The notes beneath the pieces are model-generated. The model worked only from the letters and a program-made list of their open reading frames with translations. It did no database searches and was not told the origin of the DNA. Of a stretch of DNA of 64,000 nucleotides, positions 1-64,000 are shown in pieces. The stretch comes from Deltaproteobacteria bacterium. GTDB taxonomy: Bacteria > Desulfobacterota > Binatia > Binatales > Binataceae. Location of the stretch: the NCBI GenBank assembly GCA_021799495.1, contig JAJZAI010000011.1, positions 10,127-74,126 of the forward strand. Reading direction: 5' to 3'. The number at the start of each line of letters is the position of its first letter. Position 1 is the first letter of the stretch. A program made the translations under genes and the position numbers.

Positions 1-12
1 CGGGAGGAAGCG

Positions 13-1536
13 ATGGAGGAACAACCAATGTTCACGCCCAACGAGCGCGAATTCGAGGCTCTGGCGGCCGGAGATTTCGATCTCGTGCCGGTGTGCCGCG
101 AAATTCCCGCCGACATGGAGACGCCAGTTTCCGCGTTCCTGAAGTTAAGCCGCGGCGACTATTCATTTCTGCTGGAAAGCGTTCGCGGCGGCGAGAAGTG
201 GGGCCGCTATACGTTCCTCGGCACGGAACCTTCGTGCGTGATCCGCGCGCGCGGCGAACGTTTTGACATCTTGCGTCCGGGGCGCGAAATCGAGTCGCGC
301 CACGTCGCCAACCCGTTCGAGGCGTTGCGGGCCGAAGTCCAACGCCGCCGCGCGCCTGAGGTGCCCGGCCTGCCGCGCTTTTTCGGCGGTGCGGTCGGCT
401 TCCTCGCTTACGACGTCGTGCGTTGCTTCGAACCGCGCGTGCCGGCGCGCGCCCACGACGATCTCGGCGTTCCCGATCTTTACCTGATGTTCACCGATAC
501 GGTGCTGGTCTTCGACAACGTGCGCCAGTCGCTCAAGATAATCGCGACCGTCGCGCCGCGCGACTATCCCTCGGCGCGGCAGGCGTATCAGGCGGCGCAG
601 GCGCGTATCGAGGAGATGGCGGCGCGGCTCGCGGCGCTGGCGATCGCGCCCGCGCTCGAGGGTTTCGCCGCGTCGAACGCCGATATACGAATCGAATCCA
701 ACCAGACCCGCGAAGGGTACATGGCGATGGTCGAGGCGGCGAAGGAGTATATCCGCGCCGGCGACATTATCCAGGTGGTGCCGTCCCAGCGCTTCGAGGC
801 GCCCCTGACGAGCCATCCGTTCAACCTCTATCGCAGCCTGCGCACGATAAATCCGTCGCCGTATATGTTCTATCTCCGTCTGGGCGATCTCACGCTGGTC
901 GGCGCCTCGCCCGAAACGATGGTCCGCGTGGAGGGGCGCGAGATCACGCTTCGGCCGATCGCCGGCACGCGCCGGCGCGGCGCCAACGAGGCCGAAGACC
1001 TCGCGCTCGAGCGCGAACTGCTCGCCGATCCCAAGGAGCTGGCCGAGCATGTGATGCTGGTGGACCTGGGACGCAACGACGTCGGCCGCGTCGCCAAAAC
1101 CGGATCGGTAAAAGTCACCGAACTGATGTCCGTCGAACGTTATTCGCACGTGATGCACATCGTCTCGAACGTGGTCGGCGAGTTGCACGAAGGGTTCGAC
1201 GCTTTCGACGCGTTCCGCGCGACCTTTCCGCAGGGCACGGTTTCCGGCGCGCCGAAAATCCGCGCGATGGAGATAATCGACGGGCTCGAGCCGGTCCGCC
1301 GCGGCGTTTACGCCGGCGCGGTCGGCTATTTCAGCTACACCGGCAACACCGATACGGCGATCGCGCTGCGCACGCTGCTGATCAAAAACGATCGCGTCTA
1401 TATCCAGGCGGGCGGCGGCGTCGTCGCTGATTCCGATCCGGCGGCCGAATACGAGGAATCGGTCAACAAGGCGCGCGCGATGATCCGCGCGCTCGGCGCG
1501 GCGCGCGAATTCGAGCGCGCGGCGGCGCGGAGGTAG
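13..1536 (+). CDS. trpE: anthranilate synthase component I
   Basis: 507-aa ORF with chorismate-utilising enzyme signatures (LVDLGRNDVGRV, GTVSGAPKIRAME, GGGVVADSDP). Heads a contiguous trpEGDCFBA block. Confidence 0.95.
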   Translation: MEEQPMFTPNEREFEALAAGDFDLVPVCREIPADMETPVSAFLKLSRGDYSFLLESVRGGEKWGRYTFLGTEPSCVIRARGERFDILRPGREIESRHVANPFEALRAEVQRRRAPEVPGLPRFFGGAVGFLAYDVVRCFEPRVPARAHDDLGVPDLYLMFTDTVLVFDNVRQSLKIIATVAPRDYPSARQAYQAAQARIEEMAARLAALAIAPALEGFAASNADIRIESNQTREGYMAMVEAAKEYIRAGDIIQVVPSQRFEAPLTSHPFNLYRSLRTINPSPYMFYLRLGDLTLVGASPETMVRVEGREITLRPIAGTRRRGANEAEDLALERELLADPKELAEHVMLVDLGRNDVGRVAKTGSVKVTELMSVERYSHVMHIVSNVVGELHEGFDAFDAFRATFPQGTVSGAPKIRAMEIIDGLEPVRRGVYAGAVGYFSYTGNTDTAIALRTLLIKNDRVYIQAGGGVVADSDPAAEYEESVNKARAMIRALGAAREFERAAARR

Positions 1537-1542
1537 TCCGCG

Positions 1543-2118
1543 ATGAAACTCCTGATGATCGACAACTACGACTCCTTCACCTACAACCTCGTGCAGTATC
1601 TCGGCGAGCTCGGCGCCGAGGTTGACGTGCGCCGCAACGACGCGATCGGCGTCGCCGGCGCCCGCGCGCTCAGGCCCGACGCGATCGTGATTTCGCCCGG
1701 TCCCTGCACGCCCGCAGAGGCCGGCGTTTCGGTGGCGATTTTGCGCGAACTGTCGGGCGAATTTCCGATGCTCGGCGTCTGCCTGGGCCATCAATGCATG
1801 GGCGAGGCCTTCGGCGCGAAAGTCGTGCGCGCGGGGCACCTGATGCACGGCAAGACCTCGCCGATTCTGCACGACGGCAAGACCATCTTCGCCGGCCTGC
1901 CGAATCCGTTCGAGGCGATGCGCTATCATTCGTTGCTGGTCGCGCCCGAATCCGTGCCCGGATGCCTGGAAGTGAGCGCGCGCACGGCGGAGGGCGAAAT
2001 TATGGGCTTGCGGCATCGCGAGCGCCGCATCGAGGGCGTGCAGTTCCATCCGGAATCGATCGGCACGCGCGAGGGCAAGGATCTTTTGCGCAACTTTCTC
2101 GCTGGAGTCGCGGGATGA
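1543..2118 (+). CDS. trpG: anthranilate synthase component II (glutamine amidotransferase)
   Basis: 191 aa. Class-I GATase motifs GVCLGHQ (nucleophile Cys) and FHPES (His). Starts 6 nt after the trpE stop. Confidence 0.93.
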
Positions 2119-3143
2119 GCAATCTGCGCGACGCTTTCGAGCAGGCGCTGCGCGGCCGCTCGCTTGACGCGGCGGCGGCGGAAAGCGCGCTCGGCGAGGT
2201 TCTGGACGACGTGTCGCCCGACGTGCTGGTCGCCGGGTTTCTGATCGCGCTCAAGATGAAAGGCGAGACCGCCGCGGAACTGGCCGGCGGAGCAAGGGCG
2301 CTGCTCAAGCGCGCCCGTCCGCTCGATCTCGGCGCCGACCTGCTCGACACGGCGGGCACCGGCGGCGACGGCGCCGGCACCTACAATATTTCCACTGCGG
2401 CGGCGCTGGTGGCCGCCGCGGCCGGCGTGCGGGTCGCCAAGCACGGCAATCGCGCGGTGAGCGGCAGGGTCGGCGCCGCCGACGCGCTCGAACGGTTTGG
2501 CGTCCGGATCGATCTCGATCCGGCCGGGCTGGCGCGATGCGTCGCGCGCGCGGGATGCTGTTTCGTGTTCGCGCCCGCGTACCATCCGGCGCTCGCGCGG
2601 CTGGCCGTTTTGCGCCGCACGCTCGCGGTCCGGACCGTTTTCAATCTGATCGCGCCGCTGGCGAATCCCGCCCGGCCGCGCCGCCAGTTGCTCGGCGTCT
2701 CCGAGGCGCGGCTGCTGCGCCCGATGGCCGAGGCGCTCGCCGCGCTGGGAGCGGAGCACGCGATGGTGGTCCACGGCGGCGACGGGCTGGACGAAATTTC
2801 GCTCGGCACGCCGACCCGCGTGGTCGAGGCGCGGCGCGGCGATCTGCGCGAGTACGAAATCGCGCCGGATTCGTTCGGCCTGAAAGCGGCGAGCGCGGCC
2901 GATTTCCTGACCGCCGATTCCGCCGAAGCGGCGGCGGTGCTTGTGCGGACGCTTGCGGGCGAGCCGGGCGCGGCGCAGGATGTTTTGGCGCTCAATGCCG
3001 GAGCCGCGATTTACGTCGGCGGCGGCGCGGCGACGCTGGCGCAAGGGGTCGCGGCGGCCCGGGAAATTATCGTCTCCGGCCGCGCGCTCGCGACGCTCGA
3101 AAAGCTGCGCGACGCCAGCCTCGCCGGGGCCGCGGGCGCCTGA
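2115..3143 (+). CDS. trpD: anthranilate phosphoribosyltransferase
   Basis: In-frame ATG at 2115 overlaps the trpG stop (ATGA). Motifs [17 protein letters not shown] and KHGNRAVSG. The track ORF extension back to 1794 overlaps trpG and was not used. Confidence 0.93.
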
Positions 3144-3158
3144 ACGTGGAGTGAACTG

Positions 3159-3965
3159 ATGCCATCGATTCTCGACCGGATTTTCGACGCCAAACGCGCC
3201 GAGGTCGCCGAACGCCGCGCGCGGACCCCGCTCGATGAGATGGTGGCCGAAGCCCGCGGCGCCGCCGCGCCGCGCGATTTCATCGGCTCGCTGCGATCGC
3301 GCGCGCCCGCGATTATCGCCGAGGTCAAACGGGCCTCGCCCAGCAAGGGCGATATTTTCCCCGGCCTCGATCCCGCCGCCGTCGCGCGCGATTACGCCGC
3401 CGCCGGCGCCGCCGCGATTTCGGTGCTTACCGATCGGCATTTCAAAGGCTCGCTCGAAGACCTGCGCGCCGTGCGCGCCGCCGCCGCGCTGCCGATCCTG
3501 CGCAAGGATTTTATTTTCGACGCGTGGCAGATCTACGAGGCGCGCGCCGCCGGAGCCGATTGCATATTGATGATCGCCGCGATGCTGGAGGCCGCGCAAC
3601 TGCGCTCGCTGGCGGCCCTGGCGCGCGACCTCGGAATGGCCGTGCTGGTCGAGGCCCATGACCGACGCGAATTCGAGATGGCGAACGCCGCGGGCGCGGC
3701 GCTGATCGGAATCAACAACCGCGATCTCCATACGTTCAGGACCGACCTTGCGACGACCGAAACCCTGCTCGCCGATTATCGCGGCGCCGCGCTGATCGTC
3801 GCGGAGAGCGGAATCGAAACGCCGGCCGATTTGCGCCGGCTTTACGCCGCCGGATCGCGCGCTTTTCTGATTGGCGAAGGCCTGCTCCGCGCGGGCGCGC
3901 CGCGCGCCGCGCTCGCCGCGTTGATCGGCGGATTCGGCGCGGCGGCGGAGGCTCCGGCGCGATGA
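3159..3965 (+). CDS. trpC: indole-3-glycerol-phosphate synthase
   Basis: 268 aa with IIAEVKRASPSKG and GINNRDL motifs. Position in the trp operon fits. Confidence 0.93.
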   Translation: MPSILDRIFDAKRAEVAERRARTPLDEMVAEARGAAAPRDFIGSLRSRAPAIIAEVKRASPSKGDIFPGLDPAAVARDYAAAGAAAISVLTDRHFKGSLEDLRAVRAAAALPILRKDFIFDAWQIYEARAAGADCILMIAAMLEAAQLRSLAALARDLGMAVLVEAHDRREFEMANAAGAALIGINNRDLHTFRTDLATTETLLADYRGAALIVAESGIETPADLRRLYAAGSRAFLIGEGLLRAGAPRAALAALIGGFGAAAEAPAR

Positions 3966-4573
3966 GCGTGCGGGTCAAAATCTGCGGCGTGACGCGAGTT
4001 GAAGACGCGCTCGCCGCGATCGCTTGCGGCGCCGAAATTATCGGCTTGAACTTCTATCCGCCGAGCCCGCGTTTTCTGGGCCGCGATCGCGCCGCGGAAA
4101 TTCGCCGCGCGATCGGCGGGCGCGCGCTCGTGGCGGGCGTCTTCGTCAATTCGGCTCGCGGCTTCGTCGCAGAATGCGTCTCCGAGCTCGCGCTCGATTT
4201 TATCCAGTTCCACGGCGACGAGGACGACGCGATGCTCGCGGGCTGGCCCGTGCCGACGATTCGCGCGCTGCGGCTCAAATCCGATCAGGCGCTCGCCGAA
4301 TTGCCGGCGCCGCGCGCCGGCTATCTGTTGCTGGACACGTTTCATCCGGGGCTTTACGGCGGCAGCGGACAGCCGCGCGCGCTCGACGGCCTTCAACGCT
4401 TCGATCTTTCCCGCGTCATTCTGTCGGGCGGACTCGATCCCGCCAATGTCGCCGCCGCCGCCGCGCTCGGACCGTACGCGGTCGATGTCGCCAGCGGCGT
4501 CGAATCGGCGCCCGGAATCAAAGACCCGTCCCGGCTGAGGAGTTTTATTTCGAATGCAAAATCTGCCCGATAA
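3962..4573 (+). CDS. trpF: phosphoribosylanthranilate isomerase
   Basis: 203 aa with a VKICGVT N-terminus typical of PRAI. ATGA overlap with the trpC stop. Confidence 0.9.
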
Positions 4574-5747
4574 AGGCGGCCGTTTCGGCCAGTTCGGCGG
4601 ACGCTACGTCGCCGAAACGCTGATGCCGGCGCTGCTGGAGCTGGAAACCGCTTACAAGCAGGCGCGCCGCGATCCGAAATTCCGCGCCGATCTCAAACGC
4701 TACTCGGCCGAGTATGTCGGCCGGCCGACGCCGCTGTTTTTCTGCGCCAACCTGACCGCGAAGCTTGGCGGCGCGAAAATCTATCTGAAGCGCGAGGATC
4801 TTTGTCATACCGGCGCGCACAAGGTTAACAACACGCTCGGGCAGGCGTTGCTGGCGGTCCGGATGGGCAAGCATCGGATAACCGCCGAGACCGGAGCCGG
4901 TCAGCACGGCGTCGCCACCGCGACGATGGCGGCCCTGTTTCGCCGCCAGTGCGAAGTCTTCATGGGCAGCGTGGACGTGGAGCGGCAGGCGCTCAACGTC
5001 TTCCGCATGAAGCTGCTCGGCGCCGCCGTCACTTCCGTCGATAGCGGCAGCAAGAGCCTGAAAGACGCGCTGAACGAGGCGCTTCGCGACTGGATCGCGA
5101 CCGTGCGCGACACCTACTACCTGATCGGCACGGCGGCCGGACCGCATCCGTACCCGATGATCGTCCGCGATTTCCAGTCGGTAATCGGCCGCGAAACCCG
5201 CCGCCAAATCATGGCGCGGGAAAACCGCCTGCCCGATCTGATTGTCGCCTGCGTCAACGGCGGCTCGAACGCGATCGGCATTTTCCATCCGTTTATCGGC
5301 GACCGGGACGTGCGGCTGATCGGCGTCGAAGCCGCCGGGCTTGGGCTCGGCGGTCCGATGCACGCGGCGACGATTACCGCGGGCAGCGTCGGCGTGCTGC
5401 ACGGCAATCGCACCTTTCTGCTGCAGGACGAGATGGGGCAGATTCGCGAGACCCATTCGATCGCCGCCGGCCTCGACTATCCCGGCGTCGGACCCGAACT
5501 CGCCTGGCTCAGGGAAACGGGCCGCGCCGAATATGCGACCGTGACCGACGCCGAGGCGCTGGACGCGCTCAAGACGCTCTCCGAGACCGAGGGCATCATC
5601 CCGGCGCTCGAAAGCTCGCACGCGGTCGCCCACGCGCTCAAGCTGGCGCCGATGCTGCCGCGCGAACAAATCATGATCGTTAATCTTTCCGGCCGCGGCG
5701 ACAAGGATATGCAGACCGTCGCCCGCGCTTTCGGCGTCACGCTCTGA
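4554..5747 (+). CDS. trpB: tryptophan synthase beta chain
   Basis: 397 aa with the PLP-lysine motif HTGAHKVNN and GGSNAIG. 20-nt overlap with the trpF end. Confidence 0.96.
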
Positions 5748-5755
5748 CTATTTTA

Positions 5756-6607
5756 ATGGATACTCAGAATAATACCCATCCGGGACGAATCGCGGCGCGT
5801 TTCGCCGAATTGTCAGCGCGCAACGAGGCGGCGCTGATTCCGTATATCGTCGCCGGCGACCCGAGCCTCAAACGCACGCGCGAACTGGCGCTCGAGCTTG
5901 AAGCGCGCGGCGCCGACCTGATCGAGCTCGGCGTGCCGTTTTCCGATCCGATGGCCGACGGTCCCGCGAACCAGCGCGCCTCGGCGCGCGGACTGGCCGC
6001 GGGCGCCACGCTGCCGGCGATCCTCGCGATGGTCGCGGAACTGCGCAAGGTCTCCCGGATTCCGCTGATTCTCTTCGGCTATTTCAATCCGATTCTGCAT
6101 TACGGATGCGAGCGGTTGTGCGCCGACGCGGCGCGCGCCGGAATCGACGGCTTGCTGGTGGTCGATTTGCCGCCCGAGGAAGCGGCGGAACTGGCCGAAC
6201 CGGCGGCTCGCCACGGTCTCGACATAATCTATCTGCTCGCGCCGACCACGCCGCTGGAGCGGGCGCGCCGCATCGCGCGCTCGGCGAGCGGTTTCCTCTA
6301 TTACGTCTCGGTCACCGGCGTGACCGGGGCGCGCGCGAATCTGGCCGCCGATTTGGCCGGCAAGGTCGGGCAGTTGCGCACCGTCGCCAATCTGCCGATC
6401 GGCGTCGGCTTCGGCATCTCGACTCCGGCGCAGGCGGGCGCGGTCGCGGCCTTTGCGGACGCGGTGGTGGTCGGCAGCGCGCTTTCGCTGCTGATCGAGG
6501 CCAACGCCGACCAGGAGGATTTGGTCGCGACGGCGGGCGATTTCGTGGCGACGCTCAAGGACGCGATTCGTGCGGCGCGCATCCCGGCGCCGGGCGCCGT
6601 CGCCTGA
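5756..6607 (+). CDS. trpA: tryptophan synthase alpha chain
   Basis: 283 aa with the ELGVPFSDPMADGP active-site loop. Confidence 0.95.
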   Translation: MDTQNNTHPGRIAARFAELSARNEAALIPYIVAGDPSLKRTRELALELEARGADLIELGVPFSDPMADGPANQRASARGLAAGATLPAILAMVAELRKVSRIPLILFGYFNPILHYGCERLCADAARAGIDGLLVVDLPPEEAAELAEPAARHGLDIIYLLAPTTPLERARRIARSASGFLYYVSVTGVTGARANLAADLAGKVGQLRTVANLPIGVGFGISTPAQAGAVAAFADAVVVGSALSLLIEANADQEDLVATAGDFVATLKDAIRAARIPAPGAVA

Positions 6608-6625
6608 ACGGAGAAAGGAAATACG

Positions 6626-7498
6626 ATGGCCGAAGCGCGTGCGCAAAATGGTCCGGCCGCGGCCGCCGCCGAGGAGATCTGGATCAAGTGTCCGGGATGC
6701 CGCGAAATCGCCTTTCGCAAGGAGATCGAGCGCAATCTCAACGTCTGCCCCAAATGCGGCTTTCATCATCGGCTGACCGTCGAGCAGCGGCTCGCGATCA
6801 CGGTCGATCGCGGTTCGTGGCGAGAAATGTTCGCCGAAGTGGCGATTGGCGATCCGCTCGGCTTCGTCGATACGCGCCCGTATCCGCAGCGGATGGAGCA
6901 GGCGCGCCGCGCCTCGGGCCGCAATGACGCCGTGCTCGCCGGGCTCGCGAAGATCGAGGGCCATCGGGCGGCGCTCGCCCTGATGGACTTCCAGTTCATG
7001 GGCGGCAGCATGGGCGTGGTGGTGGGCGAGAAAATCGCGCGCCTGATGGATTACGCGCTGGCGCGCCGGATTCCGGTGATTGTTTTCGCCGCCTCGGGCG
7101 GAGCGCGGATGCAGGAAGGCGCGCTGTCGCTGATGCAGATGGCGAAGGTCGCCTCGGCGATCGCACGGCTGCGCGAGGCGCGCGTGCCATATATCTCGAT
7201 TCTTGGCGATCCGACCACGGGCGGCGTCGCGGCGTCGTTCGCCAGCCTCGGCGATCTCAATCTGGCCGAACCTGGCGCGACGATCGGATTCGCTGGGCGG
7301 CGCGTGATCGAACAAACGACGAATCAACAGCTTCCCGACGACTTTCAGACCGCGGAGTTCCTGATGGCGCACGGGATGTTGGACGCGATCGTGCCGCGGC
7401 ATAAGTTGCGCTACACGCTGGGACGCCTGTTGACGGCGTTGCGGCCGCCGCGGCTGTCGCCGGCCATATCGGGACGCTCCCGGCGCGCAAAAACGTAA
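6626..7498 (+). CDS. accD: acetyl-CoA carboxylase carboxyltransferase beta subunit
   Basis: 290 aa. N-terminal Zn ribbon CPGC...CPKC followed by the carboxyltransferase core. Classic trpBA-accD-folC order. Confidence 0.95.
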   Translation: MAEARAQNGPAAAAAEEIWIKCPGCREIAFRKEIERNLNVCPKCGFHHRLTVEQRLAITVDRGSWREMFAEVAIGDPLGFVDTRPYPQRMEQARRASGRNDAVLAGLAKIEGHRAALALMDFQFMGGSMGVVVGEKIARLMDYALARRIPVIVFAASGGARMQEGALSLMQMAKVASAIARLREARVPYISILGDPTTGGVAASFASLGDLNLAEPGATIGFAGRRVIEQTTNQQLPDDFQTAEFLMAHGMLDAIVPRHKLRYTLGRLLTALRPPRLSPAISGRSRRAKT

Positions 7499-7552
7499 TC
7501 TCACCGCAAATTCGGTCTGGAGCGCTTCCACCGGCGCGGTTCGTAGTCTAAG

Positions 7553-8875
7553 ATGCGCAAAGAGATGGAACGGCTCGCTGAAACGCTCAATTGGCTCTAT
7601 TCGCTCGAAGCGCGCGGCGAGATTTACAAACTCGAGCGGATGGATCGGGCGTTGGCGCTGATCGGCGATCCGCATCGCCGTCTGAAAGCCGTCCATATCG
7701 CCGGCACCAAGGGCAAAGGCTCGGTCGCCGCGATGCTTGACGCGGTGCTGCGCGCGGCCGGCTACCGCGTCGGACTTTATACGAAGCCGCATCTGGTGAA
7801 TCTGACCGAGCGCACGCGCATCGGCGGCGGTGAAATTCCCGCCGCGCTGATGCTCGAGTATATCGTGCGGCTGCGCGGGATTTACGAACGCGCCGATCTC
7901 GCGCTGACCTTCTTCGAGTTCACCGTCGCGCTGATGTTTCTTTATTTCGCCGAGGCCGGGGTGGAGCTCGCGGTGATCGAAACCGGACTCGGCGGCCGGC
8001 TCGATTCGACCAACGTGGTGCGGCCGTTGCTCAGCGTGATTACGCCGATCGGCTTCGATCACATGGATCGGCTGGGTTATACGCTGACCGCGATCGCGGG
8101 GGAAAAGGGCGGAATAATCAAGGAGGGCGTGCCGGTGGTGATCGGCGCGCGCGATCCCGAAGCGCGGCTTACGCTCACTTCGATCGCCGCGCAACGCCAT
8201 AGCGCCGCCTTTCTGATCGATCGCGAATTCAGCTATCGCTCGCACGCGCCGGAACATCGCATCGATTACGCGGGCCTGGGTTTGAAGCTGAGCGATGTCG
8301 AACTTGCGCTGGCCGGGCCGTTTCAGCATGAGAACGCCGCGATCGCGCTGGCCGCGCTCGATGCGATGCGGGCCGAAGGATGGCGCATCGGCGAGGCGGC
8401 GATTCGCCGCGGCCTCATCGAGACGGTCTGGCCCGGCCGCTTCGACGTGGTTGCGCGCGCGCCGGCCGTGATTCTGGATTGCGCCCATAACGAACTCGCG
8501 GTCGAGGCGCTGCTGGAAACGCTGACGGCCGAATTGGGGCCTGACGTGCGGCCGCGCCTCGTTTTTGGCTGTCTGGAAGACAAACGCTGGCGGGAAATGG
8601 CCGCGATGCTCGGGCCGCGCGTGCGTGACGTGACGACCACCAGCGCCGCGCCGAAGCGGCCCGTCGCTCCGGAACTGCTCCGATCCGAATTCGGGAAATA
8701 CGTTCCGGCACAGGCGATTCCCAATCCGCTTGAGGCGATCGCCGCGGTCGTCGCCGGGAGCGGGCCGGACGACGTGGTGTTGGTGACGGGTTCGGTGTAC
8801 CTGGTCGGGGAAATCTATCCATGGTTTCTGGCGCGTGACGGGCGGCGGCGGCTCTTTCCCGAGGCGGCGGTTTAG
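7553..8875 (+). CDS. folC: bifunctional folylpolyglutamate synthase / dihydrofolate synthase
   Basis: 440 aa with the Mur-ligase P-loop HIAGTKGKGS. Follows accD. Confidence 0.9.
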   Translation: MRKEMERLAETLNWLYSLEARGEIYKLERMDRALALIGDPHRRLKAVHIAGTKGKGSVAAMLDAVLRAAGYRVGLYTKPHLVNLTERTRIGGGEIPAALMLEYIVRLRGIYERADLALTFFEFTVALMFLYFAEAGVELAVIETGLGGRLDSTNVVRPLLSVITPIGFDHMDRLGYTLTAIAGEKGGIIKEGVPVVIGARDPEARLTLTSIAAQRHSAAFLIDREFSYRSHAPEHRIDYAGLGLKLSDVELALAGPFQHENAAIALAALDAMRAEGWRIGEAAIRRGLIETVWPGRFDVVARAPAVILDCAHNELAVEALLETLTAELGPDVRPRLVFGCLEDKRWREMAAMLGPRVRDVTTTSAAPKRPVAPELLRSEFGKYVPAQAIPNPLEAIAAVVAGSGPDDVVLVTGSVYLVGEIYPWFLARDGRRRLFPEAAV

Positions 8876-9120
8876 CGCCGTCGCCGCGGTCCTGGCGTTT
8901 CGGCGATCGGACTGATCGCTGACGCGACGTCCGCGCGCGCGCAACCATCCGGAAAGTTCGCGAGCGCCTTCCAGACGACCCATCCGAACTCGCCGATCGA
9001 CATCATCGGCCGCAAATTTATTTACGATTACAAAACCGACACGTTTATCGTCTCGGGCGACGCGGTAATCACCCAAGCCCACACCATTCTCACCGCCGAT
9101 CAGGTCAAACTGCTGCGCCG
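8876..9120 (+). pseudogene. start-less OstA/LptA-like N-terminal domain remnant
   Basis: This frame stays open from the folC TAG (8873-8875) to 9300. It has no ATG/GTG/TTG early enough to give a 60-aa ORF. It reads RRRRGPGVSAIGLIADATSARAQ (signal-peptide-like), then PIDIIGRKFIYDYKTDTFIVSGDAVITQAHTILTADQVKL. That pattern resembles the first beta-strand pairs of OstA_N/LptA domains, and the similarity then decays. Confidence 0.3.
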
Positions 9121-9308
9121 CCGGTCCTGCCGCAGCAACAATCCGTTAATTAACCTTTCGCCGCGCCATACTGCCGGTAACGGGTTAATCGCCACATGGG
9201 CGCTGGCGCGGGGCGACCGCGCTTGCTCCGCGTTCCCGTCCGACGGTATACGATTGAGATCGTATTTGCGGTGCGTTTCGTCCGCCCGTGCTCAAAGGTG
9301 AACTCCCG

Positions 9309-10388
9309 ATGGTTGATACGGTTAACGAAAAGACAGGCCCTTCGGCGACGATCGATGCGGAAGGCTTGCGGCGGTTTCTGCGCGATCGAAAGCTTGGCGA
9401 CGCCGCGGACCTGCGGACCGAAAACATTTCGTTTGGCCATTCCAACGAAGTCCATCTGATTCATTTTGACGGCAAGTCCTGGGCCTTGCGGCGCCCGCCG
9501 CGGGGACCGTTGCTGCCGACGGCTCACGACGTGATGCGTGAGTTCAAGGTATTGAGCGCGCTGCAGGACACGCCCGTGCCGCTTCCGCGCGTTTACGCCG
9601 CCTGCGACGACACGGGTTATATCGGCGCTCCGTTCATCCTGATGGAATACATGCGCGGCCGGGTAATCCGGTCTGGACTGATTCCAAGCGCCGAAAAGAG
9701 CTTCGCGGAGACGCCTGCGCAACGCGCCGCGATCAGCCGCTGTATGGTCGAACTGCTGGTGACGCTGCAGAAGGTCGATTGGCGCGCGGTCGGGCTGGAA
9801 AAATTCGGCCGTCCCGACGGCTATATCGAGCGACAGGTGCGGCGATGGTCGGATCAACTGGAACGGACCGTGCCGCAGACCCGGCCGCTGCCCGTGATGT
9901 GGCAAATCCGCGATTGGCTGCGCGCCCATATGCCGCATCCGCAGCCTGCCACAATCGTCCACGGCGACTTCAAGCTCGACAACGTGATGTGGGACGCGGA
10001 GCGCGGCGAGCCGCGGCCGATCGCGCTATTCGATTGGGAAATGTCCACGCTGGGCGATCCGCTGGCCGACCTTGGCTGGATGGTGACTTATTGGAGCGAC
10101 GCGGCCGACGACGAACGGCGCCGTGCATTTGTTTCGAGCATGGAGATTGGCGACGGGTATTTGAGCCGGCGGGCAATGATCGAATTGTACGAACAACTCT
10201 CCGGGCGTCAGATGCGTGATTTCGCTTTCTATGAGATATTTTCGTTGTTCAAGCTCGCCATTATCGCCGAGGGCAGTTATGCCCGCTACCTCGCGGGTCA
10301 GGCTGACGATCCGATGTTCGCGACTTACAACGAACGCGTTCCCGGAATTGCCGAAGTGGCATGGTCGCTCTGCTCGCACGCCGGATAA
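9309..10388 (+). CDS. phosphotransferase family protein (APH / ACAD10-11-type kinase domain)
   Basis: HGDFKLDNVMW catalytic loop and FDWEMSTLGDPLADL motif. ATG at 9309 is preceded by AAGGTGA; the track start at 9288 is a GTG extension. Confidence 0.85.
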   Translation: MVDTVNEKTGPSATIDAEGLRRFLRDRKLGDAADLRTENISFGHSNEVHLIHFDGKSWALRRPPRGPLLPTAHDVMREFKVLSALQDTPVPLPRVYAACDDTGYIGAPFILMEYMRGRVIRSGLIPSAEKSFAETPAQRAAISRCMVELLVTLQKVDWRAVGLEKFGRPDGYIERQVRRWSDQLERTVPQTRPLPVMWQIRDWLRAHMPHPQPATIVHGDFKLDNVMWDAERGEPRPIALFDWEMSTLGDPLADLGWMVTYWSDAADDERRRAFVSSMEIGDGYLSRRAMIELYEQLSGRQMRDFAFYEIFSLFKLAIIAEGSYARYLAGQADDPMFATYNERVPGIAEVAWSLCSHAG

Positions 10389-10489
10389 ATTTAACCTGGA
10401 AGCGCGCTGCTGGCTTGAGCCTTGCCGATGGGTTTATCATGTCCCCGTCTGGCCAAGGCCGGCCCTGACCGTCCCTGACGCGCCCGCGC

Positions 10490-11176
10490 CTAACCGATCG
10501 CCACTTTGAATGTTGGCAGGCGGAACTGGGCGCCCGCCGGAGCCTGACCGTCGCCGAGCGAATCGCGCAGCACCGTCTGCATGAAGCGTTCGATGCGCGA
10601 ATCCGGAAGCTTCGCCACCTTCATCTGAACCAGCACATATCCCGCGGACGCGATCACCCGCGCATCGTCCTCGGTCTCGCGGTCGAGGTCGTTGCCGGTT
10701 TCCATCCGCCAACGCCGAATCGTCTGGGCCAGCATCGCGATAACGCGTTCCTGAAATTGCAAAAACGCCGGCCACACTTCATGACGCAGCGCCATGCTCC
10801 ATTCGAGCATCACGCGAGTGTGGTTCGGATGCGTATCAACGGCGTCGGCGAAGGCGCGCATATGTTTCAGGATGATTTCCGGCGCCGGACGGCGCTCGGC
10901 GTAAATCCGCTCGGCCATCTCGATGAAGAACCGCGCCACCTCTTCCAGCACCGCATCGACCAGTGCGTTGCGGGTCGGGAAATAAAAAAAGACGGTTGGC
11001 ACGGAAACTTTGGCTTTCAGGGCGATTTCGGCGTGATGGGCGCCGCCGATACCCCGGCGCGCAAAGACGGCCAATGCGGTTTGCAGCAGGATGGCGCGGC
11101 GTTCGGACTTTTCGAGGCGAGAAGCCCGCCGGCGTTCGATAGCGCCGGGACCGGCGATTGAACCGTCGCGAATCAT
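10490..11176 (-). CDS. TetR/AcrR family transcriptional regulator
   Basis: 228 aa with an N-terminal HTH (AILLQTALAVFARRGIGGAHHAEIALKAKVSVPTVFFYFPTRNAL). Its ATG directly abuts the stop of the upstream gene (TAG|ATG at 11177/11176). Confidence 0.9.
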   Translation of the reverse strand: MIRDGSIAGPGAIERRRASRLEKSERRAILLQTALAVFARRGIGGAHHAEIALKAKVSVPTVFFYFPTRNALVDAVLEEVARFFIEMAERIYAERRPAPEIILKHMRAFADAVDTHPNHTRVMLEWSMALRHEVWPAFLQFQERVIAMLAQTIRRWRMETGNDLDRETEDDARVIASAGYVLVQMKVAKLPDSRIERFMQTVLRDSLGDGQAPAGAQFRLPTFKVAIG

Positions 11177-11875
11177 CTAAGTGATTCTTTTGTTAATCGT
11201 CCGCCGGAAAATTAGCAATCGCTTGTTCAACCGTCCGATAGCCCACCACCCGGAAAACCGGCCAAGCGCGGGATTTTCCGGGGCGCCGGCGCGCGGTCGT
11301 CGGAAGTAGGGCGCCAGCCGAAGTTCAGGGCCGCTCATCCATCGCACCTCGCGGTATTCCATCGCGACCAGCGCGACGACCGTGACATCCAGCACGGTGA
11401 TCGAAGCCAAAAACGGCGAATATCCATGGGCAAGCTCGCACACCTGATAAATCGTGAAGCCCGTGAACACCACGATCGCCGCCGGATACGACCAAAGCCT
11501 GTTAGTCGCCAGTCCAGTCGCCAGTCCCAGCTTGACCGCGCCGTGGAGGAGCAGGAACGCGCTTGCGGAAGCCCTGCTGTGAATGACCGTGGCGGTATTG
11601 TGCCGAATCAGGTTCGCCACGATGTCGGTCGGATCTTCTTTCAATTCTCCCTGAATCAGCGAGAAGATGATGCCCTTGATTGACGCGGGCGAGAGCACCG
11701 CGAACAGCAGTCCGACGACAAGCTCCACGGCTCCATCGACGCCCTTCGCGATCACGCCGATCTTGAAGATGAGATGAAGCAGGCGCGCGCGGGCGCGGCG
11801 CCGCGATGCGAGTTGGCCGCGCGCGGCGGACGCGGAGGCATTTTCCGGGCGCGGTGACGGATTTTCCACGCTCAT
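11177..11875 (-). CDS. DUF2127-like integral membrane protein
   Basis: ATG at 11875 overlaps the RND stop (ATGA, 11872-11875). The 232-aa product has about 4 hydrophobic helices (HLIFKIGVIAKGVDGAVELVVGLLFAVL...). The family name is from memory. The track extension to 12265 lies inside the RND gene and was not used. Confidence 0.65.
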   Translation of the reverse strand: MSVENPSPRPENASASAARGQLASRRRARARLLHLIFKIGVIAKGVDGAVELVVGLLFAVLSPASIKGIIFSLIQGELKEDPTDIVANLIRHNTATVIHSRASASAFLLLHGAVKLGLATGLATNRLWSYPAAIVVFTGFTIYQVCELAHGYSPFLASITVLDVTVVALVAMEYREVRWMSGPELRLAPYFRRPRAGAPENPALGRFSGWWAIGRLNKRLLIFRRTINKRIT

Positions 11876-14800
11876 TCTCCGGGATTGGCGCCCGGAGAAG
11901 CGGGACTGTCGAATTTTCCGTAGCTGAGAGCGAGGCTCGGCAGGACCAGCAGATTGAGCGCGGTCGAGGTGATTAGCCCGCCCAGAATGATAATCGCCAT
12001 CGGCCCTTCGATTTCGCGGCCGGGCGTTTCGGCGCCGAGCGCCAGCGGCAGCACGCCCAGCGCCGTCACTGCGGCCGTCATCAGAATGGGCAGCAGGCGT
12101 TCGGAAGCGCCGCGCAACGCCGCGTCGCGTCCCCACTCCGCGCCCTCCTGCGTCACGAGATGCTCGAAGTGCGAAATCATCATGATCGAATTGCGCATCG
12201 TGATGCCGAACAAAGTAACGAAACCCACGATCGAGCCGAGCGATAGATATCCTCCTCCGATCCACGCGGCGAGCACTCCGCCAACCAGTGCGAAGGGGAT
12301 ATTGATCAAGACGAGAGTCAGATTCCTGATATTTCCGAAGGCCAGATAGAGCAGGATGAAGATAATGACGGCGGCGATAATCGAGTCCAAAAGCATCTGG
12401 CTGATGGCGCTCGCGCGCGCTTCGGCGGCTCCTCCGAACACAACATACGCGCCGGCCGGCAAACGGATCGCCGCGACCTTTTGTTGCACGTCAGCGGCGA
12501 AAGAATCGAGCGCCCGCCCCGCCACGTTGCAGGTCACGATCTGCTCGCGCCGGCCGCCGTCGTGCAAGATCGAATAACGCCCGGTTGCGAGAGAGATCGA
12601 GGCCAGCTCGCGCAGCGGAACGAGGTTGCCCTGGGCGTTGCGCAGCATTACGCCGCTCAGGGCTTCAGGATCGAGCCGCGCCGCCGGATCGAGGATTACC
12701 GAGACCGTGAAGATGCGATTTCCGTCGTAGGTTTGCGCGGCCTCGCTTCCTTGATAATCGGTGCGGATGGCCGAGAGCACGTCCAGCGGCGCGAAGCCGA
12801 ATTGCGTCAGGCGATCGGGCTTGAGCTGCACTGTCAACTCGGGCATTCCGCCTGGCGCGAGCATCCGTACGTCGACGCTGCCGCGCGTTGCGCGCAAAAC
12901 GCGCGCCACTTCGCCTCCGGCCTCGTCCAGCGCGCCTAGGTTGTCGCCGAAGATGCTCACCACCACGTCGGCGGTCTGGCCGGAAAGGGTCTCTTCGATA
13001 CGTTCCGTCAGAAACGAGTTGAGGCCGAAATCGAAACCTGGAAACCTCCCCAGAATCCGCCGGATCCGGTCCTGCGCCGTATCGAGGTCCTCGCCGTTTT
13101 GCGGCGCGACGGTGACGTCGAACTCGCTTTCCTGCGGTCCCAGCGTGTCATCGCCGAGCACCGCGCGGCCGTCGCGCTGGTCGACGCTTTTAATATCCGG
13201 ATCGCGCAGCAAGGCGACGCTGACCCTCCGTCCCATGCGCATCGATTCCGGAATCGACGTGCCGGGAACTCCAGCCATGTGAACGATGAAACTGTTTTCC
13301 TGAAGTTCGGGCAAAAAACTCCCGCCGAAGAACGGCAGGGTCGCGGCGACGGCGATGCAAACAGCGGCGACGCCGACGATGACTAAGCGCGGCCGGTCCA
13401 GCACGGCTTCGAGCCAGCGACGGTGCGCTTGCTTGAGTCGTTCGGCGAAGCGGGGCTCGGCGTTCGCGGCGGAGCGCGGCAGCATCGCCGCGCACAGGGC
13501 GGGCGTCACGGTCAGGGCGACGGCCAGCGAGGCGAGGATCGCGAGGATGTACGCGATTCCGAGCGGCGCGAAAATCCGTCCTTCGACGCCGCTCATCGTG
13601 AGCACCGGGAAAAAAACCGCCGCGACCACGAAGGTGGCGTAAACGACCGCGCTTCTGACCTCCAACGAGGCGTCGAGAATCACGTTGAAAACCGGCCGCG
13701 GGCTGGCGCTCGCGCGATTCTCGCGCAGGCGCCGGAAAATGTTTTCGACGTCGATGATGGCGTCATCGACGACCTCGCCGATCGCGATCGCCAGTCCGCC
13801 GAGCGTAATAGTATTGAGCGTCGCTCCGGTCCGGGTCAGCACGGTGACCGCGGCCAGCAATGAGAGCGGGATCGCGGTGAGTGAGATAAAAGCGGTCCGA
13901 AGGTTATAGAGGAAGAGCGTCAGGACGATCGCCACCAGCGCGCCGCCCAGCAGCAGCGACGACCGTATATTGGCCAGTGAGATCTGGATGAAATCCGCGG
14001 CGCGGAACAGACGCGGGTACAACGTGATCTTTTGCGCGCTGAAGACGGGAGCGAGGTCGCGCAGCGCGGCTTCCGAGCGTTGCGTCACTTCGAGCGTGTT
14101 CGCTCCGTACTGGCTCGACAGAACAAGGATTACGCCTTTTTTGCCAAGTATTCCGGCGTCTCCGATTAGTGGTTGGGGGGCCCATTTCACTTGCGCGACG
14201 TCGCGCAGGCGCACGCTCGCGCCGGCGCCGGGCGCCAGCACCGCATCGCCCAGTTGCGCCGGCGTTATCGATTGTCCTTCGGTCCTGATCACAATGCGCT
14301 GGTTGGCGTTTTCGATGAAGCCGGCGCCTTCGACGCCGGTCGCGCGGCGGGCGGCGGCGAGAACGTCGGTGATGCTCAGGCCGTATGCGAGCAAGCGCTC
14401 CGGTTGAACCTGGATTTGAAGTTGCCGTTCGCCGCCGCCGTAGATGGCGACCTTCGCCACTCCCGGCACGGCCAGCAGGCGCGGACGCATCGTCCAGTAG
14501 GCGAAGCTCCACAGGTCCATTGGCTTGAGCGTCGCCGAGGCGATTCCCAAAGTAAGGAACACGCTCGTGGACGAGGTCAGCGGGGCCATCACCGGTGCCG
14601 AAACTCCGGCCGGCATCTCATTCGCGACCGCGGGCAGGCGCTCGCTGACGATCTGGCGATCCCGGAATATGTCGGTGTTTTCGCCGAAGATGACGGTGAT
14701 TACGGAAAGCCCCTGAATCGATTGCGAGCGGATGCTGGCGACGTCGTTCATGCCGAGCAGAACGTTTTCGATGGGCTGCGTGACGAGGGTTTCAACCTGC

Positions 14801-14976
14801 TCGGAGGCGAGGCCAGGAGCTTCGGTCTGGATCGCCACCTGCGGCGGCGCGAATTCGGGGAAAACGCCCAGCTTCGCGTTCAGGGCCGAATAAATTCCAT
14901 AGCCGAACGCAAGGCAGGCCAGCGCAATCACGATTCCCTGAAAGCGCAGCGAAAATGCGACTATCGCCTTCAGCAT
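11872..14976 (-). CDS. CzcA/CusA-family (heavy-metal-efflux type) RND permease
   Basis: 1034 aa with 12-TM RND architecture. The N-terminus (LKAIVAFSLRFQGIVIALACLAFGYGIYS...FPEFAPPQVAIQTEAPGLASEQVETLVTQPIE) aligns by eye with the CzcA N-terminus rather than the AcrB type. Confidence 0.9.
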   Translation of the reverse strand: MLKAIVAFSLRFQGIVIALACLAFGYGIYSALNAKLGVFPEFAPPQVAIQTEAPGLASEQVETLVTQPIENVLLGMNDVASIRSQSIQGLSVITVIFGENTDIFRDRQIVSERLPAVANEMPAGVSAPVMAPLTSSTSVFLTLGIASATLKPMDLWSFAYWTMRPRLLAVPGVAKVAIYGGGERQLQIQVQPERLLAYGLSITDVLAAARRATGVEGAGFIENANQRIVIRTEGQSITPAQLGDAVLAPGAGASVRLRDVAQVKWAPQPLIGDAGILGKKGVILVLSSQYGANTLEVTQRSEAALRDLAPVFSAQKITLYPRLFRAADFIQISLANIRSSLLLGGALVAIVLTLFLYNLRTAFISLTAIPLSLLAAVTVLTRTGATLNTITLGGLAIAIGEVVDDAIIDVENIFRRLRENRASASPRPVFNVILDASLEVRSAVVYATFVVAAVFFPVLTMSGVEGRIFAPLGIAYILAILASLAVALTVTPALCAAMLPRSAANAEPRFAERLKQAHRRWLEAVLDRPRLVIVGVAAVCIAVAATLPFFGGSFLPELQENSFIVHMAGVPGTSIPESMRMGRRVSVALLRDPDIKSVDQRDGRAVLGDDTLGPQESEFDVTVAPQNGEDLDTAQDRIRRILGRFPGFDFGLNSFLTERIEETLSGQTADVVVSIFGDNLGALDEAGGEVARVLRATRGSVDVRMLAPGGMPELTVQLKPDRLTQFGFAPLDVLSAIRTDYQGSEAAQTYDGNRIFTVSVILDPAARLDPEALSGVMLRNAQGNLVPLRELASISLATGRYSILHDGGRREQIVTCNVAGRALDSFAADVQQKVAAIRLPAGAYVVFGGAAEARASAISQMLLDSIIAAVIIFILLYLAFGNIRNLTLVLINIPFALVGGVLAAWIGGGYLSLGSIVGFVTLFGITMRNSIMMISHFEHLVTQEGAEWGRDAALRGASERLLPILMTAAVTALGVLPLALGAETPGREIEGPMAIIILGGLITSTALNLLVLPSLALSYGKFDSPASPGANPGE

Positions 14977-14985
14977 CGCGCCGCC

Positions 14986-15996
14986 TCAATCCTCGACCTG
15001 AATTTCCGCCTTGAGTTCCTCGGAGAGGAGGGTTTGCGCCCCCTCGACGACGATTCGCGTTCCCGGCGCGAGATTTTCCGTGACAAAATATCCTTTGCCG
15101 GTCGTTTCGACCGGACTTATCTCACGCCGCACGAAGCGGTTCCCATCGAGTTCGCGATAGACCCACTCCTTGCCGGCGTAGCGAACGACCGCTGAACGGG
15201 GAACCGTAACGCCAGTCTGGGACGTGTCCGCGATCGGGATGCGGGCTGAAACCGCCGCGCCCGGCGTGAGCGGAAATCGCGCCGCCGCCAGCAGTGCGAG
15301 AAACGCCTGTCCCTGTAGCGTTTGGACGACCATCGGCGCCGCATACAGGGCGCGCGCGCCGAGCGGCTGATCTTCATGCCCAAGCACGACGATTTGCGCC
15401 GCATGAGGAGCATCGTCCAGCCGCTCTCCGACGGGCGCGGTCACGCGCGCGATCGCTGCGCGGCGGGCGACGAGCGCGCTCACGAGCCGCGCGCGCTCCG
15501 CGGGATTCAAGCTTGCGATCTCGCCGCCCCAATCGTTCCGCAATTGCTGCCGCAAAGCCTCCAACTGGCTCTGGTCGGTCAGGTATGACGCCTGAGCAGT
15601 CTGGAGATTGCGCAGTGAGGCGTTTCTATGCTCCGCATACAGCCGACTCGACCGCCGATATTGCGCGTTGGCGGCGTCGAGCGCCGCTTGCGCGCTGAGC
15701 AATTGGCTGTTGAGCTGCGCCAGCGGCGCGGGATCCAGAATGAATCCATAGGCTTCGATTTCGATCGGCTGGGCGATGGCTTTCAGAGTTTCGGTGGCAA
15801 TGCCAATTTCCTTCCGCGCGGCCGGCCGAATCGCAATGAAAACGTGGCCGGCACTGTCGCGCGAGATTTGCGCCGCGGTGGACGTGATGGGCTTTTCGTC
15901 ATCGTCGTCGTCCGCCATGGCGGACGTTCTGCCGAGGGCGGCAATTATCAAGATGGCTGCGAAGATCAGGGCGGCTAATTTTCTATGCGTCGTCAC
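14986..15996 (-). CDS. efflux RND periplasmic adaptor (MFP) subunit
   Basis: 336 aa. N-terminal anchor/signal, then an Ala/Gln/Leu-rich coiled-coil hairpin, then a beta-rich C-terminus. Lies 9 nt upstream of the RND gene. Confidence 0.88.
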   Translation of the reverse strand: MTTHRKLAALIFAAILIIAALGRTSAMADDDDDEKPITSTAAQISRDSAGHVFIAIRPAARKEIGIATETLKAIAQPIEIEAYGFILDPAPLAQLNSQLLSAQAALDAANAQYRRSSRLYAEHRNASLRNLQTAQASYLTDQSQLEALRQQLRNDWGGEIASLNPAERARLVSALVARRAAIARVTAPVGERLDDAPHAAQIVVLGHEDQPLGARALYAAPMVVQTLQGQAFLALLAAARFPLTPGAAVSARIPIADTSQTGVTVPRSAVVRYAGKEWVYRELDGNRFVRREISPVETTGKGYFVTENLAPGTRIVVEGAQTLLSEELKAEIQVED

Positions 15997-17426
15997 GAAG
16001 TTTGTTCACTCGCTGTGATTTGAAGCGGCGGGGGGAGCTTGAAGGATTTGAGGCCGCCATCCTCAAACGGCCGCTCAACCGCGTCTTCCAGCGCCCCCAG
16101 CGCGCTTTGCGCGCCGGCCAGCGCGGTCAACTTCGACTGCTCGGCCACCACGGTTTCGAGTTGGGCCGTCGCCAGTGTCAAGGCGCCGATATCGCCCACG
16201 TCCGCGGCCCGCCTGATGCCTGCCATCCGTTCTTTGGAAAAAGCCGCGGAGCGCGACGCCTGGCGCAGCGCCGCAAGCGCGCCGCGATAGTTCGTCAAGG
16301 CGCCATTGGCCTGGCCGATGATGCTGTCCTGCAGCGCGGCAAACTGATCGGCGGCCTGCGCTCGCCTGGCCCGCGCTTCCGCGATCGGCCCCTGGTTTTG
16401 GTTCATGATCGGCAGCGCCACGATCGGAAGAAGTTCGAAGATGTTTTCGTTGACCTCCCACGAGTATCCGCCGGCGAGATTGATATCGGGATACTGTCGC
16501 GCGATTTCGAGCTTGAGCGCCTCGTCGGCGGCGGCGTATTGCGCCAGCGTGCGGCGCAGATCGAGCCGATCCAGCAGGGCCAGCCGGCGGACACGTGCGG
16601 GCGTAAGCGAGCCGGCGTCGGGCGGATAATCAAAATCGGGCCACGCGAAGGCCGCATCCTGGAGCGCTCCGGCGGGCACGCCTAACGCAATCGCAAGTGC
16701 GTTCAGCGTTTCGGGTGTGCGGCTTTGCGCGAGCGCCGTTTTGAGCCGCGCCGACGAGAGATTCGCAAGCGCAAGATTCAGTTCCGGAGCCGCGGCGGCG
16801 CCGGCATCGACGCGCTCCTGAAGTATTCGGGCGATCCGTTCCGAGGCCGCCTGATACGCGCGCGCCAATTCATACGAGCGCCGCGCGACCATATAATCCA
16901 GTAGCGCCGTCCTGACCGCGCTCCGGACGCGCCATGCGGCCTCGCCGACGCCGAGCGCGCTAGCGTCGGCCAGACGTTGCGCCTGAGCGATCCGGTAACC
17001 GCGCTTTCCCGCGGTCTCGATCGGAAAATTGATAGCGGCGGCGCCCAGCGCCCATGGCGCAAAATTGGGGACGGCGGTCGCGGCATAGGCGGCGCCAAGG
17101 CCAACGCTCGGATTTGGCCGCTGTCCGGCCGTGATAATCGCGGCGCGCGCGACGTTCAATTGCGCTTCGGCAACCGCCAGATCGGGGCTGTAGAAGAACC
17201 CCGCCAATGTGAGATTTTCAAGGTTCCACTGCGCTGGCGGACAGGCGGCGCGTCCGGATGCGGAGTTCGCGCGCAGATATTCGCAGAGCTTGGGGTTGGC
17301 AAGCGTCCGTGCAGTGAACGCGCTCGCGGCCACCTCCGGCTTGAGCGGCGCGGGCCGATAAGTCGCGCAGGCGCAGAGCGCGCAAAGCAGCGACAACGCC
17401 GCGACTTTCTTGACGGAAAAGAGCAT
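15993..17426 (-). CDS. NodT/TolC-family outer membrane efflux lipoprotein
   Basis: Lipoprotein signal MLFSVKKVAALSLLCALCAC followed by two TolC-type repeats. Start taken at Met16 of the track ORF (ATG 17426). 4-nt overlap with the MFP start. Confidence 0.88.
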   Translation of the reverse strand: MLFSVKKVAALSLLCALCACATYRPAPLKPEVAASAFTARTLANPKLCEYLRANSASGRAACPPAQWNLENLTLAGFFYSPDLAVAEAQLNVARAAIITAGQRPNPSVGLGAAYAATAVPNFAPWALGAAAINFPIETAGKRGYRIAQAQRLADASALGVGEAAWRVRSAVRTALLDYMVARRSYELARAYQAASERIARILQERVDAGAAAAPELNLALANLSSARLKTALAQSRTPETLNALAIALGVPAGALQDAAFAWPDFDYPPDAGSLTPARVRRLALLDRLDLRRTLAQYAAADEALKLEIARQYPDINLAGGYSWEVNENIFELLPIVALPIMNQNQGPIAEARARRAQAADQFAALQDSIIGQANGALTNYRGALAALRQASRSAAFSKERMAGIRRAADVGDIGALTLATAQLETVVAEQSKLTALAGAQSALGALEDAVERPFEDGGLKSFKLPPPLQITASEQTS

Positions 17427-17474
17427 CGGAATTTTATGACCCGTGTGGAATCGGTCGCCGCGCCACGCCAACCT

Positions 17475-18329
17475 TCACGCCGCAATCCAGAACAGCGTGC
17501 GGACCAGTCGTTCGCCAAATATCGCGCCGCTGGCCAGCGCGAGAGCGAATGCGGGCGCAAGCAACAGCAATAGACCATACGAAGACCGTGCGCTTTTTTG
17601 AGAGCCGGACGGCGGTGGTTCAAGCAGCCGCCGGATCCGCTCCTTCAATCTCGACGGCTCGCCGGCCAGCGCGGCCTGCGTCGCAAGATTGGTCCGACCG
17701 GCAAAACGCGCGGAGGCCAGAATCGCCTCGGCAAGATCGGCTCCATCGACTCCTTCCGTGCGCGTCTCTTCGTCGCGCGCGAGCTCAAGCGCAGTCAGCC
17801 ATGCGTCCAGACGTTCGCGCGCTTGCGGCCACGGCCATTGCGAATCGGTGACGGATTGCGCCAGCCAGATTCGCAGCGGGTCGCGATGACGCGCATGGGC
17901 GCGTTCGTGCTCCAGCGCCGCTTCGATCTGGCGGTCGCTGAGACTCTTTGCAAGGTTCGGGGAAAACACGATCCACGGACGCAAGAGTCCGACGGTCGCG
18001 ATCGCGGGGTCGTTCTGAATAGCCAGCAGCGCCGCCGCGCCGCGAATCGCGGTTCGCGCGAAAAGCAACGCGAACGGAATCGTCATCAGCGCCAGCGACC
18101 ACGGGACTTTCTCGGGCACTGGATCAGGCTCGACCAGCGCCCATCCGCAGAGCGCCGCCGCGATCGCCAGCGCGGGCACCGCCGGCAGCCAGATTCTCCG
18201 CCACGCAATTTTCTCGGCGCGGCACGCGCCGCGCGCTTCAAGATGGGCCGCGGGCCACCAGCCGCAGGCAAGGAGCGCCGCGCCGCCGATCAACGTAACC
18301 AGCATGGTGAGGCAACATTCACGTTCCAT
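17475..18329 (-). CDS. M56 (BlaR1-type) family zinc metallopeptidase, sensor-less
   Basis: 284 aa, multi-TM, with an HEXXH site (LEHERAHARH). It ends in a TM segment and has no C-terminal penicillin-binding or other sensor domain. Overlaps the blaI-like stop. Confidence 0.8.
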   Translation of the reverse strand: MERECCLTMLVTLIGGAALLACGWWPAAHLEARGACRAEKIAWRRIWLPAVPALAIAAALCGWALVEPDPVPEKVPWSLALMTIPFALLFARTAIRGAAALLAIQNDPAIATVGLLRPWIVFSPNLAKSLSDRQIEAALEHERAHARHRDPLRIWLAQSVTDSQWPWPQARERLDAWLTALELARDEETRTEGVDGADLAEAILASARFAGRTNLATQAALAGEPSRLKERIRRLLEPPPSGSQKSARSSYGLLLLLAPAFALALASGAIFGERLVRTLFWIAA

Positions 18330-18717
18330 CTTTCGACCTCCGGCGGGAGGCTATGGCTTCCGCAAGCTCGTCGATTAGAACCGGATCGAACGATTCAACC
18401 GCGTCCACCAGCGTCGCCACCGCCGAGCGGGGGCTCGCACCGAACAGGCGCGTCAAAAATGCGCGCGCGCGCGCCGCGTCGATCACGTCACGGCCAACGC
18501 GAGCGCGATAAATGAAGGTCGAACCCCTGCGCTCGCGCGAGACGAGGCGTTTGGCGTGAAGCCGGTCCAGCACTTTGGCGGTCGTCGTATAGACCAGCTC
18601 TTTCGGCTCGCCCACCTGGGCGTGGAGTTCCCGGACGGAAGCGCTCCCGAGCTCCCAGAGCTTCGCCAGAACCTCGTATTCGAGATCGCCGCCAGGCAAA
18701 CGGATTTGGCTGTCCAT
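18319..18717 (-). CDS. BlaI/MecI/CopY family transcriptional repressor
   Basis: Winged-helix Penicillinase_R pattern (LEYEVLAKLWELGSASVRELHAQV...LVYTTTAKVLDRLHAKRLVSRE). ATG at 18717 (132 aa) is preferred over the TTG at 18759 because a promoter-like element occupies 18731-18759. No Cys residues, so no CopY-type metal site. Confidence 0.85.
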   Translation of the reverse strand: MDSQIRLPGGDLEYEVLAKLWELGSASVRELHAQVGEPKELVYTTTAKVLDRLHAKRLVSRERRGSTFIYRARVGRDVIDAARARAFLTRLFGASPRSAVATLVDAVESFDPVLIDELAEAIASRRRSKDGT

Positions 18718-18730
18718 CGCGTCGAGATCA

Positions 18731-18759
18731 ATGTTACGACAAGCGTCGTACTCCGTCAA
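18731..18759 (-). promoter_or_regulatory. sigma70-like promoter with embedded palindromic operator
   Basis: The minus strand reads TTGACG-17 nt-TAACAT. The 17-nt spacer plus the first -10 bases contain the perfect palindrome TACGAC-GCTT-GTCGTA (18735-18750). The ATG of the blaI-like gene lies 13 nt after the -10. Confidence 0.5.
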
Positions 18760-18848
18760 CGGGAACCCTCCGTATGCCTTGGCGATGAGGCCGCAGCGGC
18801 GCGGGCTTGCCGCGGAATGTTCGTGAGCGAGATCACCCGCTTACCGAG

Positions 18849-19874
18849 TCAGATTCCTGACACGACGATCGACCACAGCGAGCGCTCCTTCGCTCCCAGC
18901 ATCAGCTCGCCCAGCCGCCGATTCCAGTAGGCCGACGCTCCGTACTCGCCCCGCCACGACTGAATCCGCCGGGTGTATCGATGGAGCGGGTATTCCCTGG
19001 TGAAACCGATTGCGCCGTGCACCTGGTGGCCGATCCGCGCAACGGCGCCCGCCGCGTCATTGGCTCGCGCCTTGGCGATCGCGCACGCGAAGAATATGTT
19101 CCTGCGCGCCGCCAACGCCAGATACGCCTGCTGCGCGGCCACTCGCGCCGAGGCCACCTCGCTCGCTGCGGTCGCGAGCTGATGCTGGATCGCCTGGAAG
19201 CCGCCAATCGGTTTCCCGAACTGCTTGCGCTGCCCGGCGTACTCGACCGCGATCTCGAGCACCCGCCCCGCGGCTTCGGCCAATTGCAGCGCGCGCACCG
19301 CCGCGCATCGACACAACAGCGCCTCGGCGTCCGCCGTCCCGCCAATCGCGAGCGGCGGCGCCTTGCTGAACACGAGCGTGTCGCGCGGCTCCGAGGCGAG
19401 GTTCGCGCCGACCGATATCGCCGCGCTTTCGCGGTCGAGCAGCACCAGATTTCCGCTCGCCACCGCGACGATCGCGGCGGCGTTTCGCCCCCACGCCACG
19501 CCTTCGAGCCGGCCGCTGACGCGGTCCGCCTCGACCGTGAGCGTCTCGTGCGGCGCGAACGAGGCCACCGTCAGCGGCCCTGTCGGCACGTCGAGGCCAT
19601 GCTGTCCCAGCATCCAGCTCGCTATTGCCGTCTCCGCGAGTGGCAACGGCAGGGCCGCTCCCGCCGCTGCGCGCAGCACCGCCGCCTCGATCTCGAGTCC
19701 CTCACCCGCGCCGCCTTCGGCGATCGCCGCGGGCCGCGTCAGCCCCTGGTTTTCGAGGCGCTCCCACAGCGCTCCCGCCCAAGCGCCTTGTTCCGATGCG
19801 TCCAGCGCCTGCGTCGTCAACCCGTCGGCGATCGTCCGCCGGGCGGTATCTTCAATCATCCCGATATCGCTCAT
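18849..19874 (-). CDS. acyl-CoA dehydrogenase family protein (downstream subunit of a pair)
   Basis: ATG at 19874 (MSDIGMIED...) shares 1 nt with the upstream ACAD stop (TGATG). C-terminal ACAD helices are present (FGKPIGGFQAIQHQLA, HGAIGFTREYPLHRYTRRIQSWRGEYG). The 599-aa track extension was not used. Confidence 0.85.
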   Translation of the reverse strand: MSDIGMIEDTARRTIADGLTTQALDASEQGAWAGALWERLENQGLTRPAAIAEGGAGEGLEIEAAVLRAAAGAALPLPLAETAIASWMLGQHGLDVPTGPLTVASFAPHETLTVEADRVSGRLEGVAWGRNAAAIVAVASGNLVLLDRESAAISVGANLASEPRDTLVFSKAPPLAIGGTADAEALLCRCAAVRALQLAEAAGRVLEIAVEYAGQRKQFGKPIGGFQAIQHQLATAASEVASARVAAQQAYLALAARRNIFFACAIAKARANDAAGAVARIGHQVHGAIGFTREYPLHRYTRRIQSWRGEYGASAYWNRRLGELMLGAKERSLWSIVVSGI

Positions 19875-21019
19875 CAGCGTAACCCCAGATCGCGCGCGAT
19901 TATGCCGCGCAGAATCTCCCGCGTGCCGCCGCGGATCGAAAACGAAGGCGCCCGCAGCGCCGCCTCCGCGAGCAGCCGCTTGAACTTGTCGCTCGACTCC
20001 GGATCCGCCGCCGGCACAACCTCCCCCAGCAGTCGCTCGGTCACGTCCTGTTCGAATAGAGAGCCCATCTCCTTCACTAGCGCCGCCTCGAAATTCGGCG
20101 ACACGCCCTGACCGAGCTGCTCTGCGATCGACATTGACATCCCGCGCAGCGGCGCCAGCCGCGAGATCAGCGATCCGATTAGCGCCGCCGCCCCCGCCGC
20201 AGGTTCGCGCCGCGCCATTTCCGCAAACGCCTCCAGCGCGACGAACGAAGACAGGAACCGCTCCGGACCGCTCCGCTCGAACGCGAGCTCGCTGATCACC
20301 TGCGCCCAGCCCGCGCCCTCGGTTCCGATCAGCGCGTCGGCCGGCGCTTGCACATCCTCGAACAGCAGTTCGTTGAAATCGTGCGTCCCCGCTATGTTGA
20401 TTATCGGACGAATCGTCAGCCCCGGCGTATCCAGCGGCACCAGAATCTGGCTCAGCCCTTGATGGCGCGCCGCCGCGTTCTCGCTGGTCCGGCAGAGCAT
20501 CAGCACGTAATGCGATTGATGGGCGTAAGACGTCCAGATTTTGCGACCGTTGATCGTCCAGCCGTCGCCCTTGCGCTCCGCCCGCGTGCGCACGCTCGCC
20601 AGGTCCGAGCCGGTGTCCGGCTCGCTCATCCCGATCGAGCAAAAGCACTCCCCGCGCGCGATCGCGGGCAATATCCTCTCGCGCTGATCCTCGCTGCCGA
20701 AGCGCAGGATTTGCGGCCCCGTTTGGCGGTCGGCTATCCAGTGCGCCGCCGCCGGCGCGCCCGCCGCCAGCAGCTCCTCGATCACCACGTAGCGCTCAAG
20801 GGAGCTGCGCTCCGCACCGCCGTAGCGCTTCGGCCACGTCATTCCGATAAACCCGGCGCGTCCGAGCCGCCCGCTGAAGGCTGGGTCGAACTGGCTCCAC
20901 GAGTCGGCTCGCGGGGTCGCCATCGCCGGATCGCCGGCCAGAAATTCACGGATCTCGTGGCGCACGCGCTCGAGCTCCGGATACTCCATGCGGACGCTGA
21001 AATTAGGAGGCTTCATCAT
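19874..21019 (-). CDS. acyl-CoA dehydrogenase family protein (upstream subunit of a pair)
   Basis: ACAD motifs GMSEPDTGSDLASV and WTINGRKIWTSYA. Start chosen at the ATGATG at 21019 (GGAG upstream); the alternative is 21046. Confidence 0.88.
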   Translation of the reverse strand: MMKPPNFSVRMEYPELERVRHEIREFLAGDPAMATPRADSWSQFDPAFSGRLGRAGFIGMTWPKRYGGAERSSLERYVVIEELLAAGAPAAAHWIADRQTGPQILRFGSEDQRERILPAIARGECFCSIGMSEPDTGSDLASVRTRAERKGDGWTINGRKIWTSYAHQSHYVLMLCRTSENAAARHQGLSQILVPLDTPGLTIRPIINIAGTHDFNELLFEDVQAPADALIGTEGAGWAQVISELAFERSGPERFLSSFVALEAFAEMARREPAAGAAALIGSLISRLAPLRGMSMSIAEQLGQGVSPNFEAALVKEMGSLFEQDVTERLLGEVVPAADPESSDKFKRLLAEAALRAPSFSIRGGTREILRGIIARDLGLR

Positions 21020-21304
21020 TGATCGATCACTCCGGTCCAATACCATCGCCGGCGCGCCGCCGGCGTTGCGCGGCTCCGCCCGCGCCGGCGACGTTTCGAG
21101 TATCGCATCGCGAGCGTTTCATGCAATCTCCGCCGCTTCCGCGCCGCTAAATACGTTCTACGAAACCGGGTCAAGTCCAGCGATCATCTCGCCAAATTAA
21201 ATCCGATGGAGCCTCTGGCGATGTCTGAAGGGCTGAGTTTGGACGCCGGTTTGGACATCGGCGTGTATTCCGAGAAGAAAGTCCCCGGCTTTATGCGCGT
21301 TCGA

Positions 21305-21382
21305 TGGTGTCCCCGACGGGATTTGAACCCGTGTTACCGACGTGAAAGGCCGGTGTCCTAGGCCGAGCTAGACGACGGGGAC
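21305..21382 (-). tRNA. tRNA-Glu (anticodon UUC)
   Basis: The reverse complement is GTCCCCGTCGTCTAGCTCGGCCTAGGACACCGGCCTTTCACGTCGGTAACACGGGTTCAAATCCCGTCGGGGACACCA. It has a 7-bp acceptor stem GTCCCCG/CGGGGAC, anticodon loop CTTTCAC, a GGTTCAAAT T-loop and an encoded CCA. It closely resembles E. coli tRNA-Glu. Confidence 0.95.
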
Positions 21383-21545
21383 GGATGCGAGCGGATGTGA
21401 GGTAGCCGAAACCCTTAGCCGCGTCAGCCTATCAGAGCGCCGCCGCGCGCGGCAAGCTGCCCCCCTGGATACGCAAGCTCCGGCGGATGCGCGCGATCGT
21501 GGCGAGCGGATACGAAGAGCGAACTTCGCTTCCACGGCGCGGAAC

Positions 21546-22394
21546 TTATCCCGTGAATCTGACCGCGCCGACGATCTCGTTGACCGAAAGCTTGCCGTGC
21601 GCCGCGAGCAACTCGTCGAGTTCACGGTCGATTCGTCCGAGCGCGCCCGCGCCTTCCTTGATCAGCGCCGAACCGACTCCGACCGCGCGCGCGCCCGTCA
21701 GGTGCGCGACATAGGCGTCGCGCCCGCCGTTGACGCCGCCGACCGCGACGATGTCCAAAAGCCCTTCGCCCGCCTGAAAAAACGCGTGCGTTTGCGAAAG
21801 CGGCCGGGCGGGTCCTTTGACCGTTCCCGAGGCGAGGTCGAGCTCGATATCTTTTGGCACGTCGTTGGCGCAGACGGCGATCTTGACGCCTGTCGCCTTG
21901 AACAAGTCCGCGATCGCGCGCGGTTCATAGTCCATCCGCGGCGGAACTTTTACTGCGACCACGGCCTGCACGGCGCCGCGCACGCGCCCGACCAGCGCCT
22001 TCAGCCGTTCCAGGCTCGCGAACGGCGCGACGGATTTTTGCACATAGTCGTCGGCGAGATTGAGTTCGATGATTTTCGCGCCCGCGCGATCGAGCGTGGT
22101 CGCGACCGTGACGATTTCGTCCTCGCTCGCGCCGACCACGCTAGCGATCACCGGTTTGCCCCGCGCGCCGAGTTCGCGCGCGATTCCGGCGAAATGTTCG
22201 ACGCCGCGGTTTTTCAGGTTATCGGGCGCCTCGAGGCCGGCGACATTGCACGACTTGAAGACGATCGCGCCGTTATGGCGCGCGGTCAGCTCGAAAATTT
22301 CGCCGCGTTCTGCGGAATGCGGTCCCGATGCGTTCATCACCGGCGAATTCAGCGCGACGCCGCCCAGCCGGATCGATGTGCGTTCCATGGCCAT
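21546..22394 (-). CDS. dihydroorotate dehydrogenase-fold (class 1-like) protein with divergent active-site loop
   Basis: 282 aa. Shares SPVMNASG, AVKVPP and VGGVNGGRDAYVAHLTGARAVGVGSALIKEG with class-1 DHODH. It has IIELNLADDYVQ where class 1A has ELNLSCPNVPG. Confidence 0.75.
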   Translation of the reverse strand: MAMERTSIRLGGVALNSPVMNASGPHSAERGEIFELTARHNGAIVFKSCNVAGLEAPDNLKNRGVEHFAGIARELGARGKPVIASVVGASEDEIVTVATTLDRAGAKIIELNLADDYVQKSVAPFASLERLKALVGRVRGAVQAVVAVKVPPRMDYEPRAIADLFKATGVKIAVCANDVPKDIELDLASGTVKGPARPLSQTHAFFQAGEGLLDIVAVGGVNGGRDAYVAHLTGARAVGVGSALIKEGAGALGRIDRELDELLAAHGKLSVNEIVGAVRFTG

Positions 22395-22511
22395 CTACCT
22401 ACAGCGCCCGCGGGCCGCGCGGCAAGCGCCGCGCCGCGGTGCGCGATTTTGCGCGCGCGGGATGCTATTGATCATGCGGCGGCGAGGCTTTCGCCGCGGG
22501 AAGGTTTCCGG

Positions 22512-22985
22512 ATGCGAAGCGTAACGCTCCGTCGCGCCAGTTTCGACGCGATTATCGCGCAGGCCGAGCGCGAATTTCCCTACGAATGCTGCGGATTCAT
22601 CCTTGCGGGAGCGGACGGCGAGGAAGTCCGGCCAATTCGCAATATACAGAACGAAAAACATGCGGAAGACCCCGCCGCGTTCCCGCGCGACGCGCGCACC
22701 GCGTTCCTGATGGAGCCGCGGGAGCATCTGGCGGCGCTCAACGAGATCGATCGCCGCGAACTGAAGCTCGCCGTCGTCTATCATTCGCATCCCGACCACG
22801 ACGCCTATTTCTCGCCGACCGATCGCGCGCAGGCGTGCTCGTTCGATCCGGACGAGCCCGATTATCCAGGCACGGCGTATGTCGTGATGTCGGTGCGGGG
22901 CGGGCGCTTCGTGCGCGCGGCGGCGTTCGTGTGGGAGCCGGCGCAAAAAGAATTCGTCGAAGCCAGCCTCGAATTCGCGCCCTGA
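22512..22985 (+). CDS. JAMM/MPN+ (Mov34) family metalloprotease
   Basis: 157 aa from the ATG at 22512. Has an E in ECCGF and the JAMM motif HSHPDHDAYFSPTD (HxHx7Sx2D). Confidence 0.85.
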   Translation: MRSVTLRRASFDAIIAQAEREFPYECCGFILAGADGEEVRPIRNIQNEKHAEDPAAFPRDARTAFLMEPREHLAALNEIDRRELKLAVVYHSHPDHDAYFSPTDRAQACSFDPDEPDYPGTAYVVMSVRGGRFVRAAAFVWEPAQKEFVEASLEFAP

Positions 22986-23061
22986 ATCGCGATCGCCGCG
23001 CGCATCAGCGGCTAGTCTAGTGTCCCGCAAATAATGTGAGAAACGCCGCGGACTGGAACGG

Positions 23062-23161
23062 GATTCTTCGCTGCGTCCTTCGCTGCGCTCAGGACCAGAT
23101 CAGAATGACAGAATTATGCCTCGCCATTGTCATTCTGAGCGAGGCTGCCGAGCGAAGAATC
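23062..23161. repeat. REP/MITE-like imperfect inverted repeat in a convergent intergenic region
   Basis: The left arm gattcttcgct...cagaatgaca (23062-23110) pairs at both ends with the right arm tgtcattctg...agcgaagaatc (23128-23161). The left arm also carries a tandem cttcgctgcg x2. Lies between the 3' ends of the JAMM and CBS genes. Confidence 0.6.
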
Positions 23162-23222
23162 TCGCGCCGCTTTTATTCCTTTGTAAAGTTATCAACGGAA
23201 CGCCACACTAGCCGTCTGATTA

Positions 23223-23663
23223 TCAGGAGGCCGACGAGATATAGCTGCGCAGCGCCTCGAGTTCCGCCTGCGCTTCTTCCAGCCGCTGCTTGACCACGTC
23301 GCCGATACTGACGATTCCGGCCAGCGCGCCGCCGCGAATCACCGGCAGATGGCGGATCCGTCTGAGCGTCATCGTCGCCATCAGCTCGACGATCGGGTCG
23401 TCGGGCGCGCAGGTTTGGACCTCGCGCGTCATCAGGCGGCTCGCCGGAAACGCCAGGACCGATTCGCCATGCTCCGCGATTCCGCGGATGATGTCGCGTT
23501 CCGAGATGATGCCGGCCAGCGCGCCGTCTTCGGCGATAACCGGCGCGGCCCCGATCCGGCTGCGGTTGAGCGTGGCCGCGACTTCGGCGATCGTCGCCGC
23601 CGGAGTGACCGTTACGACTTTCGCGCCTTTGCGCTCAAGCACCGACGTTACCTTTTCAGCCAT
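23223..23663 (-). CDS. CBS domain pair protein
   Basis: 146 aa with two CBS repeats (ISERDIIRGI..., IVSIGDVVK...). Confidence 0.85.
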   Translation of the reverse strand: MAEKVTSVLERKGAKVVTVTPAATIAEVAATLNRSRIGAAPVIAEDGALAGIISERDIIRGIAEHGESVLAFPASRLMTREVQTCAPDDPIVELMATMTLRRIRHLPVIRGGALAGIVSIGDVVKQRLEEAQAELEALRSYISSAS

Positions 23664-23872
23664 GGCTCGCGCTCCTGATTGCGAGATTCCAAATATTAGC
23701 CGGTCTGATCACTCAAATCAGCATTCATAATGGTTTGTCAAGCCTCGGCCAATCCGGTTCCGAGCTTGCTTCCGCCGTCGCGGCCGGCCCGGTATGATTG
23801 GAGGATTAAGCGGCGTTTCTGGCTCGGAACGTCGCGATTGACGCGCGCCGCGGCGCCCGGCGGGAAATTTCG

Positions 23873-25906
23873 TTGCTGACTCTCGACAAGGTCTCCAAAT
23901 TCTACGGTGGTCGCGCCATTTTCGACGGCGCCAGTTGGGCGATGCCCGACGACGGCCGGGTCGGATTGGTGGGACTCAACGGCGCGGGAAAATCCACGCT
24001 GCTGCGGCTGATCGCGGAACTTATACCGGTTGACGGCGGACGCATCGCGCGCCCGCAACGCACTCGCGTCGGCTATCTCCATCAGGATTCGCCCGAGATG
24101 GGCGGCCGATCGGTAATCGAAGAGACCTTGTCGGCGCTGGCCGAGGCGCGTGCGATCGACCGCCGCCGGCTGGAGCTGGAGGAAATTCTCGCCCGCGAGC
24201 ATTCCGGCCCGATCCACGACGCGGCGCTGAACGAACTCGGAGACGTTCTCAGCGAGCTGGAACGCCAGGACTTTTACAGCGCCGAAAGCCGCGCGACGGC
24301 GGTTCTGTTCGGATTGGGTTTTCGCGAAAGCGACCTCGCTCGCGACGTTGCGGAGTTTTCAGGCGGCGTGCGGATGCGAATCGCGCTGGCGAAACTCCTG
24401 CTGCGCCGGCCCGAATTCCTGATGCTCGACGAGCCGACCAACCATCTTGATATCGAAGCGCGCAACTGGCTCGAAGATTATCTGGAAGATTACGCCGGCG
24501 GCATAATCCTGGTTTCGCACGATCACTATTTTCTCGATCGCGTCACCCGCAAGACGGTCGAAGTCGCGCGCGGCGCGTTGATCGAATACAACGGTAATTA
24601 CTCCGATTACCTCACCGAGCGCGAGCGGCGTTTCGAGCAGGAATTTGCCGCCTACGAGAAGCAGCGCGCCGAAATCGAACATATGGAAGCGTTTATCAGC
24701 CGCTTCCGCTATCAGGCGAGCAAGGCGCGGCTCGTCCAAAGCCGCATCAAACAACTCGAGAAGGTCGAGCGCTTGCAGCCGCCGGCCGGACTCGAAAAAC
24801 CGCCGTCGATCGCGTTTCCCGAATGCGAGCGCGGCGCCCGGCGCGTCGTGGAGCTGCGCGGCGCTGTCAAGCGCTATGGCGAACTGACGGTTTATGGCGG
24901 TGTAAGCCTGGAAATCGAACGCGGTGCCCGGGTCGCGCTGGTCGGTCCCAACGGCGCGGGAAAATCCACGATGATCCGCATGCTCGCGGGAATCGAACCG
25001 CTCGATGACGGCGAGCGAATCGTCGGCGACTGTGTCGAAATCGGCTATTTCGCGCAAAATTTGTCCGAATCGCTCGATTATGAGCGCACGATTTACGACG
25101 AGTTAAGCCGCGACGCGCAAGGGATGACCACCAGCCAGATTCGCGGCTTGCTCGGCGCGATGCTGTTTTCCGGCGACGAGGTCAATAAACGCGCCGGCGT
25201 GCTTTCCGGCGGCGAACGGGCGCGGCTGGCGCTCGCCAAAGTGATCGCCCGGCGCAACAACTGTCTGCTGCTCGACGAGCCGACCAACAATCTTGATATC
25301 GTCGCCAAAGAGACGCTGCTCGAAGCGTTGAAGCGTTTTCCCGGCGCCGTGATAATTGTCAGCCACGACCGCCACATTTTGAACCAGCTTGTCACTGAGG
25401 TGATCGAAGTAGGGCAGGGCCACGCGACCCGGTACCTCGGAAATTACGACGATTATCTGGCGAAGAAGGCCGAGGAAGATGCGCGCGCCGTTGCCCGTCT
25501 GTCGCGTGAAAACGAAAATCGCGCCGGCAGCGTCGCGCCTGACAGCGCATCCGTGGCCGGCGCGGCGCGAAACGGATCGTCAGATGCGGCGAAATCGAGC
25601 GGCGATCCGGCAGCCAACGGCAAACATAACGACAAGCCGCGGAATCATGCCGTGTCCCGCCCAATCGATCGCGAAGGCGAGCGGCGGCGTTCCCGTGGCG
25701 CGCGCCGGCGCGCAGATCTCGAAGCGAAAATCGAAGCCGCGGAAAGCGAGCGGTCGGGCATAGGCGTCGAAATGAACGACCCGAATTTCTATCTCGCACG
25801 GCCTGACGCGAATCAGTTGATTGCGCGCTACGAAAAGCTCGGCAAAGAAATTGAGCGGTTGTACGAAGAACTGATGGGGTTCGAGGCGGCCGAAGACGCC
25901 GGCTGA
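23873..25906 (+). CDS. ABC-F family ATPase (Uup-like, with C-terminal coiled-coil)
   Basis: 677 aa with a TTG start. Two ABC cassettes (GLNGAGKST / GPNGAGKST Walker A, LSGGVRMR / LSGGERAR signatures), no TM domain, and a charged linker plus C-terminal helix. Confidence 0.9.
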   Translation: MLTLDKVSKFYGGRAIFDGASWAMPDDGRVGLVGLNGAGKSTLLRLIAELIPVDGGRIARPQRTRVGYLHQDSPEMGGRSVIEETLSALAEARAIDRRRLELEEILAREHSGPIHDAALNELGDVLSELERQDFYSAESRATAVLFGLGFRESDLARDVAEFSGGVRMRIALAKLLLRRPEFLMLDEPTNHLDIEARNWLEDYLEDYAGGIILVSHDHYFLDRVTRKTVEVARGALIEYNGNYSDYLTERERRFEQEFAAYEKQRAEIEHMEAFISRFRYQASKARLVQSRIKQLEKVERLQPPAGLEKPPSIAFPECERGARRVVELRGAVKRYGELTVYGGVSLEIERGARVALVGPNGAGKSTMIRMLAGIEPLDDGERIVGDCVEIGYFAQNLSESLDYERTIYDELSRDAQGMTTSQIRGLLGAMLFSGDEVNKRAGVLSGGERARLALAKVIARRNNCLLLDEPTNNLDIVAKETLLEALKRFPGAVIIVSHDRHILNQLVTEVIEVGQGHATRYLGNYDDYLAKKAEEDARAVARLSRENENRAGSVAPDSASVAGAARNGSSDAAKSSGDPAANGKHNDKPRNHAVSRPIDREGERRRSRGARRRADLEAKIEAAESERSGIGVEMNDPNFYLARPDANQLIARYEKLGKEIERLYEELMGFEAAEDAG

Positions 25907-25914
25907 CGCGCATC

Positions 25915-26991
25915 GTGACATCGAGAGCGGAGAACGCCACACCGTCAGCGTCTCAGCGATGGATCGCCGGAGCGGTCGCGCGCCGCTGGCCGGACGCTGC
26001 GGTCGCGTCGCTCACGCAACTGCGCGGTGACGCCTCGGCGCGGCGTTTCTGGCGCATAGCGATCGACTGCGACGCCGCCGGCGCGCCCGCGACCGCGATC
26101 GCGGTCGATCTGGGTCCGGACGATCTGCCGCATTACGTTCGCGCATTGAACCTCGTTACAACGCCGCCGCCGGAGCCGCCCTGGATCACGATGCGCCAGC
26201 TTTTCGCCGCCGGCGGAGTCGCCGTGCCGGAGCTTTTCGCCGCCGATGCCGAAGCGCGGATGCTGCTGGTCGAGGACGTCGGCGAATTGTCGCTCGCTGT
26301 CGCCGCCGCGCGGGGCGACGCCGCCGATCTTTATCGCTTGGCCGCCGATCAGCTTCTGTTGATCCATCGCGGCTGCACGGAAATTCTGCCTGCGGATTGC
26401 ATTGCGGCGAAAATCGCGTATGATGAACGGCTCTTCCGATGGGAATTGGCGCAGTTCGTCGAGCTTGGCGCCGCCGACGTTCCGGGCCGCTTCGATGCGC
26501 CCGAAGTGGCGCGCGATCTCGACGATCTGGCAGCCCGCCTGGGCGGTTATCCGCGCGTGCTTTCGCATCGCGACTATCACGGCGAAAATCTCTATCTGCA
26601 ATTCGATTCCACAGGCGCGCCGCGCCTGCGCGTGATCGATTTTCAGGACGCGCTGATGGCGCCGGCGGCGCAGGACCTGTCGGTGCTGCTGACCACGCGC
26701 AATGCGTCGGAAGTTATTATGCCGGCGATCGAGCGCCGCGTGCTGGATTACTATTACACCGCCTATTTGCGGCGCGGTCCCTTGATGCCGCTCGGGATGG
26801 ACGAGTTCGTCGAGAGCTACAGGCTTTGCGTGATTCAGCACGCGCTCAAGGTGATCGGCCGGTTCCGCCGCCTCGAACTCGACGGCAAGCCGGGCTACGC
26901 GCGCTTCATCCCGTACGCGCTCGCGCAGGCGCGCCGGATGCTTTCCGGACGCGGCGATTTCGCAGGCCTGCGAGCGGCATTCGACGCCTAG
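25915..26991 (+). CDS. amgK: aminoglycoside-phosphotransferase-fold kinase, AmgK-like (anomeric MurNAc/GlcNAc kinase)
   Basis: 358 aa with LRGDASARRFWRI, LSHRDYHGENL and IDFQDALMAPAAQDLSVLL motifs. Immediately followed by a MurU-like nucleotidyltransferase. Confidence 0.65.
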   Translation: MTSRAENATPSASQRWIAGAVARRWPDAAVASLTQLRGDASARRFWRIAIDCDAAGAPATAIAVDLGPDDLPHYVRALNLVTTPPPEPPWITMRQLFAAGGVAVPELFAADAEARMLLVEDVGELSLAVAAARGDAADLYRLAADQLLLIHRGCTEILPADCIAAKIAYDERLFRWELAQFVELGAADVPGRFDAPEVARDLDDLAARLGGYPRVLSHRDYHGENLYLQFDSTGAPRLRVIDFQDALMAPAAQDLSVLLTTRNASEVIMPAIERRVLDYYYTAYLRRGPLMPLGMDEFVESYRLCVIQHALKVIGRFRRLELDGKPGYARFIPYALAQARRMLSGRGDFAGLRAAFDA

Positions 26992-27001
26992 GCGATCGCA
27001 A

Positions 27002-27781
27002 ATGAAGGCGCTGGTGCTTTCCGCGGGTTATGGCGAACGGCTCAAGCCGCTCACCGACACCACGCCCAAACCGCTGCTTGAAGCCGGCGGCAGGCCGTTG
27101 ATTCATTATCCGTTGCTGATGCTGCGGCGGGCGGGAATCCTCGATGTCGCAGTGAATATTCATCATTTGGGCGAAAATATAAAAGCCGCGCTTGGCGACG
27201 GCGGCCAACTGGGATTGCGGATCGCCTATTCGCCCGAACCAAAACTCGCGGGCACCGGCGGCCCGCTGCTCGCGCTGCGCGGCTTTTTTGGCGCGGATTC
27301 ATTCGTCCTGCTCAATTGCGACACACTGCTCGATCTGGATTTGACCGCGATGATCGAATTTCATCGCGCGCGCCCGGCGCTCGCGACTTTTCTCTTGCGC
27401 GGCTCCGCCGAGGGCGATCCGTACAGCCGGATCGAGTGCGACGGTGAAATGCGGATCCGCCGGATGCGTCTGCTGAAGGGGCGTGCGGCCGGCGAGTTCA
27501 ATGATTTTCCCGCCGGCTTGAGCGAAACGATCGCGCTGGCGCTCCGGCCGTATATGTACTGCGGCGTGATGGTTTGTGAACCGGAAGTCCTGACGATGAC
27601 GCCGGCCGCGCCGCCGTTCAGTTTGATGGGCGAGGTCTTCGCGCCGGCGCTCGCGCATGGTGCGACGCTGCGCGGATTTTTCCATGACGGTTATTTCCGC
27701 ACCGTTGACGATCTTGCCAGCTACCGCGAACTTTGCGGCGAACTCGCCGTCGCTCCGCCGCCGTTGCAATACCTCGACTGA
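27002..27781 (+). CDS. murU: sugar-1-phosphate nucleotidyltransferase, MurU-like
   Basis: 259 aa with the N-terminal LSAGYGERLKPLTDTTPKPLL nucleotidyltransferase motif. Starts 10 nt after the amgK-like stop. Confidence 0.65.
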   Translation: MKALVLSAGYGERLKPLTDTTPKPLLEAGGRPLIHYPLLMLRRAGILDVAVNIHHLGENIKAALGDGGQLGLRIAYSPEPKLAGTGGPLLALRGFFGADSFVLLNCDTLLDLDLTAMIEFHRARPALATFLLRGSAEGDPYSRIECDGEMRIRRMRLLKGRAAGEFNDFPAGLSETIALALRPYMYCGVMVCEPEVLTMTPAAPPFSLMGEVFAPALAHGATLRGFFHDGYFRTVDDLASYRELCGELAVAPPPLQYLD

Positions 27782-27875
27782 TCGCGGTCGCACGCTTTTG
27801 TCGGGCGCGGATCGCTATTGAGTCGGAATAAGACTGGATATCGAGCGCGGATAGTTGTTTTTGGTGGAAATTAAA

Positions 27876-27912
27876 GCGGGCGGCGATCAGAGAGATCGCC
27901 GCCCGCTTCTTA
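27876..27912. terminator. bidirectional intrinsic terminator
   Basis: Perfect 13-bp stem GCGGGCGGCGATC / GATCGCCGCCCGC with loop AGAGA. Flanked by TTCTTAT on the plus strand and TTTAATTT on the minus strand. Sits between convergent murU-like and LLM genes. Confidence 0.8.
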
Positions 27913-27928
27913 TCCGGCTTTGACTTGA

Positions 27929-29305
27929 CTAGCGCTGGGGTTCGAAATCGACTCCAAGCGGCGGATTTTCCTTCTGGCCGCCGCACGCGCGCGCAATCAG
28001 CGGACGAACTTCCTCCGCGAAAATGCGCATCTGATCTTCGACTTCGCGCCCTTCGAAACCACCGGTTTCGAACCAGGCGTGGAACATGAAGTCATCGTAA
28101 CCGCAGCTTTCCTTGATTTTCATGATTTGCTCGGCCACTTCCGCAGGCGTGCCGAACAGCGCGACATGCTTGTCGAGCAGCGTCTGGCCGGTGACCTTGC
28201 GCGCAAGATCGAGCATTGGTTCGTCCGCCTCGGCGAGGACGGCGGCAAATCCGAACGGTCCGTAGTAATCCCACTGCAGCTCGAGCGAGTTGCGGAAGCG
28301 GGCGAGCTCGCGTTCGCGATTCATCCCGGGCGTCACGAGATGAATGTAGCGCGCGGTCACGACCCCGCGCCGGCGCTCGGCGTCCCATCCGAATTTGAAT
28401 TTGCCGCGCCCCAACCGATCGGGCCATCCGCACTTTTCGGATTCCTCGTAGTACATCTCGATATTCTTGCGCAGGCGCGAATTGGGCTCGACGATGAAGT
28501 AGCCATTGACGCCGCGCTGCGCCGCCCATCGGATCGAGCGTTCGGTCGTCAGCGGCTCCCAGAGTTGCGGATGCGGCCGTTGCAGCGGCTGCGGAAAAAC
28601 CTGCAGCTCCTTGAGTACGGTCGCGGATTGCGTCACGGGGTTCGGGCCGCCGTAGGGATCGGGAGGGCCAACCGCCAATACCTCGTCGAGACGCCGTCCG
28701 GCCTTGCCGCTCTTGAAGTACGCGATCGTCTGCTTGTGATTCCAGCGCGTGAAGACCGGCGGAATCGTGTAGAACTGGCCGCGATGCGAGAACGAGGGCT
28801 GCGTCCACGCCTTGATAATGATCTCGTACGCTTCCTGATAGAACGCGCGGTTGCGCTCCTGATCCTGAATCGTCGAAAACGGCCAGCCGAAGACTTCGGC
28901 CTCGCGCGGCTGGTAGCCGCGGCCGATGCCGAATTCGAGCCGCCCGCCGCTCAGCACGTCGAGCATCGCGGCCTGCTCCGCGATTCTAATCGGATGCCAC
29001 CACGGCAGGATATTGGCGGCCTGTCCGAGCCGGATTCTGCTGGTGCGCGCCGCGATCGCGGTCTCGGAGAGCAGCGGACTGGGCGAGAATTCAGCGCCCT
29101 CGGGCTGGAAGTGATGCTCGGTCATGAAGAAGTAGTTGAAACCGAGACGGTCGGCGAGGATGCCCTGCCGCACCTGGTTTACCAGCACCCGCTGATTGCT
29201 TTCGTGAACCTCCCCAAGGCTGCCGTCGTTGATGACCACGCCGTCGGAGGTCGTCGCCAACGGCAGATCGTTCGAGCCGTTGTGAAAGACGCCGATTTCG
29301 AGCAT
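27929..29305 (-). CDS. LLM-class flavin-dependent oxidoreductase (luciferase-like monooxygenase)
   Basis: 458 aa with a MTEHHFQPEGAEFSPSP...GRLEFGIGRGY pattern typical of luciferase-like monooxygenases. Confidence 0.8.
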   Translation of the reverse strand: MLEIGVFHNGSNDLPLATTSDGVVINDGSLGEVHESNQRVLVNQVRQGILADRLGFNYFFMTEHHFQPEGAEFSPSPLLSETAIAARTSRIRLGQAANILPWWHPIRIAEQAAMLDVLSGGRLEFGIGRGYQPREAEVFGWPFSTIQDQERNRAFYQEAYEIIIKAWTQPSFSHRGQFYTIPPVFTRWNHKQTIAYFKSGKAGRRLDEVLAVGPPDPYGGPNPVTQSATVLKELQVFPQPLQRPHPQLWEPLTTERSIRWAAQRGVNGYFIVEPNSRLRKNIEMYYEESEKCGWPDRLGRGKFKFGWDAERRRGVVTARYIHLVTPGMNRERELARFRNSLELQWDYYGPFGFAAVLAEADEPMLDLARKVTGQTLLDKHVALFGTPAEVAEQIMKIKESCGYDDFMFHAWFETGGFEGREVEDQMRIFAEEVRPLIARACGGQKENPPLGVDFEPQR

Positions 29306-29359
29306 TTTGCCTAACTCCTTTGCCGCCTTTGTTCAGTCGCCGATCCGGCGCGAACGGAA

Positions 29360-30112
29360 TTAAACGGCCGAATAGCCTCCGTCCACGACGAATTCCGCGC
29401 CGGTCACGTATGACGCTTCGTCGCTGACCAGAAACAGCACCACGTTGGCGACTTCGTCCGCCGTGCCCTCGCGGCCCATCGGCACGACGGCCTTCACGCC
29501 AGCGCGAAGATCGTTCGGTATCAGGTCGGCCATCTGCGTCGAAATCACTCCCGGATGAACCGAGTTGACGCGAATTCCCTCGCGGGCGTACTCGGCCGCC
29601 GCGGTCTTGGTGAGCAGCCGGACGGCGCCTTTCGTGCCGTGATACGCCGCCGAGGTCGGCGTGCCAACCAGGCCCGCCACCGACGAGATGTTCACGATCG
29701 CGCCCGCGCCGCGCCGGCGCATCGCCGGCGCCGCCGTCTTCATTCCGAGCCACACGCCTTTTTGATTGATGTTGACGATCGAATCCCAAAGCTCCTCGCT
29801 GGTCTCCTCGATTTTCGCGCCGTTGTAGACGCCGGCGTTGTTGACCAGGATGTCGAGTCCGCCGAATTCGCGCTCGCACATATCGACCGCATTGCGCCAG
29901 TCGGCGCCGCGCGTCACGTCGAGCCGGACCGCCGCCGCGACTTTCGCTCCCGCCTTCGCGTTCAGCTCTTTGGCGAGGTTCGCGACCTGCGCTTCGAGCA
30001 CGTCGCCGACCACCACCTTCGCCCCCTCATTGACGAACCGGCGCGCCTCGCACGCGCCCTGGCCGCGCGCGCCTCCAGAAATCAGCGTCACTTTGCCCTT
30101 CAATCGATCCAT
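29360..30112 (-). CDS. SDR family oxidoreductase
   Basis: 250 aa with the Rossmann motif ISGGARGQG, NNAG, and catalytic S...YHGTK. Confidence 0.9.
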   Translation of the reverse strand: MDRLKGKVTLISGGARGQGACEARRFVNEGAKVVVGDVLEAQVANLAKELNAKAGAKVAAAVRLDVTRGADWRNAVDMCEREFGGLDILVNNAGVYNGAKIEETSEELWDSIVNINQKGVWLGMKTAAPAMRRRGAGAIVNISSVAGLVGTPTSAAYHGTKGAVRLLTKTAAAEYAREGIRVNSVHPGVISTQMADLIPNDLRAGVKAVVPMGREGTADEVANVVLFLVSDEASYVTGAEFVVDGGYSAV

Positions 30113-30258
30113 GATTGATATCGCTCCCTGAACTCGCCCGATCGCCGCCCGCGCATAAACTTCCCCAACTGAACGACGCGGCGCCCGGCCGATGCGTCAT
30201 CCATAGCAAGCGGCCGGGCCATATGAAAATAAACGTTCGCGCCGCGGTTATCCAAAAC

Positions 30259-31482
30259 CTAGCGGTCGCCGCGACGCAGCACGCCCGCGCTTTCGAGCTC
30301 GCGCACGCGGTCGCCGGCGAGGCCGAGATACTCGCCCAGCACTTCCGCGTTATGCTCGCCCAGCAGCGGCGCCTCCAGCGCCAGTTCGCCCGGAAATTCC
30401 GAAAAGCGCAGCGGAAAACCCGGTATGTCGAATTCGCCCAGAATCCGATCGCTGACGCGCCGCACCGTGCGGCGCGCGCGCAACTGCGGATGGTTCACCG
30501 CGCGCTCGACGCTCAGCACCGGCCCGATCGGCACGCGCGCCTCGTCGAGCGCGGCCATCGCCGCTTCGTCGCTCGGCTGCGCCTGTAGCCACGCCTCGAT
30601 CGCCGGGATGATTTCCGCCGAGCGTTGCGCGCGCAAGGCGCCGGTTTTCATCGTTGGCTCGTCGGCCCACTCGGGCCGTCCGATCACGCGGCACAGGCGC
30701 GCCCATTGCTGATCGAGCGCGACGATGAACACGTGGCCGTCGCGGCTTTTGAAGACGCCGCCCGGACAGATCAGGTAATGATGCGGGCCGTTGCGCCGCG
30801 GCTTGATCGCGCCGCCGCTCGCGCTCAGCAACTGCACGCTCAAATCGTGATAATGGAAGTAGGTGTCAACCAGCGCGGAATCGAGATATTGCCCCTTGCC
30901 GGTCCGCTCGCGATAGAGCAGCGCCGCCAGCACCGCGCTCAGCGCATGGACGCCCGTGCTCACGTCGCCCATCGCCATCGTCGTAAAGACCGGCGATCCG
31001 TCGCGTTCGCCGGTCATGTCGATCACGCCCGCATACGCCGCCGCGATATGATCGTAGCCGGGCTTGTGCGCCATCGGCCCGGTCTGGCCCAGCAGCGAGA
31101 TTGAGCACATCACGACGCGCGGATTCAGTTCGCGCACCGTCTCGTAATCGAAGCCGAGCCGCTTGATCACGCCGGGCGCGAAATTCTCGACCACGACGTC
31201 GACCTTGCGCACCAGTTCGCGCACCAGCTCGCGGCCCTCGGGATTTTTCAGATCGACGCAGATGCTTTTCTTGCCGCGGTTCTGCTGCACGAAATAGGCG
31301 CTGCGCCCGTCGCGCACGAACGGCAGATGGCGCGAATGGTCGCCGTTCGGCGCCAGCTCGACCTTGATTATCTCCGCGCCCATCTCGGCCATCATGCGGG
31401 TCACCGTCGGCCCCGCGACGAGCTGGCTGAAATCGAGAGCCTTGTATCCGTCAAGCACGTGGCGCGACGATAAATCGGGCAT
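30259..31482 (-). CDS. family III CoA-transferase (CaiB/BaiF)
   Basis: 407 aa with VLDFSQLVAGPTVTRMMAEMGAEIIKVE and ENFAPGV motifs. Confidence 0.88.
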   Translation of the reverse strand: MPDLSSRHVLDGYKALDFSQLVAGPTVTRMMAEMGAEIIKVELAPNGDHSRHLPFVRDGRSAYFVQQNRGKKSICVDLKNPEGRELVRELVRKVDVVVENFAPGVIKRLGFDYETVRELNPRVVMCSISLLGQTGPMAHKPGYDHIAAAYAGVIDMTGERDGSPVFTTMAMGDVSTGVHALSAVLAALLYRERTGKGQYLDSALVDTYFHYHDLSVQLLSASGGAIKPRRNGPHHYLICPGGVFKSRDGHVFIVALDQQWARLCRVIGRPEWADEPTMKTGALRAQRSAEIIPAIEAWLQAQPSDEAAMAALDEARVPIGPVLSVERAVNHPQLRARRTVRRVSDRILGEFDIPGFPLRFSEFPGELALEAPLLGEHNAEVLGEYLGLAGDRVRELESAGVLRRGDR

Positions 31483-31631
31483 GGCGTTTTTTCTCCCCAG
31501 GCGGCGCCGCTCGGGCGTCCGCGAACGCTTCGATTGCTAGAACCGATCGGCCATCCGCGTCAACCCGGATAAGGATCGGCGAGCGCATCCCGCGGTTCGC
31601 GGCGCATCCCGGCCGTGATAATCATCGCACG

Positions 31632-32474
31632 ATGAAGTTCGGACTGTTTGGCTTCAACATGCGGCCCTGCGTCACGCCCGGCGCGATCGCGCAAATCGCG
31701 CGCGCGGCGGAGGCGGCCGGCTTCGAGAGCATGTGGGGCGGCGAGCATATTGCGCTCGCCGATCCGCAAACGCCCGACTCGCCGCTTTCGCCGCACACCG
31801 AATTCGTCGATTTGATTTCCGCCGCCGCCTTTGCCGGCGCGCATACCCGGACGCTCCGTTTCGTCACCGGCATCCTGCTGATCACCTTGCGCAATCCGGT
31901 CATCCTGGCGAAGCAGGTCGCCTCGCTCGACGCGCTCACCGGCGGACGCTTCACGCTCGGCGTCGGCATCGGCAACCTCGCCTTCGAGTTCGCCGCCGTG
32001 GGCGCGCCCTTCGACTCGAAAGGGCCGCGTGCCGAGGAGGCGGTCGCCGCGATGCGCGCGTTGTGGTCGATGGAGCGCGCGGAATTTCACGGGCGCTGGT
32101 ATTCGTTCGCGGGCGTGCGCGCCGAGCCGCGTCCGGCCGCGGGCGCGCGGATTCCGATCGTATGGGGCGGCAAGTCGGCCTACGCCTTCGCCCGCACCGC
32201 GCGATCCGGCGCCGGATGGTTCGGTTACGCGCTCGACCTGGACGCGACCCGCCGATGCATCGACGGCATCCGCAAGGCGTGCGTGAAAATCGGCCGCCCG
32301 CCCGATGAGATCGAAATCAGCGTCACGCCCAAGGGCGCGCTCGATCGCGATTTGGCGCGGCGCTACGCGGATTTGGGCGTCGCGCGGATAGTGATGCCGC
32401 CGCCCGGCCGCGACGTTGCGGAGGCGCTGCGAACGATCGCCCGCGCCGAGCGCGATCTCATCGGCGGCATCTGA
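31632..32474 (+). CDS. LLM-class (probably F420-dependent) oxidoreductase
   Basis: 280 aa with an MKFGLF...ESMWGGEHIAL N-terminus and GRFTLGVGIG. Confidence 0.8.
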   Translation: MKFGLFGFNMRPCVTPGAIAQIARAAEAAGFESMWGGEHIALADPQTPDSPLSPHTEFVDLISAAAFAGAHTRTLRFVTGILLITLRNPVILAKQVASLDALTGGRFTLGVGIGNLAFEFAAVGAPFDSKGPRAEEAVAAMRALWSMERAEFHGRWYSFAGVRAEPRPAAGARIPIVWGGKSAYAFARTARSGAGWFGYALDLDATRRCIDGIRKACVKIGRPPDEIEISVTPKGALDRDLARRYADLGVARIVMPPPGRDVAEALRTIARAERDLIGGI

Positions 32475-32650
32475 TGCAGCCTCCTGCCGGCTGCACGAGG
32501 AATGCGCTCAGGCCGCGTCCGCATCCGCCTTCAGCGCGAGGAATCGTTGGATCATTTCGCCCGCTCCCCCAAGCCCCCCATGCGGGTAAGGCCTATTTTC
32601 GGGTTGCTGACACAATGCGGGTCGTTGTGATTTACTGCGATAAGACCGCT

Positions 32651-33217
32651 ATGGCCACGCGACGACAAAGGCCCGATGATGAAAAACTTCGGGAACTGAT
32701 TTTGTACCTCGTATCTCTCTCGGCGCGAGACGAGAATTTTGGTGCGGTCAAATTAAACAAGCTGCTCTTCTACGCTGATTTTCTGGCATACCAACGGTTT
32801 GGTCGCGCTATAACGGGTCAAGAATATCAAGCGTTACCGCAAGGCCCGTGTCCACGACGTTTGGTTCCAGTTGTTGAGCGGATGAAGAATGCAGGAGACT
32901 TGGCTGAAGAAGCCGTTCGTCGCTACCGATTCCGCCAAAAAAAGCCAGTTGCGATCAGAACTGCAGATCTCAATAAGTTCAGCCGCCAGGAACTGGATCT
33001 GATCGAGGAAGTGGTAGGGAGATTCTGGAAAATGAATGCGACGCAGATTAGCGACGAATCGCATTTGTTTTTAGGTTGGCAACTTGCCGCACTCGGCGAG
33101 ACAATTCCGTACAGCGTTGTGCTTATCGGAAACCGTAAGCCCACCGATCGAGAAAAGCGCACTGGGCGAGCAATGCAGAAGCTTGCGAGAGAGGCGCTTG
33201 CCGGGAATCACAGATAG
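32651..33217 (+). CDS. Panacea/DUF4065 (SocA-like) domain antitoxin candidate
   Basis: 188 aa from the ATG at 32651 (alternative in-frame ATG at 32615). Carries the signature GAVKLNKLLFYADFLAYQRFGRAITGQEYQALPQGP. The gene lies in a low-G+C islet. Confidence 0.75.
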   Translation: MATRRQRPDDEKLRELILYLVSLSARDENFGAVKLNKLLFYADFLAYQRFGRAITGQEYQALPQGPCPRRLVPVVERMKNAGDLAEEAVRRYRFRQKKPVAIRTADLNKFSRQELDLIEEVVGRFWKMNATQISDESHLFLGWQLAALGETIPYSVVLIGNRKPTDREKRTGRAMQKLAREALAGNHR

Positions 33218-33220
33218 GTC

Positions 33221-33496
33221 TTGCGACAGATCGTTAAAACGCATCCGTTCGAGGTGCAGTTACGAGACCTCATTAAGGACGGTGTCAAGGCAGCCGACGA
33301 ATTCATTGAAGGATTGGAATTCGCCTTGGCGCGAAAGCCGGAAATCGGCTCTCGCGTGACTACGGACGATCCGCCCATCTGGTTTGTGCCAGTCGTCCAT
33401 GTTGACCGCGTGACGCCTATGACGGTGTATTATACGTTCGACGATGAATGCGTTTACCTTCTGTCTATCCAGCTAGCTATAGGGACGGAAAATTAA
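33221..33496 (+). CDS. hypothetical 91-aa protein, putative toxin partner of the Panacea-domain gene
   Basis: TTG start 3 nt after the upstream stop, and the same low G+C. The C-terminus PMTVYYTFDDECVYLLSI resembles the terminal strands of RelE/ParE-fold toxins by pattern only. Confidence 0.5.
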   Translation: MRQIVKTHPFEVQLRDLIKDGVKAADEFIEGLEFALARKPEIGSRVTTDDPPIWFVPVVHVDRVTPMTVYYTFDDECVYLLSIQLAIGTEN

Positions 33497-33524
33497 ACTA
33501 ATAAGCTCGGAGCCAACCGCGCGG

Positions 33525-34559
33525 TTACGGGCGGGGGGAGGGGGTGATTTCCAGCGCGTGCTTCTCTACGCCCCGGATCACCGTCAGCTCCGACGGCTTG
33601 CCGACCCGATCGCCCGTCAACATCCGCTGCAAATCGTCGATGCCCGCCACCGGCGCGCCGCCGAACGCGACGATCACGTCGTTGCGCATCACCCCCGCGC
33701 GTTCCGCCGGACTGCCCGCTTCGACCGACGCGGCCATCACGCCGCTATGTGTCGGCAGCGCATGAAACCGCACCAGCCGCCGCGGCAGCGGCACGTCCTG
33801 GCCGGCCATCCCGATCCACGCCCGTTCGACCCGGCCGTGACGCATCAGTTGCGCCGCGACCAGCTTGGCCGTGTTGACCGCGATCGCGAAGCAGAGTCCC
33901 TGCGCGGGCAGGATCGTCGCCGTGTTGACGCCGATCACCTCGGCGCGCGAGCTGACCAGCGGACCGCCCGAGTTGCCGGGGTTCAAGGCCGCGTCGGTCT
34001 GCACGACGTTGTCGATCAGCCGGCCCGATTGCGAGCGCAGCGAGCGGCCGAGCGCGCTCACCACTCCGGCCGTCACGGAATATTGAAAGCCGAAGGGATT
34101 GCCGATCGCGATCGCAAGCTGGCCGACCCGGATCCGCTGCGAGTCGCCGAGTTTGGCGGCGGTCAAATCACTGCCGCCGATCCGGATTACCGCGAGGTCG
34201 GTGTCGGGATCGTCGCCGACCGGCTCGGCGCGCATCCGGCGCCCGTCGTTGAGCGTCACGTCGATCCGGCCGGCGCCGTGCACCACGTGGCTGTTGGTCA
34301 GAACGTAGCCGTCGGGCGTGAAGATAAAGCCGGACCCCGTCGCGTGCGGCCCGGAGCGCGCGGCGCGGGCGTCGCCCGCTGGGGCGTTGCGGCGCGAAAC
34401 CTCGATATAGACGACCGCCGGGCTGATTACCTCGGCGGCGTGAATCACCGCGCTCGAATAAGCGTCGAACAATTCGGCGTCCTGCGGATTTTCGATCGCG
34501 CCCGCGGCGCCTTGCGCCCCGCTTGACGCGGACAGGGCGCGGACTTTCGGTTTCGTCAT
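33525..34559 (-). CDS. S1C (HtrA/DegP-like) serine protease with PDZ domain
   Basis: 344 aa with catalytic His (TNSHVV), Asp (DLAVI) and Ser (GNSGGPL), plus a C-terminal PDZ-like region. No obvious N-terminal signal or TM segment. Confidence 0.88.
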   Translation of the reverse strand: MTKPKVRALSASSGAQGAAGAIENPQDAELFDAYSSAVIHAAEVISPAVVYIEVSRRNAPAGDARAARSGPHATGSGFIFTPDGYVLTNSHVVHGAGRIDVTLNDGRRMRAEPVGDDPDTDLAVIRIGGSDLTAAKLGDSQRIRVGQLAIAIGNPFGFQYSVTAGVVSALGRSLRSQSGRLIDNVVQTDAALNPGNSGGPLVSSRAEVIGVNTATILPAQGLCFAIAVNTAKLVAAQLMRHGRVERAWIGMAGQDVPLPRRLVRFHALPTHSGVMAASVEAGSPAERAGVMRNDVIVAFGGAPVAGIDDLQRMLTGDRVGKPSELTVIRGVEKHALEITPSPRP

Positions 34560-34625
34560 GAAACTCTCCTGTCCTTTATTGTAACCATCGCGTCAAGAGG
34601 CCGCTTTCCGCGCAAATTGCGCCGC

Positions 34626-35153
34626 CTATTTCGGGTAACGGGCGATGCCGTCATTGATCAGGCGCGCCGCCTCGTCGATGCCGCTCCATTTGATGATTTT
34701 GACCCACTTACCCTTTTCGAGGTCCTTGTAGTGATGGAAAAAGTGCTGGATCTGCTCGCGCAGAATCGACGGCAGCTCCTCGTAGCCCTGAATCCCGCTG
34801 TAATAGGGGTTCAGCTTGTCGACCGGCAGGGCGATGATCTTTTCGTCGTGGCCGGCCTCGTCCTCCATGATCAGCGCGCCGATCGGACGGCAGCGCACGA
34901 CCGCGCCCGGAACCACTGGCGTCTGCGACACGACCAGCACGTCGCAGGGGTCGCCGTCCTCGGCGAGAGTGTTCGGAATAAAGCCGTAATTCCCCGGATA
35001 GAACATCGTGGTGTGCAGGAAACGATTGACGAACAGCGCGCCGGACACCTTGTCCAATTCGTATTTGACCGGCATCCCGCCCTGCGGAATCTCAATCACC
35101 ACGTTGATGTCGAAGGGCGGCGCGACTCCCGCGGGAATTTTGCTGATATCCAT
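34626..35153 (-). CDS. ppa: inorganic pyrophosphatase
   Basis: 175 aa from the ATG at 35153 (MDISKIPAG...). Family I PPase motifs EIPQGG..KYELD and [20 protein letters not shown]. Confidence 0.93.
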
Positions 35154-35300
35154 CGGCAAGCGAACCTCGGCGTCAAATTTTAGGCCTTGACCGCGCGCGC
35201 CGCCATCGGCAGCCTTGCCGAAGCGCGAGCGCATCGGCTACCAACTGCATACGACGCGGAATCTCCGGCCGGCGGCAAGCGGCTCAAGGAAGGACTCGCG

Positions 35301-36413
35301 ATGGCTGTTCAGGCGAAGCTCAATCCACCTTTTCGCGCGGAACATATCGGCAGTTTGCTGCGGCCTGCGGAGCTGGTCGCGGCCTTCAGGGAACGCGCGC
35401 GCGGCAATCTTTCCGAAGCCGCATATCATCAGCTCGAAGACCGGCTGATCCTCGACGCCATCCGGATGCAGGAAGAGGTTGGCCTGCAATCGATCAGCGA
35501 CGGCGAGTATCGGCGCAGCTCGTGGGCGTACGGATTTGTCGAGGCGCTCGACGGTTTCGTCAACCGGCCGTCGCCGTGGCCGTTTCATGATGACGCGGGA
35601 CAGGAATATCCGATCGAAACCTGCCACGCGGCGGGCCGATTGCGCCGCCGTCGGGGAATCGCGACGCCGGAGTTTGAATTCGTCCGCGCGCATACCGCAC
35701 GCACCCCGAAGGTCACGATTCCCTCGCCCAGCTTCATGCATTTCTTTCAGGGCGGACGCGCCGCCGATCCGGCGGCCTATCCCGACCCCGAGGAGTTCTG
35801 GGACGACCTGCTGCGCATCTATGAGAAAGAGATCGCGGCGCTCGGCAAAATCGGCGCGAGTTGGCTCCAGATCGACGAAGTGCCGCAGGCGATGCTCTGC
35901 GATCCGAAAATCCGCGAGCAGGTGCGCGCCTTCGGCGAGGACCCCGAGCGCCTGACGCAAAAATATATCGACGCGGTGAACCGGATTCTGAAGGCGCGTC
36001 CGGCCGGAATGACGGTCGGGATGCATATGTGCCGGGGCAATTTCCGCTCGCGATGGCTGGCGGCGGGCGGCTACGACGCGGTGGCAGAGCGGCTATTCAA
36101 CGAGGTCGAGGTTGACGGATTCTTCCTCGAATACGATTCCGCGCGCGCGGGCGGCTTCGAGCCGCTGCGCTTCATGCCGCGCCATAAGTTCGCGGTGTTG
36201 GGAATAATCAGCACGAAGACGCCAGTGCTTGAGGATCGCGATTCGCTCCGCCGGCGCGTGGACGAGGCGGCGCGCTTCATGCCGTTCGAGCGGCTCGCGA
36301 TCAGTCCCCAGTGCGGTTTCGCCAGCACCGCCGGCGGCAATCAGATTACGCCGGAGGATCAGCGCGCCAAGCTGCGTCTGGTCGTCGAAACCGCCGCCGC
36401 GATCTGGGGATGA
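35301..36413 (+). CDS. cobalamin-independent methionine synthase II (MetE C-terminal-like) family protein
   Basis: 370 aa from the ATG at 35301 (AAGGAAGGA upstream). Has a HIGSLLRP N-terminus, HMCRGN, and a QCGFAS C-terminal Zn-ligand context. Confidence 0.8.
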   Translation: MAVQAKLNPPFRAEHIGSLLRPAELVAAFRERARGNLSEAAYHQLEDRLILDAIRMQEEVGLQSISDGEYRRSSWAYGFVEALDGFVNRPSPWPFHDDAGQEYPIETCHAAGRLRRRRGIATPEFEFVRAHTARTPKVTIPSPSFMHFFQGGRAADPAAYPDPEEFWDDLLRIYEKEIAALGKIGASWLQIDEVPQAMLCDPKIREQVRAFGEDPERLTQKYIDAVNRILKARPAGMTVGMHMCRGNFRSRWLAAGGYDAVAERLFNEVEVDGFFLEYDSARAGGFEPLRFMPRHKFAVLGIISTKTPVLEDRDSLRRRVDEAARFMPFERLAISPQCGFASTAGGNQITPEDQRAKLRLVVETAAAIWG

Positions 36414-36499
36414 TGCGCGTGACGGCGGGTGCGCGAAGTTCCGGTTGGTGGCGATTGGATCGGCGCGGTGCGCGAAGTGGCGCCGCGGGCCGCGAAATG

Positions 36500-36964
36500 T
36501 CACGCGCGTGATGCGGCGGTCGGCGGCACGCTCATCGGCGTGTACGAATCCAATTCGGCGTCGCCGATAATGACGCCGCCGGCGCTTTCGAGCCATGCGT
36601 GGGCCGCGAGTCTGCCGTCCTCGGATTTGCGTACGCCGATTTTAAGCTCGGAAAGATAGCCATAGCGCGCGAGCATCGTTTGGGTCGCGAGCGCCCTGAC
36701 AAGGCAATTCGAGCCGCGCGGCGTCACCACGCCGACCGCTCGGACCGCCCATGCGATTCGTTCGGGCGGCGGCGCGACCGTCCGGCGCGGCGGCGGCCCG
36801 CACCATGCACGCGATCGGCGTGCGGGTAATTGCACGCGCTGGCGCATCCGGTCGAAGCCGAGCACACGTAAGCCAATCGTGGTGCGAATCATCGAGAGCG
36901 CGGCCGAAACCACCAATTCCCGGTCCCGCGCTGGCAACTTCAAAAATTTACCGATTCGGCTCAT
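36500..36964 (-). CDS. transglutaminase-fold cysteine protease, lasso-peptide B2-type (PF13471-like)
   Basis: 154 aa. NCLVRALATQTMLARYGY...LKIGVRK...LAAHAWLESAGGVIIGD gives the Cys/His/Asp arrangement of McjB-C/B2 leader peptidases. Its start overlaps the upstream PqqD gene by 17 nt. Confidence 0.8.
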   Translation of the reverse strand: MSRIGKFLKLPARDRELVVSAALSMIRTTIGLRVLGFDRMRQRVQLPARRSRAWCGPPPRRTVAPPPERIAWAVRAVGVVTPRGSNCLVRALATQTMLARYGYLSELKIGVRKSEDGRLAAHAWLESAGGVIIGDAELDSYTPMSVPPTAASRA

Positions 36965-37286
36965 CGGCGACGCTAATCAGCCCGCGTGTGTTTAATTCGT
37001 CCAGAAGGCGCATCAAATCGATCTGGCACGCATCGCGCTCCACCTCGAATTGCGCGAGCATCGCGGCGAGCAATTCGCGCACCGGAACGGGTTTTTCAAG
37101 CATCCGCCAAATCGCCGCGCCGACCGGATTCAGGCCGTGGTAAACGCCGGTTTTCAAATTGAGAATCGCGGCTTCGCCTTCGAGGTCGCAGGAAAAATGA
37201 TGCGAGGCCGCGCAGACCGTCGAATCAAGCGTTATTTGAGCGGGAGCTGACTCCACAACCGAATCACCGTTGAGCAGGCTCGTCAA
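36948..37286 (-). CDS. PqqD-family RiPP recognition element, lasso-peptide B1-type
   Basis: 112 aa (TTG start; alternative GTG 30 nt downstream). Shows the PqqD pattern LEGEAAILNLKTGVYHGLNPVGAAIWRMLEKPVPVRELLAAMLAQFEVERDACQIDLMRLLDELNTRGLI. Confidence 0.8.
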   Translation of the reverse strand: MTSLLNGDSVVESAPAQITLDSTVCAASHHFSCDLEGEAAILNLKTGVYHGLNPVGAAIWRMLEKPVPVRELLAAMLAQFEVERDACQIDLMRLLDELNTRGLISVADEPNR

Positions 37287-37380
37287 TGCCGCGTCAAGAT
37301 GCGCGCTTGCTCATCATATGACGCTTTGCTTTCGCGAGCAACGAAGGCGCTTCGTATGTGCTCGTACGCCGCCGTCTGGA

Positions 37381-39807
37381 CTAATTCACGGCCATCGCCG
37401 GCCCGGTCGCCTCCGCTTGTTCATAACGCATGATGAACCGCGGGCGGCGCCACGCGATATAGGCTGGAAGTATCAGCACCCCGGCGATCATGTTCGTGCC
37501 CATCAGAAAAATCAGCAGCACGCTCATTTCGTTGTGAAACATCAGCGGCGAGAAGACCCACGGCACGATCCCGCCGATCATCACGGCGAAGGTGCTGAAG
37601 ACCGACGCGCCGGTATGCCTGAGCGCGGTCGTGATTGCGTTCTCGAGCGTCGCGCCGCCCATCACTTCGTCGCGGATTCGGGCGACGGTGTAGATTCCGT
37701 AATCGACGCCCAGGCCGATACCGAGCGAAATTACCGGTATAGTGTCGATCGTCAGTCCGATGCCGCGCGCATTCATATAAACGAACGCGCCGAAATTCGC
37801 CATCACGCACGAAACGATGAACAGCGTTCCCGCCGTCATCGATCTGAAAGTGAAGGCGCAGCAGAGGAAAATCACGAGCAGCACGAACGTCAGGTTGACG
37901 ATATCCAGGCGGTACAGGACGTCGTTGGCCGCCAAATACAGGCCCGCGAGGCCGCCGAAATAGCTGATCCTGACTTTGCTGATGGACGGATCGGTCGCGA
38001 CGCGCAGTGCGATGAATTTCTTGATGTCGTCGCGAACCCGGTTAAGCCGGTCATAAGTATGGTCCGGCAGCAGCACGCGGATGCACGAGTTGGTCATCTT
38101 GGGCGAGTAGGCGAAGAAGCGCTCAATTTCGCCGGGCGCGGTTCCGGCGAAAAACATGTACCAGAGGTTGCCGCCCAATTCGGTCTGCCCCGGTACGGCG
38201 TTATATTTCGGAAAGCCGTTGTGAAACATCATATTCAACGGCTTGATCGCGATGCTCGCGAACGAGACGACCGCGACCGCGTCGCCGCGGCTGACGAGAT
38301 ACGCGCCCATGTCGTCGGCCATGCGCATCACGGCCGGACCCAAGCTCGATTGCGGATCGGGATAGTCCGGCGTCGAGAGCACCACCCATCCTTCGTCGGT
38401 CGGGAAATATTTGCCGATTTCGCCAATATCCTTGTTGACCTTCGAGTCGGGCTTGTAGAGCGGCGTGCCCTCGGTCGCGTAGCCGATACGCGCGCGTTGC
38501 CCCGAGACGACGCCAAACACGATGAAGGCCGCGCCGCCCACCAGCAGCGCGGTGCGAATCGCGCCCGGCGTCACCGGCACATGCACGAGCCAATTGGTGA
38601 ACTTCGCGAAGACCGATTGGCGTTCGCTCCGTTCGAGTTTTACGAGCCAACTGCGTTCGCGGATGCGCGGGCGCGGAAGATAGCTCATGAAAATCGGCTG
38701 GAAGACGAAAACCATCGTCAGGCTTCCCGCAAGCCACATCGCGCCGCCGAAACCGATCTCCTTGAGGACGGGTATGCCGCCCAGCGAGATGAAAATGATG
38801 CCCGCGATGTCAGCCAGAATCGACAGCAACCCCGGCGGCAGCATCACGTCGGTCGTGGTGGCGCAGGCGAGCAGTTTGTCGTCGAGCCGATCGAGCTCGT
38901 CGTAATAGCGGCCCTGCCACTGGATGCCGTGGCTCAAATCTCGCGCGGTCAAAATGAACGGGATGACCAGCATCACGGGGTCGAAGTTGTAACGCATCAG
39001 GCTGACGAACCCGAGGCCCCAGATGGCCGAGAACGATCCGGTCAGAATCGGCGCCCACCAACTGCTGCGCTCGCCGATGCTCAGGTAAAGAATCAGGAGC
39101 ATCAGCGCGATCGCGGCGACGAAGATTACCTTGATCTCGGTCAGGTAGTAGTAGCCCCATCCGGAAATGACCGGCTGGCCGGCCGTATAGATGGCCGTGT
39201 TGGAATCCTGGTATTTCCGGACCAGCGCCTGAATCGCGTCGAAAAGCGCTTTGTAGTCGAGGCCGTTTTCGTTGAAAGTCGCGGTGATCAGCGCACCTTT
39301 ATTGTCGTAGGTGATGAGGCCCGCGACCGGCTCGCGATGCGTCATCACGTTGTGCCGCAGTTCGTCGAGCCCCTTCTGGGTCGTCGGCACGTTCGGATAC
39401 ATGTAGCAGGTGGCGATCAGGGCGCCCGGCACGGCATGAGTGAAGGCGACGCGGTACGACGCGAGCGAAAAAATTTCGTTGTGGTCCACGCCCGGAAGCG
39501 TGTTGGCCTCGCGCGTGATGTCCTGGATTTTCTTGAGCGTCGCGTAATTGAAGATATCCCCATGCTTTACGCGCAGCATCAGGTAGAGCGACTGCGCGCC
39601 GCCGTACTGGTTCTGGAATTTGCGATAGAGGAGAGTGTCCTCGTGATCGGCCGGAAAGAAGTTTTCGAAGCGCGTGGCGATTTTTACGTTGGCCGCCCAA
39701 TAGCCCATGAAGATCGTGATCGCGATCAAAAGCAGGCCGATTGGCGCGCGAAACTGCAGGATATACCTGCCCAGCCCCCAAGGCTCCTGGGTTCTCGACG
39801 TGGCCAT
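37381..39807 (-). CDS. MMPL/RND-superfamily exporter
   Basis: 808 aa with two blocks of about 6 TM helices, each preceded by a large soluble loop. GGAG lies 12 nt upstream of the ATG. The antisense 846-aa track ORF is Arg/His/Asp-rich junk. Confidence 0.85.
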   Translation of the reverse strand: MATSRTQEPWGLGRYILQFRAPIGLLLIAITIFMGYWAANVKIATRFENFFPADHEDTLLYRKFQNQYGGAQSLYLMLRVKHGDIFNYATLKKIQDITREANTLPGVDHNEIFSLASYRVAFTHAVPGALIATCYMYPNVPTTQKGLDELRHNVMTHREPVAGLITYDNKGALITATFNENGLDYKALFDAIQALVRKYQDSNTAIYTAGQPVISGWGYYYLTEIKVIFVAAIALMLLILYLSIGERSSWWAPILTGSFSAIWGLGFVSLMRYNFDPVMLVIPFILTARDLSHGIQWQGRYYDELDRLDDKLLACATTTDVMLPPGLLSILADIAGIIFISLGGIPVLKEIGFGGAMWLAGSLTMVFVFQPIFMSYLPRPRIRERSWLVKLERSERQSVFAKFTNWLVHVPVTPGAIRTALLVGGAAFIVFGVVSGQRARIGYATEGTPLYKPDSKVNKDIGEIGKYFPTDEGWVVLSTPDYPDPQSSLGPAVMRMADDMGAYLVSRGDAVAVVSFASIAIKPLNMMFHNGFPKYNAVPGQTELGGNLWYMFFAGTAPGEIERFFAYSPKMTNSCIRVLLPDHTYDRLNRVRDDIKKFIALRVATDPSISKVRISYFGGLAGLYLAANDVLYRLDIVNLTFVLLVIFLCCAFTFRSMTAGTLFIVSCVMANFGAFVYMNARGIGLTIDTIPVISLGIGLGVDYGIYTVARIRDEVMGGATLENAITTALRHTGASVFSTFAVMIGGIVPWVFSPLMFHNEMSVLLIFLMGTNMIAGVLILPAYIAWRRPRFIMRYEQAEATGPAMAVN

Positions 39808-40201
39808 TAATCTTTTACTCCGCTTATTCCCGGGTGTAGGGCGGGCGCAAGCTCTCCCCCGATTGCCCCAATCGCCCTGCCCCCACCGGGAGCAGACTGC
39901 CTAACATCCCCGGCTCACCTTAGCAAGACTCAGCGTGCAAATCATGGTCTGTTTTGTGCCGCCCGCCGGAGTTCTGCATCCGCCTGGGAAAGCGCCGATG
40001 GCGTCCTCGAAGCGCTAAACGAACCTTTCGCTTTGCGTTTTAGCTTCGCATGGCCTAACTAACGGTCGAAGCGCGATCGCGCGGATGACGGGCAAGCGGG
40101 GCGAAACGCGCGATCGATCGAATTCCGTCTGGTTCTCCGCCACGCGATCCGTGCGGCGGACAAGCCCGATTGCCCAGCTTCCAAGTTTGAAAGGGTCAGT
40201 G

Positions 40202-41533
40202 ATGCTGTTGAAACGCTGCCTGTTCGCGATGTTGTCTGTCGTGGCGTGTCTGAACTCTCTGCCCGCCGCCGCGCAAAACGCCGCCAGCGGGACGGCATCG
40301 CGGCCGCCGGCCGCCAACGACTCGCCGCCGGCCGGAACGACCATCACGATGCAAAACTGGCGGCAATTCCAGCAATTCATGCCCGACGGGATGATTACGC
40401 TCTTTGAAGGTCAATATTTCTGGAAGATGCCGGACGACGTCGCGATGGAGATCGGTCCCACCGCAATCAATCCGCTGCCGAAAACCTATCTGGACGCGAC
40501 CGAAAAATATGCCGGCCAGACAAGGATCGAAACTCTGCCGGACGGCGGTCTGACGGTGAGCGGCTATCAGGGCGGAATTCCCTTTCCGACGCCTGCGGCG
40601 CCGCACAAAGGATGGAAAATTCTGGCCGATTTCTGGTACCGCTACATGCCTCATCTGGTCGTCAATACGCCCAACAATCTTGGCTTCTTTTGCACGCTCG
40701 ATTCATATCGGAACGTGAGCTGCACGAAAGGCCTGTGGGTTTACCGGCAACTGTCGTACAACACCGATCCGGGGACGCCGGCGACGGTTCCCGGCGGCGA
40801 AGGGAAGTTCTATACGACCTGGTTCATGGTCGAGGAGCCGGAGCAGGCGAAATATACCGCAACGCTCACGATCGGATACGCGGACCTTGCAAAGCCCGAG
40901 GAGATTTACACGTTCACGCCCGCGTTGCGCCGCGCGATGCCGCTCTCGACGGCCGCGCGCTGCGCGTCGTCCGGTTCGGACACCACTCCTGACGATGCGC
41001 GGTTCGGCTTCGACGGCAATATTCCGGAATTTTCCGCGCACCTGCTGGGCGAGAAGAAAATCCTCGCGCAGATGAACGTGGGCTCGGCCGGCGCGAATTT
41101 TCCGCAGGATTACGACATGCCGCTGGGATGGTCGAAGGCGTCGTGGGGCAAATGGGAATTGCGCGGCGTTTACGTGCTGGACGTGCGCAAAATTCCCGCT
41201 TTGGCCAGTGGTTATTGCTACGGCAAGCGTATCATGTACCTGGACAAACAGTTTCTGGGCGCGTTGTGGGAGGATCTCTACGATTCGAAGATGCAGCTCT
41301 GGAAGGTCGCGCTGCTGCAGCCGATCGTAATCACAGTGCCGCGGCTCGGCCCGCAGAATTCCTCCGGCGCGCAATTCTCGCATTACTGGGATTTGCAAAA
41401 CCATCACGCCACCTTCAGCGGGCCCAACGACGGCCACGGCTACAACATCCTGATCAACGAGGAAGCTCCCAGCGAATACGGCGATATCGAGAAGTACACC
41501 ACGCCGGGCGGCCTCAACCAGGTCATGCGTTAG
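40202..41533 (+). CDS. DUF1329 domain-containing secreted protein
   Basis: 443 aa from the ATG at 40202. Signal peptide MLLKRCLFAMLSVVACLNSLPAAAQ, then TMQNWRQFQQFMPDGM...GGIPFPTP typical of DUF1329. Divergent from the exporter. Confidence 0.8.
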   Translation: MLLKRCLFAMLSVVACLNSLPAAAQNAASGTASRPPAANDSPPAGTTITMQNWRQFQQFMPDGMITLFEGQYFWKMPDDVAMEIGPTAINPLPKTYLDATEKYAGQTRIETLPDGGLTVSGYQGGIPFPTPAAPHKGWKILADFWYRYMPHLVVNTPNNLGFFCTLDSYRNVSCTKGLWVYRQLSYNTDPGTPATVPGGEGKFYTTWFMVEEPEQAKYTATLTIGYADLAKPEEIYTFTPALRRAMPLSTAARCASSGSDTTPDDARFGFDGNIPEFSAHLLGEKKILAQMNVGSAGANFPQDYDMPLGWSKASWGKWELRGVYVLDVRKIPALASGYCYGKRIMYLDKQFLGALWEDLYDSKMQLWKVALLQPIVITVPRLGPQNSSGAQFSHYWDLQNHHATFSGPNDGHGYNILINEEAPSEYGDIEKYTTPGGLNQVMR

Positions 41534-41710
41534 GGTCGGCGGCGCCCGGCGCGCGGCGATCGCCGGAGGCGCGCGCCCGCTCCGCGGGATTCAAAATAAC
41601 GGTTTGATTGCTGGACGAATTTAGCGATAATCCCTGCGGCCGATGGTGGTTTGCGAAGCGTAAAACAGACGGAGCGCCAGCGTTTCGCGGCGCAGCCGGA
41701 GGAATCTGGA

Positions 41711-42625
41711 ATGAGCGACCGAATTATTCTATGTGACGTGGCCCCGCGCGACGGCATCCAGAATGAAAAAGTGATGCTGTCGTCGGAGCGGAAACTGGAA
41801 TTGATCCGCCGCCTCGCCGAATCCGGATTGCGTTGGATCGAAGTCGCCTCTTTCGCGAGTCCCAAATGGGTGCCGCAGATGGCCGACGCCGAAGTGGTGC
41901 TGCGCGCGGCGCTCGAGATTCCGGAAATCCGGCCGATCGTGCTGGTGCTGAACGACCGCGGCTACGATCGCGCGGTGAAGGCCGGCGCCCGGTACGCGCG
42001 GCTGGTCGTCGCCTCGACCGATACGATGAACCAGAAGAACGCCAATGCGCTGCCCGAGGAGACGATGGCCTCTTACCAGCCGATTTTCGCGCGTGCGGCG
42101 CGCGACGGCGTGGAATTGACCGGAACGATCGCGACCTCCTTCGGATGTCCGTTCGAGGGCGCGGTCGATCCGGACCGGGTGCTCAAGCTGGCGGAGCGCT
42201 TCGTCGCGGCGGGAGCGGCCGAGGTGGATTTCGCGGATACGGTCGGGATGGCGGTGCCGCCGCAGATTGAACGGATGCTGATGCGGGCGCGCGAGCGGTT
42301 TCCTCACGTGCGAATCGGAATCCACGTTCACAATACCCGCAACACCGGCCTCGCCAACGCTTACGCCGCCGTCTGCGCCGGCGCCGACGTGCTCGACGCA
42401 TCGACCGGCGGCGCAGGGGGATGCCCCTTCGCGCCGAAAGCGACCGGCAATATCCCGATGGACGATCTGGTCTTCATGCTCGAAGGCATGGGCGTCGATA
42501 CCGGCGTCAATCTCGCGAAACTGGTCGAAACTTCGCGCTGGTTCGAGACCATTCTGGAGCATCCATTGCCCGCGATGCTGCCGAAGGCGGGACCGTGCTG
42601 GACGTCGCCGCCGCCGCTCGCGTGA
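41711..42625 (+). CDS. hydroxymethylglutaryl-CoA lyase
   Basis: 304 aa from the ATG at 41711. DVAPRDGIQNE and HVHNTRNTGLAN motifs of the HMGL family. Confidence 0.88.
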   Translation: MSDRIILCDVAPRDGIQNEKVMLSSERKLELIRRLAESGLRWIEVASFASPKWVPQMADAEVVLRAALEIPEIRPIVLVLNDRGYDRAVKAGARYARLVVASTDTMNQKNANALPEETMASYQPIFARAARDGVELTGTIATSFGCPFEGAVDPDRVLKLAERFVAAGAAEVDFADTVGMAVPPQIERMLMRARERFPHVRIGIHVHNTRNTGLANAYAAVCAGADVLDASTGGAGGCPFAPKATGNIPMDDLVFMLEGMGVDTGVNLAKLVETSRWFETILEHPLPAMLPKAGPCWTSPPPLA

Positions 42626-42765
42626 AGCCGCGCGACGGTAAACGGCGCGACCGGGAATTTTCGCTTTATCGCGGAATCCAAAGCCCGCCGGCCAAGCGTC
42701 CGCCGCCAGCGAATTCGCCGGATTTGTAGCCATGCCGGGCCGGTTCGGCCCTTACGGATAATTCC

Positions 42766-43551
42766 ATGGAAGCTTTGCGATTTGAATGGGACGGCGCCGC
42801 ATCAAGCCCGGCGCTGCTGACGCTCAATCGTCCGGACGCGTTGAATGCGATGAACACCCGGATGATCGAGGAACTGCTCAAGCTGTTTCGCGAGCAGGCG
42901 TACAACGACTTGCTGCGATGCCTGGTGATGACGGGCGCGGGCGGTCGCGCGTTTTCGACCGGCGGCGATCTGAAAGAACGCAACGGCATGAGCAACGAGC
43001 AGTGGCGCCATCAGCATCATTTGATCGAGGACATGTTCGACGCGCTCTGGAATTTTCCCGTTCCGACGATCGCCGCGGTCGAAGGTTTTGCATTTGCCGG
43101 CGGATGCGAATTGGCGCTGGGCGCGGATTTCATTATCGCTTCGGCGAGCGCGAAATTCGCGGTCAAGGAAATCACCCGCGGCATCATGCCGGGCGGCGGG
43201 GGAATCCATCGTCTGGCCCGCGCGATCGGCGTGCAGCGCGCGAGCGAGATGATCTACACCGGGCGCGAGCTCGGCGCGGAGCAGGCTTGCGCATGGGGAA
43301 TGGTCAACCGGGTGACGCCGGCGGGCAAGGCGCTTGAAGCCGCCGTCGAAGTCGCGAAGGAAGTAGCCGCCAGCGCGCCGCTCGCGGTGCGCGCGGCCAA
43401 GTCCGCCCTTATTCGCGGCGCCGACTGCGATGCGCGCTCGGCCTATGCGCTCGATATCGCGGCTTACAATACGGTGATCGGCAGCGAAGACCGGCTCGAA
43501 GGAATCGCGGCGTTCAACGAAAAGCGCAAGCCGGTCTGGAAAAACCGGTGA
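42766..43551 (+). CDS. enoyl-CoA hydratase/isomerase (crotonase) family protein
   Basis: 261 aa with LNRPDALNAM, GGDLKE and FAFAGGCELALGADF oxyanion-hole motifs. Confidence 0.9.
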   Translation: MEALRFEWDGAASSPALLTLNRPDALNAMNTRMIEELLKLFREQAYNDLLRCLVMTGAGGRAFSTGGDLKERNGMSNEQWRHQHHLIEDMFDALWNFPVPTIAAVEGFAFAGGCELALGADFIIASASAKFAVKEITRGIMPGGGGIHRLARAIGVQRASEMIYTGRELGAEQACAWGMVNRVTPAGKALEAAVEVAKEVAASAPLAVRAAKSALIRGADCDARSAYALDIAAYNTVIGSEDRLEGIAAFNEKRKPVWKNR

Positions 43552-43667
43552 CGAGATCGCCAAAACCACCGATATCGAACCGCGCGGGATTGCGGCACAA
43601 TCGAAGCGCGGGATGAAATCGGCGCCGCGTGCGCTTCGATCGGCGGCGCGGCTTATGGAGACATTCA

Positions 43668-44828
43668 ATGGATTTCAATCTGTCTGAGAGCCAAAAGGAA
43701 ATCCGCGACGCCGTGGCGAACCTGTGCGCGCGTTTCGGCAACGAATACTGGCGCGCCTGCGACGAGAAAAACGCCTATCCCGACGAATTCGTCAAGACGC
43801 TCAGCGAAGCGGGATGGCTCGCCGCGCTGATTCCGCAGGAATACGGCGGCGCCGGACTCGGAATGGTCGAGGCGTCGCTGATTCTCGAGGAAATCAATCG
43901 CAGCGGCGGCAACGCGGTCGCCTGCCATGCGCAGATGTACACGATGGCCTCGATTCTCAAGCATGGCAGCGCGGAACAGAAAGGCCGCTATCTGCCGCGC
44001 ATCGCGTCCGGCGAACTCCGGCTGCAATCATTCGGAATCACCGAGCCCGACGCCGGCTCGGAAACCCCGCGCATCAAGACCTTCGCGCGCCGCGAGGGCG
44101 ATCATTACGTCGTCAACGGCCAGAAAATCTTCACCTCTCGATTCCAGCATTCCGACATGCTGCTGCTGCTCACGCGCACCACGCCGTTCGACGAGGTCAA
44201 GAAAAAGACCGACGGGATGAGCCTTTTTCTGATCAATCTCAAGGAGGTGGGCGACGCGATCAAGGCGGTGCCGATTCCGACGATGGTAAATCACGGCACC
44301 AATCAGCTTTTCATCGACAATCTCGTCCTGCCGCGCGATGCGTTGATCGGCGAGGAAGGAAAAGGATTTTCGTACGTGCTGAGCTCGATGAACGCGGAGC
44401 GGATCCTGGTCGGCAGCGAGTCGGTCGGCGACGGCCGCTGGTTCGTCGAGTACGCGGTCAAGTACGCCAACGAACGGCGCGTCTTCAACCGGCCGATCGG
44501 GATGAATCAGGGCGTGCAGTTCCCGATCGCCAAGGCTCACGTCGCGGTGGAGGCCGCCAATCTGATGCGGCTCAAGGCGGCGGCGCTGTTCGACGCCGGA
44601 TTGCCGTGCGGCGCGGAAGCGAACATGACCAAATACATGGCGTCGGAGGCGGCCTGGGAGGCGGGCGAAGCGGCGATGAACGCGCTCGGCGGCTACGGCT
44701 TCACCAAGGAATATCACGTCGAGCGCAAATGGCGGGAGGCGCGGCTCTACCGCACCGCGCCGATTGCGAACAATCTCGTGCTGAGCTTCGTCGGCGAGCA
44801 TCTGCTGGGCATGCCGCGGTCGTATTGA
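43668..44828 (+). CDS. acyl-CoA dehydrogenase
   Basis: 386 aa from the ATG at 43668, with GITEPDAGSE, VVNGQKIFTS and GGYGFTKEYHVERKWREARL. Confidence 0.9.
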   Translation: MDFNLSESQKEIRDAVANLCARFGNEYWRACDEKNAYPDEFVKTLSEAGWLAALIPQEYGGAGLGMVEASLILEEINRSGGNAVACHAQMYTMASILKHGSAEQKGRYLPRIASGELRLQSFGITEPDAGSETPRIKTFARREGDHYVVNGQKIFTSRFQHSDMLLLLTRTTPFDEVKKKTDGMSLFLINLKEVGDAIKAVPIPTMVNHGTNQLFIDNLVLPRDALIGEEGKGFSYVLSSMNAERILVGSESVGDGRWFVEYAVKYANERRVFNRPIGMNQGVQFPIAKAHVAVEAANLMRLKAAALFDAGLPCGAEANMTKYMASEAAWEAGEAAMNALGGYGFTKEYHVERKWREARLYRTAPIANNLVLSFVGEHLLGMPRSY

Positions 44829-44928
44829 AACGGCGCGTGATCGCTAACGCTTCGGCCTTGTAATCGGGTATGGTCCGGCGAGGCTGTCTGGAGCCGCCGG
44901 CGATCGAGCGGCGCGGAGGGCGCGAACC

Positions 44929-45822
44929 ATGGTGCAAGTCACCGAACTCGGATACGCGGGCTTTGGCGTAAAACGGCTCGACGAATGGAAGGACTACGCC
45001 ACGCGGATTTTGGGGATGGAAGCCGCTGATGATGGCGAGACCGATCGATGCCACCTGCGCATGGATTACTGGCATCATCGGATTGTCCTTCATCAGGACG
45101 CCAGCGACGACCTGATGTACTTGGGCTTGCGCGTCGCCGGTCCGCAGGAATTCGAGGCGATGAAGGGTCAGCTCGCGGAGGCCGGGATCAAGTTTCGCGA
45201 GGGCGCCGCGGACGAGGCGGCGGAACGGCGCGTGCTCGAAATTCTGAAGCTCGAAGATCCGGGCGGAAATCCGCTCGAGATTTTTCACGGCCCATACGTC
45301 CAATTCAGCAAACCGTTCCATCCCGGACGCCGGATGCACGGCCGCTTCCGCACCGGGACCGGCGGCCTGGGACATTGCATCATCCGCCAGTCCGATCCGG
45401 CCGCGGCCTGCCGCTTTTATACCCAGCTCGGGATGCGCGGCGGGGTCGAATACAAGATCCGGATGGGCCAGCGGACGCTCGAACCGATCTTCATGCATTG
45501 CAACGACCGCGACCATACGGTCGCCTTCGGCGTCGGCGGCCAGGATCGCCGGATCAATCACGTGATGCTCGAGGTCGATAACCTCGACGATGTCGGGATG
45601 ACCTACGATTTGGTTCGGGCAAGCGGAATTCCGGTCACGATCGCGCCCGGAAAACACTCCAACGACCACATGTTTTCGTTCTATTTCCGCAATCCGTCGG
45701 GATGGATTTTCGAGTACGGATGGGGCGCCCGCGCCGCGACCCATCAGTCGGAATATTATACCGAAGACGTTTACGGCCATCAGATGGAAGCCGGCGGTTT
45801 CGATATGCCGAAAGACAAATAG
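44929..45822 (+). CDS. type I extradiol ring-cleavage dioxygenase (VOC fold; BphC/HsaC-like)
   Basis: 297 aa with two VOC modules (LGYAGFGVKRLDEW... and GLGHCIIRQ...INHVMLEV). Confidence 0.8.
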   Translation: MVQVTELGYAGFGVKRLDEWKDYATRILGMEAADDGETDRCHLRMDYWHHRIVLHQDASDDLMYLGLRVAGPQEFEAMKGQLAEAGIKFREGAADEAAERRVLEILKLEDPGGNPLEIFHGPYVQFSKPFHPGRRMHGRFRTGTGGLGHCIIRQSDPAAACRFYTQLGMRGGVEYKIRMGQRTLEPIFMHCNDRDHTVAFGVGGQDRRINHVMLEVDNLDDVGMTYDLVRASGIPVTIAPGKHSNDHMFSFYFRNPSGWIFEYGWGARAATHQSEYYTEDVYGHQMEAGGFDMPKDK

Positions 45823-46069
45823 CCGCCGCTCGGACTGAGGCGGCGTCGATGACGGGTTTGATCGCGATCGCCAAAAAAATGCCGCTGTAATTCTGACAGC
45901 GACAATCTTCGATACCTCAATTTTCCAACCGCGCGTCCGACCGGGCGGGCGGTTCCACCAGTCAAGTTCCGCCGAGCTTGGCTATTCCGGTCATCTTGAT
46001 TGTCTGGCGATGCCGCCGCTGCCGATCGGCGCGGCCGGAAGCGGATTTCCCGCGCGAAAAACGGATGGC

Positions 46070-46654
46070 ATGGCGTTTGGATATTCCAGTCAAACGCGCA
46101 TGGACATCGCCGCTTTGAATTTCGCCGAAGAGGCCCGGGAACCACACGGGCCGAACGATCTCGAATGGCGTCTGCTGTGGACCAAGGCGGGCGAGGAGCG
46201 CGCCGTGCGCGACCGTCTTGCGCTGGCCGCCGTGGAAGTGGTCTTGCCGATGCTCAAAGTGCGGGTGCGGCGCTGGGGCCGGATGGTTGAATCGACCGCG
46301 CCGCTTTTTCCCTGTTACCTGTTCGTGCGCATGAGCCTCGGCCGCGATCTGGCGTGCGTGCGCTACGCCCGCGGCGTGCGCGATCTCGTGCGCTTCGGCG
46401 CCGAGCCCGCGCTGGCGCCGGATTCGATGGTCGCGGAGCTTAAGCGCCGCTGCGCCGGCGGCCCGCTCGAGTTGCCGCGGCGCATGCTTCACGCCGGCGA
46501 ACGCGTGCGCGTGATCGAAGGGCCGCTCCTGGGATTGGAAGGCGTTTTCGACCGTTATCTGTCCGGCGCCGAACGCGTGGGCCTGTTGATGTCGGCGATC
46601 GGCGCCGCGACGCGGGTCGTGATGCCGGCGAAGATGGTCGCGGCGGCGGGCTGA
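46070..46654 (+). CDS. RfaH-like NusG-paralog transcription antiterminator
   Basis: NGN and KOW domains. WRLLWTKAGEE, PLFPCYLFV, ARGVRDLVRFGAEPALAPDSMV and GERVRVIEGPLLGLEGVF parallel E. coli RfaH (WYLLYCKRGQ, PLFPNYLFV, TRGVSHFVRFGASPAIVPSAVI, GDKVIITEGAFEGFQAIF). The start is uncertain (ATGs at 46010, 46070 and 46100). Confidence 0.8.
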   Translation: MAFGYSSQTRMDIAALNFAEEAREPHGPNDLEWRLLWTKAGEERAVRDRLALAAVEVVLPMLKVRVRRWGRMVESTAPLFPCYLFVRMSLGRDLACVRYARGVRDLVRFGAEPALAPDSMVAELKRRCAGGPLELPRRMLHAGERVRVIEGPLLGLEGVFDRYLSGAERVGLLMSAIGAATRVVMPAKMVAAAG

Positions 46655-46676
46655 AGCGCCGGCGCCGGGCGCGCGC

Positions 46677-46702
46677 CTTTCGGCCGCTTTGCGGCGCGAA
46701 AG
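46677..46702 (+). promoter_or_regulatory. GC-rich hairpin between the rfaH-like gene and the ops-like site
   Basis: CTTTCGGCCGC-TTT-GCGGC(G)CGAAAG forms an 11-bp stem with one bulge and has no following T-tract. Confidence 0.35.
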
Positions 46703-46762
46703 CCGCCGCCGTTCAGAAATGCGTTTTTATCGATCGCGCGCGCCGCAAGCCGCAGTGGGAAC

Positions 46763-46774
46763 GGCGGTAGCCTG
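46763..46774 (+). promoter_or_regulatory. ops-like element GGCGGTAGCCTG
   Basis: Matches every specified position of the enterobacterial ops consensus GGCGGTAGnnTG. It is on the non-template strand, 108 nt after the rfaH-like stop and 24 nt before the first ATG of the polysaccharide operon. Confidence 0.5.
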
Positions 46775-46798
46775 CCCGCATCGTCCGGGAATCCAAAA

Positions 46799-47203
46799 AT
46801 GAAAGCGAAATTCATCCATAATGCGCGCGCGCGCCGCGGCCTCGCGGTTTTTATCTTCGCGGTCCTCGCGTTCGCGCCGCGGCCGGCGGCGGCGCAGTTG
46901 ATTTGCGCCGGCGATTTGCCGCCGTACGGCGACGTGATCGTCGCCACCGGAACCTCGTCGATTTGCGGCGGCGCGTGCCGCGCCCGCCAGTTCGCATCGG
47001 TCCACGGCGACGTCATGATTATCTGCGCGCAACAGCCGATACCGCCGAATTATTCCCTGCAAAGCCTTACCACCAGTCCGTCCTGCCGATGCCTCGGCGA
47101 CGCGGATAACGCCTATGTGATCCGCGCCGATCCGGCCGCGCAATATCCGCGCTCGGCGACCTCCGGGGCCGGACAGGATCAACCATTTCAGATGGGCGAG
47201 TGA
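46799..47203 (+). CDS. small secreted Cys-rich hypothetical protein
   Basis: 134 aa with a signal peptide (GLAVFIFAVLAFAPRPAAAQ). The mature part has 7 Cys (LICAGD, SSICGGAC, IICAQQ, PSCRC). First ORF of the polysaccharide operon. Confidence 0.6.
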   Translation: MKAKFIHNARARRGLAVFIFAVLAFAPRPAAAQLICAGDLPPYGDVIVATGTSSICGGACRARQFASVHGDVMIICAQQPIPPNYSLQSLTTSPSCRCLGDADNAYVIRADPAAQYPRSATSGAGQDQPFQMGE

Positions 47204-47266
47204 GCGCCGCGCGGTGACGGGACTTTCCCGGCCCTCCGGCGCGCGCCTCGCGGAGACAGGCGAAAA

Positions 47267-49930
47267 ATGAGCATCGATCGAACAACCCGCGGCCGCCGCG
47301 CTCCGCTGCTATGGATGGTGGGCGTTGGCCTGATGATCGCGCTCGGCGCGGCGCCCGCGGCCGGGCAGGGCGTCGCGGCGAGTCCCGCGAGCGTGGCGCA
47401 GGCCGCCCAGCAGCTTGGCATTTCGCCGCAGCAGGCCGGGCAAATCGAAAGCCAGGCCGCGCAGGGCGGACTCAGCGGCGTGCAGTTCCAGCAGGCCTGC
47501 GCCACTGCCGCCGCCAAGCATCTGGGCCCCGGCGAAATTCAGGCGATGGGCGCCGCGATCGGCCTGTCCGCCGGTCAAATCGGCAAGCTGCAACAATGCG
47601 CGCAGGGCGGCGCGGGCGCCGCCGCGGCCACGCCGTCGGCGCCCGCGGGCGCCGCGCTGCAACCCCCGCCGGGGCAGTCGCAGCCGGCGTCGCTGATTGA
47701 AGATCGGTTTCATCAGCTGGCCACCCCCTATCAGTTCCTGTCCGGACCGCGCCTCTCGGCCCTGAAGCAATTCGGCTATGCGCTCTTTTCGTCGCCGGTC
47801 TCGACTTTCGCTCCGGTCGCCGACGTGCCGATCGGCGGCGACTATGTGCTCGGTCCCGGCGACGGCCTGAACGTGCTGGTGTGGGGCCGGATCAACCGCA
47901 CCATCGCGCTCCAGGTTCAGCGCGACGGCGACGTCCTGATGCCGGAAATCGGGCCGCTCGGCGTCGCCGGACTTACCTTCGACCAGGCCAAGCAGATGAT
48001 CGAGCGCCGCGCCGATCAGATCACCGGCGTGCATGTCGCGGTCACGATGGGGCAAATCCGCACGATCGAAGTTTTCGTCGTCGGCAAGGTCAATCATCCC
48101 GGCCTCTATCTGATCAGCGCGCTCTCGCACGTCTCGAACGCGCTGGTCGCGGCCGGGGGCGTCGGCAAGGTGGGCAGCCTGCGCAAGATCGAGTTGCGCC
48201 GCGACGGCCGCACGCTCGAAGTGATCGATCTTTACGATCTGCTGCTGCACGGCGACGCCTCCGCCGACGTCCGCCTCGAGTCGCGCGACGTGCTGTTCGT
48301 GCCGGTGATCGGGCCGGTGGTCGGAATCGCCGGCGACGTGAAAAATCCGGCGATCTACGAGCTCAGAGGTCCGCAGAGCCTCGCCGGCGCGCTGCGGATG
48401 GCGGGCGGGGTGAGCGCCTTCGGCTACGGCCAGCGGGTTCAGGTCGAACGGATCCAGGACCATGAACGGCGCGTCGCGCTCGATCTCGACCTCGGCGATC
48501 CGCGGGCGCGCGCGGCCCGGGTCGCGGACGGCGACCTGATCAAGGTCTTCCCGGTGTTGCCGGGCGAACGGAATATCGTCCGGCTGAGCGGCAACGTCAG
48601 CCGCCCCGGTCCGTACCAGTGGTATCCGGGGATGGAAGTCGCCGATCTGGTCCGGGAAGGGCAGGGCGTCGGCGATCATACCTTCTTCGGCTACGCGCTG
48701 TTGCGCCGCGTGACCGGCGCCACGCGCAAAACCGAATTCGTTCCGGTCGATCTCGGCGGCGCGCTGCGCGGCGACCCGCGCGCCAACCTGCTTGTGCGTC
48801 CCGGCGACGCGCTCACGATTTACAGCGAAAGCGAGCTGCACGAAACGCCGACCATCGTGGTGCGCGGCGAAGTCCGCAAACCCGGCGTCTATCCGCTGAC
48901 CGATTCGATGCGGGTCAGCGATCTGATCTACGCGGCGGGCGGATTGCGCGACGACGCGTACCGCCAGCAGGCCGAGATCGCGCGCACGCGGCTGGTCAAC
49001 GGCGCGCGCGCCGGCTTCAGCTATATTTCCGTCGATTTGCGCGGGGCGCTCGCGGGCGGACCCGGCGATTTGACGCTGGCGCGCGGCGACGAGCTCTTCG
49101 TCGCGCAGGCCTCCGGCTGGCATCAGCCGTACGAGGTGACGATCGACGGCGAGGTCGCCCGTCCCGGCCCCTACGTGATCCGCGGCGGCGAGCGGCTCGC
49201 GTCTTTGATCGAACGCGCCGGCGGACTCCGTCCCGACGCCTATCTGCCCGCCACCGTGTTCGTGCGCCAGTCGGTGCGGCAGGTCGAACAGGAGCGCCTT
49301 GACCAGAGCCGAGCGCGCCTCAAAGAGGAAATCGCGCGGCTCGGCCTCACTCCGCCCGCGCCCGGGCAGGGGCCGAACGCCAACAACGCCGCCGCGCTGG
49401 CCGCGATGCAACAGGCGCTCGCCAGCGCCGACAGCAGCCAGGCCGTCGGCCGCATCGTGATGCGCCTCACGACCCTGCAGGCCTTGTCCGGCGCGCCCGA
49501 CAATCTGCCGCTCGAAAATCGCGACCATATCGTGATTCCGCGGATGCCGTCGTCGGTCAATGTTCTGGGCCAGGTCTACAATCCGACCGCGATCGTCTAT
49601 CAGCCGGGCCTGACCGTCCGCGACTATCTGGCGAAAGCCGGCGGGCCGACCGACGGCGCCGACAAGGACCATATCTTCGTGATCGCCGCCGACGGCGCCG
49701 TGCTCACCGACGAAGGGATCAAGGAGCGCCGCACCAACGCGCTCTTTCCGCTGCTGCCGGCGATCGGCGGCGGCCTGATGGGCGCGCGGCTCGGTCCGGG
49801 CGACACGATCTATGTGCCCGAGCAGCTCGTCTACGTAAGCGGCCTGCAATACGCGACCGACATCACCCAGATTATCGCGAACAGCGCGATGGCGCTGGCG
49901 GTGATCGGAATTCTTGGCACGAGTATCTGA
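47267..49930 (+). CDS. polysaccharide export (OPX/Wza-like) protein with multiple SLBB domains
   Basis: 887 aa. Signal peptide, Poly_export motif (YVLGPGDGLNVLVWGR...DGDVLMPEIGPLGVAGLTFDQAK), several repeated SLBB-like units, and a C-terminal hydrophobic helix. Confidence 0.85.
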   Translation: MSIDRTTRGRRAPLLWMVGVGLMIALGAAPAAGQGVAASPASVAQAAQQLGISPQQAGQIESQAAQGGLSGVQFQQACATAAAKHLGPGEIQAMGAAIGLSAGQIGKLQQCAQGGAGAAAATPSAPAGAALQPPPGQSQPASLIEDRFHQLATPYQFLSGPRLSALKQFGYALFSSPVSTFAPVADVPIGGDYVLGPGDGLNVLVWGRINRTIALQVQRDGDVLMPEIGPLGVAGLTFDQAKQMIERRADQITGVHVAVTMGQIRTIEVFVVGKVNHPGLYLISALSHVSNALVAAGGVGKVGSLRKIELRRDGRTLEVIDLYDLLLHGDASADVRLESRDVLFVPVIGPVVGIAGDVKNPAIYELRGPQSLAGALRMAGGVSAFGYGQRVQVERIQDHERRVALDLDLGDPRARAARVADGDLIKVFPVLPGERNIVRLSGNVSRPGPYQWYPGMEVADLVREGQGVGDHTFFGYALLRRVTGATRKTEFVPVDLGGALRGDPRANLLVRPGDALTIYSESELHETPTIVVRGEVRKPGVYPLTDSMRVSDLIYAAGGLRDDAYRQQAEIARTRLVNGARAGFSYISVDLRGALAGGPGDLTLARGDELFVAQASGWHQPYEVTIDGEVARPGPYVIRGGERLASLIERAGGLRPDAYLPATVFVRQSVRQVEQERLDQSRARLKEEIARLGLTPPAPGQGPNANNAAALAAMQQALASADSSQAVGRIVMRLTTLQALSGAPDNLPLENRDHIVIPRMPSSVNVLGQVYNPTAIVYQPGLTVRDYLAKAGGPTDGADKDHIFVIAADGAVLTDEGIKERRTNALFPLLPAIGGGLMGARLGPGDTIYVPEQLVYVSGLQYATDITQIIANSAMALAVIGILGTSI

Positions 49931-49940
49931 GCGTCCGGCG

Positions 49941-50606
49941 ATGGGTTTGCGAAGCGTGGCGATAATCGCGGCGTGCGCGGCGCTCGCCGGCGCTCCGGCG
50001 CCGCTGGCGGCGCAGGCGCGGCCGGCTCCGGCGGCGCGTCTCGACCTGCGCGCGATGTTCGCCGCGGTGGGCCGGATGTACGCGATCGATCCGGACCTGC
50101 TGGCCGCGATCGCCGCGGCGGAATCGGGCGGACGCGCGGACGCGATCTCGCCCAAGGGCGCCGAGGGCCTGATGCAGTTGATGCCGGCGGCCGCGCGCCG
50201 CTATCGCGTGGACGATCCTTTCGATCCGGTCGAAAGCGCGCTCGGCGCGGCTCGGATGCTCGACGATTTGCGCCGGCATGGCGAGGCGGCGCGCGCGCTG
50301 CCGGATTTGCTCGCCGCCTACAACGCGGGCGCGGGCGCGGTCGATCGTTACCACGGCATTCCGCCCTATCCGGAGACCGAACGCTATGTCCGCGTGGTAA
50401 TCGAGCGTTTTCTGCTGAGCGCGCCCGTGGCCGGAAATTGGAGCGCGGCGGATCTGCCGCCGGGGCCGGTTTTCCGCCCGTTGCGCGGCGCGGCCCGCAT
50501 CGGCGCGCCGGCGCCACGAGCGGCCGGCGACGACGATCTGCTGATGCAGCTCGGGCGTATCCGCCGGGCGCGCGCGCGTGCGCGGCGCGATCGGAGCGCG
50601 GAGTGA
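49941..50606 (+). CDS. lytic transglycosylase (SLT domain) protein
   Basis: 221 aa from the ATG at 49941. Signal peptide plus the SLT motif AESGGRADAISPKGAEGLMQLMP...AYNAG. Confidence 0.85.
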   Translation: MGLRSVAIIAACAALAGAPAPLAAQARPAPAARLDLRAMFAAVGRMYAIDPDLLAAIAAAESGGRADAISPKGAEGLMQLMPAAARRYRVDDPFDPVESALGAARMLDDLRRHGEAARALPDLLAAYNAGAGAVDRYHGIPPYPETERYVRVVIERFLLSAPVAGNWSAADLPPGPVFRPLRGAARIGAPAPRAAGDDDLLMQLGRIRRARARARRDRSAE

Positions 50607-52300
50607 TGCGGCTGAATCGCGCGCGTGCGCTGGCGGCCGGATTGCTGGGCGGCGTGCTGATCTGCGCGCTGAGCGGCGCCGCCGGCGCCTCGACCTACGC
50701 CGTTTATATTCCGCTCGACAGTTCGATCTACAACGAACTCGAGACGTTGAACGGCCTCGGTTATCTCCAGACCTATCTGGACGAAATCAGGCCGATCAGC
50801 CGGGTCGAAGCGGCGCGCCTGACGCTCGAAGCCGCGCGCAATCTCGAACGGGCGCGCCGTTCCGATCCGCTCGCGCGCAGCCTGATCCGCACCCTGCGCG
50901 ATCAACTGAGCGTCGAGGTCGGATGGCTCGAAAACGACCAGGAAGACAACCCGCCCACGATGTTCCGTCCGGTGCAGAGAATCGAGGCGCAATACCTGTT
51001 CTCCCGCGGCAATCCGCGCCAGTGGCGCACCAGCGCGACCAATACTCCGAACGACGGCGGCATCAACGCGACCGAAGCGACGCCGCTGCTGCCCAACAAC
51101 GACGGCCTTCCGACCGCGCCGGGCAGCAACGAAATTGTGCGCTGGTCGGGATGGGGCGGCGTGGGCGGCTTTCTCGCGGGTTATGGCGAAGGCTCGATCG
51201 CCGGGCCGATGACCCGCCCGGTCAAGGGAGTCGAACGGCTGCAATTGCTCGGCACCGGCCTGGTCGCGAGCTTCGGCAACCTGGCGCTCTCGGCCGGCAC
51301 GGAAGAAATGTGGTGGGGAACGGGGCATTTCGCCGCGCTCTCGCAGAGCGACAACTCGTCGCCGTTTCCGGCGGTGCGCGTCCAGAATATCCATCCGATA
51401 CTGCTGCCAGGGATTTTCCGCTATCTCGGCCAGTTTCGTTACCAGCTTTTTTTCGGCCAGCTCGACGGCGAACGCTACGTCGCGCATCCGTGGATCGACG
51501 GCCAGATCCTCAGCTTCAAGCCGTTGCCGACCTTCGAATTCGGCTTCACCCATGCGATCATGTTCGGCGGCCTGCACAACAACAATTACAGCTTCCTGGG
51601 CTTTCTCGGCCGCGCGAGCGCGCTCGCGACCGGCAATCCGGTGGGCGCCAATACCAATTCGCGCGCCGGCATATATCTGAAATTCTACTTTCCGTCGCTG
51701 CGCAATCTCGAGGTCTATCAGGAGATTCTCGGCGAGGACAATCTGACCAAGGAATTGCCGCCGATCGGGCGTTTCCTGCCTTTTCTCGCCGTCTCGTACC
51801 AGGGCGGATTCTACTTGCCCCGGCTGACCAAAGACGGCATGACCGACCTGCGCTTCGAGTACGCGCTGCTCGAGCCCAACTATTCGACGCACGGCGATGC
51901 GCTCTACTGGACCTACGAGGGCCAATTGATGGGCGATGCGATGGGGCCGAACGCGACCGAAGTGGATATTCAGGCGGGCCGCTGGCTCGATCTGCGCGAC
52001 AAGCTGAGCGCGGACGTTTTCTATACCGAACAGCCGCCCGGATACGCTTCCGCCGTCGCCTATCCCTACGAGTTCTATCCCTATCCGCTGGGCAAGGAGC
52101 ATAGCGGCGGAGTGGCGTTCGATTTCCTGCGGCTGCCGCGGCCGATGCGCAAACTGGACGGCGGACTCGCGACGCTTCGCGCCCGCGGCGCGGTCGAATA
52201 CGTGCGCGACCTGAACTATCAGGCGGGCGTGAGTTCGGTGAGGTTCCTGCTGATGTGCTCGTTTTCGTTCACGCCGGGATGGACGGGATGGACGTGGTAG
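50606..52300 (+). CDS. capsule assembly Wzi-family outer membrane protein
   Basis: 564 aa from the ATG at 50606 (TGATG overlap with the SLT stop). Signal peptide, then YIPLDSSIYNELETLNGLGYL, characteristic of the Wzi N-terminus, and a beta-rich remainder. Confidence 0.75.
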   Translation: MRLNRARALAAGLLGGVLICALSGAAGASTYAVYIPLDSSIYNELETLNGLGYLQTYLDEIRPISRVEAARLTLEAARNLERARRSDPLARSLIRTLRDQLSVEVGWLENDQEDNPPTMFRPVQRIEAQYLFSRGNPRQWRTSATNTPNDGGINATEATPLLPNNDGLPTAPGSNEIVRWSGWGGVGGFLAGYGEGSIAGPMTRPVKGVERLQLLGTGLVASFGNLALSAGTEEMWWGTGHFAALSQSDNSSPFPAVRVQNIHPILLPGIFRYLGQFRYQLFFGQLDGERYVAHPWIDGQILSFKPLPTFEFGFTHAIMFGGLHNNNYSFLGFLGRASALATGNPVGANTNSRAGIYLKFYFPSLRNLEVYQEILGEDNLTKELPPIGRFLPFLAVSYQGGFYLPRLTKDGMTDLRFEYALLEPNYSTHGDALYWTYEGQLMGDAMGPNATEVDIQAGRWLDLRDKLSADVFYTEQPPGYASAVAYPYEFYPYPLGKEHSGGVAFDFLRLPRPMRKLDGGLATLRARGAVEYVRDLNYQAGVSSVRFLLMCSFSFTPGWTGWTW

Positions 52301-52349
52301 CGCGGAGACGCCGAATCGCGCCGGCGCCGGGCGCGCGAACAACCGCTGG

Positions 52350-53327
52350 ATGGAGCCTCTGATGGAGCCGATCGGCGCGCGCGAAAATCGTCTCGCCACC
52401 GCGTACGAACCGCCGGCGCAATTTCCCGCGCGGCGCGAGCCCGCCGAGGAATTCGTCGATCTGCGCGAATACTTCGCGGCGCTGGCGCGGCGCTGGCGCC
52501 TGCTCGCGGCGGCGGCGATCGGCGCGATGGCCGCGGCGGGGTTGTTCGCGCGGTTCGCGATGACCCGCTATTACCGGGCCGGAGCGATAATCCGGCCGAT
52601 CAACGCGTCGACGGTGCAGGGGCGGCTGTCGGGCTTGCTCGCCGGCGCCGGCGGCTTCGGCGGCCTGGCCGGCGGTTCGCTCAGCCCCTTCGCGAGCGAG
52701 GCGTCGAATCCGGCCAGCGAATATATGCCGGTCCTGCGCAGCTTCGATTTCACCACCGGCCTGATCGCCCGCCACGATCTGGCCCCGGAACTGCCGATCC
52801 GCGGCTGGGCGCCGTGGGCCGGCTCCGCCGCCGATCCGCGATGGGCGCGGTTTCGGTTGATGAAGCGGCGGTTCGATTGCGAATTTTCGCTCCGCACCGG
52901 CAACCTGACGCTTTACTACATGGCGCCCGACCCCGCGACGGCGCGGAGAGTCCTCGCTTTCTATATCGCGGATCTGCGCGAACGGCTGCGGCGCGAGCAG
53001 ATCCGCGACGCGGCGGAGGCGATCGATTCGCTGCGCGACGAGGTGCGCGAAACCGCCGACAATCTGTTGCAAACGCAACTCTCCGAACTGCTCGCGCGGC
53101 AGATTCAGCAGGAAAAACTCGCGCAGGTGCAGGCCGATTTCGCTTTCAAGGTGCTGGTGGCGCCGACCGCGCCCGACCGTCCGTACCGGCCGTTCGTGAT
53201 GCTCGATGCGTTGCTGGCCACAGCGGTCACGCTGCTGGTTTTGGCGGTCGCGATTCTGCTGCGCGAAGCCGGCGGCGACGCGGCGCGCGAGCGGAGCCGC
53301 GGCGGCCCGCACTCGAAACGAATATGA
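52350..53327 (+). CDS. Wzz-like chain-length determinant (PCP without kinase domain)
   Basis: 325 aa. N-terminal TM after FVDLREYFAALARRWRLL, a coiled-coil periplasmic region, and a C-terminal TM (FVMLDALLATAVTLLVLAVAILL). Confidence 0.7.
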   Translation: MEPLMEPIGARENRLATAYEPPAQFPARREPAEEFVDLREYFAALARRWRLLAAAAIGAMAAAGLFARFAMTRYYRAGAIIRPINASTVQGRLSGLLAGAGGFGGLAGGSLSPFASEASNPASEYMPVLRSFDFTTGLIARHDLAPELPIRGWAPWAGSAADPRWARFRLMKRRFDCEFSLRTGNLTLYYMAPDPATARRVLAFYIADLRERLRREQIRDAAEAIDSLRDEVRETADNLLQTQLSELLARQIQQEKLAQVQADFAFKVLVAPTAPDRPYRPFVMLDALLATAVTLLVLAVAILLREAGGDAARERSRGGPHSKRI

Positions 53328-53358
53328 CGACGCCGCTTGCTCGCGAAGGCGCCGGCTG

Positions 53359-54891
53359 ATGCGCGCGGATCGCGCGGCGCCGGCGGCGCCGGTCGGCCGC
53401 AATATCGCCGCCAGCTATCTGGCGCGCGCGGTCAACCTGATCGCGTTTCTCGCGCTGACCCCAATCATGACGCGCTGGCTCGGACTGCGCCGCTATGGCG
53501 AATGGCTGGTGATCGCAAGCATCCTGCCCTATTTGGCGCTGGCCGGGATAGGCATCGACCAGACCCTCGCCAACCGGGTCGCGGAAGCCGCTTCGACGGG
53601 CCGGCGCGATCGGATAAACGGACTGATCTCGACGGCGTTCGTCGCCTATTGCGCCTGCGCGGCGTGCGCGGCGTGGCTGTTATGGATCGGAACCGGCGTT
53701 CTGGCCAGGCTCGCGTTGCCCGAAGCGCCGGCCGACGTCGTACGGCCTTTGCTAATCGTGGGCCTGCTGTATTGTCTGGCGCTTCCATTCAACGCGTTCG
53801 CGATGGCTTTGCGCGGAATGGAACGGGTCGATCGCGAGCGCGGAGCCGCGGCATGGTCGAGTTTCAGCGGCGCGCTCGGGCTTGGCGCGGCGGCGATCGG
53901 CGGATACGGCCTGAGCGGACTGGCGGTCGTGCAGGGACTCGCGGCGGTCGGCCGGGGGCTGGTTGTGGCGCGCCGGGCTTGCGCCTTAAGTCGCGCCGCG
54001 GCGCCGCGCCTCGGCGCGTTCTCCGCGCGAATCTTGCGCGGCCTGATCCGGCCCAGTCTGGGCTTTTTTGCCCTGCAAATCGCGGGAATTATCGGCTTCG
54101 GCATCGACAACCTGGTGATCGGCCATACGCTCGGCCCGGCTATGGTCACGCGCTACGCCGTGCCTTATTTGCTGATCATGGGCGCCGAGGGGATGTTCGC
54201 GACCTTTCAGGCGGCGCTCGTCCCGACTATCGCCGCCAAATACGCCCGGCGCGATCGCTCCGGCCTGCGCCGCACGTTTTTGCTGTCGATGCGGCTGGGG
54301 CTGCTGTTCGCCAGCGCGGGCGCGATCGTTTTTCTGCTCGCCGGGCCGGGTCTGCTGCGGCTCTGGGCCGGCGCCGGCGTTTATCCCGGCGCGGCGGCGT
54401 ATGCGCTGCAGGTCGCGCTCTTTATTCTCCAGGTCACGCTGGAAACGCCGCACGCGATTCTGGTCGCGACCACCCGGCATTACGGCGCCGCCGCGATCCA
54501 TTGGCTCGACAGCGCGCTTAACCTCGCGCTGTCGCTGTGGTGGGTGCGCCGCTGGGGCGTCGCGGGCGTGATCGCGGGCACGGTGGCCGCGCGATTCGCC
54601 ACCAGCGCGTGGTATCTGTTCGCGGCGGCGATCGGCGTTCTGGATATCGCTTTCGCTCGCTTGATGCGCGACATGACGCGCGCGATCGCGCTGGCCGGCG
54701 CGGCCGGAATGGCGGCGCTGCTGCTCGGCGCGAAGCTTGCCGCCGGCGCGACCGTGGCGCGAGGTTTCCTCGGATGCGCGCTGGCGGCGGCGCTGGCGGC
54801 GGCATTCGCGGCCTATGCGATTTCGCGCGACGAGCGCCGCATGCTGGCCGGCGAGCTGCGGCGAATTCTCCGCAAACCAAAGTACGCATAA
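53359..54891 (+). CDS. oligosaccharide flippase (Wzx/MOP superfamily)
   Basis: 510 aa from the ATG at 53359. About 12-14 TM helices with an NIAASYLARAVNLIAFLALTPIMTRWLG N-terminus. Confidence 0.75.
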   Translation: MRADRAAPAAPVGRNIAASYLARAVNLIAFLALTPIMTRWLGLRRYGEWLVIASILPYLALAGIGIDQTLANRVAEAASTGRRDRINGLISTAFVAYCACAACAAWLLWIGTGVLARLALPEAPADVVRPLLIVGLLYCLALPFNAFAMALRGMERVDRERGAAAWSSFSGALGLGAAAIGGYGLSGLAVVQGLAAVGRGLVVARRACALSRAAAPRLGAFSARILRGLIRPSLGFFALQIAGIIGFGIDNLVIGHTLGPAMVTRYAVPYLLIMGAEGMFATFQAALVPTIAAKYARRDRSGLRRTFLLSMRLGLLFASAGAIVFLLAGPGLLRLWAGAGVYPGAAAYALQVALFILQVTLETPHAILVATTRHYGAAAIHWLDSALNLALSLWWVRRWGVAGVIAGTVAARFATSAWYLFAAAIGVLDIAFARLMRDMTRAIALAGAAGMAALLLGAKLAAGATVARGFLGCALAAALAAAFAAYAISRDERRMLAGELRRILRKPKYA

Positions 54892-55704
54892 ATGAACACG
54901 ACCGAAAATCGTTCGATCGGCGCCGCGCTGGCCGCGCGTCCATTGCGCGCGCTCGCCAAAGCCGTTCTGCCGCATCGCGTCGCCGTGGAAATCAGGGCGC
55001 GGCGCTACTGGCGGGCGCATCCGGAGGAATTGCGCTTGATTGGAATGCTGGCCGATCGCGATCGCGCGACGATCGAAATCGGCGCCGCGGACGGACTTTA
55101 TGCGTGGCTGCTGGCGCGCCTCTGCCGCCACCTTTACGCCTACGAGCCGAATCCGGATTTTTTCGCGATCTTGAGTGGATTGCGCCGCCGCAATCTCAGT
55201 TTGTTCCCATACGCGATTTCGGATCGCGAGGGCGCGATGGAATTGCGCATCCCGCGCGATCGCGGCGGCCGCGAACGTCCCCTGGAGGCGACCCTCGAAC
55301 CTCGTTTCGAAGGGAATTGCCGGACAATTTCGCTTTCAACGAAACCGCTCGACGCGCTCGAACATCCGCCGGTCGGCTTCATCAAAATTGACGTGGAAGG
55401 CCACGAAGCCGCGGTAATTCGTGGCGCGGCGCGCACGCTTGCGCGCTTCCGGCCGCGCCTGTGGATCGAAATCGAACAGCGCCATCTCGATTGCGATATT
55501 CGGGAGGTCTTCGCCTTTATCGGATCATTCGCTTACGAAGGCCTCTTTCTTTATCGGAAAGCGCTCGTTCCCATTAGCCAATTCGACGTGACTGAATATC
55601 AACTGGCGCTGCGTGATAATCCCGAATCTTCCCTGTATGTGAATAATTTCGCGTTCATCCCGAAGGAAGAAGGAACCGCCGCGATCGTCGCCGCCTGGCG
55701 ATGA
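54892..55704 (+). CDS. FkbM family methyltransferase
   Basis: 270 aa with IEIGAADGLY and FIKIDVEGHE motifs. The ATG directly follows the flippase TAA. Confidence 0.8.
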   Translation: MNTTENRSIGAALAARPLRALAKAVLPHRVAVEIRARRYWRAHPEELRLIGMLADRDRATIEIGAADGLYAWLLARLCRHLYAYEPNPDFFAILSGLRRRNLSLFPYAISDREGAMELRIPRDRGGRERPLEATLEPRFEGNCRTISLSTKPLDALEHPPVGFIKIDVEGHEAAVIRGAARTLARFRPRLWIEIEQRHLDCDIREVFAFIGSFAYEGLFLYRKALVPISQFDVTEYQLALRDNPESSLYVNNFAFIPKEEGTAAIVAAWR

Positions 55705-57014
55705 GCCGTTTTTCCGCGCCGTTTCCGGCAGACCGGATCGCGTCCGGACCGCCCGCCGGCTCCGTCATGATACCGCTCGCAAGCAAGCCGCAATCGCCGC
55801 TGAAACGCGGCTACCGCGCCTGGAATCCGCTGCTTCACGCCTATTTGAGCGCGTGCGACGCGATGCTGACGCGGCTGGCGCCGCGGCGTGATGCGGCGGC
55901 CGGCGCCGCGCTTGCCGCGGGCCGCCGCTGGCGGCGGATTCTGATCGCCAACACCGCCCATCTGGGCGACGTGATTCTGGCGTCCGCGGCGCTCCCGGCG
56001 CTGCGCGCCGCGTATCCGGACGCGGAAATCGGATTTCTATGCGCCGAGTGGAGCCGGCCGCTGCTCGACCGTCATCCGCTGGTAAGCCGGCTCCATACGC
56101 TCGACCACTGGCGGCAGAACCGCGCGGACGCGCCGCTGACGCGCAAAGTCGTCCGCTATTTACGCATGCGGCGGCGGGCGATCGCCGAAATCCGCGCGGC
56201 CGGCTACGACGCCGCGATCGATTTGTATGCCTTTTATCCCAACGCGGCCGACGTACTCGGCGTGGCCGGAATACCGATCCGGATCGGCCATACCAGCGGC
56301 GGTTTCGGTCCGCTTTATACCCATCGGATTGAATTCCGCTACCGCCGCGGCCGGCATATCGCCGGCTATCACGCGGATCTGTTGAGGGTGCTTGGCGTCG
56401 GCGAAACCGAGATCGCCGCGATGCGCCCGGTTATCGCGCCGCCGCCGCCGTCCGCCGCAATTCAGGCGCAGGCGAAGCTGGCGGCGCGCGGAATCACGGG
56501 CGAGTTCGTGCTGATGCATGTCGGATGCGGCGATCCGCGCAAGGCGTGGCCGATCGGCAAGTGGAGCGTGCTGGCGGGCTGGCTGGCGGCGTCTGGATTG
56601 CGCGTGGCGCTCGCCGGCCGGGGCGCGAGCGATCGGCGCGCGATCGCGCGGATCGCCGCGGCGGCGCCCGGATGCGTCGACTGCTGCGACCTTTTCGACC
56701 TGCCGGAGCTGGCCGCAACGATTGCGCGGGCGCGCGCGGTCATCGCGCACGATTCCGTCGCGGCGCATATCGCGGCGGCGACCGCGACGCCTGCGGTCGT
56801 TGTCGCGCCCGGATTCGACCCCGAGTTCTGGCGTCCGATGGGCGATAAAACGGCCCTGCTGGTGTCGCCCACGCCGTGCTCGCCCTGTTTCCGCGGATGC
56901 GCCGGGATGGAGTGCGTGCGGGAGCTTCCGGCGGCTCGGGTCGCCGCGGCGCTGTCGCGATTTTTGGACGGTCCGGAGCCTGATCGGCGGATAAACGATC
57001 AGCCACGCGCATGA
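55701..57014 (+). CDS. glycosyltransferase family 9 (heptosyltransferase-like)
   Basis: 437 aa with RILIANTAHLGDVILASAALPALR and a C-terminal HDSVAAHIAAA motif. ATGA overlaps on both sides. Confidence 0.8.
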   Translation: MSRFSAPFPADRIASGPPAGSVMIPLASKPQSPLKRGYRAWNPLLHAYLSACDAMLTRLAPRRDAAAGAALAAGRRWRRILIANTAHLGDVILASAALPALRAAYPDAEIGFLCAEWSRPLLDRHPLVSRLHTLDHWRQNRADAPLTRKVVRYLRMRRRAIAEIRAAGYDAAIDLYAFYPNAADVLGVAGIPIRIGHTSGGFGPLYTHRIEFRYRRGRHIAGYHADLLRVLGVGETEIAAMRPVIAPPPPSAAIQAQAKLAARGITGEFVLMHVGCGDPRKAWPIGKWSVLAGWLAASGLRVALAGRGASDRRAIARIAAAAPGCVDCCDLFDLPELAATIARARAVIAHDSVAAHIAAATATPAVVVAPGFDPEFWRPMGDKTALLVSPTPCSPCFRGCAGMECVRELPAARVAAALSRFLDGPEPDRRINDQPRA

Positions 57015-58312
57015 CGAAGGTTTTTCTCGCCGCCCTGTGTGCGCTGGCGCCGCTCGCCAATCTGCGCGCCGCAGATATCGAGCCGGTCGAATTCTACCTG
57101 CTCGCGGCGCTGCCGCTCGGCGCCATGTTCAGTTGGCGGCTCCGCCGTCCGCTCGCGGTTCCGCGCGATCTGTTCGATCTCGCGCGGCTCTACGGCGGCT
57201 TCCTGACGCTCGCGGCGATACTCGCGGCGCTTGCCTGGCGTTTTCATTTTTACGCGCCGTCCGGCGTTTCCTGGCTGAAGACGCCGCCGATCATCTCGTT
57301 CGTGCGGATCGTGCAGGTCGCGATGGCGGCGACGACGATGATCGCCGTCGCCGCGGCGGTGCGGCGCTCCGCGGCGACGGCCGATTTTTTTGCCCGCGCT
57401 TATGCGGCGGCGGGCGTCGTCAGCGTCCTCTACGGAACCGCGTCCTGGCTGGCCATCTGGTATCGCGGCGCCGCCGCCGCCCAGCCCGAGTTGAACTGGT
57501 TTGGCGCGCAAACGCGATGGGGCGTGATTCACGAGCGCGGCTTTTTCGTCGAAGGCGGCCCTTTTGGCGTCTACGTCGCGAGCGTGATCATGGTCGCGAT
57601 GTTTCGCCATCTCGTGCTCAGGCGCGGGACGAACATGGCGTTCGGCCTGGTGACGGGCGTGCTGATGCTCGGACTGCTGTTGTCCCGCTCAAAAGCCGGC
57701 CTGTGCGTTCTGGTTGCGCTGGGGCTCTGGACCCTTCTGACCGCCGGGCATCTGCGCGCGCATCGCAAGGCCATAGTCCTCGCCTGCGCCGCCCTGCTCA
57801 TCGCTCCGATAGTCTATCTGAACGGCACAATCACGGGCTTGGCGAACTACTGGAATAACTATCGGCGGCTGGAGTTGGTCGTTCTCGCGCATCCTTTCAA
57901 CGGTTCGACCGTGGAGGGCCGGCTCGCCGCGTTATACGTCGCGCCGGCGATGATCGCGCGCCATCCGCTGGCCGGCGTCGGTCTCGGCAATTATTCCGAA
58001 TTGCGCAACAGCCCCCTGTACACCGGCGATTTGCCTCCCGCGCCCGGATGGGACGCGCCGGGCCTGGGCTTCTTCGGCTATGCCGCCGAACTGGGACTGC
58101 CGCTGCTCGGGTTCCTGATGTTCGTGGTCTGGACGCCGGTGCGGATCGCGCATCGGCGCGGCGAACGCGGCGAGCTCGCGCTCGCGCTCTGCGCGTTCCA
58201 GTTTTTTGCGGAGCTCTTCGGCACGCCGATCACCTTCTATTATCCCTATCTCGTCGCGGCGCTCGCGCTCGGCCACGTGCTGCGCGAGCGCGGCGGCGGC
58301 GAGGCGCTTTAG
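57011..58312 (+). CDS. O-antigen ligase/polymerase family (Wzy_C) membrane protein
   Basis: 433 aa, polytopic. Has the LLLSRSKAGL motif and a large loop with GVGLGNY. Confidence 0.75.
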   Translation: MTKVFLAALCALAPLANLRAADIEPVEFYLLAALPLGAMFSWRLRRPLAVPRDLFDLARLYGGFLTLAAILAALAWRFHFYAPSGVSWLKTPPIISFVRIVQVAMAATTMIAVAAAVRRSAATADFFARAYAAAGVVSVLYGTASWLAIWYRGAAAAQPELNWFGAQTRWGVIHERGFFVEGGPFGVYVASVIMVAMFRHLVLRRGTNMAFGLVTGVLMLGLLLSRSKAGLCVLVALGLWTLLTAGHLRAHRKAIVLACAALLIAPIVYLNGTITGLANYWNNYRRLELVVLAHPFNGSTVEGRLAALYVAPAMIARHPLAGVGLGNYSELRNSPLYTGDLPPAPGWDAPGLGFFGYAAELGLPLLGFLMFVVWTPVRIAHRRGERGELALALCAFQFFAELFGTPITFYYPYLVAALALGHVLRERGGGEAL

Positions 58313-58314
58313 CG

Positions 58315-59013
58315 ATGGCCGCACTCGGCATGAGGGCGCGCGCCCTGCTCAAGCGCTCGGCGCTGGCCGCCGGCGCTATCGCACCGGAGCCGATCGTGGG
58401 CGCGGCGCAGAAGCTAGCCGGATGGCTCGAAATCGGAAGCTGGTTGCGCAGCGAATGCGTCGGCAGGCCGCGCCGGATGGCGGCTCGCGAAGCGCTCTTC
58501 GACCTGATTGGCGCGGAGGTCGGCCAGGCGCGCACGCTCTATCTCGAATTTGGCGTCTATCGCGGCGACTCGATTCGCTACTGGAGCCGGCTGTTGAAAA
58601 ATCCCGAGGCGCGGCTGCACGGCTTCGATTCCTTCGAGGGATTGCCCGAGCGCTGGAGTACGGATCATGCGCGCGGCCATTTCTCGACCGGCGGCGCGCT
58701 TCCCGAGATCGGCGATCCGCGCGCGGAGTTTTTCAAAGGATGGTTCGAGCGGACGCTGCCGGATTACGCCGCGCCTGCGCACGACGCCCTGGTGGTGAAC
58801 CTCGACGCCGACCTGTACGCTTCGACCCGTTTCGTGCTCGAACGGATCGCGCCCCTGATTCGCGTTGGCGCGTGGCTCTACTTCGACGAGTTTTCCGATC
58901 CGCGCCACGAATTCCGCGCCTTTCGCGAATTCGTCGCCGCGACCGGAATGAAATTCGCCATCGTGGCTGAAAGCCGGAATTTCTGGAACGTGGTTTTTCG
59001 CCGCGTCGCCTGA
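58315..59013 (+). CDS. class I SAM-dependent methyltransferase (TylF/MycF-like)
   Basis: 232 aa from the ATG at 58315 with LEFGVYRGDS and LDADLYASTRFVLERIAPLIRVGAWLYFDEF. Confidence 0.7.
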   Translation: MAALGMRARALLKRSALAAGAIAPEPIVGAAQKLAGWLEIGSWLRSECVGRPRRMAAREALFDLIGAEVGQARTLYLEFGVYRGDSIRYWSRLLKNPEARLHGFDSFEGLPERWSTDHARGHFSTGGALPEIGDPRAEFFKGWFERTLPDYAAPAHDALVVNLDADLYASTRFVLERIAPLIRVGAWLYFDEFSDPRHEFRAFREFVAATGMKFAIVAESRNFWNVVFRRVA

Positions 59014-59058
59014 GCGCAGCGGCGCTTCGACTCGCGCGCGGCTGCGTTCCGCCTGCCA

Positions 59059-60120
59059 ATGAAAATACTGATCGTCAAGCTCGGCGCGATCGGCGACGTA
59101 ATCATGGCGATGCCGCTGGTCGGCGCGATTCGGCGGCGCGACCCGCGCGCGGAAATCGTCTGGATGTGCGGCGAGGCGGCCGCGCCGCTGATCGCGGAGC
59201 TCGACCGCGTCGAACCGTTGGTGGTGAGCGAGGCCGCGCTGCTCGGCGGTTCGCCCGCGCGGAAAATCCGCGCCGTGGCCGCAGCGTGGCGGCGGCTTTT
59301 GGGCCGGCGCTTCGATTTGATCATCACCGGCTATTCCGACCGGCGCTATCGTCTGCTCAGCCTCGCTGCGCGGGCGCGCGAACGCCGCGGCTTCGATCGC
59401 GGCGGCGGGCGCTGGTGGCCGACCCCCGGCCGCTATCATGGCGACGAATACGTCAGACTGTTCCTGAATCGCGACGGTCCCGAGGCCGGCCTGGCCGAAT
59501 TGCCCCAGATCGACGTCGCGCCGCCGCCCGAGCTGCGATCGACGCTCGCCGGCCTCGGCCTCGGCCGCGGCGTGATTGCGCTCGCGCCCGGCGGCGCGCG
59601 CAACGCGCTCGGCGATTCGCCGCTCCGGCGCTGGCCGCTGGCTTCGTACGCGCGGCTCGCCGCCGAGCTGGCGCGGCGGGGATGGCGGATTGCGCTGACC
59701 GGCGCGGCGGCGGACGGCTGGACGCGCGCCGCCTTTGAAAAAATTCCCGTCGCCGATCTGATCGGCAAGACCACGCTGGTCGATTTGATCGCGGTCTATC
59801 GGGCGTGCGGCGCGGTCGTCACGCATGATTCCGGCCCGATGCATCTGGCGATACTCGCCGGCGCCCCGACGGTCGCATTGTTCGGCCCCACGCTGCCGTC
59901 GGAGAAAGTTCCGCGCAGCGATAAAATCCGGGTGCTGCACGGCGGCGCCGGATTGCCCTGCCGGCCCTGTTATGACGGCCGGACTTACGCGCCGTGCCGC
60001 GATAACCGATGCCTCGGCGAAATCGCGCCGGCCGCGGTGGCCGACGCGGTCGAGGAGCTGATCGGTCCGGCGGAGGTCCGCGCGCCCGGCCGCGTGTCGC
60101 AACTCGTTCCGGGCTTCTGA
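59059..60120 (+). CDS. glycosyltransferase family 9 (heptosyltransferase-like)
   Basis: 353 aa with MKILIVKLGAIGDVIMAMPLV and THDSGPMHLA motifs. Confidence 0.85.
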   Translation: MKILIVKLGAIGDVIMAMPLVGAIRRRDPRAEIVWMCGEAAAPLIAELDRVEPLVVSEAALLGGSPARKIRAVAAAWRRLLGRRFDLIITGYSDRRYRLLSLAARARERRGFDRGGGRWWPTPGRYHGDEYVRLFLNRDGPEAGLAELPQIDVAPPPELRSTLAGLGLGRGVIALAPGGARNALGDSPLRRWPLASYARLAAELARRGWRIALTGAAADGWTRAAFEKIPVADLIGKTTLVDLIAVYRACGAVVTHDSGPMHLAILAGAPTVALFGPTLPSEKVPRSDKIRVLHGGAGLPCRPCYDGRTYAPCRDNRCLGEIAPAAVADAVEELIGPAEVRAPGRVSQLVPGF

Positions 60121-60186
60121 AGTCCGGCGGCGAACCAGGTCCGTCCCGGCAAGCGGCGCGGCTCCGGCGCCGATTCTGGAATCATC

Positions 60187-61302
60187 ATGCGTTTGTTGCA
60201 GGTCAACAAGGCCTATTTCCCCCATCTGGGCGGCATCGAAAGCATCGTCGGCCAGGTCGCGGAGGGACTCAATGGGCGCAACGGGATGGAGGTTGAAGTG
60301 CTGGCTTGCGCCAACGGCGCCCGCGCCCGCACGGAATTGATCAACGGCGTGCGGGTGGAGCGCGCGGCGACGGTCGCGCGGATGCTCGGCATGCCGGTTT
60401 CAATCGATTTCTTTCCGCGCTTTCGCCGGATGGCGGCGCGGGCCGACGCCGTCCTGCTGCACCATCCGTTTCCCCTCGGCTTCGCCGCCGCGCGGATTTT
60501 CGCGCGCGACCGCCCGTGCCTAGTCTGGTATCACTCCGATATCGTCCGCCAGCGGGTCAGCGGCGCGCTGCTCGCGCCGCTCTGGACGGGGATGCTGGGC
60601 GCGGCGCGGCGGATTTTTGTTTCGAGCCAACGGCTGCTGGCGAGTTCGGCGCTGCTGCGGCGTTACCAGGCGAAAGCGGTGGTGGCGCCGTTTGGCGTCG
60701 ATTTGCGCCGTTATGCGCCGTCGCCCGAACGCCTTGCCGCCGCGGCGGAAATCCGCGCGCGCTATCGAACGCCGTTGCTGCTCGCGGTGGGCCGGCTGAT
60801 TTACTACAAGGGCTACGAGTATTTGATCGCCGCGATGCGCCGCGTCAGCGCGGTTCTGCTGATTGTCGGCGCGGGGCCGCTGGAGCGCGAACTGCTCGCG
60901 CTCGCGGAGCGGATCGGCGTCGCCGATCGCGTGCGGATTCTCCCGCCGGCCGCCGATCTGATTCCCTATTATTTGGCCTGCGACGTTTTTGTGCTGCCGT
61001 CGATCGCCGCCTCCGAAGCGTTCGGATTGGTGCAGATGGAGGCGATGGCGTGCGGCAAACCGGTGGTGAACACGGCGCTGCCGACCGCCGTGCCGGAAGT
61101 GAGCCTTGACGGCGAGACCGGACTGACCGTGCCGGCGCGGGACAGCGCGGCGCTGGCCGAGGCGCTCGCGCGCCTGCTCGGCGACGCCGGCCTGCGGCGG
61201 CGCTTCGGCGCGAACGCCCGCGCGAGAATCAGCGGCCATTACGGAATCGAGCGGTTTTTGAACGACGTTGAACGGGAGATCCGCGCGGCGCGCGCGCGCT
61301 GA
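60187..61302 (+). CDS. glycosyltransferase family 4
   Basis: 371 aa with the E-x7-E region PSIAASEAFGLVQMEAMACGKPVV. Confidence 0.88.
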   Translation: MRLLQVNKAYFPHLGGIESIVGQVAEGLNGRNGMEVEVLACANGARARTELINGVRVERAATVARMLGMPVSIDFFPRFRRMAARADAVLLHHPFPLGFAAARIFARDRPCLVWYHSDIVRQRVSGALLAPLWTGMLGAARRIFVSSQRLLASSALLRRYQAKAVVAPFGVDLRRYAPSPERLAAAAEIRARYRTPLLLAVGRLIYYKGYEYLIAAMRRVSAVLLIVGAGPLERELLALAERIGVADRVRILPPAADLIPYYLACDVFVLPSIAASEAFGLVQMEAMACGKPVVNTALPTAVPEVSLDGETGLTVPARDSAALAEALARLLGDAGLRRRFGANARARISGHYGIERFLNDVEREIRAARAR

Positions 61303-61344
61303 CGCCGGGCGTCCGAAGCGGCGCGCGCCGGAGACGATTGCATC

Positions 61345-62712
61345 ATGCTTTCGCCCAAAGGATTGGCGCGGCGCTGGACGATACTGATCGCCGGCGACGC
61401 GGGCTGTTCGGTTTTTTCCTCGCTGCTGGCGATGCGCGCGACGCTGAATCCGTCCTTCGCGCTCGCGTCGTCGGTGGGTTTCGGCGAGCTTGCGGCGATG
61501 ATGGCGGCGGTCCATCTCGGCGCGATTTACCTTCAGGATTTATATCGTTTCGACGAACCGCGCGCCGATTCATGGACGACCGCGGCGCTGCTGATCGTCG
61601 CGGCGAAGCTCGCCGTGATCGTTGGCGTCGTCGAAGTCGCCGCGCCGGCGCTGGCGGTGGGCCGGACGTTTCTGATCGTGTACGTCACGATTGCGTCGAT
61701 CTGCGTGATCGGATGGCGGACCGCCGCGAACCGGATGTTGCTGGAGCGGCTGAACGTTCGCGTGATGGCGCTGGGTTTCGACGAGGCGGCGCCGCTGATG
61801 ATCCAGGAGATCGAACGGCGGCGCCATCTGGGGTACCAGTTTCTCGGCTTCGCCGCGCTCGATGGCGGCGCGACGCCTTCCGGCGCGGCGTTCGGCGGCG
61901 CGAATTCGCTCTGCGAACTGACGCGGCGTTGCCGCGTCGATACGCTGGTGGTGCTCGACAGTTTCGCTGGGCCGGACGAGACGCAAGAGTTGATGCGCTG
62001 CCGGATGCGCGGCACGCGGCTGCTGGATTTCGAAACGTTCTACGAACGGCTCGCGGGCAAATTGCCCGCCCCCTGCATGCGCGGCGCATGGCTGCTGCTC
62101 GCGCCGGGATTCACGGCGACCCAATGGCGGCGCGCGCTCAAGCGCGCTGTGGATATCTGCGCGGCGGCGGCGATCGGAATCGTCGCGGCGCCGATCGCCG
62201 CGCTCACGGCCGTGGCGGTCCGGCTCGATTCAACGGGGCCGGCGCTTTATGCGCAGGAGCGGGTCGGCCTCGATGGCGCGGTTTTTTCCGTTTACAAGTT
62301 CCGTTCGATGCGCGTCGATGCGGAAGCGGACGGCTCGGCGGTCTGGGCGGCGGCGAAGGATCCGCGCGTTACGCGCGTCGGCCGGATTATCCGGCGGCTG
62401 CGGATCGACGAGTTGCCGCAACTCTACAACGTGATCAGGGGCGAGATGAGTTTGGTCGGTCCGCGTCCCGAGCGGCCCGCGATCGTCGCCGATCTCGACC
62501 AGCGGATTCCGTATTATCACGTCCGGCACGTGGTCCGGCCTGGTCTCACCGGATGGGCGCAAATCTGTTTCCCGTATGGAGCCACGGCCGAGGACGCGGC
62601 TGAAAAGCTGTGCTACGACCTTTACTATATCAAAAACTGGTCGCTGGCTTTTGAAATACAAATTATGCTCCAGACGTTCAAAGTGATGCTCTTTGGCCGT
62701 GGGGCGCGCTAA
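61345..62712 (+). CDS. polyprenyl glycosylphosphotransferase (initiating sugar transferase, WbaP/EpsL-type)
   Basis: 455 aa with N-terminal TM helices and a C-terminal Bac_transf domain (DELPQLYNVIRGEMSLVGPRPERP, RPGLTGWAQI). Confidence 0.9.
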   Translation: MLSPKGLARRWTILIAGDAGCSVFSSLLAMRATLNPSFALASSVGFGELAAMMAAVHLGAIYLQDLYRFDEPRADSWTTAALLIVAAKLAVIVGVVEVAAPALAVGRTFLIVYVTIASICVIGWRTAANRMLLERLNVRVMALGFDEAAPLMIQEIERRRHLGYQFLGFAALDGGATPSGAAFGGANSLCELTRRCRVDTLVVLDSFAGPDETQELMRCRMRGTRLLDFETFYERLAGKLPAPCMRGAWLLLAPGFTATQWRRALKRAVDICAAAAIGIVAAPIAALTAVAVRLDSTGPALYAQERVGLDGAVFSVYKFRSMRVDAEADGSAVWAAAKDPRVTRVGRIIRRLRIDELPQLYNVIRGEMSLVGPRPERPAIVADLDQRIPYYHVRHVVRPGLTGWAQICFPYGATAEDAAEKLCYDLYYIKNWSLAFEIQIMLQTFKVMLFGRGAR

Positions 62713-62742
62713 AACTGACGAATTGACGAAAATCTTGTTCAT

Positions 62743-62781
62743 ACGGGCGGTTCGCCGATGGCGGCCGCCCGTTTCTTTTTG
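62743..62781 (+). terminator. intrinsic terminator of the polysaccharide operon
   Basis: ACGGGCGG(TT)CGCC-GAT-GGCG(G)CCGCCCGT hairpin followed by TTTCTTTTTG, 31 nt after the sugar-transferase stop. Confidence 0.8.
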
Positions 62782-62938
62782 CGGCGCCAAGTATCCGAAT
62801 CCGCGGCCGGTGTGAAGAATACGGCGCCGCCGGGCGTCGAATCGTCATAAGAAGGTGGTCCGGGACCGGCTTGGACGGGGATCATTGAAATGTAATAATC
62901 GCCCGTTGCGTCCGGAACCTGGGACGTCCGCCGGTAAC

Positions 62939-63478
62939 ATGAGGCTGCGGGTCGACGATATCACCGCCGAAGCGCGGGAACTGACGTTTCCCGAACCGGA
63001 AAACGAAATCAACCGGATGCTCGGCGTGGGCGCGGTGCGTGATTATCGTCTGGATGGCCCCGTACAGGTCAATTTGACCTATTACAGGGCGGGAACCGAG
63101 CTGTTCCTTCAGGGCGAAATTTCGGCCGCGGCGCATGGCTCGTGCGCGCGCTGCGCCGAGGAGTTCGACGCGTCCCGGATGCGGTCGTTTCGCTACGTGC
63201 TGGCGCCCCGGTCGATCGGCGACGACGCCGCGGCGGCGATGCGCACGGAGGATTTGGAATTTACGCTGTATGACGGCGACGAGGTCGATCTTTCGCCGTT
63301 GATTCGCGAGCAGGCTCTGTTGGCCTATTCGACGCGGCCTTTGTGCCGCGAGGAGTGCAGGGGCTTGTGCTCTCGATGCGGCGTGAACCTGAATGAAGGA
63401 AGCTGCGCCTGCCCGACGGAAACCCGCGATCCGCGGCTGGCGGTGTTGCGGAACCTGAAAGTCCGCCGGCCCGATTAG
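62939..63478 (+). CDS. yceD: YceD/DUF177 family protein
   Basis: 179 aa from the ATG at 62939. C-terminal CxxC...CxxC (CREECRGLCSRCGVNLNEGSCAC). Conserved position upstream of rpmF. Confidence 0.85.
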   Translation: MRLRVDDITAEARELTFPEPENEINRMLGVGAVRDYRLDGPVQVNLTYYRAGTELFLQGEISAAAHGSCARCAEEFDASRMRSFRYVLAPRSIGDDAAAAMRTEDLEFTLYDGDEVDLSPLIREQALLAYSTRPLCREECRGLCSRCGVNLNEGSCACPTETRDPRLAVLRNLKVRRPD

Positions 63479-63538
63479 GACGGCGTGAAACCCTTTTTCG
63501 ATTTTCAACGTATTGCTGATGCAAGAGAGAAATAGACC

Positions 63539-63718
63539 ATGCAAGCACCCAAGCGGCGTACCTCCCGCTCCAAGCGCAACAAACGGCGGGCGCATGACGC
63601 GCTGACGCCGGTAAATCCCGTTTCCTGCTCCAATTGCGGCGAACCGGCGCTGCCGCATCGCGTATGCCGCCACTGCGGCACCTATCGCGGACGCGAGATG
63701 GCGGCGGCGCGGGAATAA
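63539..63718 (+). CDS. rpmF: 50S ribosomal protein L32
   Basis: Hand-translated 59-aa ORF, below the 60-aa track cutoff: [59 protein letters not shown]. Has the typical KRRxSxSxR N-terminus and a CxxC..CxxC site. Confidence 0.93.
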
Positions 63719-63733
63719 TCACAGGGTCTGGCG

Positions 63734-64000
63734 ATGAAAATCGCGCTCGACGCGATGGGGGGCGATCTTGCCCCGCGCGCGGTAATCGAAGGCGCCATCC
63801 TTGCGGCGCGCGACCTCGGCGTCGAGATCGTGCTGGTCGGCAATCGCGACGTTATCGCGCGCGAGCTTGCCGAGCATCGTACGCGCGGTCTGACGCTCGA
63901 AATCGAACACGCGGCCGAAGTGGTCGCGATGGACGATTCTCCGCTCGATTCCGTCCTGACCAAGCCCGAATCGTCGATTCACGTCGGGCTTGAGATGGTC
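63734..64000 (+). CDS. plsX: phosphate acyltransferase PlsX (5' partial, runs off the window)
   Basis: MKIALDAMGGDLAPRAVIEGA... matches the canonical PlsX N-terminus. The yceD-rpmF-plsX order is conserved. Confidence 0.9.
   Translation, partial: MKIALDAMGGDLAPRAVIEGAILAARDLGVEIVLVGNRDVIARELAEHRTRGLTLEIEHAAEVVAMDDSPLDSVLTKPESSIHVGLEMV

Follow-up and report, generated by a model that had tools for sequence, protein, structure and literature searches.

The genes at the locus

The window, a 64-kb stretch of Binataceae DNA, carries three consecutive genes on the minus strand. The first (37381..39807) encodes an 808-aa RND transporter of the MMPL and probably HAE3 type, the second (36948..37286) encodes B1, a PqqD-family RiPP recognition element (RRE) of 112 aa counted from a putative TTG start, and the third (36500..36964) encodes B2, a 154-aa lasso leader peptidase of the transglutaminase-like cysteine protease type with an ATG start. 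In the list of open reading frames, B1 lies downstream of the MMPL gene across a gap of 94 nt, and B2 begins with an ATG within B1, whose 3′ end it overlaps by 17 nt. The original prediction had this layout exactly right, including the protein lengths given for the transporter and B2, the gap and the overlap, and its gene identities hold in HMM searches, in which PF03176, PF05402 and PF13471 are all matched.

The MMPL gene matches PF03176 above cut-off (4.6e-10; Pfam), and its best NCBIfam match, TIGR00921 HAE3, is far below the cut-off of the model (1.4e-30, 106 bits vs 351.9). B1 covers the full PqqD model (PF05402, 1-67/67) at 1.7e-17 and 63.9 bits (cut-off 23.4; Pfam). Its best NCBIfam match is NF033536 lasso_PqqD_Bac at 60.8 bits, under the model cut-off of 80; B1 of a full lasso cluster from a related genome (L087) also remains under this cut-off, at 69.5 bits, and B1 of the window is ~56% identical to B1 of a further full cluster (L005). 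B2 matches both PF13471 Transglut_core3 (6.1e-26, 91.1 bits vs cut-off 26; Pfam) and NF033537 lasso_biosyn_B2 (97.7 bits vs cut-off 33; NCBIfam).

The Cys/His/Asp layout originally proposed for B2 survives proper alignment. Among 38 aligned sequences, Cys87 (NCLVRAL) and His122 (AHAWLE) are invariant, and position 135, which is Asp in the window, is Asp or Glu in 37; in one related lineage (L004/P0004), Ala occupies the position of the conserved Asp135. We take Asp135 to be the catalytic acid, going by the residue spacing of McjB and not by a structure. The AF2 model of B2 (pLDDT 77) has transglutaminase-fold cysteine enzymes as its best fold matches, all of them weak; the Foldseek matches in the PDB (E>0.3) are compatible with this fold and not decisive, and a sequence-profile search of the PDB gave no match to a solved B2 structure. 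B1 and B2 thus look like typical representatives of the lasso RRE family and the lasso leader-peptidase family, respectively, and their family role would be the recognition and trimming of a lasso-peptide precursor.

Surroundings and missing genes

The three genes are bounded by a convergent MetE-like gene (35187-36413, plus strand) on one side and by a divergent DUF1329 gene (40085-41533, plus strand), which adjoins the MMPL gene, on the other. Pfam and NCBIfam searches confirm both flanks as originally described. Of the parts of a complete lasso cluster, B1 and B2 are present in the window and the cyclase and a canonical precursor are absent. Queries from a related full cluster (cyclase, 337-aa protein and NTP_transf_5) found no tblastn match in the 64-kb window, and its single ABC match, at 23873-25906, belongs to the soluble ABC-F type and is not an exporter. 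The absence of a cyclase, a canonical precursor and an ABC exporter from the window, as the original prediction had it, is borne out.

Full operons in related genomes

At least 15 related loci carry an orthologous MMPL gene followed by a full operon in the order B1, B2, lasso cyclase, 337-aa P-loop protein, NTP_transf_5 and MsbA-like ABC, with a convergent PGPGW gene after the ABC gene (L005/L014, L012, L013, L015+L018, L016, L017, L019, L020, L035, L087-L090, L095-L101, L133 and L156). In one of these (L087), the cyclase matches NF033535 (‘lasso peptide isopeptide bond-forming cyclase’) at 1.3e-125, under the model cut-off, and a neighbour of the cyclase matches PF14907 NTP_transf_5 at 1.6e-53. 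The 337-aa protein of the full clusters has just weak ScmC/HprK/P-loop matches, and the matches of the MsbA/HepA-like ABC and NTP_transf_5 proteins are clear. The gene order in L087 is B2-C-337aa-NTP_transf_5-ABC-PGPGW(-)-MetE(-)-HtrA-DUF1329, and its downstream flank (PGPGW(-), MetE(-), HtrA, DUF1329) is also the flank found in relatives that retain B1 and B2 alone, such as L004; in the window, PGPGW and the DUF1329 paralogue of that flank are missing. Binatia genomes carry several lasso loci with cyclases. One search of the literature on Binatia lasso peptides gave no result.

A deletion of ~6.1 kb, rather than a new pathway design, accounts for the missing genes. Between the stop codon of B2 and that of the convergent MetE-like gene, the window has an 86-bp spacer (36414..36499), a deletion scar, at which relatives carry the cyclase, the 337-aa protein, NTP_transf_5, ABC and PGPGW. 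Relative to the full clusters, the window clade has lost ~6.1 kb (cyclase through ABC), and its other stub loci (L004, L011 and L091) read B2-PGPGW(-)-MetE(-). The window has lost a further ~360 bp holding PGPGW, which a 99.9% identical locus (L001) keeps; like the window, L002 is without it, and a short CACGCGC repeat is found at the junction. The sequence right after the B2 stop is common to the four stub lineages and unlike that of the full clusters, which argues for a single deletion, and the divergence among these lineages therefore came after it. Searches for the breakpoints against L087 and L089 with blastn-short gave chance matches only, the nearest full clusters being too diverged for mapping at the nucleotide level. 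A further candidate for an MMPL-adjacent stub, L132, was excluded because its B1 and B2 are 8 kb away.

In a neighbour-joining tree of the MMPL genes, those that bear lasso genes form one clade, within which the stub clade (window, L004, L011 and L091) is monophyletic, nested among full clusters and sister to a group of them (L087/L018/L012/L089). Two other lineages were degraded independently of the window clade: L022 is a B2-only stub that has lost PqqD, and L021 is a cluster disrupted by insertion sequences, with IS630/IS110 elements in it. The comparison records a single gain of the operon and, after it, no fewer than three independent degradations. In the proposed sequence of events, a Candidatus Binataceae ancestor would have acquired the lasso operon directly downstream of the conserved MMPL/HAE3 gene. 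In the lineage of the window, one deletion of ~6.1 kb took out the cyclase through the ABC exporter and left B2 ~100 bp from the convergent PGPGW gene, and a second deletion of ~360 bp in the window’s own population then removed PGPGW.

A promoter-like element, a leader hairpin and the search for a precursor

A sigma-70-like promoter of the lasso genes is predicted in the spacer between the MMPL gene and PqqD (37313..37341, minus strand), with the form TTGCTC-N17-TATGAT (-35 at 37336-37341, -10 at 37313-37318). Its pattern, TTGnnn-N17-TATnnn, is present in 12 of 12 loci (full and stub) with TTG and TAT invariant and the spacing fixed, against little conservation elsewhere in the spacer. A consensus scan for promoters and terminators called no promoter, and its terminator calls did not exceed those in shuffled sequence; the predicted element was missed because its -35 matches 3/6 positions.

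The MMPL gene has in its 5′ leader a conserved hairpin (39828..39892, minus strand), apart from the lasso stub. It is found just upstream of the ATG in all lasso-linked loci, with three pairs changed on both sides, and has no Rfam match; Rfam searches of the whole window and of positions 36300-40300 turned up nothing but a tRNA-Glu. Divergent MMPL homologues have an analogous long leader hairpin, whose apical motif is GGGG(G)A, seen in single-sequence folds, which were used instead of RNAalifold on a MAFFT alignment that had misaligned the stems.

Precursors, with a leader of the form YxxPxL...T and a core that starts with G/A/S/C and has D/E at positions 7-9, were sought in six-frame translations of the window and all related loci with a regular expression, a relaxed version of it (W/F for Y) and an HMM built from 16 canonical lasso precursors. 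In the window, the expression and the 16-precursor profile gave just non-significant matches (E>6). The same tools recover precursors of known type in many other lasso loci; among the MMPL-linked full clusters, only L035 has a recognisable precursor within ~10 kb. As most of these full clusters lack a recognisable precursor in cis, trans-encoded precursors may be usual in this Binataceae lasso clade. One candidate, ‘STYEAPSLL’ in the MMPL-PqqD spacer (E=6.7), was rejected: it overlaps the promoter-like DNA and the peptide is not conserved. An all-vs-all comparison of small ORFs was too noisy in this high-GC DNA to find a hidden gene and exposed the PGPGW gene as a flank marker.

The stub and its alternative explanations

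The comparison of loci shows the synteny, the nesting in the tree, the deletions and the independence of the MMPL gene; that the stub still functions is inferred from several of its features, and it shows no visible decay. Both genes keep open frames in the four stub lineages, which have diverged to dS 0.15-0.6, with just one in-frame codon indel and with no frameshifts or stops in B2 of any lineage, and the 17-nt overlap of B1 and B2 is retained. Comparisons among the stubs of the clade give a dN/dS of 0.17-0.23 (PqqD) and 0.24-0.37 (B2), with a binomial p for omega<1 from 1e-3 to 6e-8 and the pairwise values not being phylogenetically independent; in full clusters, the ranges are 0.11-0.37 for PqqD and 0.12-0.36 for B2. 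The promoter-like element, the overlap, the intact frames and a purifying selection like that in full clusters make it probable that the RRE-peptidase pair goes on binding and cleaving a leader peptide. As both a precursor and a cyclase are absent from the window, the substrate would be encoded elsewhere in the genome, and the pair most likely works in trans; this substrate could come from another lasso locus or could be a peptide that stays linear. Action on a precursor encoded elsewhere was the second alternative of the original prediction; it stays viable, and the purifying selection on the stub speaks for it indirectly. The explanation as a whole, in which B1 and B2 are the surviving 5′ end of a paeninodin-like lasso operon and the stub still works in trans, is probable.

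A chimeric contig, with the cyclase and the other genes really present, has next to no chance of being correct: the same B1-B2 stub junction recurs in independent JGI, Logan, ENA and NCBI assemblies (L001-L004, L011, L091 and L092) made from different samples with different pipelines, and the sequences differ from one another by ~9-10% in DNA yet keep the same architecture, so the misassembly that the original prediction had allowed for did not materialise. The original prediction had also proposed that the pair was recruited to a different product exported by the adjacent MMPL/RND pump, within one operon. For this speak the common strand of the MMPL gene and B1, the 94-nt gap with no terminator detected in it and the MMPL-B1-B2 adjacency kept in every lasso-bearing locus of the clade, including the three independent degradations. 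Yet this adjacency is ancestral synteny: it was in place before the cyclase was lost, and the full clusters combine it with a dedicated ABC exporter. At least 20 MMPL homologues (69-79% identity, each with at least 1.8 kb of sequence downstream) are without lasso genes next to them, and a conserved promoter-like element of their own precedes the lasso genes; on these grounds, neither recruitment to an RND-exported product nor a functional operon with MMPL finds support. The MMPL gene is an ancestral neighbour outside the lasso module, with its own conserved 5′ leader and a roughly fourfold stronger constraint (78-96% identity across loci, dN/dS 0.06-0.07). Moreover, HAE3 pumps paired with DUF1329 proteins have been associated with hydrophobic small molecules rather than peptides (PMC6394551), and recruitment by the pump is very improbable.

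It is possible, but not likely, that the pair is a nonfunctional relic heading for loss, whose intact frames reflect the short time since the deletion. Erosion at the locus does go on, as seen from the deletion in the window of PGPGW, which the 99.9% identical L001 keeps, and from the degraded loci L021 and L022; MMPL lineages entirely without lasso genes exist, and L004 lacks the conserved Asp135. B2 is also the fastest-evolving gene of the neighbourhood, with the highest dN/dS: between the window and L004/L011 its identity is 79-81%, and that of DUF1329, MetE and MMPL is 92-96%. Against a relic stand the frames still open at dS 0.15-0.6 in lineages with a common junction, the dN/dS of the stubs, which lies significantly under 1 and cannot be told from that of full clusters, and the retention of the promoter-like element and the overlap. 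The same purifying selection would suit a cyclase-independent pathway, in which B1 and B2 form a stand-alone leader-dependent protease yielding a processed peptide that is linear, and the whole genome would be without a lasso cyclase. A second cyclase-less module in Binatia (NadE-257aa-PqqD-B2-ABC-OmpA-like), conserved in ~10 other genomes with B2 identities as low as 55% and without a cyclase in the 10 kb around it, fits such a pathway, and the linear relatives of phosphorylated lasso peptides (LPPs) of Bacillota offer a precedent, with a lasso-toolkit origin, no macrolactam cyclase and an RRE that presents the leader to a peptidase (PMC13381572). But LPP clusters use an SpI-type signal peptidase in place of B2 and keep a kinase, an NTP transferase, an exporter and cis precursors (PMC13381572), none of which is in the window; no precursor for such a pathway was found in the window, and the Binatia lasso loci with cyclases could be the real partners of the pair. 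A cyclase-independent pathway is improbable. The purifying selection on the stub, the NadE-linked module and the full clusters without a cis precursor also allow a broader reading, itself rather unlikely, in which B1 and B2 of Binatia are a free-standing, selectively maintained module acting on precursors encoded elsewhere, with no adjacent (and perhaps no) cyclase. If so, cluster-based mining would systematically misread the RiPP capacity of the phylum, and B2 peptidases might act on substrates beyond lasso peptides.

Relation to known systems and implications

Paeninodin-like (phosphorylated) lasso clusters consist of A, C, split B1/B2, an HprK-like kinase, an NTP transferase, together with an MsbA-like ABC exporter (PMC13381572). 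The orthologous full clusters of Binataceae have a matching set, in which the putative counterpart of the kinase is the 337-aa P-loop protein with its weak HprK/ScmC-like matches. They differ in their host, Binatia and not Bacillota, and in being mostly without a recognisable cis precursor. The window differs further, as it keeps B1 and B2 alone, without a cyclase, tailoring enzyme (no HprK-like kinase or NTP transferase was found in it), MsbA-like exporter or precursor. The pseudomycoidin cluster (PMC6993621) is another lasso pathway off the canonical A-B-C set and represents the inverse case: a lasso peptide is made there without a leader or leader peptidase, whereas the window has the leader-handling pair without a cyclase. 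As for the transporter, AmeABCD-type HAE3 RND systems with DUF1302/DUF1329 partners are known from Castellaniella defragrans (PMC6394551); the transporter of the window has its best matches among HAE3/MMPL models and adjoins a DUF1329 (LolA-like) gene, and the Binataceae MMPL gene also carries a conserved structured leader.

The locus is a caution for genome mining, as a seemingly new design of RRE, peptidase and RND pump proves, on comparison with relatives, to be a lasso operon cut short next to a conserved gene unrelated to it. The same comparison puts on record lasso clusters of an uncultured phylum, Binatia. Frequent gain and loss of such clusters has been reported in Bacilli, and the single acquisition and at least three degradations in Binataceae fit this pattern (PMC13381572). 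Returning to the surviving 5′ end of the operon, the fact that the stub has stayed intact under purifying selection even though its cyclase is gone is a hint that B1/B2 pairs can act in trans on precursors. If they do, this would matter for the prediction of RiPP products from fragmentary metagenome bins.

The Window Genes and Their Flanks

The locus contains three minus-strand genes at the positions, spacing and overlap that had been predicted: an MMPL gene (37381–39807, 808 aa, Pfam MMPL); B1, the PqqD-family RRE, 94 nt downstream (36948–37286, 112 aa, full-length Pfam PqqD match); and B2, the lasso leader peptidase, which overlaps B1 by 17 nt (36500–36964, 154 aa, Pfam Transglut_core3). The Pfam assignments bear out the proposed identities, and B2 also matches NCBIfam lasso_biosyn_B2 at 97.7 bits (cut-off 33); the best NCBIfam match of B1, lasso_PqqD_Bac, is sub-threshold. 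Of the predicted catalytic residues of B2, Cys87 and His122 never vary across an alignment with 37 homologues, and a single sequence has something other than Asp or Glu at position 135. Pfam and NCBIfam likewise recognize the DUF1329 and MetE-like genes on the flanks. An AlphaFold2 model of B2 built from the alignment (pLDDT 77) has weak Foldseek matches in the PDB (E>0.3), the best being cysteine enzymes with a transglutaminase fold (PeiW/PeiP, TglA, transglutaminase 2 and factor XIIIa); the model is consistent with the family assignment and adds little to it. A sequence search found no solved B2 structure.

The original prediction also held that the window lacks a cyclase, a precursor and an ABC exporter, and the searches agree. 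No homologue of the lasso cyclase, the 337-aa accessory protein or NTP_transf_5 was found within the 64-kb window, a profile search of the window gave no match to a canonical lasso precursor, and the sole ABC match is a soluble ABC-F protein (23873–25906).

Full Clusters in Relatives

Exact and close copies of B2 occur in metagenomes from soil and peat, and the named relatives are Candidatus Binataceae MAGs, some labeled "uncultured delta proteobacterium". The key result on these relatives is the gene context of the B2 in locus L005 (53% identical to the window B2), where downstream of the same 808-aa MMPL gene (81% identical) come PqqD and B2, then a 646-aa protein of Asn-synthase type, a 338-aa protein whose ScmC/HprK-like matches are faint, NTP_transf_5 and an ABC exporter. 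A survey that covered 76 genome loci, 80 metagenome loci and additional contigs found the full operon next to the orthologous MMPL gene in L005/L014, L012, L013, L015+L018, L016, L017, L019, L020, L035, L087–L090, L095–L101, L133 and L156. The L087 cyclase resembles the NCBIfam lasso isopeptide-bond-forming cyclase (1.3e-125, under the model cut-off); its neighbor is a clear NTP_transf_5 and its exporter is MsbA/HepA-like. The genes of these full clusters correspond to the set known from paeninodin-like lasso peptides, a phosphorylated kind (PMC13381572), and the window locus is a truncated member of this known kind of cluster. Hardly any intergenic space is present in L005, L012, L013, L016, L017, L019, L087–L090, L095–L101 and L156. 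Within about 10 kb of the full MMPL-linked clusters, no precursor with a YxxP/WxxP leader was recognized in most; the only exception is L035 (12397–12579, ...YQTPTITDYGDVTRLTQ/AKGTSVD...).

Loss of the Cyclase and Exporter Genes

The comparison with L087 is decisive for a deletion. After its ABC gene, L087 carries a convergent PGPGW gene and then MetE-like, HtrA and DUF1329 genes, the same downstream flank as in the clade that retains a B1–B2 stub with no cyclase downstream (the window, L004, L011 and L091; flank as in L004). The PGPGW 3' end lies within about 100 bp of B2 in L001, L004, L011, L091 and L092, where full clusters have the ABC 3' end. The shared flank and the position of PGPGW directly after B2 thus indicate that the stub clade has lost about 6.1 kb, spanning cyclase to ABC exporter inclusive. 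Another ~360 bp, with PGPGW inside, are absent from the window and L002. Locus L001 is 99.9% identical to the window over 10.5 kb, yet there a PGPGW-domain gene (95 aa) still separates B2 from the MetE-like gene; a short CACGCGC repeat flanks the deletion (window 36414–36499 versus L001 10552–10911), and the presence or absence of PGPGW is a population-level polymorphism. Misassembly, which would have hidden a linked cyclase and precursor, does not account for the stub, because the stub recurs in many independent assemblies.

In a neighbor-joining tree of MMPL proteins, lasso-linked MMPLs group in a single clade in which L035 sits near the base, and MMPLs without lasso neighbors fall outside it. 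The stub clade is monophyletic and nested among full clusters, as sister to the group L087/L018/L012/L089. Erosion is also seen elsewhere: L021 keeps B1, B2, NTP_transf_5 and ABC, and where the cyclase and 337-aa gene are expected it has a block (12654–15418) that combines an IS630-family transposase gene (360 aa) with split ORFs of IS110-family transposases and genes for unrelated secreted proteins; in L022 (the same as L098), B2 alone is left. These degradations are two further independent events, and the history is one of a single acquisition and then repeated erosion. The deletion history is very probably correct.

The MMPL Gene and the Lasso Module

The original prediction proposed, as one of two possibilities, that the leader-handling pair, operonic with the MMPL gene, had been recruited to an RND-exported product. 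This proposal is not supported. Lasso genes are absent downstream of at least 20 MMPL homologues (69–79% identity, at least 1.8 kb of following sequence each), the MMPL gene is under far tighter constraint (dN/dS 0.06–0.07) than any lasso gene, and full clusters carry their own ABC exporter. Moreover, the MMPL–PqqD spacer contains a TTGnnn-N17-TATnnn element with invariant positions in 12 loci, the rest of the spacer being poorly conserved. Its window form, the predicted promoter TTGCTC-N17-TATGAT (37313–37341), was not called by a consensus promoter scanner; the element is read as a putative promoter of the lasso operon itself. A further point is that hydrophobic small molecules, monoterpenes among them, have been linked to HAE3 pumps that are paired with DUF1329 proteins (PMC6394551). 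The evidence says that the MMPL gene is not part of the lasso system. Read-through transcription from the MMPL gene into the lasso genes may occur.

All lasso-linked loci share a conserved non-coding stretch of about 110 nt 5' of the MMPL ATG. Just upstream of the start at 39807, a long minus-strand hairpin (39828–39892; UCCCGG...GGGCAGGGC...GCCCGCCC...CCGGGA), which has GGGG(G)A as its apical motif, lies by a conserved box (39895–39927, minus strand). Divergent MMPL homologues (L102, L104, L107, L108, L122, L125) have other stem sequences and a like fold, with z-scores down to −3.1. No Rfam match to the hairpin was found; a cis-regulatory leader of this HAE3 transporter in Binatia, so far undescribed, is one candidate role.

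Other Features of the Window and of Binatia

A 1.05-kb segment (32474–33527) is specific to the window and encodes a SocA/Panacea-domain antitoxin-like gene (32474–33217; PF13274, 2.4e-16) together with a 91-aa partner (33221–33496) that matches nothing in Pfam; L004 and L011 have a second DUF1329 paralogue at this position. Positions 46000–62000 have a GC content of 0.66–0.69 and a strongly negative AT skew, versus GC 0.60–0.64 near the lasso locus. The only Rfam/ARAGORN match in the window is a tRNA-Glu (TTC; 21305–21382, minus strand).

About 10 other Binatia genomes share a second conserved module that has no cyclase (L025–L027, L029, L030, L032, L041, L049, L058, L093, L094; for instance L093 1740–8461). 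Its order is a NadE-like protein (CN_hydrolase+NAD_synthase, 738 aa), a 257-aa secreted protein, PqqD, B2, an ABC exporter and an OmpA-domain protein, with B2 identities down to 55% within the group. No lasso cyclase or canonical precursor was found within 10 kb of these modules.

Is the Remnant Still Functional?

The sequence right after the B2 stop is common to the four stub lineages and unlike that of full clusters, which points to a single ancestral deletion and places all divergence among the four lineages after it. Over that divergence (dS 0.15–0.6), the B1 and B2 frames stay intact throughout; B2 shows one in-frame codon indel, and the PqqD gene shows a one-base difference only upstream of the PqqD domain. 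Nei–Gojobori dN/dS in the stub clade is 0.17–0.23 for PqqD and 0.24–0.37 for B2 (omega<1, binomial p from 1e-3 to 6e-8), and 0.11–0.37 and 0.12–0.36, respectively, in full clusters. This pattern is not that of a pseudogene. Continued function of the stub is fairly probable and is put no higher because B2 is less conserved than any other gene nearby, the L004 B2 has Ala at position 135 and the stub locus goes on losing pieces.

In split-B lasso systems, leader binding by B1 and cleavage by B2 are established (PMC13381572, PMC10368454). By family membership, the window B1 would bind the leader motif and hand the leader to B2, which would cut the leader–core junction. As cyclase and precursor are both missing in cis, any substrate would be encoded elsewhere in the genome, as the original prediction had allowed. 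A substrate in trans is less far-fetched because most full MMPL-linked clusters also have no recognizable precursor within about 10 kb and Binatia genomes hold several other lasso-type loci. The remaining interest of the locus is modest and lies in a remnant conserved since the loss of its cyclase, together with the side observations.
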